Below are positions 1-64,000 of a stretch of DNA of 64,000 bases, in pieces; the stretch's first letter is position 1; each line of letters opens with the position of its first letter. Source of the DNA: Octopus sinensis. Its lineage: Eukaryota. Both the position numbers and the translations under genes were made by a program. Under the pieces are notes generated by a model, which had not been told where the DNA came from, did no database searches, and was given only the letters and a program-made list of their open reading frames with translations. Where the stretch lies: positions 2,790,001-2,854,000 of the forward strand of contig NC_043003.1 in NCBI RefSeq assembly GCF_006345805.1, written 5' to 3'.

Positions 1-110
1 TTGATCCTACGCTCTTCTACAGAAAGGGACACAGAAAAAACAAGGAGAGAAAAAATGTGTGTAGTGGCTAATAATCTATCATGGCGACTGCCAGACATGT
101 GTGTAGGGCA

Positions 111-428
111 GTTTATGGGATTACCTTAGGTTTGCCATCCATAAAGGGTTTTGAGATCATTAGAACCCAAAAACTTGTTAGCCCATAAACTCTTAAGTCA
201 TGGGCCAACATTCACTACGGTTATGATGAAATGGCTGTGTGTTGATAGTTAATGTAATATGTATTGTACAATCGACACAGCAATATTAATGTTCTCATCC
301 ATGTCTTTAGGAATATAATTTGATTCCTCACCCACACATTATTGAAACAATTGTAGACCATGGAATAAAATTAATATCGGGTCTTTCTACATTCTTATGG
401 ATGGGAAACCTAAGGTAATCCTATAAAC
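111..428. mobile_element. Putative MITE with ~35-bp terminal inverted repeats
   Basis: 111-146 gtttatgggattaccttaggtttgccatccataa is the reverse complement of 394-428 with about 2 mismatches; AT-rich non-coding interior; no clear TSD. Confidence 0.6.
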
Positions 429-503
429 CATCCTTCCCCATTTTTAATATGTACTTCTCCACATCTTAGAGGGTGCTTCTTTCGGATCTATGTTTTTTAC
501 AAA

Positions 504-504
<1 letters not shown>

Positions 505-556
<52 letters not shown>
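505..556. repeat. (CA)n microsatellite
   Basis: Direct reading. Confidence 0.95.
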
Positions 557-558
<2 letters not shown>

Positions 559-805
559 TATATATATAAAATACAAAAATGGGACAAGAACGCAAAACAT
601 CCAGACAGGTGATACAAAAAAGGGACAACAAAACATCCAAACACACGATACAAAGGAAACAAGGACGAGTCATTTGGAGTTTTCTGTCCTCATTCAAGTT
701 CCAGATTATCTTTGCAATTTCAGCTGGTTATACTCGAGATTGCTCCAATCTGGCCAGGCCCAATATATATATATATACCTTTTCCTTCTTTGGACACTAA
801 ACTCT

Positions 806-1399
806 GCTGCGAAGACCTGTTGAGGCAAGTGAAATCAAAATCAAAATCAAAATCAAATTCGATGACTGACGTCCGTGCTAGCAGGGTGCAAAGAGCACCA
901 TATGAGTGTGATCATTGACAGAGCAGCTAACTGGCTTCCGTGCCAGTGACACTTAAAAGGCACCATTCGAGTGTGATCGTTACCAGCGTTGCCTTACTGG
1001 CACTCAAGCCCCGTGCTAGTAGGGTATTAAGAGCACCATCCGAGTGTGATTGTTGCCAGAGCGGCTATCTGGCCTCCATGCCGGTGGCACATAAAAGACA
1101 CCATTCAAGCGTGATTGTTACCAGCATCGCCTTACTGGCACCTGTGACGGTGGCATGTGTAAAAGATTTGAGCGAGGTCACTGTCAGTACCGCCTGACTG
1201 GCCCCGTGCCGGTTGCATATAAAAGCAGCCACTACACTCTCGGAGTGGTTGGCGTTAGGAAGGGCATCCAGCTGTAGAAACTCTGCCAGATCAAGATTGA
1301 AGCCTGGTGCAACCTCCTGACTTTCCAAACCTCAGTTAAACTGTCCAACCCATGCCACCATGGAAAGCGGATGTTAAACGATGATGATGATGATGATGA
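806..1399 (+). mobile_element. Family C non-autonomous retroelement/SINE with internal tandem modules and (GAT)n tail
   Basis: Core acactctcggagtggttggcgttaggaagggcatccagctgtagaaac...catgccagcatggaaagcggacgttaaacgatgatgat recurs more than 15 times in the window. Confidence 0.85.
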
Positions 1400-2067
1400 G
1401 ATATATATATATATATATATCACTTCTGAGGTGGTTGTTGTTAGGAAGGGCATCCAACTGTAGAAACGGTGCCAAATCAGACTGGAACCTGTTGCAGCTC
1501 TTCGCCTTATCAGTTCCAGTCAATCCGTCTAACCCAAGGAGAGTGGACATTAAATGATAGTGATGATGATGATGATAGTTACTCGTACATATTTTTTACA
1601 CACATACACACGTAAATTGATGTACATACACATGTACATACACGTACATGAGCAAATATATACATACACTTTCACTTGAAGAAAAAAAATCAACAACTGT
1701 CGATCGAATATCAAACATAAAGTTGATGGAAATAGCAAAAATGTTTTTTTAATGAAGATGAGGTTAATAGTTTAAAAAATTATAATCTTCTGGGATAACT
1801 TATCTCCATATATTATTCAATTAACAAAGCAAATGATTAACATAGTGATTAGCCTTTTCCATCATTGGTTGACCGTGTTGCAGAGACAGTGACTTGACCA
1901 CTTCTGCTGGGCCTGAACTGTTTCCAGAGGCAAGTTCTCAGCCCCCAACTTACCACCTCTCACTCATGGATGTGTCACAAAGGAAAAAACTAGTTAATAT
2001 ACTCGCAGCATCAATGAAACTGCAACGGATGTCAAATATTGCTTTAGTATAACCATACGTATAACCA

Positions 2068-2233
2068 GGCGCAGGAGTGGCTGTGTGGTAAGTAGCTTGC
2101 TAACCAACCACATGGTTCCGGGTTCAGTCCCACTACGTGGCATCTTGGGCAAGTGTCTTCTGCTATAGCCCCGGGCCGACCAATGCTTGTGAGTGGATTT
2201 GGTAGACGGAAACTGAAAGAAGCCTGTCGTATA

Positions 2234-2280
<47 letters not shown>

Positions 2281-2500
2281 TTGTGTGTCTGTGTTTGTCC
2301 CTCTAGCATTGCTTGACAATCAGTGCTGGTGTGTTTACGTCCCCGTCACTTAGTGGTTCGGCAAAAGAGACCGATAGAATAAGTACTGGGCTTACAAAGA
2401 ATAAGTCCCGGGGTCGATTTGCTCGACTAAAGGCGGTGCTCCAGCATGGCCGCAGTCAAATGACTGAAACAAGTAAAAGAGTAAAAGAGTAAAGAGAGTA
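2068..2500 (+). mobile_element. Family A tRNA-derived SINE with internal (TA)n
   Basis: tRNA-like head ggcgcaggagtggctgtgtggtaag...ggttcagtccca (A/B-box-like), tail gaaacaagtaaaagagtaaaagag; several copies in the window. Confidence 0.9.
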
Positions 2501-2770
2501 TCTGCCTTAGGGTCCCACCTCTGAATTTTCTGAAGGGATTTACTCACTTCACTTTTTTTTTACAAAGTCTAATAAATTGCCCCACAAAGCAGCAAGGGTT
2601 TAACCAATATAATATATACATATATACATGCATGCATACATGATGGAAAAATTATACGAAATGTATAAAGAGATGATAAGGAGAGCACCGGCACAGTTTA
2701 CCTGTAGTTATCCATTGATTTACTCCAGGTATTTCACAGTGGCACTTGGGGTAATGGTATTAATAAAATA

Positions 2771-3412
2771 GGTCGACTTTGCCTTTCATCCTTTCGGGAT
2801 CGATAAATTAAGTACCAGTTATGCACTGCGGTCAATATAATCGACTTAATCCGTGTGTCTGTCCTTGTTTGCCCTCTCTGTGTTTAGTCCCTTGTGGGTA
2901 GTCATCATCATCATCATTGTTCGACCGTGGTCGAGACAATGGAATTTACCATGCTACGCCAGACTTCACGGTCCATCATGGCATTACGGAGGTCCTGTTG
3001 CTGGATGCCTGTATCCCTGGAGATTACATCAGGGTAGGAGAGTGTGCACCCTCTGGCATTGCAAGTAGATGGCTTCCAGAGGAGAAGAGTAGAAATTACC
3101 TCGTTTTCAGCTCTGCAACAATGTCCAGCAAACTGGACTCTCTTACCTTTCACAGGAGATGACACAGGTGGTAGTTTCCCATATATTTGCATTTTGGTTG
3201 GATGGCGCTTCCACGAGAGATTTTGAGCTCTCATAAGGAGGCAAGTGTAGGTTCCATCCAACCGTCTCTCAAGCTTCTTTGATAACGTCCAGGTTTCTGA
3301 GCCATATAGTAGAATTGGTTCGACTGTGGCTTTGAAGATTTCAAGTTTGAAGTCTCTACTTAGATTTGATGACCAGATCTTATGCATGGGGTTATTAAAG
3401 AAATAGGTATTA
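2771..3412 (+). mobile_element. Family B SINE 3' half, split by an RTE insertion
   Basis: 2771-2890 matches the family B body up to cttgtgggta; the family tail taaagaaataggtatt resumes near 3391. Confidence 0.75.
2891..3390 (-). mobile_element. 5'-truncated RTE-clade LINE, 3' end of ORF2 with (TGA)n tail
   Basis: ORF 2914-3456(-) contains IFKATVEPILLYGSETWTLSKKLERRLDGTY and MDREVWRSMV, typical of the RTE C-terminal region; tail tgatgatgatga. Confidence 0.85.
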
Positions 3413-3639
3413 ATAATATAGGAGATGGAATGTGTGTTAGACTTTATTGAGTACAAGACACGTTTTGACCCATCTTCAGGTACATCAATAAAAAAGTCAC
3501 ATTAGAGATTTCTTGTGTTGGCTTGCTTACCACTATATATCCATCAAATTCGTTTTGTACTTAATAAAAGTCTAATACACATTCCATCTCCTGTTTTATT
3601 AATACTATATAAACATACACACACACACACACACATATA

Positions 3640-3713
<74 letters not shown>

Positions 3714-3714
<1 letters not shown>

Positions 3715-4365
3715 CATCATCATCATCATCCTCATCATTTAACGTCCGCTTTCCATGCTGGCATGGGTTGGACAGTTTGAGTGAGGGCTGGCGAGCCAGG
3801 AGGCTGCACCAGGCTCCAATCTGATCTGGCAAAGTGTCTACAGCCGGATAACCTTCCTAATGCCAACCACTCTGAGAGTGTAGTGGGTGCTTTTTACGTG
3901 CCACTGGCACAAGGGTCAGTCATGCGGCACTGGCAACGACCACGCTCAAATGTTGTTTTTCACACGCCACCAGCACATATGCCAGTAAGGCAACGCTGGC
4001 AATGATCACGCTCGAATGGTGCGTTTGATGTGCCACTGGTACAGGATCCAGTCAGTGGACCTAGCAACAATCACGCACGGATGGTGCTTTTAACATTTCA
4101 CTGGCACAAATGTCAATCAAGCAGGACTGTCATCGGCCACGTCAGCGATTTTCATTTCACTTGCCTCAACAGGTCTTCGCAAGCAAAGTTTATTGTCCAA
4201 TGAATGAAGGTTACTCATAAGTGGGCTGGTTATGCACCACTGGCATAGGTCACGGTCTCACTTGGCTTGTCAGGTCTTCTCAAGCACAGCATATCTCCAA
4301 AGGTCTCGGTGACTAGTCATTGCCTCGATGAGGCCCAGTGTTTGAAGGTCGTACTTCGACTTTTA
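3714..4365 (-). mobile_element. Family C element
   Basis: Reverse complement of the family C core; (CAT)n at 3714. Confidence 0.85.
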
Positions 4366-4577
4366 TAATCTCATGAACCACCCTTTGTGGATGTACTTTC
4401 TTATTTTTAGTTGCTCTAACAATGATATGCATTTCGTTTGCATAATGTTTCTACAGCCGGTTCCCATTCCTCATTTAAAATTTCTTGTAATTCTTTTCCA
4501 TATTTTGTTATTTTTCACTGAGAACAGGAGTGCCAGGGTCACTTCAAATTCCTTTCTCAGTGGCATCATCGTTTATT

Positions 4578-4608
<31 letters not shown>

Positions 4609-4855
4609 TTCCTTCTTTATATACACATGGTTTTTACACACACACACACATACACACACACACACACATACATATATATATACATGTTTTATATGCATAC
4701 TCTTTATATACATATATGCGTTTTGCAGTCTGGCATATTTCATGCTTTTCAAGATCATATCAAAGAAAATCAAGCTAACACCCTCAGACTTTTATCTGAT
4801 GAAGTACAGCTGTCATCTTATTTTTTGCTTCTCATACATATATGTATAGGTATAT

Positions 4856-4891
<36 letters not shown>

Positions 4892-5176
4892 ATATGTATA
4901 TGTATGTATGTGTCTGTATATATGTATGTATGTATATATGTATGTATGTATATATGTATATATATATATATGTATGTATGTATATATATATATACACACA
5001 CACACACACAGACACACAGGGTATGGTGAATAAGCTGTCGTCTATATTGCGCAAAAATGAAAATAACACTGACATCGCATTTTATCAGATATATTTACCA
5101 AAATTACATAAAAATATCTTGAAATACTAAAGAATGAATTTATTTTCAATAACGTGTGTGTGTATGTATTACTAAC

Positions 5177-5257
5177 CTGGTAAAGCATGATGGGAAACTG
5201 CTTCATGGAAAATGGTGAATACTGACCAAAGAGTGATGTGACAACTTCTTCATGAGT
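5177..5257 (-). CDS. PARS2: Mitochondrial prolyl-tRNA synthetase, coding exon 4 (THEEVVTSLFGQYSPFSMKQFPIMLYQ)
   Basis: 81 nt, acceptor ttttttcttgatag, donor CAG|gttagt, phase 0/0; matches the ProRS PTHEE...YKQLP..LYQ segment. Confidence 0.93.
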
Positions 5258-5542
5258 CTATCAAGAAAAAAATGTAAGAAGCAAGAATAAAAACAAAAAT
5301 GTCACATAAAAAAAGAAGTCTGTTTAATGTAGCAAACAAATGCAAAAGAATCTGTTCATCTTTAATAATGGAATCATTGCTGATCTTTACATTCAAGACA
5401 CAAGATCTTAATTCTATTGGACCAGTGATGCAGGAGGGAGATAACTTCTTTTCCACATCACTGAATCTTCAATAGTTGAAGTCCACTTTTAGTCTCTCAA
5501 AGTAAAGGAATTTCATGGTACATTTAATATTCTTGTTTTGTT

Positions 5543-5728
5543 AAAGCGGCAAGCTGGCAAAACCGTTAGCATGCCAGGCAAAATGCTTAGCAGTATTTTG
5601 TCTGTCTTTAAGTTCCAAGTTCAAATTCCGCCGAGGTCGACTTTGCCTTTCATTCTTTCGGGGTCAAAATCTAATCAACTGCCCCTACTCCCAAAACATT
5701 TCGGGCCTTGTGCCTAGAATAGAAAAGA
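5543..5728 (+). mobile_element. Family B tRNA-derived SINE
   Basis: gcggcaagctggcaaaaccgttagc...gttcaaattccgccgaggtcgactttgcctttcat. Confidence 0.85.
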
Positions 5729-6017
5729 ATATGTTTTGTTTTGTTGTTTAACACCTGGTCAGATGTGATGAAGTAGATCTATGGACAAAAGCATTCCATC
5801 CACGACCACTCCCTGTATTTCTTTAAGAATATGGAGTAGTACGACTGCAACTACATTAATGTGCACCTGCCTCGTTTAAGATGATTAGGGTGCAATGTGC
5901 AGGAGATTAGGCTGCTATTTGCAAAAGTCAAGTAACCACATAGGGGCTCCCTTACTGAGTCATATAACATCCTAGTCATCCGATTGGAGGTCATCCGGTA
6001 CACAATGGGTGATAGTG

Positions 6018-6440
6018 AAGGTGCGTGGCTTAGTGGTTAAGGTACACGGCACACAAGCGTAATGTCATGAGTTCAATTCCTGGCAGTGCCTTGTATCCTT
6101 GAACAAGACACTTTATTTCATATTGCTCTAATCCACTCAGCTGACAAAATGTGTCGTATCTCTAGTTGAAAGGATTGGCTTTGTTACATCGTGTAACATG
6201 TTGAATCATCACCACCACCACCACCATCATCATCATCATTCTCCTCCTCCCCCTCCTCTTCCTCCTTTAACGTCCATTTTTCGTGCTGGCGTGGATGGGT
6301 TGGACTGAATCTCCCCGAGAACTACGTTAAGGGTACCTGTGTCAGTGGAGTACTCAGTCACTTTCATGTTAACTTCACGAGCAGGCTGTTCCATTGGTCG
6401 GACCAACTGGAACACTCGTCATCGTGGTGGTGGTGGTGGT
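6018..6440 (+). mobile_element. Family D tRNA-derived SINE, interrupted by a short family C fragment
   Basis: Head ggtgcgtggcttagtggttaagg...gagttcaattcctgg; tail gagcaggctgttccattggtcggaccaactggaac is shared in reverse with 20625-21165. Confidence 0.7.
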
Positions 6441-7146
6441 AGTAGTAGTAGTAGTAGTTTAGTGCTGATAAATATATCTATCGTTGATCTACATCAGTTA
6501 CTGATATATATACAAGGGGGTGGATGCTGAAAAGATCTTGGCTTTGGGTAAAAAGAAAATTCAGGAAGATCAGTTAATTATGATTTTATTCCATAAATTT
6601 CCCCTCTCAGATTCACACACAATTATTGCAGCAAATCCTTCAGTTTTTCTAAGCCCTGTAAAAGAACTTGGAAATTTGGGCTTCCAGCCAGGCCTTTCAC
6701 GATACCCTTCAAGCCATGAAATTTTTACTCACAAAATATTAGTCAAGTCAATCTGAGGCCAGAGAAGAAGAAATTTACTTGCTTAAAACACTGTGTCCTA
6801 GAATTGAACCTGGAACCATATGGTTGCGAAGCTAAGTTTTTAACCATACCACCATAACTGACACTAACGATATACTGGATATAGACTTCCAGGGAGCAGT
6901 TGAGGATTATGCTCTCATCACCCTCATATAGATTATTTCAGCCATCAAAACATCTGAATGATCCTCACCATCATTTAACACCCATATTGGCATGGATTGG
7001 ACAGTTCAACCGGATCCAATGGGCCCAAGGACTGCATTATGACCCATTGCCTGCAGTGGCATGGGTTCTATGGCTGGATGCCTTTCCTAATGCCAACCAC
7101 TTTTTAGAGTGTATTGGGTGTCTTATTTTCTGTGTCACCAACACTA

Positions 7147-7356
7147 CTCTTTTACTTGTTTCAGTCATGTGACTGTGGGCATGCTGGAGCACCGCCTTTA
7201 GTCGAGCAGATCGACCCCAGGACTTATTCTTTGTAAGCCTAGTACTTATTCTTTTGGTCTCTTTTGCTGAACCGCTAGGTTACAGTGACGTAAACACACC
7301 AGCATCGGTTGTCAAGCGATGTTGGGGTGACAAACACAGACACACAAACACACACT

Positions 7357-7410
<54 letters not shown>

Positions 7411-7579
7411 TACAATGGGCTTTTTTCAGTTTCCGTCCGTCAACCAAATCCACTCACAAGGCTTTGGTTGGCCTGAAGCTATAGTAGAAGACACTTGCTC
7501 AAGGTGCCACGCAGTGGGACTGAACCCGGAACCATGTTGTTTGTAAGCAAGCAACTTACCACACAGCCACTCCTACGCC
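7147..7579 (-). mobile_element. Family A SINE
   Basis: Reverse complement of the 2068-2500 family. Confidence 0.9.
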
Positions 7580-7845
7580 TAGTGAGGTTACTATGAAGAT
7601 TGCAGGACCACAAGCTCAGCAGAAGGGTCAGTTTTATGTTAGAGAATAAGGGATTAAAGCATGAGGAAACCAAGGGAAAGGGCAGAGCAGGTCTGTTGGT
7701 ACGATTATCAAATCAGCAGAAAAATAAAGGAAAATTTAAAGTTGCAAGCCTCATAATCTTAAAGACAGTCAAAGTAGCAAAGATATTAGGGGTGTTTAGC
7801 ATTATTTAGACAAAGGTATAAAAGAAATGAATTTTTCACACTTAC

Positions 7846-7913
7846 TGGAGACAGACACATATCCTGGTGATGTCTATCACTGAGTTTAAAAACTTCCTTC
7901 AGACTCCATCGAC
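7846..7913 (-). CDS. PARS2: Mitochondrial prolyl-tRNA synthetase, coding exon 3 ((G)RWSLKEVFKLSDRHHQDMCLSP)
   Basis: 68 nt, acceptor tgtttag, donor CCA|gtaagt, phase 1/0; joins exon 2 and exon 4 in frame; matches RW..KEL.RL.DR....CLGP. Confidence 0.93.
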
Positions 7914-8049
7914 CTAAACATTTGATAAAAATTGATCAGATGGAAAATTAAGAATTCAAGTAATATTTTATTAGCAAATCCTTCAAATATGAACAACGAA
8001 ACATGATGAATACATAATAATACGTAAATGTTGTGCTTCAAATAACCAC

Positions 8050-8347
8050 AGCATCATGGTATGGACCAGATTATCAGATGGTGTTATACATTGCTGGTCA
8101 CAATGCGCTTTGCATTGTTTTAGCTTTCAAATGATGCCACCCGACTGGCTATGCGAGCTGACCAACAATCCCCTCTGTTCAGAAGACTATTCTGTTGCAG
8201 GGTGACCCATTTGTGGCTGAGTGGACTGAGGCAATGTGAAATGAAGTGTTTTGCTCAAAACCACAACATGCTGCCTGCTCTGGGAATTGAACCTATGATC
8301 TAGCGATTGTGAATGCAACACTCTAACTGCTAGACCATGTGCCTTCA
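8050..8347 (-). mobile_element. Family D-like SINE
   Basis: Reverse tRNA-like head (gggaattgaacc...ctagaccatgtgccttc) and a body similar to 6018-6200. Confidence 0.65.
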
Positions 8348-8529
8348 CGTGTTTCAAATACAGGATTTGTGCAAATTGACAAATGATATGAGTTCAGTTT
8401 TATGTTTATCAATGCAAACCTTGATCACTTTTAAATGTGAAACCTAGAAAGCGAACGAGAGTCAGTTCAACCAACGATTTCAATTTGTACTTTGAATTTC
8501 AATTACTTTAATTACTTTAATTAAAAAAA

Positions 8530-8938
8530 ATAAAATTTTGGAGCAGGGATTAAGTCAATTACATCGACTCCAGTGCTGCACTGGTACTTATTTATCTGAC
8601 CCCGAAAGGGTGAAAAGAAAGCCAATCTCAGCAGGATTTGATCTCAGAGCATAAAGTCAGAAAAAATGCTGACACAGTAACAATTCTGCCAGCACACAGC
8701 CTTCCAAAAATAAGTACATACTTTTTTCTACTCTAGGGACAAGGCCCAAAATTTTTGGGGAGGGGGCCAGTCGATTAGATCGACCCCAGTCTGCAACTGG
8801 TACTCAATTTATCAACCCTGAAAGGATGAAAGGCGAAGTCAACCTCGGCAGAATTTCAACTCAGAATATAAAGACAGTCGAAATGCCATTAAGCATTTCG
8901 CCTGGCATCCTAAAGTTTCTGCCCACTCACTGCCTTAA
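8530..8938 (-). mobile_element. Two tandem family B SINEs
   Basis: Two successive copies of ctggtactta.ttat.gaccc.gaaagg.tgaaag...ttgaactcag. Confidence 0.8.
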
Positions 8939-9035
8939 AATAAATAGATATCAAAAAAGTAAATTTAACAGCTTTGTGTATTATTAAGTAGTTCTTCCAT
9001 AATGAGAGGCCTCAAATATTTTGCAAAAAATTTCC

Positions 9036-9710
<675 letters not shown>

Positions 9711-9813
9711 GTATATGTATGAAATTTTGAATTTAGTTCACGGACCTCCAGCACTACCTTTGCAGACCACCCAGGGGTTTGCAGACCCGAGGTTGGGAAC
9801 CACTGCTTTAGTA

Positions 9814-10425
9814 TAGTGATTCTGAACTGGAGTCCAAATGATCTCTAGGAGTCCATATGAAATTCAGAGGTGGGGGCCACACAAACCAAATAGCAAATTG
9901 GTGATCCATAGTAGTATATTAAGGGTCCATGAAAAAGGTTTGATTTAGATGTATTTACTTCAAGAAACAACTAGGGTTTTTTCATCATCATTATCATCCT
10001 TTAACTTCCACTTTCCATGCTGGCATGAGTTGGACGGTTTGATTGGAACTGGTAAGCTGGGGAGCTGCACCAGGTTCCAATCTGATCTGGCAAGGTTTCT
10101 ATGGCTGGAGCTTTCCCCTAATGGCAACCACTCCAAGAGTGTAATGGGTGCTTTTTACATGTCATTGTTATGGGTGCTGATGACCTGACAATGGCATCGG
10201 CCACAACTATGGTCTTACTTGGTTTGACAGGTCAACAGAAGCACGGTGAATCACCAAAGATCTTGGTCACCTAACCTACATAAATTAATGTGTGACAAAC
10301 AAAAAAGAAATTTTGAAAGAAGTATCTATAAAGCTAGTTTTTAAGAATTGGATGGCCATGGGGGTCCACCAGAATAAAATAGTAATCAAAGAAGTCCACA
10401 GATAAAAAATGGTCGAGAACCACTG
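9814..10425. mobile_element. hAT (Charlie-like) MITE containing a family C insertion, abutting the end of another hAT MITE at 9805
   Basis: Degenerate left TIR tagtgattctgaac, right TIR gagaaccactg; flanks ctttagta/ctttaaag; upstream element ends ttgggaaccactg. Confidence 0.6.
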
Positions 10426-10550
10426 CTTTAAAGCATAAATGAAGAGGGCCGCCTGGGTTCAATGGAGTGTTCATTTTGTAAAGCTCTGACAAAACTTGGA
10501 ATTACTGGGGCTAAAAATTTTCTCACTGAAACTGCAGTGAGGGCCATTAA

Positions 10551-10759
10551 CCCTTTAGTGTTCAGATTATTCTATCAAACATAATGCCTATTGATTCCCA
10601 TTGATTTGAATTAATCTCATGTCTTCAAGATCTTGATGGTGTAATTACTTAATGTAGAATAACATTGTAGGGTAGGTGTGAGAGCCTGGATCTGCTCAGT
10701 TTGAACATAAAACAGATTAACTATTTTGGCCGGATATGGCCGGTTTAAATACTAAAGGG
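10551..10759. mobile_element. piggyBac-type MITE
   Basis: TTAA|CCCTTTAGTGTT ... AATACTAAAGGG|TTAA. Confidence 0.85.
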
Positions 10760-11004
10760 TTAAGCAGCTTTGGATAAAGAGGGATGACCGGTAGTTAGCT
10801 GTAATTGTGATGCAAACCAGGGCTTAATCAACCGTGGCTGAATCAACCGGGTGAGAAGGTCCGATGTCTAAAGACCTGAAATCCTTTGGGGCCCTAGAAA
10901 CATCACTGATGATGCACCTCAGAGCATCTGTTTGATCAATTTTGGTCCAAGTTTTTTTTAATTTACTGGAAGAGGAAACAGAATGGAAAAGAAATTGAAA
11001 TTAC

Positions 11005-11182
11005 CTGATGTTTTCCATAAACTTGCTGGCACCATAGATGGCATGACCATCTTCTGAGCACCTGTTGCTTCCATTTCTTCATCAATAAGGCGTCTGAGTT
11101 TTTCCAATGCCCTCATTCCCAAGGGAAGGATATAATAATGGCCAGAATAACACTGCTGGATGATTTCATTGTATAACATCAG
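11005..11182 (-). CDS. PARS2: Mitochondrial prolyl-tRNA synthetase, coding exon 2 (LMLYNEIIQQCYSGHYYILPLGMRALEKLRRLIDEEMEATGAQKMVMPSMVPASLWKTS(G))
   Basis: 178 nt, acceptor ttttcttttcaag, donor CAG|gtaatt, phase 0/1; class IIa aaRS motif 1 region (bacterial-type/mitochondrial ProRS). Confidence 0.95.
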
Positions 11183-11200
11183 CTTGAAAAGAAAATTCAT

Positions 11201-11230
11201 GATAATAATAATAATAATAATAAAATAATA

Positions 11231-11268
<38 letters not shown>

Positions 11269-11285
11269 AGCAATAATAATAATAT
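11201..11285. repeat. Compound (ATA)n(ATG)n(ATA)n microsatellite
   Basis: Direct reading; starts about 18 nt from the exon 2 acceptor. Confidence 0.95.
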
Positions 11286-11294
11286 GGCAAGACC

Positions 11295-11925
11295 ATTTGT
11301 ATGGACAGGCTAGCGATACTGTCAGGGGAGGTTATGAAGCAGATAAAAGAGACGGGCTATAAATACTTGGGGATATTGGAAATGGATAAATTGATGGAGA
11401 AAGAAATGACCGAAAAATTTAAGGCGGAATACTTGCGCAGACTGAGACTGATCCTTAAGTCGAATTTTATCGGACAGAATAAGATTGATGCTATCAACAC
11501 CTGGGTGGTTTCACTCCTTAGATATGGAGTAAGGATAATCGCATGGACAGTAGACGAACTAAACAGCTTAGACAGAAAGACAAGGAAGTTGCTGACAAGA
11601 TATGGATCATTCCGCCCAAAAAGTGACACAGACAGACTGTATGTACCAAGAAAAAGAGGGGGAAGAGGACTTATTGGATGCAAACACAGCATTAGAGCAG
11701 AAGAAAACAACATAGCATGGTAGTAAAAAATTCCACAGAACCGCCATTACTAAAAGTAGGAAAGTCAGGCTTGTGTAAGATGAAAGATTACAAAGATAAA
11801 GCACTGTACAAGAAATTGAAAACGAATGAAACTGAAAATAGGTGGATAAAGAAAAGAATGCATGGTCAGTTTCATAGGGATGTTGAAGATCAGACAGACA
11901 GAGAAAAAGATGGCTGTGGATGACT
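11295..11925 (+). mobile_element. Degenerate R4/Dong-like non-LTR retrotransposon fragment (late RT/thumb region)
   Basis: GYKYLGILE, NKIDAINTWVVSLLRYG, LDRKTRKLLT, DRLYVPRKRGGRGL; stop/frame break near 11723. Confidence 0.75.
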
Positions 11926-12369
11926 AATATATGCAGTTTTCTCTGTGCCTTATTACAGCTTGTATTGATGCAGCCTTGCCTTGGTGGGTTGGTTTGTGTA
12001 CCTTAATGACCATGAGAGCTATACCAGAAGAGTGCAAGCTCAGGTAAGGCCTCCCATGTTGGACAGATCAAAGGGTAGAGGCCAGACTAATAAGGACCAA
12101 CTCTTCTCAGAAGTAAAAATGGGATTGAATAGGGCCAATACACCTACCTAGAAAAAGCAAAGTTACTGAAGCATCAATGACAAAACCAACAAGACCTGTG
12201 AGAGGGGTGGGGGCCTCCTTCAGGTAAACAGGTGAAGCAGAATCTGAAAGGAAAAATTAAGGGTCCAACTGGAGAAAAGCAGAAAAGACAGCCCAGAATC
12301 ACGAACAATAAAGAAAAGTTGTAGATGGCCTACACTCCATAAGGAGCAAAGGGCTTCAGTACTGATGGG

Positions 12370-12727
12370 GAAGCACCTGCACTGGCAGTACATAAAAAGC
12401 ACCAGGGCTGGTACCATATAAAAAGCACCCAGGCCCGCACCATGTTAAAAGTACCAGGGCTGGTGCCATATAAGGAGCACCTGGGCCTGCACCATGCTAA
12501 AAGTTCTTGTGCTGGTGCCATGTAAAAAGCTACCATGCTGTTAGCTCATAAAAAGCATCCAGTACACTGTGTAAAGTGGTTGGCATTAGAGAGGGCATCC
12601 AGCTGTAGAAACCAAGCCAAAAACAGGCTATGGAACCTGGTGCAGCCATCCCAATTTACCAGCTCCTGTCAAACTATCTAACACATGCCAGCATGGAAAA
12701 CGGATGTCCAATGATGATGATGATGAT
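12370..12727 (+). mobile_element. Family C element
   Basis: Tandem aaaaagcacc modules, core and (GAT)n tail. Confidence 0.8.
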
Positions 12728-13230
12728 GTGGCCCAAGGTTTCATTATGTCTGCACAATCTTTTTGCAGTAAATTAATGTTTCTCTCTGTTCTGCTGGCCG
12801 TTGCCTTTGCAGTTTCTCTCAACTTCATTTCTCTCTTTTTCTTTCTTTCTCTCTCTTCTTCTTCTTTCTCTCACTCAGTAATTAATCGACGGTTCTTTGT
12901 TGTAGTTTGTCTTCTTCCCCCCACCCCACCACTTTCTGTGTCTTTCTCTTTCAAGTCCTCCCCCTTCTCCTCTCAATCACAACTCCCTCAATGCCAGTTG
13001 GAAATGTTTCAACAGAAAACGCATTAGTTTTCTATTTACTTTGATAAGAGAACATCGTCATGAATTGATTCCAGCCAAGTAATTACTTACACACACACAC
13101 ACACACACGTGTGTGTGTGTGTGTGTGTGTATGCATGTGCATAAGTGTGTGCAGTGTATATTGAATTTGTATATTTTGTGACACAAAAACAAAAAGGCTC
13201 AAAACCCTTCTGCTTGAAGTTCATGGAACC

Positions 13231-13286
<56 letters not shown>

Positions 13287-13410
13287 CCATCTATGGATCA
13301 TAGTTAATGTAAATACATCATCAGTGAAAGGCAAATCGACTGCTGTATTCATCTCTTAGAACAAGCAGTATTTTTAAATACAGCACATTCACATCTCATC
13401 AACTATGATA

Positions 13411-16400
13411 CACAGATAGCTATTTTAACCACAGATGGCTATTTTAACCACAGATGGCTATTTTAACCACAGATGGCTATTTTAACCACAGATGGCTATT
13501 TTAACCACAGATAGCTATTTTAACCACAGATGGCTATTTTAACCACAGATGGCTATTTTAACCACAGATGGCTATTTTAACCACAGATGGCTATTTTAAC
13601 CACAGATGGCTATTTTAACCACAGATGGCTATTTTAACCACAGATAGCTATTTTAACCACAGATGGCTATTTTAACCACAGATAGCTATTTTAACCACAG
13701 ATGGCTATTTTAACCACAGATGGCTATTTTAACCACAGATGGCTATTTTAACCACAGATGGCTATTTTAACCACAGATGGCTATTTTAACCACAGATGGC
13801 TATTTTTACCACAGATAGCTATTTTAACCACAGATGGCTATTTTAACCACAGATGGCTATTTTAACCATAGATGGCTATTTTAACCACAGATGGCTATTT
13901 TAACCATAGATAGCTATTTTAACCACAGATGGCTATTTTAACCATAGATAGCTATTTTAACCACAGATAGCTATTTTAACCACAGATGGCTATTTTAACC
14001 ACAGATGGCTATTTTAACCACAGATGGCTATTTTAACCATAGATGGCTATTTTAACCATAGATGGCTATTTTAACCATAGATGGCTATTTTAACCACAGA
14101 TGGCTATTTTAACCATAGATAGCTATTTTAACCACAGATGGCTATTTTAACCATAGATAGCTATTTTAACCACAGATAGCTATTTTAACCACAGATGGCT
14201 ATTTTAACCATAGATGGCTATTTTAACCATAGATGGCTATTTTAACCATAGATGGCTATTTTAACCACAGATGGCTATTTTAACCATAGATAGCTATTTT
14301 AACCACAGATGGCTATTTTAACCATAGATGGCTATTTTAACCATAGATAGCTATTTTAACCACAGATGGCTATTTTAACCATAGATAGCTATTTTAACCA
14401 TAGATGGCTATTTTAACCATAGATGGCTATTTTAACCATAGATAGCTATTTTAACCACAGATGGCTATTTTAACCATAGATAGCTATTTTAACCATAGAT
14501 GGCTATTTTAACCATAGATAGCTATTTTAACCACAGATGGCTATTTTAACCATAGATGGCTATTTTAACCATAGATGGCTATTTTAACCACAGATGGCTA
14601 TTTTAACCACAGATGGCTATTTTAACCATAGATAGCTATTTTAACCACAGATGGCTATTTTAACCATAGATGGCTATTTTAACCATAGATGGCTATTTTA
14701 ACCACAGATGGCTATTTTAACCATAGATAGCTATTTTAACCATAGATGGCTATTTTAACCATAGATGGCTATTTTAACCATAGATAGCTATTTTAACCAC
14801 AGATGGCTATTTTAACCATAGATAGCTATTTTAACCATAGATGGCTATTTTAACCATAGATAGCTATTTTAACCACAGATGGCTATTTTAACCATAGATG
14901 GCTATTTTAACCATAGATGGCTATTTTAACCATAGATGGCTATTTTAACCATAGATGGCTATTTTAACCATAGATAGCTATTTTAAACACAGATGGCTAT
15001 TTTAACCATAGATGGCTATTTTAACCATAGATGGCTATTTTAACCACAGATGGCTATTTTAACCACAGATGGCTATTTTAACCATAGATAGCTATTTTAA
15101 CCACAGATGGCTATTTTAACCATAGATGGCTATTTTAACCATAGATGGCTATTTTAACCACAGATGGCTATTTTAACCATAGATAGCTATTTTAACCATA
15201 GATGGCTATTTTAACCATAGATGGCTATTTTAACCATAGATAGCTATTTTAACCACAGATGGCTATTTTAACCATAGATAGCTATTTTAACCATAGATGG
15301 CTATTTTAACCATAGATAGCTATTTTAACCACAGATGGCTATTTTAACCACAGATGGCTATTTTAACCATAGATGGCTATTTTAACCATAGATGGCTATT
15401 TTAACCATAGATGGCTATTTTAACCATAGATAGCTATTTTAACCACAGATGGCTATTTTAACCATAGATAGCTATTTTAACCATAGATGGCTATTTTAAC
15501 CATAGATGGCTATTTTAACCATAGATAGCTATTTTAACCACAGATGGCTATTTTAACCATAGATAGCTATTTTAACCATAGATGGCTATTTTAACCATAG
15601 ATGGCTATTTTAACCATAGATAGCTATTTTAACCACAGATGGCTATTTTAACCATAGATAGCTATTTTAACCATAGATGGCTATTTTAACCATAGATAGC
15701 TATTTTAACCATAGATGGCTATTTTAACCATAGATAGCTATTTTAACCATAGATGGCTATTTTAACCATAGATAGCTATTTTAACCACAGATGGCTATTT
15801 TAACCATAGATGGCTATTTTAACCATAGATGGCTATTTTAACCACAGATAGCTATTTTAACCATAGATAGCTATTTTAACCACAGATGGCTATTTTAACC
15901 ATAGATGGCTATTTTAACCACAGATAGCTATTTTAACCATAGATAGCTATTTTAACCATAGATAGCTATTTTAACCATAGATGGCTATTTTAACCATAGA
16001 TGGCTATTTTAACCATAGATGGCTGTTTTAACCATAGATGGCTATTTTAACCACAGATAGCTATTTTAACCATAGATAGCTATTTTAACCACAGATGGCT
16101 ATTTTAACCATAGATGGCTATTTTAACCACAGATAGCTATTTTAACCATAGATAGCTATTTTAACCATAGATAGCTATTTTAACCGTAGATGGCTATTTT
16201 AACCACAGATGGCTATTTTAACCATAGATGGCTATTTTAACCATAGATAGCTATTTTAACCATAGATGGCTATTTTAACCATAGATGGCTATTTTAACCA
16301 CAGATAGCTATTTTAACCATAGATAGCTATTTTAACCACAGATGGCTATTTTAACCATAGATGGCTATTTTAACCACAGATGGCTATTTTAACCATAGAT

Positions 16401-18157
16401 GGCTATTTTAACCACAGATAGCTATTTTAACCATAGATGGCTATTTTAACCATAGATAGCTATTTTAACCATAGATAGCTATTTTAACCATAGATGGCTA
16501 TTTTAACCATAGATGGCTATTTTAACCACAGATAGCTATTTTAACCATAGATAGCTATTTTAACCATAGATGGCTATTTTAACCATAGATAGCTATTTTA
16601 ACCACAGATGGCTATTTTAACCATAGATGGCTATTTTAACCACAGATAGCTATTTTAACCACAGATGGCTATTTTAACCATAGATGGCTATTTTAACCAT
16701 AGATAGCTATTTTAACCATAGATGGCTATTTTAACCATAGATGGCTATTTTAACCACAGATAGCTATTTTAACCATAGATAGCTATTTTAACCACAGATG
16801 GCTATTTTAACCATAGATGGCTATTTTAACCACAGATGGCTATTTTAACCATAGATAGCTATTTTAACCACAGATGGCTATTTTAACCATAGATGGCTAT
16901 TTTAACCATAGATAGCTATTTTAACCATAGATAGCTATTTTAACCATAGATGGCTATTTTAACCACAGATGGCTATTTTAACCATAGATGGCTATTTTAA
17001 CCATAGATAGCTATTTTAACCATAGATGGCTATTTTAACCATAGATGGCTATTTTAACCACAGATAGCTATTTTAACCATAGATAGCTATTTTAACCACA
17101 GATGGCTATTTTACCATAGATGGCTATTTTAACACAGATGGCTATTTTACCATAGATGGCTATTTTAACCATAGATGGCTATTTTAACCACAGATGGCTA
17201 TTTTAACCACAGATAGCTATTTTAACCATAGATAGCTATTTTAACCACAGATGGCTATTTTAACCATAGATGGCTATTTTAACCACAGATAGCTATTTTA
17301 ACCATAGATAGCTATTTTAACCACAGATGGCTATTTTAACCATAGATGGCTATTTTAACCACAGATAGCTATTTTAACCATAGATAGCTATTTTAACCAT
17401 AGATAGCTATTTTAACCACAGATGGCTATTTTAACCATAGATGGCTATTTTAACCACAGATAGCTATTTTAACCATAGATAGCTATTTTAACCACAGATG
17501 GCTATTTTAACCATAGATGGCTATTTTAACCACAGATAGCTATTTTAACCATAGATAGCTATTTTAACCATAGATGGCTATTTTAACCATAGATGGCTAT
17601 TTTAACCACAGATAGCTATTTTAACCATAGATAGCTATTTTAACCACAGATGGCTATTTTAACCATAGATGGCTATTTTAACCACAGATAGCTATTTTAA
17701 CCATAGATAGCTATTTTAACCACAGATGGCTATTTTAACCATAGATGGCTATTTTAACCACAGATAGCTATTTTAACCATAGATAGCTATTTTAACCATA
17801 GATAGCTATTTTAACCATAGATGGCTATTTTAACCACAGATGGCTATTTTAACCATAGATAGCTATTTTAACCATAGATAGCTATTTTAACCATAGATGG
17901 CTATTTTAACCACAGATGGCTATTTTAACCATAGATGGCTATTTTAACCACAGATAGCTATTTTAACCATAGATAGCTATTTTAACCACAGATGGCTATT
18001 TTAACCATAGATGGCTATTTTAACCACAGATAGCTATTTTAACCATAGATAGCTATTTTAACCACAGATGGCTATTTTAACCACAGACAGTTATTTTAAC
18101 CACAGATGGCTGTTTTAACCACAAATGGCTATCTTAACCACAGATGACTATTTTAAC
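13411..18157. repeat. 19-bp minisatellite array, ~250 copies, consensus CA(C/T)AGAT(G/A)GCTATTTTAAC
   Basis: Uninterrupted 19-nt period over about 4.75 kb; variation almost confined to two positions; terminal units degenerate at 18085-18157. Confidence 0.98.
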
Positions 18158-18189
18158 TTAATTTTACTTCTATTGCATTTAATGGACTC

Positions 18190-18378
18190 TGTGTTAGTTA
18201 TTTAATTTTTTGGCTCAAAAAGTAAAAAGCAAGGCTATGTAGGGGGACATGGAGTTATGTACAGGGTGGTGTTCATGTAAAGAGTTCAGGCCACTTGAGG
18301 TCAAGGGAGACTTTGAACCGAGCGGTCGTCGGCATCTTCACCATCTCGTCTGGCAGCTTATTCCACGGATCCGCAACC
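18190..18378 (-). mobile_element. CR1-like LINE, short 3' end
   Basis: Closely matches 26535-26725 (atgtagggggacatggagtt...acagggtggtgttcatgtaaagagttcaggccacttgagg...ccacggatccgcaac). Confidence 0.85.
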
Positions 18379-18609
18379 TGTGTGTGTGTGGTGTGTGTAA
18401 TTCTTTTTAACTTGGGCAAAAAGCCAGCAATTCTGAGGGGAGGGGTAAGGTAATTCTACCAATCCCAGTATTCAACTGGTACTTTTTTCATCCACCCTGA
18501 AAGGATGAAAGACAAAGCTGACCTTGACAGCATTTGAACTTATAAAGTGAAGAACCAGAAGAAACACACACGTGATTACAGTTGATGTAGAAAGATAAAC
18601 CTGGCAAGC

Positions 18610-19077
18610 AGTTGCATGCTAGCATGGGCTGGACAGTTTGACGAGGGCTGGTCAGCTGGAAGGCTGCACCAGACTCCAATCTGATTTGGCATGGTTTTCA
18701 ATGGCTGGATGCCCTTACCTGATGCCAACCACTCTGAGGGTGTAATGGGTGCTTTTATGTGCCACTGGCACAGGTGCCAATTTGCATGACACCAGTATCT
18801 ACCACGACTGCAGTTTTGCTCGGCTTGATGGGTCTTCTTCTCAAGCACAGACATAATACCAAAAGTCTTGGTCATTCCTCATTGCCTCTATGAGGCCCAA
18901 CACTCAAAAGGTGCTTTTCATGTCCCACCGGCATCGGACACTTTGCCTCCATGAGGTCCAATGCTCAAAAGGTGCCTTTTATGTGCCACCAGCATTGGTG
19001 CCAGTTATATGACACCAGCATCAGCCACAACTATGATTTCACTTAGCTTGACGAGTCTTCTCAAGCACAGCATATCA

Positions 19078-19145
<68 letters not shown>

Positions 19146-20097
19146 TCATCATCATCATTGTTTAAGGTCCATTTTCCATGTTAGCATGGGTTGGATGGTT
19201 CCACCAGGGTCTGAGAAGCCAGGAGGCTGCACCAGGCTCCAGTCTGATCTGGCAGTGTTTCTACAGCTGGATGCCCTTCTTAACGCCAACCACTCCGTGA
19301 GTGCAGTGGGTGCTTATGTGCCACCGGCACAGGAGCCAGAGCAGGCTGGCAATGACCACGATCGGTTGGTGCTTTTTACGTGCCACTGGCACGGACACCA
19401 GTCAAGATGGCACTGGCATTGGCCACGTTCAGATGGTGCTTTTTACATACCACCAGCACGAGTATGACAACTACAATTTCCATTTGATTTTTATTTTGAT
19501 GTTGATGTACTTGACTCAACAGGTCTCCTCAAGCACAGCAGGTCACCCTACGACCCAAGGTAAGCACAGCAGGCCAGCCTGTGAGCCATGAACTCACTTC
19601 ATTTGTCGGGTCTTCACAGTCACATCATATCTTCAGAGGTCTCGGTCTTTCGTCATTGCCTCTATGAGACCCAATGTTCGAAGGTCATGCTTGACCACCT
19701 CATCCCATGTCTTCCTGGGTCTACCTCTACCCCAGATTCCTTCAACTGTTTGGGAGTGGCACTTCTTCACACATCTCTCTTCATCCAACCATAGTACATG
19801 ACCATATATATATATATATATATATCATCATCATCATCATCATTTAGCGTCCGCTTTCCATGCTAGCATGGGTTGGACGGTTCAACTGGGGTCTGGGAAG
19901 CCAGAAGGCTGCACCAGGCCCAGTCTGATCTGGCAGTGTTTCTATGGCTGGATGCCCTTCCTAATGCCAACCACTCCATGAGTGTAGTGGGTGCTTTTTA
20001 CGTGCCACTGGCACAGGGGCCAGACGGGGCTGGCAAACGGCCACGGACAGATGGTGCTTTTTACGTGCCACCGACACGGAGGCCAGTCGGGGCGGCA
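18610..20097 (-). mobile_element. Cluster of three family C elements (~18610-19080, 19140-19800, 19822-20097)
   Basis: Three reverse cores, the second and third beginning at (CAT)n tracts. Confidence 0.85.
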
Positions 20098-20624
20098 TAT
20101 ATATATATATATATATAATATATATATATATATATTATGTTAGTTGGTTCATTGGTTGACTTCCCACTTTGCATTGTAAAGAGAAAGAGAGAGAGAGAGG
20201 AGACAAGTGGACATACTAGACTTGGTTGCAGTCAATGAATAAAAGAATGCCCCCCTCCCCACACACACAATGAAAAAGAAAGAATCGCTGAGACAGACGG
20301 GGAGGAGAAGTAAATTACAGAATAGTTGGCTGTAACTGAAAAAGGCTCTGCAATCGTCGATATTTATTGTAATGAATATTCCTGCTTTTCAAACGAGTTG
20401 TTCATTAGCTGAATAAATTCTTTTGCCTTAATCACTGGGGTATTCGTTAAGTTAAGAATTTATGGCAATTGCTTCAATAATATTAATTAATACACTTTTG
20501 CTACTGTGTGCATTATCAGGAAATATAGCGTACATACAATATTTATGATTTATCTTTTATGAAATTACCCATGTTGGTAGAAGTTTACTTTCAAAGTAAC
20601 ACTCTAGTACGTATGGGTGTGTGT

Positions 20625-21165
20625 GTGGCACTCCGTCGGTTATGATGATGAGGGTTCCAGTTGATCCGATCAACGGAACAGCCTGCTCATGAAATTAACA
20701 TGCAAGTGGCTGAGCACTCCACAGACACACCTATTTCTTTACTACTCACAAGGGGCCAAACACAGAGAGAACAAACAAGGACAGACAAACAGATTAAGTC
20801 AATTATATCGACCCCAGTAACTGGTACTTAATTTATCAACCCCGAAAGGAAGAAAGGCAGAGTCGAGCTCGGCTGAATTTGAACTCAGAACGTAACGGCA
20901 GACGAAATATGGCTACGCATTTCGCCCGGTGTTCTAACGTTTCTGCCAGCTCGCCACTCCACAGACACACTTACCATTAATGTAGTTCTCAAGTAGATTC
21001 AGTGTGACACAGAATGCGACGAGGCTGGCCCCTTTCAATTACTGGTACAACTCATTTTTGCCGGCTTGAAGCAAGGTGAAATAAAGTGTCTTGCATCGCC
21101 GGGAATTGAACCCACAACCTTATGATCATGAGCCAAATACCCTAACCACCGAACCATGTGCCTTC
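20625..21165 (-). mobile_element. Family D SINE interrupted by a family B SINE
   Basis: Reverse match to 6018-6440; head at about 21100-21165. Confidence 0.7.
20731..20954 (-). mobile_element. Full-length family B SINE with a 16-bp target-site duplication
   Basis: cactccacagacacac at 20715-20730 and 20955-20970. Confidence 0.9.
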
Positions 21166-21269
21166 ACACACACACACACACACACACACGTGCAATCGTA
21201 CTTTCACCTCCTTCAATATTACACCCCACTTACTCGAGGGGATCTTGTTTTGCACATACAGGGGGACAT

Positions 21270-21490
21270 CACTAGTGCAGGAGCCATGAAAAAAAGCACC
21301 CATTACACTCTGTAAAGTGGTTGGCATCAGGAAGGGCATCCAGCTGCGGAAACTATGCCGAAGCAGACATCGGAGCTTGGCACTGTCCTCTGGTTATCAC
21401 TTTCGGTTGGATTGTCCAGCCCATGCCAAAATGGGAAAAGGGACATTGATGATGATGACGACGACGACGATGATGGTGGTGGTGGTGGTG
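21270..21490 (+). mobile_element. Family C element, 3' part
   Basis: Core and (GAT)n tail. Confidence 0.75.
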
Positions 21491-22083
21491 GTGATATGTG
21501 TTTATATTTCTGCCGTATATAAGGTAAACAAGATAAGAAAGTTACATAACCAAAACTAAGATTTTGATCAGTTGCCCTTTTTTTTGGTTGATAGTAATCA
21601 CTCCGCTGACGTACACAGCCAGCCGAGGGAACAGAACTTGGATGTGGCTAAGTAATCGTCCTGATATATAACACACACACACACACACAGAGAAAGGTAT
21701 CTAATATTTTGGCTATAAAAGAGGAGGAAAGTTTGTGTTTTCAGGAAATAGTCCACTTAATGAAAATAAATCATTTAAACCCCAAAATTGTATTTAACAA
21801 ATCTGAACAACAAAATGAATTTAAGTACAATTGTTTTTATCACAGAATTACAATTGACACATCATTTTTTATCTTCCTTTGTAAAGAATAAGTTTCTGAT
21901 CTTTAATAAAAGCACGTAACTCTATAAGGATTAAAAGCAGCCACTAATCCCACAGTTATATCGAAAACTGCTAACCCCTTAATGGTTTTTAACAGAATAA
22001 TTTTGGCCACTCACTTTTAATTAACCCTTTTGATGGTTGGGTTTTCGTTCCATCTAATGTGACTCTGCTCAGAAGTCTGTAAA

Positions 22084-23146
22084 TGTTGTTATGGTAGGAA
22101 CCCAGTAATGGAACAAAGGTGACCTACATGCATCTGCGTGGGTTGCATGTTAGCTGTTAACCCTGATGAGGAAAACTCTTGAACAGCGATATGTTAGAAC
22201 CAGTGCAATGTGTTGGTGCTGTGTAGATGTTGTTGATGACGTGGGTGAGAGACATCATGGTAACAACGAAGATGGTGGTCGCTGTAATGTGGTCAGTGGT
22301 TAGACCTTAGAAGGTCTGGAACCAACAGACTAGACGGAGGTGAGTTTTTATAGCTGATGGTAGGCTCAAATGCAATTTAGAAAAGAATGGCTCACATGAT
22401 TTATTTGGAGACTGTGGTTGGTTGGGTTGCATATTGGCACGTGATAAAGAGACAAATTGTGACAATATCAACCAATCAGAGTTGTAGATACAACAGGGTC
22501 CAAAACAGCACCCAAAGGTTAGCTATTATCTGCTACATTCATATGTATTTATATACGAGGGTGGGTCAAAAAGTATTGCCATTTTGTTTAGGACAGGTAT
22601 AATTACCAACACAGGAACATGTATCATACATCAAAATGAAGCTGGTCCTCTGTGGATCACATCCCTACTTCTCAACATAGTCACCGTTTCTCTCAATAGC
22701 AATGTTCCACCTTCGAATGAGAGCATGTATCCCTGACCCGTAAAATTCTGTTGACTGTTCTTTGAGCCACTTCTTCACTACCTCCACACTCACCAGATTT
22801 AGCGCCTTCAGACTATCATCTCTTCAGCACCATGAAAGAGGGTTTGAGAGGCAAACATTATTCCAGTGACAAGGAAGTGGAAACTGTAGTGAAGAAGTGG
22901 CTCAAAGAACAGTCAACAGAATTTTACGGGTCAGGGATACATGCTCTCATTCGAAGGTGGAACATTGCTATTGAGAGAAACGGTGACTATGTTGAGAAGT
23001 AGGGATGTGATCCACAAAGGACCAGCTTCATTTTGATGTATGATACATGTTCCTGTGTTGGTAATTATACCTGTCCTAAACAAAATGACATTACTTTTTG
23101 ACCCACCCTCGTATAATAGAGAGGAAGTTCACTACAGTTCGCTACA
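22084..23146 (-). mobile_element. Solo-LTR-like element (diverged copy) hosting the mariner foldback; left boundary uncertain
   Basis: Minus-strand start TGTAGC...GTGAACTTCCTCTCT at 23146, CCAATCAG near 22473, reverse TATAAAAA near 22345, ggtcagtg..tagac block shared with 42819-44834 and 46020-47248. Confidence 0.5.
22556..23111 (+). mobile_element. Mariner-derived foldback element (two 3' ends, 226-bp arms, TA TSD)
   Basis: TA|CGAGGGTGGGTCAAAAAGT ... ACTTTTTGACCCACCCTCG|TA; arms 22556-22781 and 22886-23111 differ at 3 positions; 22781-23002 encodes PPHSPDLAPSDYHLFSTMKEGLRGKHY...RRWNIAIERNGDYVEK*. Confidence 0.93.
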
Positions 23147-23734
23147 ACCCCATTGTCAGTTCTAATTGCATTAGAAATTAGTTCAATACCCTTTTCAACT
23201 CCCTTACCAGCATCACCATTAACCTGGGGTCTTTCCAATGTGCTCCTATTCTTTCCTACATCAGTCAAGTTTCTTATTGGTTTCATTTGGTCAGCAGGGA
23301 CCAAAACAATTTCCTTACACTATTTAGTAATTAGGGCAATGTTTATTCATGTCATTACCATAATAAAGATAATATTCTTGAAATCACAAGTGCTTTCATT
23401 ATAGAGCGGTACTTTATTCTCAGCTGCGTTATTGGCTTCAAATTTTGGCAGAAGGCCAACAATTTCGGGGATGTGAGTAAGCCAATTACATCGATTCCAA
23501 AAGGGCACACGGCAAAGACAACCTTGACTTGCCACCTTCTCAACTGTGTAGTTAACCATCATTACACACAGACCAAGCTTTTAAACTGAATGAGGTAACA
23601 CACAATAAATTATGGTTTATACTAAAAAGAGGAAATCACAACTACCTCAAAGTTAGGGAAAAAGCCTTTTTATCTATATTTTATAGGTATCACCAATTTG
23701 TCTGTTTCTATTTTGATAGTAAGGTAAAGTTAAC

Positions 23735-23985
23735 AAACTCTGCAAGCACCATTCAAGTGTGGTCGATGCCAGTACTGCCTGACTGGCCCTTGTGCCGGTG
23801 GCATGTAAAAAATACCCACTACACTCTCAGAGTGGTTGGCGTTAGGAAGGGCATCCAGTTGTAGAAACTCTGCCAGTTCAGATTGGAGCCTGGTGCAGCT
23901 TACTGGCTTGCCAACCCTTAGTCAAACTGTCCAACCCATGCCAGCATGGAAAGCAGACGTTAAACAATGATGATGATGATGATGA
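23735..23985 (+). mobile_element. Family C element
   Basis: Core and (GAT)n tail. Confidence 0.85.
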
Positions 23986-23999
23986 TAACATTACTATCC

Positions 24000-24330
24000 G
24001 TCCATTTCTACCCACTGTTCCTAGAAGGATCATGAAGGTAGAGTCCTTAGACACCTCCTCCACAGAATCCTATCAGAAGCAACCACTATTACACTTTCCG
24101 TTTGGATTCCTAAGCATGACCAACTGAGTCTACGGACATTATCCATCCTGTTGTTGCTCTGCCCTGGGTCTCCTGCTGGTTGGCTCAGCCAGAAGAATCC
24201 ATTTTGTGATTCCTTTCTGTGACATTCTAATCACACGTGTGATCACATGGCTGTCATAAAATTCACAAGCATCGTCTGGCATTCAAAGAATTTATGAAAG
24301 AAAATCCAACTTTGTTATTGGAGCTCATCC
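24000..24330 (-). mobile_element. Degenerate RTE-like LINE 3' end
   Basis: Frameshifted translation gives ILLAEPTSRRPR and DNVRRLSWSCLGIQTESVIVVASDRILWRRCL, resembling the RTE R.RGRP..RW.D...DR..WR motif. Confidence 0.55.
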
Positions 24331-24719
24331 GCTTGAAACATGGAATGATATCAACCAATAGCAAAAAAATATCCAACATTAGTCATGTGTCTACAGGAAT
24401 TACCAAGTGTGATGGCATATAAGATACACTTTGAAAAGAAAATCCCCCTGGGTAGTGCAGTATGCATGGCTGGACCTCCCGTTAGCTAAGCCTGTCCCTG
24501 ATGCTCACTTTTCCTGCATAAACACTGTTGAAATTGCAGTGCATCTTCTATGCCATCAAATATGGTGTCCCTTCCTTTGTACAAAAACCCTTCTTGATCA
24601 AATCATGGCAGCCATTGTAATTATGTCCCTGTTGGTTGTACGTCAGCAAGCAAAGGGCTTTAAGGGCTTTAGTTGAAGCATGACCAGAAGTGATACATTT
24701 CACCTGAGCTCTCAGTATA

Positions 24720-24935
24720 TTCTTTTCTACTCTAGGCACAAGGCTCGAAATATTTGGGGGAGGGGGCCAGTCAATTAGAGTGACCCTAGTATGCAACTGG
24801 TACTTAATTTATTGACCCCAAAAGGATGAAAGATAAAGTCAACCTCGGCGGAATTTGAACTCACAGCGTAAAGACAAATGAAATACCACTATGTATTTCA
24901 CCCGGCATGCTAATGTTTCCGCCAGCTCCCTGTCT
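24720..24935 (-). mobile_element. Family B SINE
   Basis: Reverse family B head and body. Confidence 0.85.
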
Positions 24936-24949
24936 TTAGCTCTCAGTAT

Positions 24950-26040
24950 ATGTTGAACGAGGGTTTCATAAAACTGCCTTCATCTATGTTTCCTGACATT
25001 ATTTAAGTTCATCACAGACTCTTCAGAGTAGGATGATATCTAAGTTCTGTTTGGAAGTGTTGACACCCAATCCATGTTTTCCCTAATAATTCAGAGGTGT
25101 ATACTGAGGAGCTGTGGCCTTTTGAAACCCAGATTTTGTTGTTCTTTGTTTTTATCCAAGAAAGAAAGAGAGCAGGACTCTTGGAATTATGCAATATCAA
25201 GTTCAGGGATTTGTACAACTTTCAAGATTTTCTTGATGTAAATGACTGCTGACCAATTCCTTGTTCATTCCAAGAAATTGATTCAAAATTCGCTTTTCAG
25301 TATTTCATCTGATGTATGGGACCAATCTTGTTTCCTTTAGATCTTTTGATTACCCACAATCCAGTAGATTGCAGCAAGAGTCTAGAGAACTGAGGACAAA
25401 GGTCTTTCACAGATTAACATTTTCTATTTTGGCTCAGAATGTTTACAGGATCTGTCGCACCTTTCTGCACAATTTTACCATTTTTGTAATATATGAATGG
25501 ACAATGAAGAGTTGCTTATTACAATTCCAAACCCCAAAGATTTTGGAATTAATATTGTAATTTCTTCCAGCCCTGTGTATCCACATTACAGTGTTAGAGA
25601 TTTTAGAACTTTCCCACCTTGAATTTCATGTTTCTGTGCACAGCACTGAGGTCCACAGGCAGTTTCTTCATTTCTTGAGGTCACAGATCACAACTGGCAG
25701 CCTATCATCTTATGATCAATTTTGTCAAAGGTATTGGTAAAGTATAAACATGCCACAATTACAACTGATTAGGTGTATAACCGATTTAACATTTGGCCAC
25801 AATGCCACAGCACTTGTGTGAGCCAGCTTCCATCAGGGTGGAAACCATGTTAGGTATCATTTAGTAAGTTATTTTTCTGCTCACAGATATTCAGTTTCCC
25901 TTTGATAATTCATTCCATGATGCAGGTATCACCATGTAATTTTGGATTCATTCCCACAGCACCATGAATGAGTGTTTTGTTCTCTACTATCATCTCAAGC
26001 TGACCACTGCCTTGTCAATTGAGTGATGTGTCTCTGTCCG
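24950..26040 (-). mobile_element. Highly degenerate CR1/L2-like reverse transcriptase fragment
   Basis: NNLLNDT*HGFHPDGSWLTQVL...VACLYFTNTFDKIDHKMI resembles LL.DSQHGFR.GRSCLTQL...YLDF.KAFDKVDH; many stops. Confidence 0.6.
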
Positions 26041-26532
26041 TTACGTTTTTATGTTCGTTAACTCCTCCTAAACCATTGGTGTAAGGACAACAAAACTCAA
26101 ACCAGCAACTCCCCATGTCCTAAGGGGATCTATTTTTTTAAAGGTTGCCTAATTGGGGCCCTACTGACCTCTTATTTTTACTGCATTTTAAACTAAATAC
26201 ATGGCATTGGCGACCAGATCAGAGAAATGTCAATAAATTTCATACCATGAACTCCCAAGGAGCATTGTAAAGAGGTTTAATTTCCGAAGGGCCGCTTAAA
26301 TGGGGTCTACTGATCCCTACTATCTTTACTGCATTTACCTTGCTCCTATGCTTATTAATTAAACTATGATCATCATCAGTGCTTAGCACATCTGCAGAAA
26401 TAAGTTTGGACATTTCTAAATACCTTCATGTACATTCAAGGTGAGATAAAGAGCTATAACAGGTACGCTTCAAGTGTGATAGTGTGGATATTTATATTTT
26501 GTAGTTTATGAAATTTATGTCTACTGTATATA

Positions 26533-27307
26533 TGTTAGTTAGTTAGTTAGTTAATTTGGCTCAAAAGCAAATAGCAAGGCCATGTAGGGGGACATGGAGT
26601 TAAGTACAGGGTGGTGTTCATGTAAAGAGTTCAGGCCACTTGAGGTCCAGGGAGGCTTTGAACAAAGCGGTCGTCGGCATCTTCACCATCTCGTCTGGCA
26701 GCTTGTTCCACGGATCCGCAACCCGGACGGAGAAAGCTACTCTCCTTCGATTGAGATGAAATCGTCGCAGGTAGAGCTTTTCGGAATGACCCCGCAGCCG
26801 ACGCTCCGGAGCAGGAGTGAAGAACAGCTCTTTCGAGAGGTTACACTTCCCGCTTATGATGTGGGCGAGAATGAGATCACCACGGCGGCGGCGTTTTTCA
26901 AGAGAATAAAGGTCGAGCGTCCTCAGCCTTTCTTCGTAGGACAAATTTTTGAGACCATGAACCATGCGGGTAGCCAGCCTCTGGACTCTTTCGAGGTGCT
27001 GTATGTTTTTGAGGAGATAAGGAGAAGAGGCTTGAATCCCATACTCCAATATGGGTCTCACCAGCGTGACATAGAGTGGCAGGAATATGGCTGCTGTGAG
27101 CATTCCGAATGACCGTCGAATCAAAAACAGAATTCCGCGCGCTTTGTTGGCAGCATGGACGCACTGGGCCGAAGGCGAAAAGGAGGAATCCACCAAGATA
27201 CCCAGGTCCTTTACCTGATCGGTCCTCTCCAGCAGCAGACGACCCGGCTCGAAATCAAGTTGAGTTGCAGGAGTAGAGCCGACAGGCAGCTGACAGCACT
27301 TTGACAC
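26533..27307 (-). mobile_element. 5'-truncated CR1-like LINE, open 3' end of ORF2 with (TAAC)n tail
   Basis: 229-aa open frame with KDLGILVDSSFSPSAQC, LYVTLVRPILEY, LERVQRLATRMV, YEERLRTLDLYSLEKRRRRGDLI; tail (ttag)n on plus strand at 26533-26552. Confidence 0.92.
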
Positions 27308-27829
27308 GTATATATATATATATATATATATACATACACATTATGATTTCACTTAGGCATAGCAATACTATTAACCAGTCGTTAGAACTCAAGATATTTA
27401 TGCTTTACAGTAAAGCATTAGGAAAGTACAGAGCATAATATCTATTAATGAATGACAAAAGCTGACTGCTTCTGCAATGAGAAGCATTGCACTCAGAGCT
27501 GAGCAGTTGTGCAACATCGTACAGCTTCCTTGGAGCTATTAAAAGCATTCAGATTTGGAGGTGTTGCTTCTTACAGCAGAAACAACTGTAAGCTAATGAA
27601 GGGGATTCTGTAACTCCTGCTCTTTTATCATTTGTTAATTGACACACACACTCACATACGTAAGTAACTTTGAATTCGGTAACTAAATTATTTTTACTGC
27701 AACAAAATGTAAAACTATGTAGCAAGGCTTTGACCAGACAAAAGAACCTTATGCACCTGAATTATATTCTTTAAAAAGCAGGACTAGTTCTGTGAACTTC
27801 ATTATATCGCCATAAAAGGCACAAATGCC

Positions 27830-28378
27830 TACATCATTATCACCCATTGTCCATGCTGGCATGGGTTGGATGGTTTGACTGGGCTGGCACACTGGAAGAC
27901 TGTGCCAGGTCCCAGTCTGATTTGGCTTAGTTTTCTACAGCTGGATGCCCTTCTTAACGCCAACCATTTCGAGTGTAATGGGTGTTTTTATGTGCCACCG
28001 GCATGGGTGCCATTTGCGTGACACTGGTATCTGGCACGACTGTGATTTTGCTCAGCTTGATGGGTCTTCTCAAACATGATATAATGCCAAAGGTCTTGGT
28101 CATTGCCTCTGTAAGGCCCAACACTTGAAAGGAGCTCGGCCACTTTACCCCCATGGGGTCCAATGCTTGAAAGGAACTCAGTCACCTTGCCTTTGTGAGG
28201 CCTAACACTCATAAGCAACTCAGCCACTTGCCTCCATGAGGCCCAATGCTTGAAAGGGATTCAGCCACTTGCCTCAATGAGGCCCAACGCTTGAAAGGAA
28301 CTCAGCCATTTGCTTTCAAGCATTAGACCTCATGGGGCAAGTGGCTGAGTCCCTTTCGAGCATTGGGCCTCGTTGGAG
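27830..28378 (-). mobile_element. Family C element with a 41-bp tandem module array and a terminal inverted module
   Basis: Core at 27830-28000; modules gaggcccaatgcttgaaagggattcagccacttgcctc at about 28113-28313; inverted copy at 28326-28378. Confidence 0.75.
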
Positions 28379-28681
28379 GCATGTTTATTGATCAATCAGT
28401 ATTGGCTGGCATATTAGAGGGGCAGTATTAAAGAAAAGTTATGTAAATTCCTTCCAAACTGCATTTGTGAAGGTTCTAGAAGCTTTGCCTCGAGTTATAA
28501 AAAAACTGAAGTATTGAACCCTCAAACAGAGCTACCTGAGACTCTACATAGAACTCTGTTGCTCAGTTCCAAAAAATATTCTCTCACTTCCTTCTACTTG
28601 CTGCTTGTCTCAACTATACACGTATACCACATAACAACATCAACTGAAACACGATTTCTATTTTATGTGCTGTAAATAAGT

Positions 28682-29005
28682 ATCATCATCATCGTTTAAT
28701 GTCCGTTTTCCATGCTAGCATGGGTTTGACGGTTCGACTGAGGTCTGGGAAGCCAGGAGGCTGCACAAGGCCCAGTCTGATCTAGTAGTGTTTCTACTGC
28801 TGGATGCCCTTCCTAACGCCAACCATTCCGTGAGTGTAGTGGGTGCTTTTTATGTGCCAGGCGAGGCTAGCAACGGCCACGATCGGTTGGTGCTTTTCAC
28901 GTGCCACCAGCATGGAGGCCAGTCGAAGTGGGGCTGGCAACGGCTACGTTCGGATGGTTCTTTTACGTGCCACCGGCACCGGTATCACAACTACAATTTC
29001 CATAA
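28682..29005 (-). mobile_element. Family C element
   Basis: Reverse core. Confidence 0.85.
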
Positions 29006-30292
29006 TTCTTCTGTACATATGTAAAATATATAATCTGTTTCAAATAATACATTTTTGGAAACACACATCACTTCTTGATGGGTCATTCACATCTTAGAAT
29101 GCAGCCTCTAACCTTCTGCCTCATTACCACAATCAACACAATAATATCCTCATTATATATTCCCGTTCCATGATGACATGGATTGAACAGGTCAATATTG
29201 TTCGAGTCAATTTTTATTCAGAGCAATTTCCCTCCTAATCATCATCATTTAATGTCTGCTTTCCATGCTGGCATGGTTTAGGCAGCTGGATGCCCTTCCT
29301 AACAGCGAACACTCTACAGAGTGTACTGGGTGCTTTTTACGTGGTACCAGTCACCAAGTAACTTGCAGGACAAGGCCTTTCAATGGAGGTGGGAGAGTAA
29401 TATTGATAGGCAGAAAAAGGAGTCTTGCATTAGAGTGGAAACATGGCTGCTTCAGGTGGGGAGAGTGGAGAGCGAGGGGTGAGTGTGAGGAAGAAGATGG
29501 TGGTGACAGTGAGTGCAACAGGGACTGGAGGGGGGGTAAGTTAACAAGATTGCAAAATGTGAGTGGTAGATGGAGGGGGTGTTAGGAGGATATGCTGTGG
29601 AGAAGCGAGTCAATGGGGACATCCTGTGTACAGGTAGCCATGTGAGGGATTAGTATGGGGGGGGGGGCTGAGAATGCAGAAGTTGGTAAGCATGGGTAGA
29701 GGGAAGATGGGTTGAGGGGGAGGTTTGTCAAGGAAAGATTGTGTTGGAGGGTAGGGGCACGAACATAAAGGACATGCTTTTATAACCTCAACTCTACTTA
29801 GTTGGGCAAATCTTCTCAAGCCCAGGCAAATTGCCGGTCGTCTCGGTCCTTTGTCCTCTCCTCCGTGTGGCTCCACAGCAGCAGCAAAAGTTTTCTAAAA
29901 TGCTATTTTTCAAAATTCAACCCACACTTCATCATTTTACATCATTAGCGAGGATGACACTAACTTTTTATTGCCACTCCTGACATGTACAAACGAAGCA
30001 CATTAATACAAAATACATGTATGAATGAATAATTAAAAGGAAACAAATTTAGATTTGGTTACTCAGACATTTAATTACTACAATTTACATTTTATTTCCC
30101 ATAGAATAAAATAAAACTTGACAAAGTAATTAAATGAATGATAAATAAATTGAAACTAATTATAGTCTATCCATTCAGCAAATAGTTTTTGTTACTTTCT
30201 GCCTCAAGAACTCATAAATTTAAGACAAAGACACCCTCATTGCCCCATGCTGCTTTCATAACCTTCTTTCACATACATTTACAGGTTTTCGG

Positions 30293-30500
30293 TCACTTGT
30301 ATGTGCACTCACTCAAATCTATGTAACCTATTCTATAAAAGGTTTTCCAGACATCCACCACGGTCCAGCTACCTGGAAGAGCCGACCTGCAGATGATGGG
30401 TTCCAATGTCTGCAATCTTCTGTCAGATACTGCCACCATGCAGATTTTTCCACATCTTCCACTTCTTTGCACAAAGACCCAATGACCAGGCGACCCACAG
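30293..30500 (-). mobile_element. Merlin (IS1595/ISXO2-like) DDE transposase fragment
   Basis: GHWVFVQRSGRCGKICMVAVSDRRLQTLEPII...LPGSWTVVDVWKTF aligns by eye with the GQWVFGGVER.SGKCF.V.V.DRS.ETL.PII...LPGT.I.SD.WKAY family pattern. Confidence 0.72.
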
Positions 30501-31935
30501 AGTTCAGTCATTGTCAACTTGTGTAATTTCTTTAATGAAGTTGCGTAATGGTCCTTAGACGAGAACTCAGTGGTCTCCAAGAGGATGTAGGGTCTTGATG
30601 GTCAAACTGGATGAATCCAATTTCCACCAGAGAAAGGAAATAGAATCATAAAGACAATTCTTTAGCCCCCACTTGCAATCACTCACACCCTGTAGCTTCA
30701 TTCAATTGTCCACCATTACACAGTTGATCTGGTTGGTTGGGCTGGAAAGGCTCAGAAACCAAAATGTTATCACATTTGACTTTCTGGAAGAAGAAACAAA
30801 AGAATGCATTACTGTACGCAGTTGCAGAAGATGTTTATGGGAAGATGACATCCCGCGTTTAGCCAAGTGAAAGCTGTTAAGAAATTATAAAGGGTAACAT
30901 GTGCAAACCCGCTTCATTCGCCCTGCATGGAAAGTAATGACGATGCGGTTGCTCCCTAAGTGGTGGTGGTCATGGAGCAACTAAATCGTTTTACTCACTC
31001 TTTTGAGGAAATAGTTCTCAAGCGGGTGAATATCTAATATATCTAGGGCACTGAGTAATGGATTGCACCCAGGTACACACGTGCCATAGCTGTGCTCGAT
31101 GCACCAGGCCTACACAAGATTAACACGAAGCTATCGCCATCCTAAGCAACATAGTAAAATAAATAGCGAGCGAATAATTTATACATTACCGAGGCGATTC
31201 CTTCGGCAACGGTAGACGACGTCATTCACCTACAAAACGTTCTCTCATGACATAAAGAAGCTGTAAATACTTTTTCGACATTGGAAAGGACGAAAGGTAA
31301 AGCTGACTGCATGGGACTTGAACACACAATGCAAAATGTGATTAACTGAATAGCGTAAAGAATTTTGCTTGCAGCTCTACACCGATTCTGCTTAGATTTC
31401 TAACACTGGAACAAAGTCATGAATTATGAGAAGCAGGTTAGTGAATGAAATGAACCCGGAAGAAAGTAAGGTGTTCAGAAATAGAAGCCAGGAAACGTAC
31501 GATCGAAGTAGATCAAATAAGTATCGTTCATACACCGAACTAATTCAATAGTTCATATAAAATGATTGAACTTAATTACAAAATATTAAATGTTTTAAAT
31601 TACGACAGGAAAAAAGAATTACTGATGAAAAGCCGTGTAATGGCTTATTGGCCGTACTCTCCCCGCAAAATCGCGACATACGTTACATTTTTTTGCAGAG
31701 AGTGTACATTCGATTATATAATGTCAACATTATTACTTATTATTTTATCGACCCCAAAAGGATGAAAGGAAAAGTTGACCTCTGTGGAATAGCGGCAAAC
31801 CAAAACAAATCTACAAGTGCTAAAAACACATTTAACATTTATTTGGAATAAATTTTGAAACGTTGATTATAAATTGTGATTTTTATGACTTTTCTAATAT
31901 TTAAAAAGCAATGTCGATTATCTAAATTTCCTTAC

Positions 31936-32124
31936 CTTGTGACTGGAACAAGAAAGCGAACTTTTAGCAGGTTGAACCATGCCGAAATTTTGGAACATTT
32001 TCGATACATAGAGTCGTTTGGGTTTGTAAAAGTTACTGGAATCTGTTGAAACATAGCGATGATTTTTGTAAATAAATACCAGCTGTCTACAAAGATTAAA
32101 GTGCTTCCTCAAATAAAGAGACAT
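31936..32124 (-). CDS. PARS2: Mitochondrial prolyl-tRNA synthetase, coding exon 1 (presequence-like N-terminus, MSLYLRKHFNLCRQLVFIYKNHRYV...YVSKMFQ...SCSSHK)
   Basis: ATG at 32124; 63 codons, basic and nearly free of acidic residues; donor AAG|gtaagg in phase 0 matches exon 2; YVSKMFQ...CSSHK-LML parallels LSRVFQ...CKSQR-LML of vertebrate PARS2 as I recall it. Confidence 0.85.
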
Positions 32125-32133
32125 GATGATAGT

Positions 32134-32240
32134 CTAAAGATATTTTCCTTATAACATAATTATTATTTCTGTTGTGTTGTGGTGCGCGACTGCCATGAAT
32201 ACCCAGCCTCGTTCTGGGTAATACATTATCGCTTACTTAC
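32134..32240 (-). other. PARS2: Candidate 107-nt 5'UTR intron of PARS2
   Basis: Donor gac|GTAAGTaag at 32240; acceptor atatctttag|actatcatcATG at 32134. Confidence 0.45.
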
Positions 32241-32295
32241 GTCTGACTAATAACCTTAATAAGACATTGAGGGCCCTTTTGTAACCCCCCCCCCT

Positions 32296-33017
32296 CGATT
32301 CTACTATAGACACAAGGCCTGAAATTTTAGAGGAAGAAGCTAGTCGCTTACTTCGACCTCAATTCTCAACTGGTACTTATTTTATCGACATCGAAAGGAT
32401 GAATGACACAGTTGGCCTCGACGGGATTTGAACTCGGAACGTAAAGAACCAGGAGAAATGCTGCCAAGCAGTTTGCCCGACACGTTAACCATTCTATCAG
32501 CTCGTCACCTTAACAACAACAGTAGGCTCAAGGCCTGAATTTTGGTGGACAGGTGCTAGTCGACCTCGGTAGAATTTGAACTCAGAGCATAAAAATTTAG
32601 AGGAAATGCCGACCGCTAAGCATTTTATTTTTTTCTACTCTAGGCACAAGGCCCAAAATTTTGGGAGTAAGGGGCCAGTCGATTGGATCGACCCTAGTAC
32701 GCAACTGGTACTTAATTTATCGACCCCGAAAGGATGAAAGGCAAAGTCGACCTCGGCAGAATTTGAACTCAGAACTTAAAGCCAAACGAAATACCTATTT
32801 CTTTATTACCCACAAGGGGCTAAACATAGAGGGGACAAAGAAAGGGATTAAATCGATTACATCGATCCCAGTGCGTAACTGGTACTTATTTAATCGACCC
32901 CGAAAGGATGAAAGGCAAAGTCGACCTCGGCGGAATTTGAACTCAGAACGTAACGGCAGGCGAAATACCTCTAAGCATTTCGCCCGGCGTGCTAACGTTT
33001 TTGCCATCTTGCCGCCT
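32296..33017 (-). mobile_element. Tandem/nested cluster of family B SINEs upstream of PARS2
   Basis: At least four partial or full reverse copies; 32790-33017 is full length with head gccgcc at 33012-33017. Confidence 0.85.
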
Positions 33018-33098
33018 TAGACATTGGTATTCGAAAGAAGTTACCGCCAAGTATTAAAAGCATTCGATGCGTAAACTTCCAAGATAGAATTAATTACA

Positions 33099-33574
33099 TC
33101 TCTATATATAAAACTGTAGTTGTGTGAGTGTCTGTCCCCTTCGATTTAGATTCCTAACTCCTCCCACATTTTGCGGTGCAGTTTAACCAAATTCGGGAAT
33201 CTTATAGTCGTGATTCATATCGAGCCCGTCTGAGTATTAGCGCGCGTCTACGATGAGTCTACGATTTTAAAAATAATTTAACATCATTTTTTATTCCATT
33301 TTAATGCATAATTTTTCGTGTGTCGATGGCGGCGGAGTTGGCGTCCACGCTCACACCTGCACCTGTGGGGAAGGGAGTGTAAGGAAATCAACGTCGTAAT
33401 GCGTTGTCAAGGAGACCAGCGTTCTTTTAGAACAACGACTTCATGGCTTGAAGACACCAAAACAGAAATGGCTAAGAAAGCCCGAATTGGCATCTATAAG
33501 GGAAGTAACTCTCTAAAAATGCTTAAATAGTTATTTACCTTACAAACCCGAGCAACGCCGGGCGATACTGCTAG
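33099..33574 (+). mobile_element. Non-autonomous Helitron
   Basis: A|TCTCTATATATAAAA start; 3' hairpin CCCG-AGCAACGC-CGGG then CTAG|T; inserted at an AT dinucleotide; no TSD. Confidence 0.85.
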
Positions 33575-33729
33575 TTTAATATACATCTCTATTTCTAAAT
33601 TTAAATTAAAAACTGAAAATCATTTGTATTGGTTTATATTGATCTTTGTTAATTCTGTAAGGGAGTCATTGGAGCCCTAAATCGAGCACCTTTGGTGAAA
33701 ACGATTCCATAACTTTGTATATTGGTTTC

Positions 33730-35262
33730 AAATATTAGCACGAGGCCAGCAATTTCGGAGGAGCAGGCTAAGTCAATTACATTAACCCCCAATGGTCAAC
33801 TGGTACTTATTTTATCAACCGCAAAAGGATAAAAGATAAAGTCGACCTTGGCGGCATTATAACTTCGTTTATTGATTTTAAATTTTGGCACAACGTCAGC
33901 ATGTTCGTGGGGAGGGGGTACGTCGATTACATCGAGCCTAGTATGCAACTGGTACTTATTTTATTGACCTTGAAAGGATGGAAGGTAAAGTCGACCTCAG
34001 TGGAATTTGAACTCAGAATGTAAAACGGGTGAAATACTGCTAAGCATCGTGCCTGGTCTACTCTTTTGACTCTTTTACTTGTTTCAGTCATTTGATTGCG
34101 GCCATGCTGGAGCAGCGCCTTTAGTTGAGCAAATCGACTCCAGGACTTATTCTTTGGAAGCCTGGTACTTATTCTATCGGTTAAGGGGACGTAAACACAC
34201 CAGCATCGGTTGTCAAGCGATGTTGGGGGGACGAACAGAGACACATAAACATATACACCCACATACATACATATATATATATGTACATATATACGACGGG
34301 CTTCTTTCAGTTTCCATCTACCATATCCACTCACAAAGCTTTGGTTGGCCCGAGGCTATAGCAAAAGACACCCAAGGTGACACACAGTGGGACTGAAACT
34401 GGAATCATCTGGTTGGTAGCCGACGATTCTGTCAGCTCAAAATCTTATCTTAATTAAGTATATTAACACCTTTAATAATGGTTTGTACTTTAAGCACAAA
34501 ATCAGCAATCTTGGGGAGAAGGGGTTAATCAATAGCAGTGACCGCTTGTTTGGTACTTATTTCACTGACCCTGAAAGGATGGAAGGTGAAGTCAACCTTG
34601 GCAGAATTTGAACTCAGAACATCAAGAGCCAGCAGAAATGCTGCTAAGACTTTGTTTGACACCCTAACCATTCTGCCAATGGACTGCCCTATCAACATCT
34701 TAAATAATCCTTTCTGCTATAGGTACAAGGCCTGAAACTTTAGGGGAGGGGGCTAGCTGTCCTGACTAGTACTTATTTTATCAACCCCGTAAAGATGAAA
34801 GGCAAAGTTGACCGTGGCAGAATTTGAACTCAGAGCATAATAACGAAACTGCCAGCTCACTGCCTTTTCTGCCTGCTCACCACCTTATTAACATCATCAT
34901 CATCATCGTTTAACATCTGCCTGCCATGCTGGCATGGGTTGGACGGTTTGACTGAGGACTGGTGAGCCAGAGGCTACACCAGGCTTCAATCTGATCTGGC
35001 AAAGTTTCTACAGCTGGATGCCCTTGCTAATGCCAACCACTCTGAGACTGTAGTGGGTGCTTTTATGTGCCACCTGCACGGGAGCCAGTCCGGCAGGACT
35101 GGCAACGACCACACTCGAATGTTGTTTTTCATGTGTCACCCGCACATGTGCCAGTAAGGTGATGGTGGCAACGATCATGCTCGAATGGTACTTTTCACAT
35201 GTCACCAGCATGGGAGCCTATCCGTGGCCCTGGCAACGATCACACTTGGATATGCTTTTAAC
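33730..35262 (-). mobile_element. SINE cluster (family B x4, family A ~34062-34410, family C ~34890-35262)
   Basis: Successive reverse matches to the families defined above. Confidence 0.8.
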
Positions 35263-36247
35263 ATTCTACTTTAATAATAGAATAGGGGCTAATACACTTG
35301 ATGCAGTAAGCCAAAAGAATTTCAATTTTTATTATTTAAAATTACATTCATTAATTAGGAGGTGATATTAAGCTTACAAGAAGATCTTAGCCAAGGCGTG
35401 TAGCCTAGTGATTAGGTCCATGGTCATAAGATCAGCAGTCCAGTTCATGGGTTGGGTGGTGCTTTATCTCCTTGAGCCAGGCACTTCATTTAATTTCACT
35501 CCAGTCTGCTCAGCTAAAAAAGAGTTTCCACCTTGGAAGCGCTGTTGGGTCAAGAGTGAAAGTTTTGTGTCTGACCGTTGCTGCAGAAGTACCTGGAACA
35601 ATCTGGAAACATGACACATTGCCATACTGTACTTACTCATGAGTGGTGGCTGGTTGAGAACAAATCATTAACTAAATGACTAAACTATGATAAGAAAAAA
35701 AAAACACAAAAAAGATGAGGAGAGACAACCCCAACCCCAGATTTTAATTAATTAGTTATAGAGTAATGTGCTGTTGAGTGCAGTCTTTAGCAGCACAGTT
35801 ACAACTCCATACATATTCCAACCTTATTATACCTCAACAGTGAATGTAGCAAAGCTCCTAGAATTGAAGGCTCGCAGCTTTAGTTACTAGGAACAGACCA
35901 CATTTAGATCAGGTGATGTAATCTGAATATGAGCCAATCAGCTTGCAGAAATATCACCCCATATTAAAGAATATTCTATCATGTTCCGGAGTTTCCCATG
36001 TAAAAAGGAATTATATAAGCAACAATTCAGGCAAGCACAGCAAGAGTGGCTGAGAACACCCTGTGGACACATTTTTTGTAAATGACCATTGATTATGATA
36101 ATACCCAGGATGCCTTCTGCATGAAAACTTCATAGTAAAGGGAACATTTATATACTAGATGCAGATTATTTCCCCTTGCCATTTTTGGCCAGAATTAGTT
36201 AATTAAATAATGATTTATTATCAACATTAAGGGTGTAATTTTTTAAA

Positions 36248-36513
36248 TACCAACCAATCAGAGTAGTGGACACAACAGGGCCCAAGCAGCCGAAGATTAG
36301 TTATCTGCTACGTCCGTATTTGCGTTATATATGTCAGAGAGAGAGAGAGAGGATTTCAATAAGGGTACGCTACACACGCAAATACACACAGGTGCGCGCA
36401 AAGCGTAGTTTTATGTGAATTACAGAAGTAAATGGACAAACGTCCAAAAGCAACATCTTGGCTCAGTCCCGGCGCATCGTCAGCCACTAATGTGACCCCC
36501 TTCAAATATAACA
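36248..36513 (-). mobile_element. Truncated solo-LTR-like copy, near-identical to 46945-47248
   Basis: Same sequence apart from (GA)n length and small indels; both end at ...tataaca with unrelated flanks. Confidence 0.65.
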
Positions 36514-37429
36514 TAAGAATTAGGGAAATATTCTTTGGGTTTTAAGAACTGATTCTAATAATATTGGTTTCTTTGAGAAAATTTCTGAATGTATTCCTGC
36601 GATCATTAAGTGTGTTTTGATGTTTTGATTGCATTTAATTAAATATGCTTATCGAAACATTTATAATGTTTGATTTTTTTTTTCATTTTATTGATATTTA
36701 TTCGTGCATATTTCTTTTTCTTCCATTCTTTTTATTTTATTTTATTTTATTTATTTATTTATTTATTTTTTCACAAGAACAAATTGGATTTAATTCACCA
36801 GTGTAACCATTAAGCAATATTTAATGTATTAAAATATGATTATCAAATGAATTTCTTTTGAGAAAAATCTATTGATCACTTCAACCAAATTGACCATTAA
36901 GAGACTTCAAAGATATTCCAAGGGCTCAAAAAGTTCCTTTGTGAAAGTTCATCTCCTTGAATGTTTAATTCTACCTTTGAAATTTTAATAATTTTCAAGA
37001 AAGGAAAGCTGTTATTTCATATACGGTTGGCTGGTGCTCTTGTTGGCCACCACTGAAACGAATTCTCTCTCTCTCACTCTCTCTCTCCTCCCCTCCCTTC
37101 CCTCTCCTCCCCTCCTCTCGCTCCTCTCTCTGATATTTATTGTGCTTTTAACACAAGTCTATAAGAGACGTTATCTCAGGACAAATACCAGAGCAACTGG
37201 CCTATCAACTGTGTATATACATTAAGTATAATACATAGATGTCTATTTTAAGTAAATAAGGCCTTAATTGCATATACTGGATTTTTTATGTCTGCTTTGT
37301 CTTCCTGTTGTCAGAAGGAATCAAACCATTTCTACAAACTTATCTTATTCCTTAACATGCTTATAAGTTATTCAAAAAGTTTACAATGTTCGTAAATATA
37401 TGACATTAGTATATAATAATAAACTATGA

Positions 37430-38010
37430 AAGCAAGCTGGCAGAAGCGTTAGCATGATAGGCAAAATGCTTAACTGCTTTCATCTGTCTAGGTTCTGAGT
37501 TCAAGTTCCAATGGGGTCGACTTTACCATTCATCCTTTCAGGGTCGATAAAATAAGTACCAGTTGAGCACTGGGGTTGATATAATCAACTTGCTCCCTTC
37601 CTCGACATTGCTGGCCTTGGGCAAAAAATTGAAACCAATATACAGTAATAAACTGGACTAATTTCATTTGATTGTACATCACCATCATCATCGTCATTGT
37701 TTAACATTCGCTTTCCATGCTAGCATGGGTTGGACAGTTTGACTGTGGGCTGCCAAGGCAGAAGGCGGCACCAGGCTCCAATCTGATCTGGCAAAGTTTG
37801 CACAGCTGGATGCCCTTCCTAATGCCAACCACTCCGAGAGTGTAGTGGGTGCTTTTAATGTGCCACCAGCAAGAGGGCCAGTCAGGCAGTACTGGCAATG
37901 ACCACGCTTGAATGGTGCTTTTTACATATCATCAGCACGAGGGCCAGTCAGCCGGCACTGGCATCAACCATGCTCAAATGGTGCTTTTTACGTGCCACTG
38001 GCACAGGTGT
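37430..38010. mobile_element. Family B SINE (+, ~37430-37640) and family C element (-, ~37678-38010)
   Basis: Family core matches. Confidence 0.8.
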
Positions 38011-38286
38011 TTTAATAAAAGTTTAGAAAAATAAATATACTAAAATAAATCTAGAATAAATATATTAAAATTTCAAAAATATTAAAAATAAATATACTAA
38101 AATATATTAAAATTTCAAAAATATTTATAAACAAAATATTTCTCTTATTGAATTGTTTTCTGAAAGATCCCTTAAGATCAAAAGTATGAGAAGAGAGAAG
38201 AGATGACCAGAATGGAATTTAGAAACTTGTTCTTATTATTTGAGGTCCTTTCATAAACGTTGAGGATAAAGGTGAGTGAACTAAAT

Positions 38287-38571
38287 CAGTGGTTCCCAAA
38301 CTTTTACAGGGTGCCACCCCCTTGGTTCTATGGCCGAATTCCTTGTGTACACCCTCTCAACTCACCATCACAGACATAGACCATTTTCTGCAGCAAATTC
38401 AGAACAACACTATTTCACAAATAAAACTTCACCAAATTAATCCTTTATTTTGTTTGTTAGTTTTTTTTTTTACCGTTTTGGTCACTCAATTATCGCCCCA
38501 TTTTTTATTCACCCCCCACTTGATCTTTCCACAGCCCCAGGGGCCAATACCACCCACTTTGGGAACCACTG
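38287..38571. mobile_element. hAT (Charlie-like) MITE with a perfect 8-bp TSD
   Basis: aactaaat|CAGTGGTTCCCAAA ... TTTGGGAACCACTG|aactaaat. Confidence 0.95.
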
Positions 38572-38871
38572 AACTAAATAATAGAAAGAATACAATTAAG
38601 CTTGCTGACATGACAGCATCCTGGAGTTATGAGACACTTTAGCTCAGCCATTTTGGCTCCACTTATTTCACTTTGCTGAATTAATGCTGACTTATTTGAC
38701 ATCAGCTATCTCAATATTTCTCTCTCTCTTTCTGTTTCTCTTTCCCCCTCTCTCTTTCTCTCTCTCTCTCTTTCTGTATACGTATATTTATGCACGTGTG
38801 TGTATGTTTATGTGTATGCGTGTCTCTATGTGTGTGTGTGTGTGCATGTTTAATAAATAGTAAATAATATA

Positions 38872-38901
<30 letters not shown>

Positions 38902-38902
<1 letters not shown>

Positions 38903-40057
38903 CATACATACATGTATGTGTGTATGTATGCATGTATGTATGTATGTATGTATGTGTGTATGTATGTATTTATGTATGTATGTGTGTATGTATGTATGTA
39001 TGTGTGTATATGTGTATGTATGTATGTGTGTATATGTGTATGTATGTATGTATGTATGTATGTATATGTGTATGTATGTATGTATGTATGTATGTATGTA
39101 TGTATGTATGTATGTATGAATGTATGTATGTGTGTATGTATGTATGTATGTATGTATGTGTGTATATGTGTATGTATGTATGTGTGTATATGTGTATGTT
39201 TGTATGTATGTATGTATGTATATGTGTATGTATGTATTTATGTATGTATGTATGTATGTGTGTATGTATGTATTTATGTATGTATGTATGTATGTATGTA
39301 TATGTGTATGTATGTATGTATGTATGTATGTATGTATGTGTGTATGTATGTATTTATGTATGTATGTGTGTATGTATGTATGTATGTGTGTATGTATGTA
39401 TTTATGTATGTATGTGTGTATGTATGTATGTATGTATGTATGTATGTATGTATGTATGTGTGTATGTATGTATGTGTGTATGTATGTATGTATGTATGTG
39501 TGTATATGTGTATGTATGTATGTATGTATGTATATGTGTATGTATGTATGTATGTATGTATGTATGTGTGTATGTATGTATGTGTGTATGTATGTATGTA
39601 TGTATGTGTGTATATGTGTATGTATGTATGTATGTATGTATGTATGTATGTATGTATGTATGTATTTATGTATGTATGTATGTATGTATGTATGTATGTA
39701 TGTATGTATGTATTTATGTATGTATGTGTGTATGTATGTATGTATTTATGTGTGTATGTATGTATGTATGTATGTATGTATGTATGTATGTATGTATGTA
39801 TGTATGTGTGTATGTATGTATGTATGTATGTATGTATGTATTTATGTATGTATGTATGTATGTATGTATGTATGTATGTATGTATGTATGTATGTATTTA
39901 TGTATGTATGTATGTATGTATGTATGTATGTATGTATATGTGTATGTATGTATGTATGTATGTATGTATGTATGTGTGTATGTATGTATGTATGCATGTA
40001 TGTATGTATGTATGTATGTATGTATGTATGTATGTATGTATGTATGTATGTATTTAT
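38902..40057. repeat. Long interrupted (TATG)n microsatellite, ~1.15 kb
   Basis: Direct reading; source of the MYVC-repeat pseudo-ORFs. Confidence 0.97.
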
Positions 40058-41864
40058 GTGTGTTGTTCAATGTAACCAATTGTTTTTCTAAACCCTCAGC
40101 AAAGTTTTGCCACTTGAAGAGGAAAAAATGTTGGAAACATCATCTTAAGGTAAACCTAAAAGGTACCAACCACGGAGAATATATTGTTGGCTAAAAACAG
40201 CAATCTTCATAAATGCAAATTCTTAAACATCAAGTAAAATCCAGAATCTGAATGAAACGATGACGGTGATCGGTGACAGCCATTCACATGAAAGAAAAAC
40301 CCCACAATGTTATTTTCTCCATCTCTCGTGGAATTTGAACTTACTAAACTTTTCCTGTAATCTTCCTCGTGCACAAGAGCGAGCAAGTCAATAAGGTCAC
40401 GTTACACGAGTAGCTATTATCTCGACAAATTGTCAAAGAACATTCCAAGAATTCAACCTGAAACAACTGGCCAGACTAAATTATAAATCTTTTAGATCAC
40501 AACAGATCTAAACACTAGTATCAATCCTGGTTGGGGGTCAATGGAATCATTAGGTCAACAGATCAAAACGATACCTGCTCTAGTCCTATGAGAATAAATA
40601 AAAATAAAACTGTTTATAAAATGCTCAGCATTTTGTAAAGAACTTCTAACAAAATGATTCCCGAAAAGACTTCCGCCCCCCCCCCCCCGCCATTTCTCCC
40701 AAATTTATTTATTTAAAAAAAATTCTTTTGTCAAAAAACCCCCGTTTTCGGATACGGAGGTTCTGAAAAATTGCCAAAAATCGGCATTATGACATTCCAC
40801 CCCCTTTCCCCTCCAAAATTCTTAAATTTTGACTTTTTTCCCCAACACTAACTCTAACCCTAAAAAGCCCTAACCCTAACTCTAACTGTAACTACAGAAA
40901 TGTCTTGAATTTTTTGTCAGAATTGTTATGTCGTAATTTTCCACATATTTAGAAAAAAAAATTCTTAAAAAAAATTTTACAAAAATTTTTGGAAATTGTT
41001 TTCAAAATCATAATTTCCATATTTTTTCGCATATTTTGACAAAAGAATTCTGAAAAAAATCAAGGAAATGAGGGTGAGGGTAATTTAAAAATGCCGATTT
41101 TTGCCAATTTTATTGCAGATTCGTATTCCCCATAGCCAAAAGTGGGGGTTAAAAAATGGGTGGTTTGGGGGTGGGAATGGGCGGAACTCTTGCCTGATTC
41201 CCTACGCGTGGCGGTAGCTGGCGACGCCAAAATCATATTGACTTTTGACATAAGCAGAAGACTTACAGATAATATACCAGTTAAATACTGTGACCAGTTA
41301 AATCGACAGCAGTATTTGACTAATACATGATTTTATTGAAACCGGGAGGGTGAACAACAATTTTGACATCGGTAAGATTTGAACTCGACACTGAAAGGGT
41401 CGTAACTAAATATGGCAAAGCATCTTGTCAGACGTTCTGGCAATTTACGAATTTACAGACGTTCAGCGCACATATTGATTTTGATTTCCAACATGGGTAC
41501 AAGGCCAGACGATGAAGACCAACACTAGTTCCAGATTGGTACTTATTTTATCGACACATACCGAAATCATATTTGCAACAATGATAACAGTGATCGCTTA
41601 TCAACCTATCCATCTAATTTCCAATAGTACAGAATCGTACGTGCTGCTTAGCCGTCAGCAACAGAGACTAAAAATAGTAAATTTTTCTCTAAGCTGCCAT
41701 TACTGAACGACATAAGTTATGGCGAATGAACAAAACTTTCAGCTCTTTAAAAACTAAAATCTTTTAGTAATCGCATACATACATACATACATACATACGC
41801 ACTCATAAATACACTCACACATATATACACAAGTACACACGCATCCATCCATCCTCGCATATAT

Positions 41865-41921
<57 letters not shown>

Positions 41922-42264
41922 ACAAATGAAAGACAGAAGATGGAATGTACGAGAATATATTATTAATCACAACAATTGTTTCAACACATCTAGCAACGAC
42001 TCCTCTTGTGGGACACTTAACAACTAGTTCAGGAGTATCCGGTGGTGCAGACGTATATCGTTGGGTGACAAATAAAAAAAAAATCGTTAAAATGACTGTT
42101 CCACAATGCAACTTTCTGTTTTGTAGAGAGAAAAACAGCCAGATGGAGGAAAATTCTTCATATGTATAGAAGATCCAAAAATAAAATTGCAGAAGACAAA
42201 AAGAGAAACGAACACTTAATCCATGGAGAATATCGGTCAAGTTTAACAAAATCTCGCTGGATTA

Positions 42265-42818
42265 AGAGGTTAACAACTGACAGGATCCTAGCTCTTCGTG
42301 TACTCATGAAACACAAGCAGAACTTTCGGTAAGAGCTGCTTTTAGCCTGTGTCTACCTCCATAAGGCGTTCGACTTGGTGAATAGGAATATACGAAGTGT
42401 CCTTCCTGAACTGGAGCTTCTTCAACTGATTGAGCTGATAATCACCTTGTACAGCGGAACAGTCAGTGTAGTTCGGATTGAGGGCTCGACATATGACTCT
42501 TTCCCAGTTAGATCATCAGGGTTGTGTCTTGGCTCCCACTCTGTCCAGAGCCTGCATGGATTGGATACTAGACTGAATGGTAACTCGATCGAGTTGTGCT
42601 GCATTCATTGGCGAAACCAGGATTACAGATTTAGATTTTGCTAACGAAGCAGTTATTCTTGCTGAGTCTCTGAAAGGAGAACCACTTGACCTTAGAGTCT
42701 CTTCTCAAGGCAAAGGTCCAGTCTTCTTGGAGGACTCCACCTCATCTGTCTCAGTTGTGCGTGAGAATGTCAAAGTCATTGACTGCTCCACTTATTTCGG
42801 AAGCAACATTCAAAGCAG
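42265..42818 (+). mobile_element. Degenerate RTE (BovB-like) LINE, RT region, 5' part
   Basis: TTDRILALRVLM, CVYLHKAFDLVNR, TDLDFANEAVILAESL, STYFGSNIQSS. Confidence 0.8.
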
Positions 42819-44834
42819 TGTAGCATAGACAAGGGTGAAATTCCTCTCTCCCATTTATTATATATACGTGCATTCTAACGTAGCAGGGAACAGCTAGCCT
42901 TTGGCTGCTATTTCGATCCCGTTGTGTCCACTAGTCTGATTGGTTTGTATTGGTGCAATTTGTCTCTTACACGATGGTGCCAACTTGCCGGCGTATAACC
43001 AGTCGAAGGCTCTAAATAGAATCACGCGGGACAGCCTGTTTACAACCTTGTTTTAGCCTATAGTTCCTTATAAAAACTCAGCTTTTCCTCGTTCCGAGGT
43101 CTGGTTCCAGACCTTTTAAGGTCTAGTCACTGACCACGAAGACACAGCCAGTTCCAGTGACAACGCCAGACGACACCAGTACAACAGCAGCAACGTTGAG
43201 ACACACCAACTTCGTCCAACAGCATTACGGTAACCTCCTTCGTCGCCACCATCATGTCCTTAATGTCGTCGACATCATCTCTCTACGTACACAGCTCAGC
43301 AAGCAATTCAACCAGGTTCCAACAGTTCGCTGTTCGTGAATTATTTCACCACAGATCAACAGCGAATATACAACCTGCATGAACAAGTGATCCAGGCAGC
43401 AGTAGCATCTCAACCACGACTTCACATACGACATGTACCCGTAACCAGCTCAGCATCATGGCCACGACTTCACGTACTACATGTACCCGTGACCGGCTCA
43501 GCATCTCAACCACGACTTCACATACGACATGTACCCGTAACCTGCTCAGCATCACAGCCACGACTTCACGTCCTACATGTACCCGTAACCAGCTCAGCAT
43601 CATGGCCACGACTTCACGTACTACAGGTACCCGTGACCGGCTCAGCATCTCAACCACGACTTCACATACGACATGTACCCGTAACCTGCTCAGCATCACA
43701 GCCACGACTTCACGTCCTACATGTACCCGTAACCAGCTCAGCATCATGGCCACGACTTCACGTACTACATGTACCCGTGACCGGCTCAGCATCTCAACCA
43801 CGACTTCACATACGACATGTACCCGTAACCTGCTCAGCATCACAGCCACGACTTCACGTCCTACATGTACCCGTAACCAGCTCAGCATCATGGCCACGAC
43901 TTCACGTACTACAGGTACCCGTGACCGGCTCAGCATCTCAACCACGACTTCACATACGACATGTACCCGTAACCTGCTCAGCATCACAGCCACGACTTCA
44001 CGTCCTACATGTACCCGTAACCAGCTCAGCATCATGGCCACGACTTCACGTACTACAGGTACCCGTAACCGGCTCAGCATCACAGCCACGACTTCACGTA
44101 CTACATGCACCCGTAACCGGCTCAGCATCACAGCCACGACTTCACGTACTACATGTACCCGTAATCGGCTCAGCATCACAGCCGCGACTTCACGTACTAC
44201 ATGTACGCGTAACCGGCTCAGCATCATGGCCACGACTTCACGTACGAAATGTACCCGTAACCGGCTCAGCATCACAGTCACGACTTCACGTACTACATGT
44301 ACGCGTAACCGGCTCAGCATCATGGCCACGACTTCACGTACGAAATGTACCCGTAACCGGCTCAGCATCACAGCCACGACTTCACGTACTACATGTACCC
44401 GTAACCGGCTCAGCATCATGGCCACGACTTCTAGATACAGTATTTCAACTATCGTGTGCGACTGACTACGGACTGGTAATATTTATCTTCCCGTGTCCAT
44501 GAACTTGCTTCTCACTTCAATGGCCATAGACACTGTCACTGTCTTATCGCCATCCTTAAATGTTCTTAACAGGCACATACACCTATGCATACACACATAC
44601 ATACACTTTGTTCTCATGAGGGCCTGTCTATTATTCTGTATTCAAGACGCACACACAGACACACTTGTTAACATATCAATAAATGTTCTCTTAATCATTC
44701 TTACTCGGTTGTGTCTCCTTTTCCCTCTGGCATTTATTTGTTTTGTTCAATTTCTCTTTATTGTAAGGGCTGTGTGATGTGGTACAAAAGAGCCATTTTC
44801 GTCACATCACATCGTACGATCCTTTACAGCAACA
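42819..44834 (+). mobile_element. Solo-LTR-like element inserted in the RTE, carrying a 48-bp minisatellite
   Basis: TGTAGC start and GCAACA end; ATTGG at 42939 and 42949, TATAAAAA at 43069, AATAAA near 44679; homologous blocks in the 22-kb and 46-47-kb copies; no clean TSD. Confidence 0.55.
43405..44430. repeat. 48-bp minisatellite, ~21 units, with higher-order structure
   Basis: Unit ccacgacttcacgtactacatgtacccgtaaccggctcagcatcacag, giving 16-aa repeats in the ORF track. Confidence 0.97.
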
Positions 44835-45381
44835 TTAGCTGCGATTCTGAAGTCCTAAAAAGACTTGGACGAGCTGATGCAGTTTTGAATTCATTGGACA
44901 AGGATGTTCGGCGCTGCGGGTATCTGAGCACGAGGAGAAAGGTTCGTGTTTTTAGGCCCCCTGTCGTTTCAATCCTGCTCGATAGTTGTGTAATGTGGAC
45001 ACTGTCCGGAGCCCTTAGGAGCCGCCTGAACTCCTTTGGTACCAGGACGCTTCATAAGATTATGGATTATCTTGGTTCGATTTCGTATCCAACCAACAAC
45101 TCTACCCAGAAGCTGAAATGCGTCATGTTACTTGTATGATTTGGTCATGTTGTCTGCTTACCATGTTCTCTTCACTGAGGATCCAACCGGGCTGACGGCT
45201 CGTGTTGGTCAACCATATGCCACATGGTCACAACAGATGAGGAGATATCTCGCGGAGATAGGGGGGAGTGGATTGGGATTTTGCTGGACGGGTCGCCCGG
45301 AAGGATCCGGGTATATACCGACAAATGGTGAATGCAGCATCACTCTGTAACTGCGCATGTCCCCACATTTGACCTGACCTG
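44835..45381 (+). mobile_element. Degenerate RTE LINE, 3' part with (GACCT)n tail
   Basis: SCDSEVLKRLGRADAVLNSLDKDV...KVRVFRPPVVSILLDSCVMWTL continues the 42265-42818 frame; ends gacctgacctga. Confidence 0.8.
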
Positions 45382-45431
45382 ATGTAAATATATTTCTATA
45401 TATATATGAGCGAACGAAAGCGCCTCTTTGC

Positions 45432-45565
45432 CAATGGTTCCCAATCTTTTCACTACCAAGGACCCTTTTTATTGAAATGAGTTTGTCAGCTTAGCATGTT
45501 CCCGGACCCCCAGTACTATCTCTTCGGAAAACAGCAACCCGCGGACTACAGGTCGGGAACCACTG
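45432..45565. mobile_element. Short hAT-like MITE
   Basis: caatggttcccaa ... tcgggaaccactg; TSD not preserved. Confidence 0.6.
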
Positions 45566-46019
45566 CCCTATACGATAGCTTGACCTGCTAGAAACAGCTG
45601 TTAAATCTCATTCAATTCACTCCCTCCCGTCTTAGAAAAGATGGCCACATTGAGTAATGTGGTTTAGGATGCACGGCCTGGAAGAAGGAAAAAAAGGATC
45701 GTCACGCGCTAAGCATCTTTGATCACGTGTCTAGTCAATTTAAATTTGGGGCTACGGCTAATCAACAACTTTTAATTTACTTTCATTTTTTATTTTTTAT
45801 CTGTTTCAGTAATTGGACTGCTGCCAGGCTGGAGCACCGCCTTGAAGGAATTAATCAAACAAATCGATCCCAGGATTTATTTTATTTCGTCTGGAACTTA
45901 TTCTATCGGTCTCTGTTACCGAATCGCTAAGTTCCAGGTACGTACACAAACCACCACCGGTTATCAAGCAGTGGATGGGGAAAACCACAAACGCAAACAT
46001 GCACGCACACGCACGCACG

Positions 46020-47033
46020 CGTAGAACGACCGTGCGAAAGGAGAGGTGGCGAATGAATGACTCCGTTAAACACCGCTCGGTCCCCTTACAATAAAAGCCA
46101 AAACATGGATAAATGAATAAGAGTGTCAGAAATAGAAGACGACACAACCGTTAGAAGGTTTAAGGGAAAGATTTCATTTAGATGTTAACATGTGGGTAGC
46201 AGAGTGTGTGTACGTGTGTGCATCATAAGTACACATATAATAAGAACAAAAATAATAGACAGGCCGTCATGCATACAATAATGTGTATGTGTGTACAAAC
46301 AAGGGTGTATGCGTGTGAGATAAAATACAGAGCATAGAAAGTGGTTACAATAGGACGCTAAATGAATGTTCAGACACAAGATGAAGATAGATACCAGTTC
46401 ATAGTAAGATACACAATAGTTGGAGTTCTGTACAAGAAGTTGAGGTCACAAGGCAGAACCGGTTACTACACGTGTGGTGTAGAGGTTGTGGAAACTATGC
46501 TGTGCCGGGTTACTTGATACAGGAAATTCTCGCAGTTTGAGTTTGCTGTTAACCATGGTGAAGTATTCACAAACAGTGAGAAGTTAAACCTGGGCGAATG
46601 TTAGCGTCGATAAGATGAAGGCGACGTTAAGATTGAAGGCGACATTAAGATTGAAGGCGACGTTAAGATGAAGGTAACGATGGTGAAGATCCGGAATACT
46701 GCTAGTGTTGTTTGTCGCTGACTGTCGCTAGAACTGGCTGTGTCGCTGGGTGCTCTGTGGTCAGTGACTAGACGTTAGAAGGTATAGAGCCAAAGACACT
46801 AGATTCGATGAATCGCTGTGTTTTATAGCAAATTATAGGCCCCAGCAGAGAATTTAGAAGACTGTGTCACGGGACCTTATCAGAAGGTTGCGATTAGTTG
46901 GGTTGCACAGTGGCGCGTAATACAGCAAGAAGCAAATTGCGCCAATGCCAACCAATCAGAGTAGTGAACACAACAGGGCCCAAGCGGCCGAAGGTTAGCT
47001 GTTATCTGCTACGTCCGTATTTGCGTTATATAT

Positions 47034-47090
<57 letters not shown>

Positions 47091-47248
47091 TCACTAAGGG
47101 TACGCTACACACGCAAATACACACAGGCGCGCGCGAAGCGTAGTTTTATGTGAATTACAGAAGTAAATGGACAAACGTTCAAAAGCAACATCTTGGCTCA
47201 GTCCTGGCGCATCGTCAGCCACTAATGTGACCCCCTTCGAATATAACA
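46020..47248 (-). mobile_element. Solo-LTR-like element
   Basis: Minus start TGTTATATTCG at 47248; double CCAAT at about 46941-46958; reverse TATAAAA near 46822; 3' blocks (ggcctgtctattatt, tgttaacat, cggttgtgtc, tttattgtaaggg) shared with 44610-44770. Confidence 0.55.
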
Positions 47249-50200
47249 TCATTATCTACTAACTCTTTTGCAGTAAATCATTATATGCTTCAGCTGCTGG
47301 GAACATTCCACAAGAGGAAATTCCCAAATAAGCCACAGCAAAAGAATTTGCGATCCATAATACAGATCCGAACATTAAGATCATTGGATTCATAGTGGGC
47401 CGTCATTATGTCAGAATTAGAATAACAACTCTCGCAGACTGTATAATCGAGCTGAAAGACGAGGTATGATGGATGAGAAGAATAGTGTAAAGTTCGAGGT
47501 GAAAAGATTTCTTTTTGTTTTGGAACCTCTCTAAACTCTGACCGGACAAAACATGCAGAAACTTAGTCATTGATTGAAAATCTGTTTTCCTTCTTCGGTG
47601 AATTGTAAACAGTTGGTTCTGATGGTTAAATAAGGAGTACGAAGAACTGGCTAGTGTGTATGTCGAAGACCTTCATTAAGATGACTGTGTAAGTCAGTCG
47701 TGGACAAATTGCGACCCGTAAGACTTTCTGAATGGTATGCCTAACAATAAATTACCTTGAGTTTTATTTGTAGTGCGGTCTGTCTGCTGATGAGCCACGT
47801 CTCATATGACCCGCTTCTCGAAAAAGAACTTAATGGTTCTCGAGCACTTCATGGTTCTTAACGAAAACTGTAAGATTCTCCTTACATTGTACCTGAAAAA
47901 AAACTTGGGTCATTTGAAATTTGTATTTCCCAACATTCAAATTGTATTCAGTTTCCATGAGTATGATGGTAACCAACTGTAAAAGACTGACACTTCCAAA
48001 GCATCAGCTTCTTATCAAAATCAACTACGTTTGAGCTGTCTTTTACGCATAAGCATGTATAATGACATTATAAAGACCGTTGAAGATGTTGCTCATCGTG
48101 AGCCGGGCTTCTGTTCGGATTTCACCCAACCCTGTCCTAACCCGTGAGCTTATAATGTTATTAACGAGGTCCTGTGCAGACGGCTACACCTCCGACATAT
48201 TTGTCAACTCTTATGTAGACCAGAATTCGAAAATTTTTCCCATGTTATTCTGTCTGTTAACTATTTATTTTCTTCAGTTCTACCAAATACACACTTATAC
48301 GCTGCTTATACCACTCATCCTTAACTTTCCACAGAGGCATCACCTAAGTTTCTATTCACGTCAAGCTGCGTGAATAGAAACTCAGAAAATATCCATCATT
48401 AGGTAGATGATAACTAGTTTCATACACAAATACCAAGATACGATAGCGACACATAAACACCACGCCAAGTTCTCAAAGATGTTACAGACACCAGGTCTCA
48501 ATTTCTGTTGATTTAATACCCTCCAAGAACTGTTAGGTCTTTTTCTGGATCAGAAAATACTCCGTTTCTAACCTTCTAAGCATCTTTATTAAGATCCAAA
48601 TGGAATATTACTCACATATCTGGGAAAATATTGCTACTTCACACGGAAACATCCCAGCAAGTTGGTTATAGCATCGGACAGAAAGCTTTTTCGTTCAGGC
48701 TCTCTATGCTCTGAGTTCAAATACCGGCAGTAGTGTAGTTAGGGAAGAGGGGGTACTGTCATGATCAGTCGTGTAATCCTGTATAGGCTTGGGGGCCCAA
48801 GGTGGGGTGGAAAACTCAAGGGGTGCCCCGGGCGGCACACACTCAGTCTACGTCACCGATTCCCGTCGAAGTCAACGTTGTTTTTTATCCTTTCATAGTC
48901 GAAAAATAAAGTACCCGTTTAGTACTCGAGTCGATTCTCCCTCTCTCTCCACTCTTCTCATCGCTTCTATGAAAAATCGCTGTGTTGAAATCTGGAGCGG
49001 GATATTCTCCGTCAGCTTTGAAACGCACAAAGCACGCCATATTTCACCACGGTGCCCCTACGACTCAACAACAAGAGTTGAGAGCTGAAGGCAGGAATAT
49101 TTATTGCCCAACACCCGACAACCAATGGCTCTCAAAGGCGCTGTTTTCTTTCTCTTCCTTTTCTAATGTTACTCCAAAATCATCTGCTCTTTTGAATTAA
49201 CTATCGCCAACTCCTTTCTCTTGCGTTCTCTTGACACACTTGTCTCTCAATTTCGTCATCCCGACTGTGTCTTACCACCCAGATCCCGCACTAAATTCTT
49301 TTCAATCGTTTCTTTTTAGAATAGCACTTTGGGAAAATCCCTCTCCGCCTACGTTTTTCTTGCAAGCATCGATCTACAGCTGTTCAAACTGATCATCAAT
49401 CACCCCAATCTCGCCAGTTTGAGAGAGAGTTTGTGAAGATTATCGATGCTGCCCTCTTCTGAATGAATAGTAAAAAAAAAAAGAACATTCCTCTGACCTT
49501 AAGTTGAACTTCAGTTAATTCTTCTGGTTCTGAAACGAGGAAACTTATGTCAACAATAATCCACATATGGTTTATGCCTTCTTTGACTTTTGATATTCAA
49601 CAATACCCTGTTTTTTTGTTTTTCTAGTTGAAATGATTGTTAGGAAGTAGGACAGTAATGAGTTAACGCATTCCAAACCGGCCCAACAAAAAGAAATTAA
49701 GTTAAAAAGGAATAGCAACGACTCCCCCACTCCGCACACCAAACCACCCCCTACAACTTTGGATGGGAATCCAATACAAACTACAGATACAAAAGAACAG
49801 GAAATACTCCCTAATTACTAAAACAAACAAAAACAAATCTGCTCATATTGAAAAGAAATTGAATAATAGGACCCATTCGAATTGAAAAACAAATATATTA
49901 TTTTTTTATGTTAAAATTGAATAAAAATTATATCATATTCGATATTAGTCATTCAGTTTGATTGATATTTTCTTTTATTTAATTAAATATTTTGAAAACT
50001 TTTTTCCCTCTTGGAATTATAATTCTATAATTCCTAATTTACTTCAATCATACAAAACAATAAACAAGTTATTCTTTCCTTACAAAATATGAGATAATTA
50101 AATATTTCAGAAATGTGGCATTAATAAAGCATAGGATGGTTTTTTGGGAGAAACAAAAACATTTTCTTTCTTTGACACTTTCCCCACTGAAAATGTTTTA

Positions 50201-50935
50201 TCTTTTCTCATTGATATTTTTTTTTTACTAAGGAACCAGGAAGCTGACTGCTGGTTTGATGTTCTAGGGACTGCTGCCATCAGTAAACGTTTGTCATCAG
50301 CAGCAGCAGAGCGGGGCGACCTAATTTTATAACATGGCGCACAACACTGCTTTCTCAGTGATGGACACTTTGGAGCTTTATAGGCTCAAGTGAACAGAAA
50401 AAATCCTACAAATACGTTTTCAATATTGAACAAATATATACATTGGATATATCTATTCATTTAGAAAATCTTTCGATATAGAGTAGTAAAATTCCTTGAT
50501 ACACATATTAAATATGCTTGTCTTTATCAAGTCATCAATGCTTGCCTCTACCGCAAGCTGTTTAGTCTGGGCATTAATGTTTAATTTCGTGCAAACGCAA
50601 TCCTCAGGTAGGTGACAGAATATTTTATTGAAAATTTAATATTATTCTTATCACAATGATCATTTTTTAATTCAATATTCCAGTTTTTTTCCAGCATTAT
50701 TTAATCCTTGTTTGAATATAGTAAAAGCATCGTCTGCCAAATGGAGCAGACTATCTTCAACTCTTTCATAATTTAATTGTAATTAAAATATAAACTTCTT
50801 GTTAATTATATATTAAAATAATAATTTAGTCTTATAATAAAACCAAGAATTAAATCTTTTCACTCAAAATGAGAAGAAAAAATACTGCCTTGGTTACAAA
50901 ATTTAGTTTTAAAAATATATTATTGTTATTATTAA

Positions 50936-50987
<52 letters not shown>

Positions 50988-51339
50988 ATATTGTGTAATA
51001 ATTACGATTAAGTAATGAACTCAGATTAATGATAATTTATTTTTTAATTGTTTTAATTTAAAATCAATATACTTTGTAATTTCTATCGATTGTTGCCCCA
51101 CAATCTCATAATAAATGTGAACATCCCTCATTTAAAAAGTAAATAATATGAGAGAGAGAGAGGAAAAAAAAGAAACAAAAACAAGCAACATTAATTAAAT
51201 GATATCGACAATGCAACAAGGTAGAAATGAATTGTAAGTTTTTATAGAAATAAAAAATAGAAACTTTAATTCAATACTTTCAACAGGATAATTCGATAAA
51301 AACCTAAAATTTACCATGCATATGACACGAGATCACTGC

Positions 51340-51396
51340 ATTATTATTATTATTATCATTATTATCATTATTATTATTATTATTATCATCATCATT

Positions 51397-51427
<31 letters not shown>

Positions 51428-51432
51428 TTATC

Positions 51433-51493
<61 letters not shown>

Positions 51494-51535
51494 CATCATC
51501 ATCATCATCATCATCATTATTATTATTATTATTGC
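51340..51535. repeat. Compound (ATT)n/(ATC)n microsatellite
   Basis: Direct reading. Confidence 0.95.
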
Positions 51536-52079
51536 CACAAATTATTAACATGTAATTATCGAACATATGCAAGGAAAACTGTTGGATTTTTTTTTCTTTT
51601 GTTAGTTTTCCGATGTTGTAAATATTTATTGTTGTATAATGATAATAATGTAGTAACCACCAGCAGCCAGCCAGCCATCCATCCATCCTGCCATCCAGCC
51701 AGCCAGTCGTGGTGTTTAAATTTGTTTTTACTTTCTACTTTCACTTTCATTCGCTCAACAACTGCTGCTGCTGCTGAGAACAGCTCCAACGTTTTCCACA
51801 TCCAACTGTAACAGGTTCTCCCTAACTCGAATCCTCTCCTTCCCTTCTCATCTCATCTCATCTCTCTCTCTTTCTCTCGTCATACATATTTATTTCCGCC
51901 TAAAATCAAAGCGGATTACAATAAAATATTCAGAAAAGAAAGCAACCCAACGATGAACGAGTTTATTTTATTCTGTTCGTCAGATACCTCGGAAACTGTC
52001 ATTTTTCTGTAAATGAACTGTAAACTGCTGTAGCAGGATTCGAACCAGTCTACGTTGAATCTACATGTCTCTGTTAATT

Positions 52080-52830
52080 GTATGTACGAATGTATGTATG
52101 TATGTGTGTATGTATGTGTGTATGTATGTATGTATGTATGTATGTATGTATGTATGTGTATGTATGTATGTATGTATGTATGTATGTATGTGAATGTATG
52201 TATGTATGTATGTATGTATTTATGTATGTATGTATGTATGTGTGTATGTATGTATGTATGTATGTATGTGAATGTATGTATGTATGTATGTATGTATGTA
52301 TGTATGTATGTATGTATGTATGTATGTGAATGTATGTATGTATGTATGTATGTATGTATGTACGTACGTACGTATGTATGTATGTATGTATGTATGTATG
52401 TATGTATGTATGTATGTATGTATGTATGTGAATGTATGTATGTATGTATGTATGTATGTATGTATGTACGTACGTACGTATGTATGTATGTATGTATGTA
52501 TGTATGTATGTATGTATGTATGTATGTGAATGTATGTATGTATGTGTGTATGTGTGTTGGGATGTATGCATATATATATATATATATAGGTGTGAGCGCA
52601 TTTATGTATTTATGTATGTATGTATGTATGTATGTGAATGTATGTATGTATGTATGTATGTATGTACGTACGTATGTATGTGAATGTATGTATGTATGTA
52701 CGTACGTATGTATGTATGTATGTATGTATGTATGTATGTATGTATGTATGTATGTATGTATGTATGTGTGTATGTGTGTTGGGATGTATGCATATATATA
52801 TATATATAGGTGTGAGCGCATTTATGTATT
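52080..52830. repeat. (TATG)n microsatellite with internal higher-order duplication
   Basis: Direct reading; recurrent tgaa and tacgtacg interruptions. Confidence 0.95.
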
Positions 52831-55595
52831 CGTTCTCTCTCCCCTCCCTCTCTCTCTCTCTCCCAGTATGTGTATGTGCGCGCGCGTCTCTGGCTCTTTC
52901 CCCCTCCTCTCTAAATGTATCTCTTTCCCTCTTCTTTCTCCATATATGTATGTACGTATGTATATGTGTGGGTGTGTGTACGCATGTATGTGTGTATGTA
53001 TTTATTTATGTATGTATGTATGTATATGTGTGGGTGTGTGTGTGTATGTATGTATGTATGTATGTGTGCACGTATGTATATGTGTGGGTGTGTGTATATG
53101 CGTGTCCCTCTCTCTTTCCTCTTTCTCTGTATCTGTCCTTCTCCCTATCTCTCCCGTTCTTTTCTCTGTATGCGAGTGTGTGCGTATTGTGTGTGTATGC
53201 GTTTGTTTGTGTTTGCGTGCGCGTGCGTGCGTGCGTGCGTGCGTGTGTGTGTGTGTAGAACAGCTTTTGTTTCAAAACTGTTACATTGTATATTGTGTGT
53301 GTATATATATATATATAGGTTTAATTAATTTAGCACATTAAGCACACACACACACACACACGTCAGGCGTGTGTCCATCTCTGTGTTTATGCAATGTGCC
53401 CCTAACTTGGTCCATAATCATCTTCTCAACCATTCCTCTCTCTCTCTCTCTCTGTCCATCTCTGTCACAATAAATCCGCCCCAATTCTCTTCCTCTCTCA
53501 TTCTACATTCCTTCACATCCTTCCTTAGATTTCTTTTTTTCCCATCGCTCTTGCTATTCTCGCTCCTTCATCCATTACAGATGGATGCTACTGTCTTACT
53601 GTTGTTGAGCCAGCCACCGAGCCTCCATACACTCGCACCACCTGCTAGAAATAGAAGCCAAATCCCCCTCATAGCAACACAATCATATCGTCTGAAAGGA
53701 ATCAAGGAGACGCACGTCTGGGGATGTGGTCCTTTGATGTAGTTCTCTGTCCGAGAAACACTTTGGGATAAGGGGGTTCCTTACATATATTATTTATGTT
53801 TGGAGGGAGAGAGAGCGACGGTGTGGTCACGGCTTGCACGGGGTTTGCCATAAGTCTGCTTGAGCACTACTGACCTGGGGTTAATTCTGTTCTGCAACAG
53901 AACTCGTCAACACCGCCCTCACCACTATCACCACCACCACATCATCACCACTATCACCACCACCTATACCACCATTAACAATACCACAGTAACCACCGCC
54001 GCTGCCACCACCACCACCACCAACACGCCACCACTATCACCACCGCCGCCGCTACCACCATAACAACTGTCTCATTAATTAGCCTCTAATTTCATTCATT
54101 CTTTTAGCTTCAGATTCGTCTCTCTTCTATTAGTGTCAAAATCAGAAAAATTCGATCTCTCAGGTGGTTGAATGATATATTTTTCATCAATGATTTCATA
54201 ATCTTAATCTATTCGGGCCAAATCTTTTCAAGATTGCATTACATAATTATGCATAAACGTTACAAAATTATGATTATTTACTTTATCGGTTTTTTTTTAA
54301 ATAATACAATGTTCGATCATATCGATATTGTTATTTAAAGAGAAGCTTTGTAAAATCCGAACAGCATCTCCCAATGCCATTGCCAAACATTTCCAAGTCT
54401 TGATTTATACATTGAAAAGCACAAGATCTTTTAAGAGACACTTTGTGCCCTTTTCAAGTTGATACAGTTGTTCTATTTCCGAATGAATCAGATGGAAGCA
54501 GTTCGTTTTATTCTGGTTGCCATTTGTTGTTTTAGAGGGGAAAAAAATCCAATAAAATGCCTACTGTTAATGATCGATCTTTGAGCACCTATTATTTAAT
54601 TAAGCATTTTAATTTAAAATATAATTACCTATGTTCTTACTAAAATCTTTCCTACTGTATCTACTATGGCTTTTAACGACATTATTACTACCTTTCTTTC
54701 TTTGCCTCTTATAAATTCCAGGTTTCACGCTTTGTTAGAAACAGTATATTAACCCTCCCCCCATTGGTACCACTACTACTGCTATTATGGCGATAAGTAT
54801 CTCTGCTATTTTGTGTGCTATGATAATGAATTAGATTATAGTTTTGTTTATAATCAAAAACCTTGTAAAGATGCAGAAATATGCGACCCAACGGATTCCA
54901 GTGTTGCAGGTTTTTAGTAACGTCAGAGCTGGTTAGCATCTGTGTGGGAGTTAAGCATTCAAGATATGGGATTATTGGTTCAAAACCTTATTGCATTCGC
55001 AGACTGTAACTCATTGTTCGCCCAAAAGAAGTTCACTTGACCGAAATATAGGTAGCAGACTTTCCCCTTCTTCTTAATTCTAATCGTTATGATAATCGGA
55101 GAAAGAATCAAGCAGGGTGGTGCATTCAATGTGGATTTTGAAGATATGAAAATAAGTGAATTTTAGCAAGATATCGCGGGTTAGCTGTCCTCATAAGAAC
55201 GGACTGTATTTGTGAGATTAATACTGGATCTAAACGTTGGATGTCGGTGATAAAAACACCTGAGATATAATGGGTACCATGAAGGGGCGTTGCTGTCGGA
55301 GCTGTGCAGTAACTCCCAGGATTCGAAGAGAAATATCCATTATCTTAGCAATTGGTGGAACAGAAATTACATGGGATTATGATTAAGGGATTAGGGATTT
55401 TTCGATAAATGAAAGGTTTATCAGATGCCTCATTGAATTTTGTCAGCGATGCTAGAAGTTATTGATATGAAAGCGAAATTTGTGATGGATTTTAATGAGC
55501 ATTTTTTTTTTAATTTATAAATCTATATTGGAAGCCTTCACTATTTATTTAACACAAATAAATGACAAGTAGGAGCTCAAAACCGTTAAATTTAA

Positions 55596-55844
55596 CCCTT
55601 TCACTGCGGAAATCAGATATATCCACCCTAACTTTTATTACCCTTAGCTGCAGAAAGCAGTTTTATATACCAATCTTTTTTTCCTTTTTGTTGAGGAATG
55701 TCGTGTTTGAAACTATTTTCGTTGAGACATGTCAAGTTCATTGAGGCAGTAGACTTGCAGAAAATACCAATTCTTTTTCTTTTTCGATAGATATTTAACG
55801 TCAATATTGGAATATCCATGAAATTTAGTATTGCTGTGAAAGGG
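55596..55844. mobile_element. piggyBac-type MITE (second family)
   Basis: TTAA|CCCTTTCACTGC ... GCTGTGAAAGGG|TTAA. Confidence 0.85.
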
Positions 55845-56369
55845 TTAATGTATGTAGAAGATTATGTCATCTGTACAAGATGCAGTGGAATTCATTTCTT
55901 ATAGAGAAAAAAAATTTGGAGATGGTTTAACCAGTGTTACGTAAGTTGGTAAAGTTTGAAATGCTACCTTCAGCATATGTAACCAGTGAGGTATTTTTTG
56001 ATCTGGTTTCTTTAGCTCTGTGCATTTCTTTGCGTAACCTAATGGGAAATTATTGAACAAAAAGTTTTTCCTTCTTCACTTTGTCTTGTGGATCTGTATT
56101 GCCAAGCACCAAGGAAAGATTCTGAAAGAGTCGTTCGAGAGTGCTATTAAATCGTTATTTCCAACAATTGTTAGAGCAATGAGAAAATGTTATGAGGTAA
56201 CTGTTCTGATTCTTTATGTCCTGTGTTCAAATCCAGCCTAGATAAATTTTGCCTTTTAATTTTTTTTGGTGGGGTCAGTAAAGTAAAGTACCAATCAAGT
56301 ATTAAGGTCACTGTCACTGACAAACTCTATCCCCTCAAAATTGCTGGCCTTGTTAGAAACCATTTAGAG

Positions 56370-56801
56370 CAGGGGTTCCCAAACTTTTTAGACCATTGGC
56401 CCCTTTATGTAATCTTTGACCCCCATCGATCCCCAGGTATGTACAAGAGAATCATCATCATCGTCTGATTTCCATGCTGGCATGGGTAAAACGGTCTGAC
56501 TGAGGACTTTGATCTGGCATGGTTTTCTACAGCTGGATGCCCTTCCTAACACCATCCACTCCGAGAGTGTACTGGGTACTTTTTACATACCATTGGCTCA
56601 TAAGCGAGTCAGGCTGCACTGGCATCAACCACGCTTGCATAGTGTTTTTTTTTTATGTGCCACAGGCACAGAAGCCAGTCAGGTGGCTCTGGCATCGAGG
56701 CAGCACTGGCAACGAAATAATTAGTACATGTGCATTTATTGACCCCTTGAATAGTCCCATCGACCCCCAGGGGTTGATATTAACCACTTTGGAGACCCCT
56801 G
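56370..56801. mobile_element. hAT MITE with a nested family C element (~56450-56720)
   Basis: atttagag|CAGGGGTTCCCAAA ... TTTGGAGACCCCTG|atttaggg (TSD 7/8). Confidence 0.85.
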
Positions 56802-57083
56802 ATTTAGGGGGTGTTGGGTTGACAGACTGATTAATTAGAGCATCGAACCAGACGCCTTGCAATATTTGTTCCAGTTCTTTAAATTCCTACTTCAGATTGC
56901 ACTGAGGTCAACTTTGCCATTCATATGTACCAGTCAAATACTGGGGTTGATATAATCAAGTAACCCTCCCCTCAAAATTTCTGCCCTTCTTGCCTATATT
57001 AGAAACAATTATTTCCAACAAGCCTAAATGTTCATATTAAGAGCAGTTAGATGGTCCTGTAATAAGTATTTCTAGTTTTTGAA

Positions 57084-57305
57084 CCCTTCAGCATTCAAAG
57101 GGACCATATCCAGGGTCCAAATATTCCTCATGTTTTATGCTCAAACTGGCTAGATCTGGCCTCTCACACCAACCCTACAATATCATTCTGAAACTTAACA
57201 GTTAGGTCATCAAAATCTGAAAGCTGTGAGATAATGCATGATTAATTCAAATGAGTGTGAATAAATAAGCATTAGGTCTGGCAGAACAATGTGAATGCTA
57301 AAGAG
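57084..57305. mobile_element. Diverged, inverted copy of the 10551-10759 piggyBac MITE
   Basis: ctctcacaccaaccctacaat and gattaattcaaat blocks are the reverse complement of the 10551 element; ends decayed. Confidence 0.7.
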
Positions 57306-57569
57306 TGAAACACTGGACCACGTGATTCCGTGATTCTGGCTTTGACAAATGGCCAGTTCCAGTGCTGCATTGGTTGAACCTAACCTCTGAAGGGTTCACA
57401 GAGTTTGAAGTTGGAGAAATGCAGGAATGAGAACAGTTGAAGGAATAAGTTGAGGGTGTTGGTGATTTGTATTGATATCAGTGAGTTAAAATGAAAGCAA
57501 GGAACAAAACTGTTAGGCTTATACACATTTATCTAAACCAAAAAAGAAAAAAAATGATAAAAAATGATA

Positions 57570-57950
57570 GGCGCAAGAGTGGCTGTGTGGTTAGTAGCTT
57601 GCTTACAAACCACATGGTTCCAGGTTCAGTTCCACTGCATGGCACCTTGGGCAAGTGTCTGCTACTATAGCCTCGGGCCGACCAAAGCCTTGTGAGTGGA
57701 TTTGGTAGGCGGAAACTGAAAGAAGCCTGTCGTATATATGTATATGTATATATGTGTTTGTCCCCCCAACATTGCTTGACAACCGATGCTGGTGTGTTTA
57801 CATCCCTGTAACTTAGCGGTTCGGCAAAAGAACCGATAAAATAAGTACTAGGCTTACAAAGAATACGTCCTAGGGTCGATTTGCTTGGCTAAAGGCGGTG
57901 CTCCAGCATGGCCGCAGTCAAATGACTGAAACAAATAAAAGAGTGTAAGA
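57570..57950 (+). mobile_element. Family A SINE
   Basis: Full head-to-tail match. Confidence 0.9.
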
Positions 57951-58990
57951 GTAATCTTTTTTTCTGTTTTGGTAATAGACCAATAAATGGACATCTATTG
58001 ATACTGTAAAACATTATGAAAAACAGTTTACAAGTTAGAGAGATGTAAAGTTTATGAAATTTCTCTTTGTGGTCATGAAGATGTATGTTTTATTAAATAA
58101 TTGCCAAGGGGACAATTCTGATAATATTTTGATTGGGGCAAAGTAATAGAAGTCAAAATGGTTGTGTAGCCTCTTGAATGGGTTGTTCATATTACATCAC
58201 CAGAATTATGCTACATTATAAAATAAAGCATAAAAACCATCTGCTGTAAAATAATTGGCAGATAATGCAAAGTAGACTGAAGAATAGAATGGATTCAGTT
58301 AGTTGAGGGGCGAGAAAACCTGAAATTAATGAAGTCGATTAATAATGTGCTGAGACAGTGGCAGCTTGTGTATAGGCATTGAAGAACTGCAGTACCCCCT
58401 ATTTCCATTCAATATAATGAGTCCTTTTTTTTCTTTAATTCTTTCTTTATACTTGTACATTATGTAATCCTTAAGCTTAATGTCAGTGGCCATGCCCTAG
58501 TTTATGAAAAAAATGCAAAAATCCTTGTATAGAACTGTGCACATCACAGCTCCAGCGATGCAGTGTTTGGCTGTTGTGTGCAGGCTCCCATGTCCAAGAT
58601 AGGAAGCTGAACGCTAGGGAGAGAGAGCACTGTTGTTCATGCAGTGCCAGTTCACGTGTGCTGTGCTTAAAAACATGTTCATATTCTCAAATGTGATAAA
58701 GTGTAGAATTCAATTATTATCCTGCTTCCAGCAACAGTGTTGCTGCCAGGATTTGAAAAATAGGGCAGATTTTTACCACCTTATTTTGTGATTTAGTGGG
58801 GATTTTCGAAAAACAAGGGGGAATTTAAACACACTACCCGGCAGTGGCTAAAACGTGAACCGATCAAGTTTATGTATAAATTTTCTTTTTATGTTTCTTT
58901 CCTTTTACACAATATTAAAACAACGGCTAAAAATTTTCTGAAGCAGCAGCAACGCCACTAATTTTATCTACAAGCCGCCATTGTGCTGAG

Positions 58991-59126
<136 letters not shown>

Positions 59127-59189
59127 GATGATTTAATAATAGAAGTTATTTTAGTCAAAACTTTATTGCTAAAGAAATTGCTTGGCATA

Positions 59190-59759
59190 TCATCATCATC
59201 ATCATTGTTATTTAACGTCTGCTTTCCATGCTGGCATGCGTTGGACGGTTTGACTGAGGTCTGGAGAGCCAGAAGGCTTCATCAGGCTCCAATCTGATCT
59301 GGCAAAGTTTCTACAGCTGGTTGCCCTTCCTAACACCAACCACTCCAAGAGTGTAGTTGGTGTTTATTATATAACGACCATTCTTATAAACCTCACCGCA
59401 ATGATTGTAGACTTGTTGGTCAACAGGATCATCAGCATTAATATTTATACCAAATACGATTGTGGAATTTATATGAATAAGCCATATTCCTTATTGAAGT
59501 CAAGTATGATCACTTCTACACAATCCAAAAGGTCATAACTGCCAATAGAAAAGAGATAACAGCATATTTAACGGCATGGGATTCAAGCAATAAGATTTTG
59601 TTTTTTTACCTTGCTTTTCAGGTTCAGTCCCCCTATGTGGCACCTTGGGCAAGTTTCTTCTACTGTAACCCTTGGGCCAACCAATGCTTTCTGAGTGATT
59701 TTGAAAGATGGAAACTGTGTGGAAGCCCATTGTGTGTGTGTAGAATGTAGATATATATA

Positions 59760-59793
<34 letters not shown>

Positions 59794-60200
59794 TATTCCC
59801 TACCACTGTTTGACATCCGGTGTTGGTTTGTTTACATTGATGTAAACTCAGCAGTTTGGCAAAAGAGACCAATACAAATTTTAAAAAAAAAGCACTGAAG
59901 GCAATTTGCTTGACTAAAACCCTTGAAGGCAGTGCTCCAGCATGGCTGCAGTCCAATGACTGAAACAAGTAAATCATTGATAATAAATAATAATAATCTT
60001 TTCTATTCTAGGCACAAGGCCTGAAATTTTGGGCCAGTCAATAGGATTGACCCAGTATGCAACAGGTACTTAGTTTATCGATCCCGAAAGGATGAAAGGC
60101 AAAGCTAACCTCGGCGGAATTTGAACTCAGAATGTAAAGACAGACAAAATACTGCTAAACATTTCACCTGGCATGCTAACGATTCTGCCAGCTCGCTGTC
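59190..60200. mobile_element. SINE cluster: family C (-, ~59190-59365), family A (+, ~59600-59975), family B (-, ~59995-60200)
   Basis: Family core matches. Confidence 0.8.
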
Positions 60201-60255
<55 letters not shown>

Positions 60256-61024
60256 AAATGAAAAAAAAAAGAAAAAAAAATGAACGAACTACTGAGTTTG
60301 GTTTAATGGCCTACCAATGTATACTATGAGTTTCTTTGCCCTAGGAGTCGGGAAGACACTCGGCAAGAAATGGAAGCAAATTTGAAAGAAGAAAAAAAAA
60401 AGTAATAATAATAATAATAATAATAATTAATCAATCATCAACTTCTATTTTTGTGATTGATATACCTGGCAGAACAGCTTTTGTTGCTGATAATTGTGAA
60501 CTCTTCATATCCACTCTCTTAAAAAACCATTGAATGAGAATGTAATGTTGAAGAGTATTTGAGCCAATCCAGCAGTAATTCTAATTGCTTATATAGCAAT
60601 AGAGACTAAACAATGGAACAAAGATAAGAAAAAAAATGCTCTCAGAATCAATATACTGAACTGACTTAACAAGGAGCAGCCTCATCCAGTAAATTCAAAG
60701 CTTAGTGGCTCTAAGTGTATATCAGATGATAACTGGTGCTAGAACTTGGTAATTAGAATGTGTAACAGTTGATGTAGATGTTCACCTGTTATTAAACGAG
60801 AATCCTTTAGCTTAAATTCCTGCATTGACTTTATAAGAAGGAAACAGTTGGAAATGACTTCAGTGATGAGCTTGTTAATATTGATCATCAGTAAATAGGT
60901 CAGGCTTTTAATAAATTGTTGTATCTACATTTACTTCTCTTGAACTAGGTTTGGGTCACTGTGAGGTTAATTGTAGGTTTAGAATTTGAACCCATTGTTC
61001 CTGTTCATGTTCCTGATCAATAAA

Positions 61025-61720
61025 CGCTGCGAGCTGGCAGAATCGTTAGCATGCTGGGCGAAATGCTTAGCGGTATTTCGTCTGCCGTTACATTTTGAGT
61101 TCAAATTCCGCCGAGGTCGACTTTGCCTTTCATTCTTTCGGAGTCGATTAAATAAGTACCAGTTATGCACTGGGGTCGATATAATCGACTTAATCTGTTT
61201 GTCCGTCCTTGTTTGTCCCCTCTATGTTTAGCCCCTTGTGGGTAATAAAGAAATAAATACTGTGAACTCTACTGAAACATGTTCAGGGTTCCAGCTCTGG
61301 AATTCTGATCTGGGATTATTTTAAAGTTCTTTACTTGTTCTAACCATTAGCCTGCGACCATGCTGTAGCATCAACTTGAAGAATTTTTTGTTGAATGAGT
61401 CAACGTCACTACTTCTTTTTTTTTTAGGTCTGGTTCTTATTCTGTTGGTTTCTTTTTTTTAAGAACTGCTAAGTTACAGGGACGTAAACACACCAACATC
61501 AGTTGTCAAGCTGTGGTGGGGGACAAACACAGGCACACACACATACACACACACACATGATGGCTTCTTTCAGGTTCCTTTTACCAAATCCACTCACAAG
61601 GCTTTGGTCGGCCTGAGGCTATAGTAGAAGACACTTGCCCAAAGTGCCACACAGTGGGACTGAACCTGGAACCATGTGGTTGGGAAGCAAGCTTCTTACC
61701 ACACAGCCATACCTGCTCTT
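61025..61720. mobile_element. Family B SINE (+, ~61025-61255) and family A SINE (-, ~61310-61720)
   Basis: Family core matches. Confidence 0.85.
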
Positions 61721-62045
61721 GCTTAAATCTTCCTTGTAAAACACAGATGGTTTGTATAATCTGTTATCAGACGTGGACTTCCAAGTCTAATGAACCCCAG
61801 TTGATCGGAACATATGCAGAAAAGCTAACGAGGGAGCTGCTTTGTAGTTGAATAAGTAGCTAGAAATAGCAGTCAATTCTCTCTCAAAGTCCAAGCTTAC
61901 CATCTGGTTAATGTGGTCATCAGAGAGTTGTACTTGAATAAAAGACACAATGCTCAAATGTGGGGAAACTTCGATCAAATGACTGGTTTATGAGGACCAG
62001 CTTGGGGCTAAACTGCAACATATATGGATTATAGTTTTGTATGTG

Positions 62046-62093
<48 letters not shown>

Positions 62094-62234
62094 CACTCAT
62101 ATATATATATACGTATATATGTATGTGTGTGTATATATATATATATACACACACATACATATATACATATGTATATATGTATGTGTGTGTATATATATAT
62201 ACACATACATATATACATATACATATATATATAT

Positions 62235-63312
62235 CTGGCACCTGTGTCGGTGGCACATAAAAACACCATCCGAGCGTGGCCGTCTGCCAGCCTCGTCTGG
62301 CACCTGTGTCGGTGGCACATAAAAAACACCATCCGAGCGTGGCCGTTTGCCAGCCTCGTCTGGCACCTGTGTCGGTGGCACATAAAATCACCCACTACAC
62401 TCTCGGAGTGGTTGGCGTTAGGAAGGGCATCCAGCTGTAGAAACACTGCCAGATCTGACTGGCCTGGTGCAGCCTTCGGGCTCCCCAGACCCCAGTTGAA
62501 CCGTCCAACCCATGCTAGCATGGAAAGCAGACGTTAAATGATGATGATGATGATGATGATGATGATACACATATACATACATACACGCACATATATATAT
62601 ATATATATATATGCAGGCACAAACACACACACACACATGCACGCATACATATATTGATTATATATATTTGTCTTTTATCTTTTACTTGTTTCACTCATTC
62701 GATTGTGGTCATGCTGGGGCATCACCTTGAAGGACTGCATTGAACAAATCGACTCCAACACTTATTCTCTAAGTCTGGTACTTACTACATTGGTTCCTTT
62801 TACCAAACCACTAAGTTATGGGGATGTAAACAAACCGGCACTGGTTGTCAAGTGGTGGGTGTGTTGGACAAACACAAATACAACAGCACACATGTTTTAG
62901 GGTATTCAGAAAGTAATTGTGTTTTTTCACCCCTATGAAATACAAATCAATCAATCACATCAGAGCCAAAGTCAAATGGGCAGGAACTGTCTAAAAATAG
63001 TATCTAATCTCTTCTGTTCAGTAGTATGTCATTCATTGTTATTTTGGTAATAACAGGTCTGCAATCACATAAAAAGCACCAACCGATCGTGGCCATTGCC
63101 AGCCTCCTCTGGCACCTGTGCCAGTGGCACGTAAAAAGCACCCACTACACTCACGGAGTGGTTGGCATTAGGAAGGACATCCAGCTGTAGAAACACTGCC
63201 AGAACAGACTGGAGCCTGGTGCAGCCTTCTGGCTTCCCAGACCCCGGTCGAACCGTTCAATCCATGCTAGCTGGGAAAACGGACGTTAAACAATGATGAT
63301 GATGATGATGAA
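62235..63312. mobile_element. Family C (+, ~62235-62567), family A (-, ~62670-62890), family C (+, ~63066-63312)
   Basis: Family core matches; the first copy has ~62-bp tandem modules. Confidence 0.85.
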
Positions 63313-63599
63313 CCTCAATGACGATAAGAACTTTATGAAGCAAACATATTCACCATTGTTTACTGTATGAGTTTCAAAAGAAGAATACCGTTACAGAAGC
63401 AATGGAAAACATTTGTGAAGTGTGTCTGGATGCAGTGAAAGCTCATACATGTCAGCTGGGGTTTAAAAAGGTTTAAAGATGGCAACTGTAACACATCCGA
63501 CAAGCTTTGCTCTGGAAGGCAACCCATCTGAATGGTGACCTTTAGAATGAGCCTGTTTAAAGCATGTCAAAACACCAAAGATTTGGCGCAAAAATTTAA

Positions 63600-63900
63600 T
63601 GCGTCATGTTCAACTATCCTTGAAGATTTCAAGCAAATTTAGAAAGCATGCAAAGAGGGAATTTGGGTTCCACATAAGTTTTACACTTGAGAACTGAACA
63701 CATTCCACCATCTGCAGGGAAGTTTACTGTTTGTGAGAAAACTCTGCAAAAGAGTCTGTAGTTGTTTTGCAAGAGCATTCTTGCATATCTTTTTGAAAGA
63801 ATTGCTGGAAAGCCATCAGGGCCTGCCACTGAGTTCAAGTCCATCTCATCAATGCAGAATATTGCATCCTCTTCTTTTATGTAATCAATGGTTTGCCTCT
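63600..63900 (-). mobile_element. Degenerate CR1/L2-like LINE fragment (start of RT domain)
   Basis: MDLNSVAGPDGFPAIL resembles the K.PGPDG.P...LK motif that precedes LINE RT. Confidence 0.6.
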
Positions 63901-64000
63901 TTCCTGTCTGAATCTACAATGTTGAAGAACTCGTGAGACTTATTTGCATATTTCCCACAAAAGAAGTGAAAACACTTTGGAATTGTTTATTCTAGATTCC

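What the first reader, a model, noticed from the sequence alone, without database searches (positions are those of the whole stretch)
13411..18157. Two-bit 19-bp array whose two variable positions each switch a transcription-factor motif (RUNX and GATA)
Seen: about 250 units in PARS2 intron 1 vary almost only at two sites, C/T in AACCA(C/T)A and G/A in AGAT(G/A)G, giving four unit types (CG, CA, TG, TA). Established: AACCACA (reverse TGTGGTT) is the RUNX consensus and AGATAG fits WGATAR; RUNX and GATA factors cooperate in blood-cell development (Lozenge/Serpent in flies, RUNX1/GATA1 in mammals). The four unit types therefore carry RUNX only, both, neither, or GATA only, with the two sites adjacent. 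Inference: the array could act as a tunable dense binding platform, enhancer or factor sink. Coincidence is a real alternative, since both changes are simple transitions.
Basis: partly seen in the sequence, partly recalled or inferred. Interest (0 to 1): 0.7.

Follow-up and report, generated by a model that had tools for sequence, protein, structure and literature searches.

The report
Intronic minisatellite with two variant sites
A 4.7-kb run of 250 almost identical 19-base units in the first intron of a mollusc's mitochondrial prolyl-tRNA synthetase gene differs at only two bases per unit, which is the usual result of repeated internal duplication in a young tandem repeat, and although those two bases do match RUNX and GATA motifs on paper, nothing found here points to a function.

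Summary
Window 13411-18157 holds 250 head-to-tail units of CA[C/T]AGAT[G/A]GCTATTTTAAC. Only those two positions are polymorphic (C105/T145 and G159/A91; unit types CG 77, CA 28, TG 82, TA 63). All other positions are at least 98% invariant. The array lies in the 20.75-kb first coding intron of a PARS2-like gene on the minus strand.

The order of unit types is not free. 56% of 6-unit windows recur, one block of 21 units is duplicated 24 units away, a 4-unit block recurs 10 times, and CA units are absent from 86 consecutive units. This is the signature of nested tandem duplication, as in human variant-repeat minisatellites and the CACNA1C intron-3 VNTR.

The RUNX core AAC|CACA straddles the junction between units. 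It is absent from a one-unit progenitor model and from two single-copy relatives of the progenitor, so it is a by-product of tandem duplication.

The same two sites also switch a CAGATG E-box and an ATAGCTAT palindrome, so the RUNX/GATA code is incomplete. In this unit, 10 of 19 possible transitions toggle some well-known motif.

Verdict: an ordinary, young, AT-rich intronic minisatellite. A transcription-factor platform is possible but unsupported, and these tools cannot test it.

The parts
13411..18157 (.). Minisatellite array: 250 units of CA[C/T]AGAT[G/A]GCTATTTTAAC (247 of 19 bp, 3 of 18 bp)
   Evidence: TRF; anchored parsing and per-position counts; boundaries
13411..13885 (.). Domain A, units 1-25: about 80% CG units with a few CA units; all C at the Y site until about unit 23
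   Evidence: Sliding composition and code string
13886..15785 (.). Domain B, units 26-125: built from CG, TG and TA units; CA units absent from units 43-128; contains a 21-unit block duplicated 24 units downstream; local periods of 18, 20, 10 and 5 units
   Evidence: Longest repeated code substring is 21 units at units 57 and 81 (shuffle mean 7.5, max 12); local lags; code string
15786..18157 (.). Domain C, units 126-250: CA units return (12-24%); 4-unit (76-bp) higher-order block TA-CG-TG-CA ('4132') occurs 10 times; Y alternates T/C and R runs AAGG
   Evidence: '4132' count is 10 against a shuffle mean of 0.68 and max of 4; lag-4 autocorrelation 0.69 in units 201-240
17097..17150 (.). Three adjacent 18-bp units (1-bp deletions in the TTTTAAC tail), i.e. 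a private variant that has itself been duplicated
18082..18157 (.). Four degenerate terminal units at the 3' edge
13285..13309 (-). Left arm of a 25-nt inverted repeat. It is an inverted copy of the array's left boundary, and its last 12 nt read as a TG-type unit core (CCATAGATGGCT)
   Evidence: the repeat finder I1, 84% complementary, 87-nt spacer; 21/25 matches, 0 of 2000 shuffles reach 21 (max 17)
13397..13421 (+). Right arm of the inverted repeat: unique left flank plus the first 11 nt of unit 1 (Y=C, R=A)
37204..37281 (+). Single-copy relative of the progenitor (boundary + one unit-equivalent CATAGATGTCTATTTTAAG + right flank). Y-equivalent is T and R-equivalent is G; no RUNX or CAGATG core anywhere in this copy, and no GATA core at the unit-equivalent
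   Evidence: Local alignment score 37 against a shuffle max of 32 (0/300), best place in the whole window; reverse-complement match to 13287-13332
18193..18378 (+). Truncated copy of a dispersed element, 35 bp to the right of the array. Not the source of the array: the other copy at 26542-26723 has no 19-mer next to it
   Evidence: blastn 92.5% over 186 bp; alignment
13233..13285 (.). (AC)26 microsatellite abutting the left inverted-repeat arm
   Evidence: TRF
31936..32124 (-). PARS2-like exon 1 (ATG at 32124, 63 codons, donor GTAAGG), in the only stretch of 11-34 kb with CpG observed/expected around 1 or higher
   Evidence: tblastn with molluscan mitochondrial ProRS proteins; ORF and donor; CpG scan
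11183..31935 (-). Intron 1 (about 20.75 kb). The array lies 13.8 kb downstream of the exon 1 donor and 2.2 kb upstream of the exon 2 acceptor, in gene orientation
11005..11182 (-). PARS2-like exon 2 (LMLYNEIIQQCYSGHYYILPLGMRALEKL...), acceptor ttttcttttcaAG|, donor CAG|GTAAT
   Evidence: PDB ProRS hits at E 1.5e-9; 1179 relatives; splice-site context

Best explanation
This is a young, AT-rich intronic minisatellite (a VNTR-type array) with two biallelic variant positions. It has no demonstrated function.

**Proposed history**
1. A 19-bp segment (CACAGATAGCTATTTTAAC) of a short low-copy sequence was duplicated head-to-tail. The junction AAC|CACA incidentally created a RUNX-like core.
2. One transition arose at each of two positions early in the array's life.
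3. Unequal sister-chromatid or allelic exchange, replication slippage, and gene conversion or SDSA then copied units and blocks of units (4, 5, 10, 12, 18-24 units) again and again.
4. This spread the two variants and recombined them into four unit types, while the other 17 positions stayed homogeneous.

**Shown:** the anatomy, the restriction of variation to two sites, the nested duplications and domains, the junction origin of the RUNX core, and the existence of unexpanded relatives.

**Inferred:** the molecular mechanism of the duplications, the order of events, and neutrality.
For: **Variation and age**
- Two polymorphic sites only; the remaining divergence is 0.29% per site. This indicates very recent homogenisation or expansion.

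**Copying signature in the order of unit types**
- The code string is strongly non-random. Lag 4 has z=5.2 and lag 24 has z=5.4.
- The longest exact repeat is 21 units, against a shuffle mean of 7.5 and max of 12.
- 56% of 6-unit windows recur, against 10% in shuffles and 20% in first-order Markov simulations; 0 of 1000 simulations reach the observed value.
- The '4132' block occurs 10 times against 0.68 expected.
- The string compresses to 87 bytes, against a minimum of 100 in shuffles.
- Composition is domain-specific: CG is about 80% in units 1-25, and CA is absent from units 43-128.
- A private 1-bp-deletion variant appears as three adjacent copies.
- Degenerate units occur only at the array edge.

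**Internal control**
- The unrelated 48-bp array at 43404-44431 shows the same architecture (DBC EBC DBC EBC ... AAAFAFA).

**Origin**
- Boundaries are exact. The RUNX core spans unit positions 17-19 plus 1-4, and a one-unit progenitor model lacks both it and CAGATG.
- Relatives exist at 13285-13309 (inverted) and at 37204-37281.

**Published analogues**
- MSY1: a 75% A+T minisatellite whose units differ by base substitutions (PMC2599865).
Against: - Neutrality is assumed, not shown.
- Only one haplotype from one individual is available. Copy-number and structural polymorphism, which is the defining behaviour of a VNTR, was not observed.
- The array carries very high densities of three well-known motif cores: RUNX 21/kb against 0.19/kb outside, GATA 18.9 against 2.36, and CAGATG 15.8 against 0.49. 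Tandem repeats with dense motif clusters can be real enhancers (PMC13373173).
- The Y and R positions are also where the boundary unit differs from both single-copy relatives (chance about 0.02-0.03). Pure duplication does not predict this. It hints at hypermutable sites or at conversion between copies.
Confidence: 0.85

Rival explanations
1. Transcription-factor platform. The array acts as a dense binding platform, enhancer or factor sink whose units present RUNX + E-box (CG), RUNX + GATA (CA), GATA (TA) or none of these (TG). Array composition would then tune the expression of PARS2 or of a neighbouring gene in blood or neural cells.
For: - The motif cores are present and are toggled exactly as described.
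- 101 RUNX 7-mers, 91 GATA cores and 76 CAGATG cores lie within 4.7 kb, which is 8- to 110-fold above the rest of the window.
- RUNX + GATA specifically arose in about 1 of 20,000 random simulated arrays, although the pair was chosen after seeing the sequence.
- Srp (GATA) and Lz (RUNX) interact physically and synergise in Drosophila blood cells (PMC6366919).
- Precedents for functional motif-bearing tandem repeats exist: a repeat enhancer with 45 PU.1 sites (PMC13373173), and MNS16A, where a unit variant creates a GATA-1 site (PMC5438627).
Against: - The RUNX core is a junction by-product and is absent from the progenitor relatives.
- Unit order follows duplication blocks.
- The host gene is a housekeeping mitochondrial tRNA synthetase. 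The array is 13.8 kb from the CpG-rich exon 1 region.
- The motif list was chosen post hoc. 10 of 19 transitions in this unit toggle some listed core, and 13% of random arrays have both sites toggling one. A full motif database would raise these rates.
- The same sites can be narrated equally well as a TAL1 or NeuroD-type E-box or as a palindrome.
- The RUNX and GATA cores of a CA unit overlap by one base, which suggests steric exclusion (inference).
- There is no conservation, chromatin or binding evidence of any kind.
Confidence: 0.06
2. Hot-spot or conversion origin of the two-site pattern. Under this reading Y and R are intrinsically hypermutable, or they are exchanged repeatedly by short-tract gene conversion among units and with the inverted flanking copy. 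Much of the interspersion would then come from recurrent switching rather than from block duplication.
For: - The boundary unit differs from the inverted left arm at 4 of 25 positions, and these include both Y and R (hypergeometric p = 253/12650 = 0.02). It also differs at both from the 37.2-kb relative.
- All four Y/R combinations exist, and CA is under-represented (odds ratio 2.2).
- Single-unit 'conversion' of repeat type is documented at MSY1 (PMC2599865).
- R=A creates the ATAGCTAT palindrome, which allows 8-bp pairing between neighbouring A-type units (z = -7.4 and -4.7, against about -1 for G-type units). This could favour misalignment.
Against: - Long exact repeats of the code (21 units, and 56% recurrent 6-unit windows) cannot come from independent switching.
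- Neither site is a CpG.
- The Fisher p-value is inflated because duplicated units are not independent.
- The arm comparison rests on a handful of bases.
Confidence: 0.08
3. Assembly artefact. The array length or unit order would be a product of mis-assembly or collapse of a longer or shorter repeat.
For: A 4.7-kb array at 99.7% identity is hard to assemble. No reads are available to check it.
Against: The boundaries with unique flanks are clean, there is a non-periodic and information-rich interspersion pattern, edge degeneration is present, and private variants occur. All are typical of a real long-read-resolved array.
Confidence: 0.02

Closest known systems
Minisatellites with variant repeats (MVR maps), e.g. 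human two-state minisatellites and the AT-rich Y-chromosomal MSY1
   Same: - Head-to-tail units of tens of bp that differ by base substitutions at very few positions.
- Alleles are describable as a digital string of unit types. [quoted passage not shown]
- Hairpin potential of the units has been invoked for slippage.
   Different: - Two independent biallelic sites give four types here.
- The interspersion is much finer than the MSY1 blocks.
- The unit is 19 bp, there are 250 copies, and the host is a mollusc.
- Polymorphism among individuals was not observed here.
CACNA1C intron-3 VNTR (human)
   Same: It is intronic and kilobase-scale (median 5.7 kb). Most unit positions are strictly conserved (22 of 30), and 6 of the 8 variable positions have a single alternate base. 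[quoted passage not shown]
   Different: The unit is 30 bp with 8 variable positions and 158 distinct units. Population data and an expression association exist for it. Neither is available here.
MNS16A minisatellite downstream of TERT
   Same: A unit variant (the CAT insertion) creates a GATA-1 site, so alleles differ in the number of GATA sites (PMC5438627).
   Different: It is a short promoter-proximal VNTR with reporter data. The variant is an insertion, not a transition. No RUNX component is involved.
Tandem-repeat enhancers with homotypic motif clusters (the MORC3-repressed IFNB1 enhancer with 45 PU.1 sites)
   Same: A tandem repeat that carries dozens of copies of a transcription-factor core (PMC13373173).
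   Different: That element has demonstrated accessibility, factor occupancy, necessity and sufficiency, and a motif cluster conserved across species. None of these has been shown here. In addition, the motifs here are heterotypic and toggle between units.
Drosophila GATA/RUNX cis-regulatory modules (Serpent + Lozenge, crystal cells)
   Same: A GATA core and a RUNX core occur close together. The factors interact and synergise (PMC6366919, which cites Ferjoux et al. 2007).
   Different: Those are unique enhancers next to blood-cell genes. Here the cores abut with a 1-bp overlap, are repeated 250 times, and sit in an intron of a housekeeping gene. The RUNX core also arose from a duplication junction.

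Membership tests
Minisatellite / VNTR with variant repeats | Head-to-tail array of units of about 10-100 bp | tested here: met
   250 units of 19 bp, 13411-18157
Minisatellite / VNTR with variant repeats | Units differ by substitutions at a few positions, giving an interspersion map | tested here: met
   Two biallelic positions and four unit types; the other 17 positions are at least 98% invariant
Minisatellite / VNTR with variant repeats | Internal structure shows tandem duplication of blocks (higher-order repeats, domains) | tested here: met
   21-unit duplicated block; 56% recurrent 6-unit windows (0 of 1000 Markov simulations reach this); '4132' occurs 10 times; domain-specific composition
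Minisatellite / VNTR with variant repeats | Copy number or structure varies among individuals | not testable with these tools
   Only one haplotype is available. No cephalopod genomes or reads are in the reachable collections; the metagenome and prokaryotic genome scans returned 0 hits
Classical hypervariable (GC-rich, recombination-hotspot) minisatellites | GC-rich unit | tested here: not met
   The unit is 7/19 (CG type) to 5/19 (TA type) G+C, so it belongs with AT-rich minisatellites such as MSY1 (sequence; for MSY1)
Tandem-repeat enhancer / homotypic motif cluster | Dense repetition of a transcription-factor core motif | tested here: met
   101 TGTGGTT, 91 WGATAR and 76 CAGATG in 4.7 kb, which is 8- to 110-fold above the rest of the window. 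This is a sequence-level result only
Tandem-repeat enhancer / homotypic motif cluster | Accessible chromatin, factor occupancy and reporter activity | not testable with these tools
   No functional genomic data are available
Tandem-repeat enhancer / homotypic motif cluster | Motif cluster conserved across species or individuals | not testable with these tools
   No orthologous loci are reachable. Within the window, unexpanded relatives lack the RUNX and CAGATG cores
GATA/RUNX cis-regulatory module | GATA and RUNX sites close together and able to be co-occupied | tested here: inconclusive
   Both cores occur in 28 CA units but overlap by one base (AACCACAGATAG). Cores in neighbouring units lie 7-19 bp apart. 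Co-occupancy was not tested
GATA/RUNX cis-regulatory module | Association with a blood-cell gene | tested here: not met
   The host gene is a mitochondrial prolyl-tRNA synthetase. No other gene was identified within the intron
Transposon-derived satellite | Unit homologous to part of a dispersed repeat family | tested here: inconclusive
   Two relatives of the progenitor exist in the window: an inverted arm at 13285-13309 and a copy at 37204-37281. They are short and low-copy and match no high-copy element. The adjacent element at 18193-18378 is unrelated to the unit

The most novel reading that the evidence does not exclude
The array is a recently evolved, haplotype-variable regulatory element. 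Its units present combinations of RUNX, class-II bHLH (CAGATG) and GATA sites, which in vertebrates are the core factors of blood-cell regulation. The mix of unit types, reshuffled by unequal exchange, would quantitatively tune enhancer strength or factor sequestration in cephalopod haemocytes or neurons.
Probability: 0.05. Interest if true: 0.55.

Novelty: new member of a known kind. Interest (0 to 1): 0.15.

Why it matters
As it stands, this is a tidy example of how a minisatellite is born and grows. One can see the single-copy relatives, the exact duplication boundaries, a motif created by the unit junction, two early variants, and layers of block duplication. It would make a highly informative long-read marker for individual or population typing in the host species. 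It also serves as a caution for motif-based readings of repeats. A two-site pattern looks like a code, but it is the expected frequency spectrum of a young homogenised array, and short motif matches are cheap. If the array did prove to bind RUNX, GATA or bHLH factors with unit-type dependence, it would be a rare invertebrate case of a tandem-repeat enhancer with a built-in rapidly mutating dosage dial. Nothing found here indicates that.

Tried and rejected
1. **Fixed-stride parsing from the TRF start.** This wrongly suggested about 50 aberrant units. The cause was three 1-bp-deleted units.
2. **Array carried in by the neighbouring dispersed element (18193-18378).** Rejected, because the 92%-identical copy at 26542 has no 19-mer beside it.
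3. **Other copies of the unit in the window.** None were found.
4. **Other loci in public collections.** An exact two-unit pattern gave 0 hits in metagenome contigs and genome contigs. This is uninformative, because those collections are not animal genomes.
5. **Word-index protein search with the exon.** It found no candidates. The exhaustive search was needed instead.
6. **Pfam on the exon and on four repeat-derived ORFs.** There was no significant family; the only match was a sub-threshold DUF6451 hit.
7. **Regex search for exon 1 using the bacterial ProRS N-terminal motif.** It found nothing. tblastn with molluscan orthologues located exon 1.
8. **Rfam over the whole window.** No hits at gathering score.
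9. **Literature search for the exact 19-mer.** No papers.
10. **Cross-species or cross-individual comparison of the array.** Not possible, because no cephalopod orthologue is in the protein index. The best relatives are about 60% identical and come from a limpet, a scallop and a clam.
11. **Polarity of the two mutations.** Unresolved. The array edges are C-rich at Y, but both single-copy relatives carry T and G.
Full report
**1. The observation**

Tandem Repeats Finder reports a single array at 13414-18157 with period 19, 249.8 copies and 93% matches. A fixed 19-bp stride from that start appeared to give about 50 aberrant units. Anchored parsing showed the cause: three adjacent units near 17.1 kb each lack one base.

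In the natural register, defined by the unique flanks, the array is exactly 250 units of CA[Y]AGAT[R]GCTATTTTAAC from 13411 to 18157. That is 4747 bp = 250x19-3. The left flank ends ...CAACTATGATA and the right flank begins TTAATTTTACTTC....

Only two positions are polymorphic: Y = C105/T145 and R = G159/A91. Every other position is at least 98% invariant. Non-Y/R differences in interior units amount to 12 of 4148 sites (0.29%), most of them from the three 18-bp units read in a fixed 19-bp register. The unit types are CG 77, CA 28, TG 82 and TA 63. The last four units are degenerate.

The unit does not occur elsewhere in the window. There are 246 matches against 0.02 expected, and every listed match lies within the array. 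A three-unit blastn query found nothing outside it.

**2. Gene context**

A minus-strand exon at 11182->11005 has the acceptor ttttcttttcaAG| and the donor CAG|GTAAT. It matches residues ~25-84 of solved bacterial-type prolyl-tRNA synthetases at E 1.5e-9.

An exhaustive protein search found 1179 relatives. The named ones are molluscan proteins annotated 'probable proline--tRNA ligase, mitochondrial', from Patella vulgata, Argopecten irradians and Tegillarca granosa.

tblastn with these proteins located three more exons:
- exon 1 at ~32.06-31.93 kb (KRLYVSKMFQNFGMVQPAKSSLSCSSHK)
- exon 3 at ~7.9 kb
- exon 4 at ~5.25 kb

Exon 1 starts at the ATG at 32124, has 63 codons and ends with the donor GTAAGG. 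It lies in the only stretch of 11-34 kb with CpG observed/expected around 1 or higher.

Intron 1 therefore spans 31935-11183 (20.75 kb). The array lies inside it, 13.8 kb from the donor and 2.2 kb from the acceptor. 'PARS2 intron 1' is supported. The host is mollusc-like, but 'Octopus' could not be verified.

**3. The order of unit types shows copying, not choice**

Coding the units as 1=CG, 2=CA, 3=TG and 4=TA gives a string with strong higher-order structure.
- Autocorrelation peaks at lag 4 (z=5.2) and lag 24 (z=5.4).
- The longest exactly repeated substring is 21 units, at units 57 and 81. Shuffles give a mean of 7.5 and a maximum of 12.
- 56% of 6-unit windows recur. Shuffles give 10% and first-order Markov simulations give 20%; 0 of 1000 simulations reach the observed value.
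- The 4-unit block 4132 occurs 10 times against 0.68 expected.

Composition is domain-specific.
- Units 1-25 are about 80% CG.
- CA units are absent from units 43-128.
- The 3' half is built largely from 4132-type blocks, in which Y alternates and R runs AAGG.

The private 1-bp-deletion variant is itself present as three adjacent copies.

As an internal control, the unrelated 48-bp array at 43404-44431 shows the same architecture: DBC EBC DBC EBC ... AAAFAFA.

This is the pattern described for the human CACNA1C intron-3 VNTR. That array has 22 of 30 positions strictly conserved, and 6 of its 8 variable positions have a single alternate base. [quoted passage not shown] Variant-repeat minisatellites in general show the same pattern (PMC2363947; PMC2599865).

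With so little other divergence, the roughly 236 'variant calls' at Y and R are not independent events. As few as two mutations, plus copying and exchange, suffice to explain them.

**4. Origin**

The array's left boundary (13397-13421) is one arm of a 25-nt inverted repeat. The other arm (13285-13309) abuts the (AC)26 tract. The arms match at 21 of 25 positions, and 0 of 2000 shuffles reach 21.

A third relative lies at 37204-37281.
- In direct orientation it aligns to the boundary, one unit and the right flank of the array. The score is 37 against a shuffle maximum of 32, and it is the best place in the window.
- In inverted orientation it aligns to 13287-13332.
- It is not part of any high-copy element.
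- Its unit-equivalent is a single CATAGATGTCTATTTTAAG.

The array is therefore an expansion of a 19-bp segment inside one copy of a short, low-copy sequence.

The key point concerns the RUNX core. AACCACA occupies unit positions 17-19 plus 1-4, so it is created by the head-to-tail junction AAC|CACA. A collapsed one-unit model of the locus and both relatives contain no RUNX core and no CAGATG. The neighbouring dispersed element at 18193-18378 is unrelated to the unit.

**5. The motif reading**

From general knowledge, TGTGGT(T) is the RUNX core and WGATAR is the GATA core. It is incomplete in two ways.
- Y=C together with R=G makes the E-box CAGATG, which spans exactly from Y to R. From memory, ACAGATGG resembles the preferred TAL1/E-protein site and also NeuroD/Atonal-type sites. 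The 'RUNX-only' unit is thus RUNX + E-box, and either a blood story or a neural story could be told.
- R=A makes a perfect palindrome, ATAGCTAT. In single-stranded DNA, neighbouring A-type units pair over 8 bp. Four-unit folds give -9.0 kcal/mol with z=-7.4 (CA) and z=-4.7 (TA), against z of about -1 for G-type units.

Base rates were estimated with hand-typed lists of IUPAC cores, 67 cores and a trimmed 59-core version. These lists come from my own knowledge, not from JASPAR.
- 10 of 19 possible transitions in the real unit toggle a listed motif.
- 13% of random 19-mers of the same composition with two random transitions have both sites toggling one.
- 2 of 10 variable sites in the control 48-bp array toggle one.
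- RUNX + GATA specifically is rare, about 1 in 20,000 simulations. However, the pair was selected after seeing the sequence, from a very large space of pairs that could be given a story.

In CA units the two cores share a base, so co-binding on one unit is sterically doubtful. This is inference.

Motif density in the array is high: RUNX 21/kb, GATA 18.9/kb and CAGATG 15.8/kb, against 0.19, 2.36 and 0.49 per kb outside it. That follows trivially from repeating any unit 250 times.

**6. What is unexplained**

The boundary unit (Y=C, R=A) differs from the inverted arm at four positions, and these include both Y and R (hypergeometric p=0.02). It also differs at both from the 37.2-kb relative. Both relatives carry T and G.

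Three readings are possible: the ancestral state was TG and the boundary unit was later converted, the two sites are mutation-prone, or it is chance in a handful of bases. The array edges, which usually keep old variants, are C-rich at Y, so the polarity is unresolved.

**7. Comparison with what is known**

In kind, this is an AT-rich variant-repeat minisatellite. Three defining features were met: unit size, substitution variants at few sites, and nested duplication. The fourth, polymorphism among individuals, cannot be tested here. The array is not a classical GC-rich hypervariable minisatellite.

- A tandem-repeat enhancer with 45 PU.1 sites (PMC13373173).
- The MNS16A VNTR, in which a unit variant creates a GATA-1 site (PMC5438627).
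- Srp/Lz (GATA/RUNX) synergy in Drosophila (PMC6366919).

Membership in those classes requires accessibility, occupancy, activity or conservation, and none of these could be tested. The exact repeat appears in no searchable paper, and no Rfam family matches the window.

**8. Verdict**

The best explanation, at about 0.85, is a young and probably neutral intronic minisatellite. Its two-site 'code' records two early transitions that were spread and reshuffled by nested tandem duplication. Its RUNX core is a junction by-product. A functional transcription-factor platform remains possible, at about 0.05-0.06, and could be tested by the experiments listed. Novelty: a new member of a known kind. Interest is low (0.15).

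Noticed in passing
window 13411-18157 (every CG unit): Y=C together with R=G forms the E-box CAGATG, which spans exactly from one variable site to the other (76 copies).
   Followed up: yes
window 13411-18157 (every R=A unit): R=A creates the perfect 8-bp palindrome ATAGCTAT. In single-stranded DNA, adjacent A-type units pair over 8 bp (z = -7.4 and -4.7, against about -1 for G-type units). This is a possible aid to slippage.
   Followed up: partly
window 13285-13309 and 13397-13421: A 25-nt inverted repeat (21/25 matches, 87-nt spacer) links the array's left boundary to a copy that abuts the (AC)26 tract. The four mismatches include both the Y and the R positions (p about 0.02).
   Followed up: partly
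window 37204-37281: An unexpanded single-copy relative of the array locus (boundary + one unit-equivalent + right flank). It carries T and G at the Y and R equivalents and is not part of a high-copy element.
   Followed up: partly
window 43404-44431: A 48-bp x 21 array with 10 variable positions, organised as a 3-/6-unit higher-order repeat followed by a second domain. It also produces long spurious ORFs (335-388 aa) on both strands.
   Followed up: partly
window 38912-40063 and 52079-52805: Large simple arrays, (ATGTATGT)x144 and (TGTA)x178. TRF lists 71 rows for the window, so tandem repeats are a major component of this region.
   Followed up: no
window 31000-33500: Within 11-34 kb, only windows from 31 to 33.5 kb, plus one at 26.5 kb, have CpG observed/expected around 1 or higher (0.95-1.4). 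The 31-33.5 kb stretch surrounds PARS2-like exon 1 and looks like a promoter CpG island, whereas most other G+C-rich windows in that range score 0.07-0.57.
   Followed up: no
window 18612-18780 and at least 14 other places (e.g. 3751, 19856, 27852, 34925, 37713, 62361): A SINE-like dispersed family at 78-84% identity. A second family with a long antisense ORF occurs at 26542-27307 and, truncated, at 18193-18378. Pfam finds no domain in the ORFs.
   Followed up: partly
window 17097-17150: TRF reports 0% indels for the array, although three adjacent units carry 1-bp deletions. Fixed-stride decoding goes out of register here.
   Followed up: yes
window 11005-11182 (tool behaviour): The word-index protein search returned no candidate for the exon. 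The exhaustive search found 1179 relatives, including annotated molluscan orthologues. No cephalopod orthologue appears to be in the index.
   Followed up: yes
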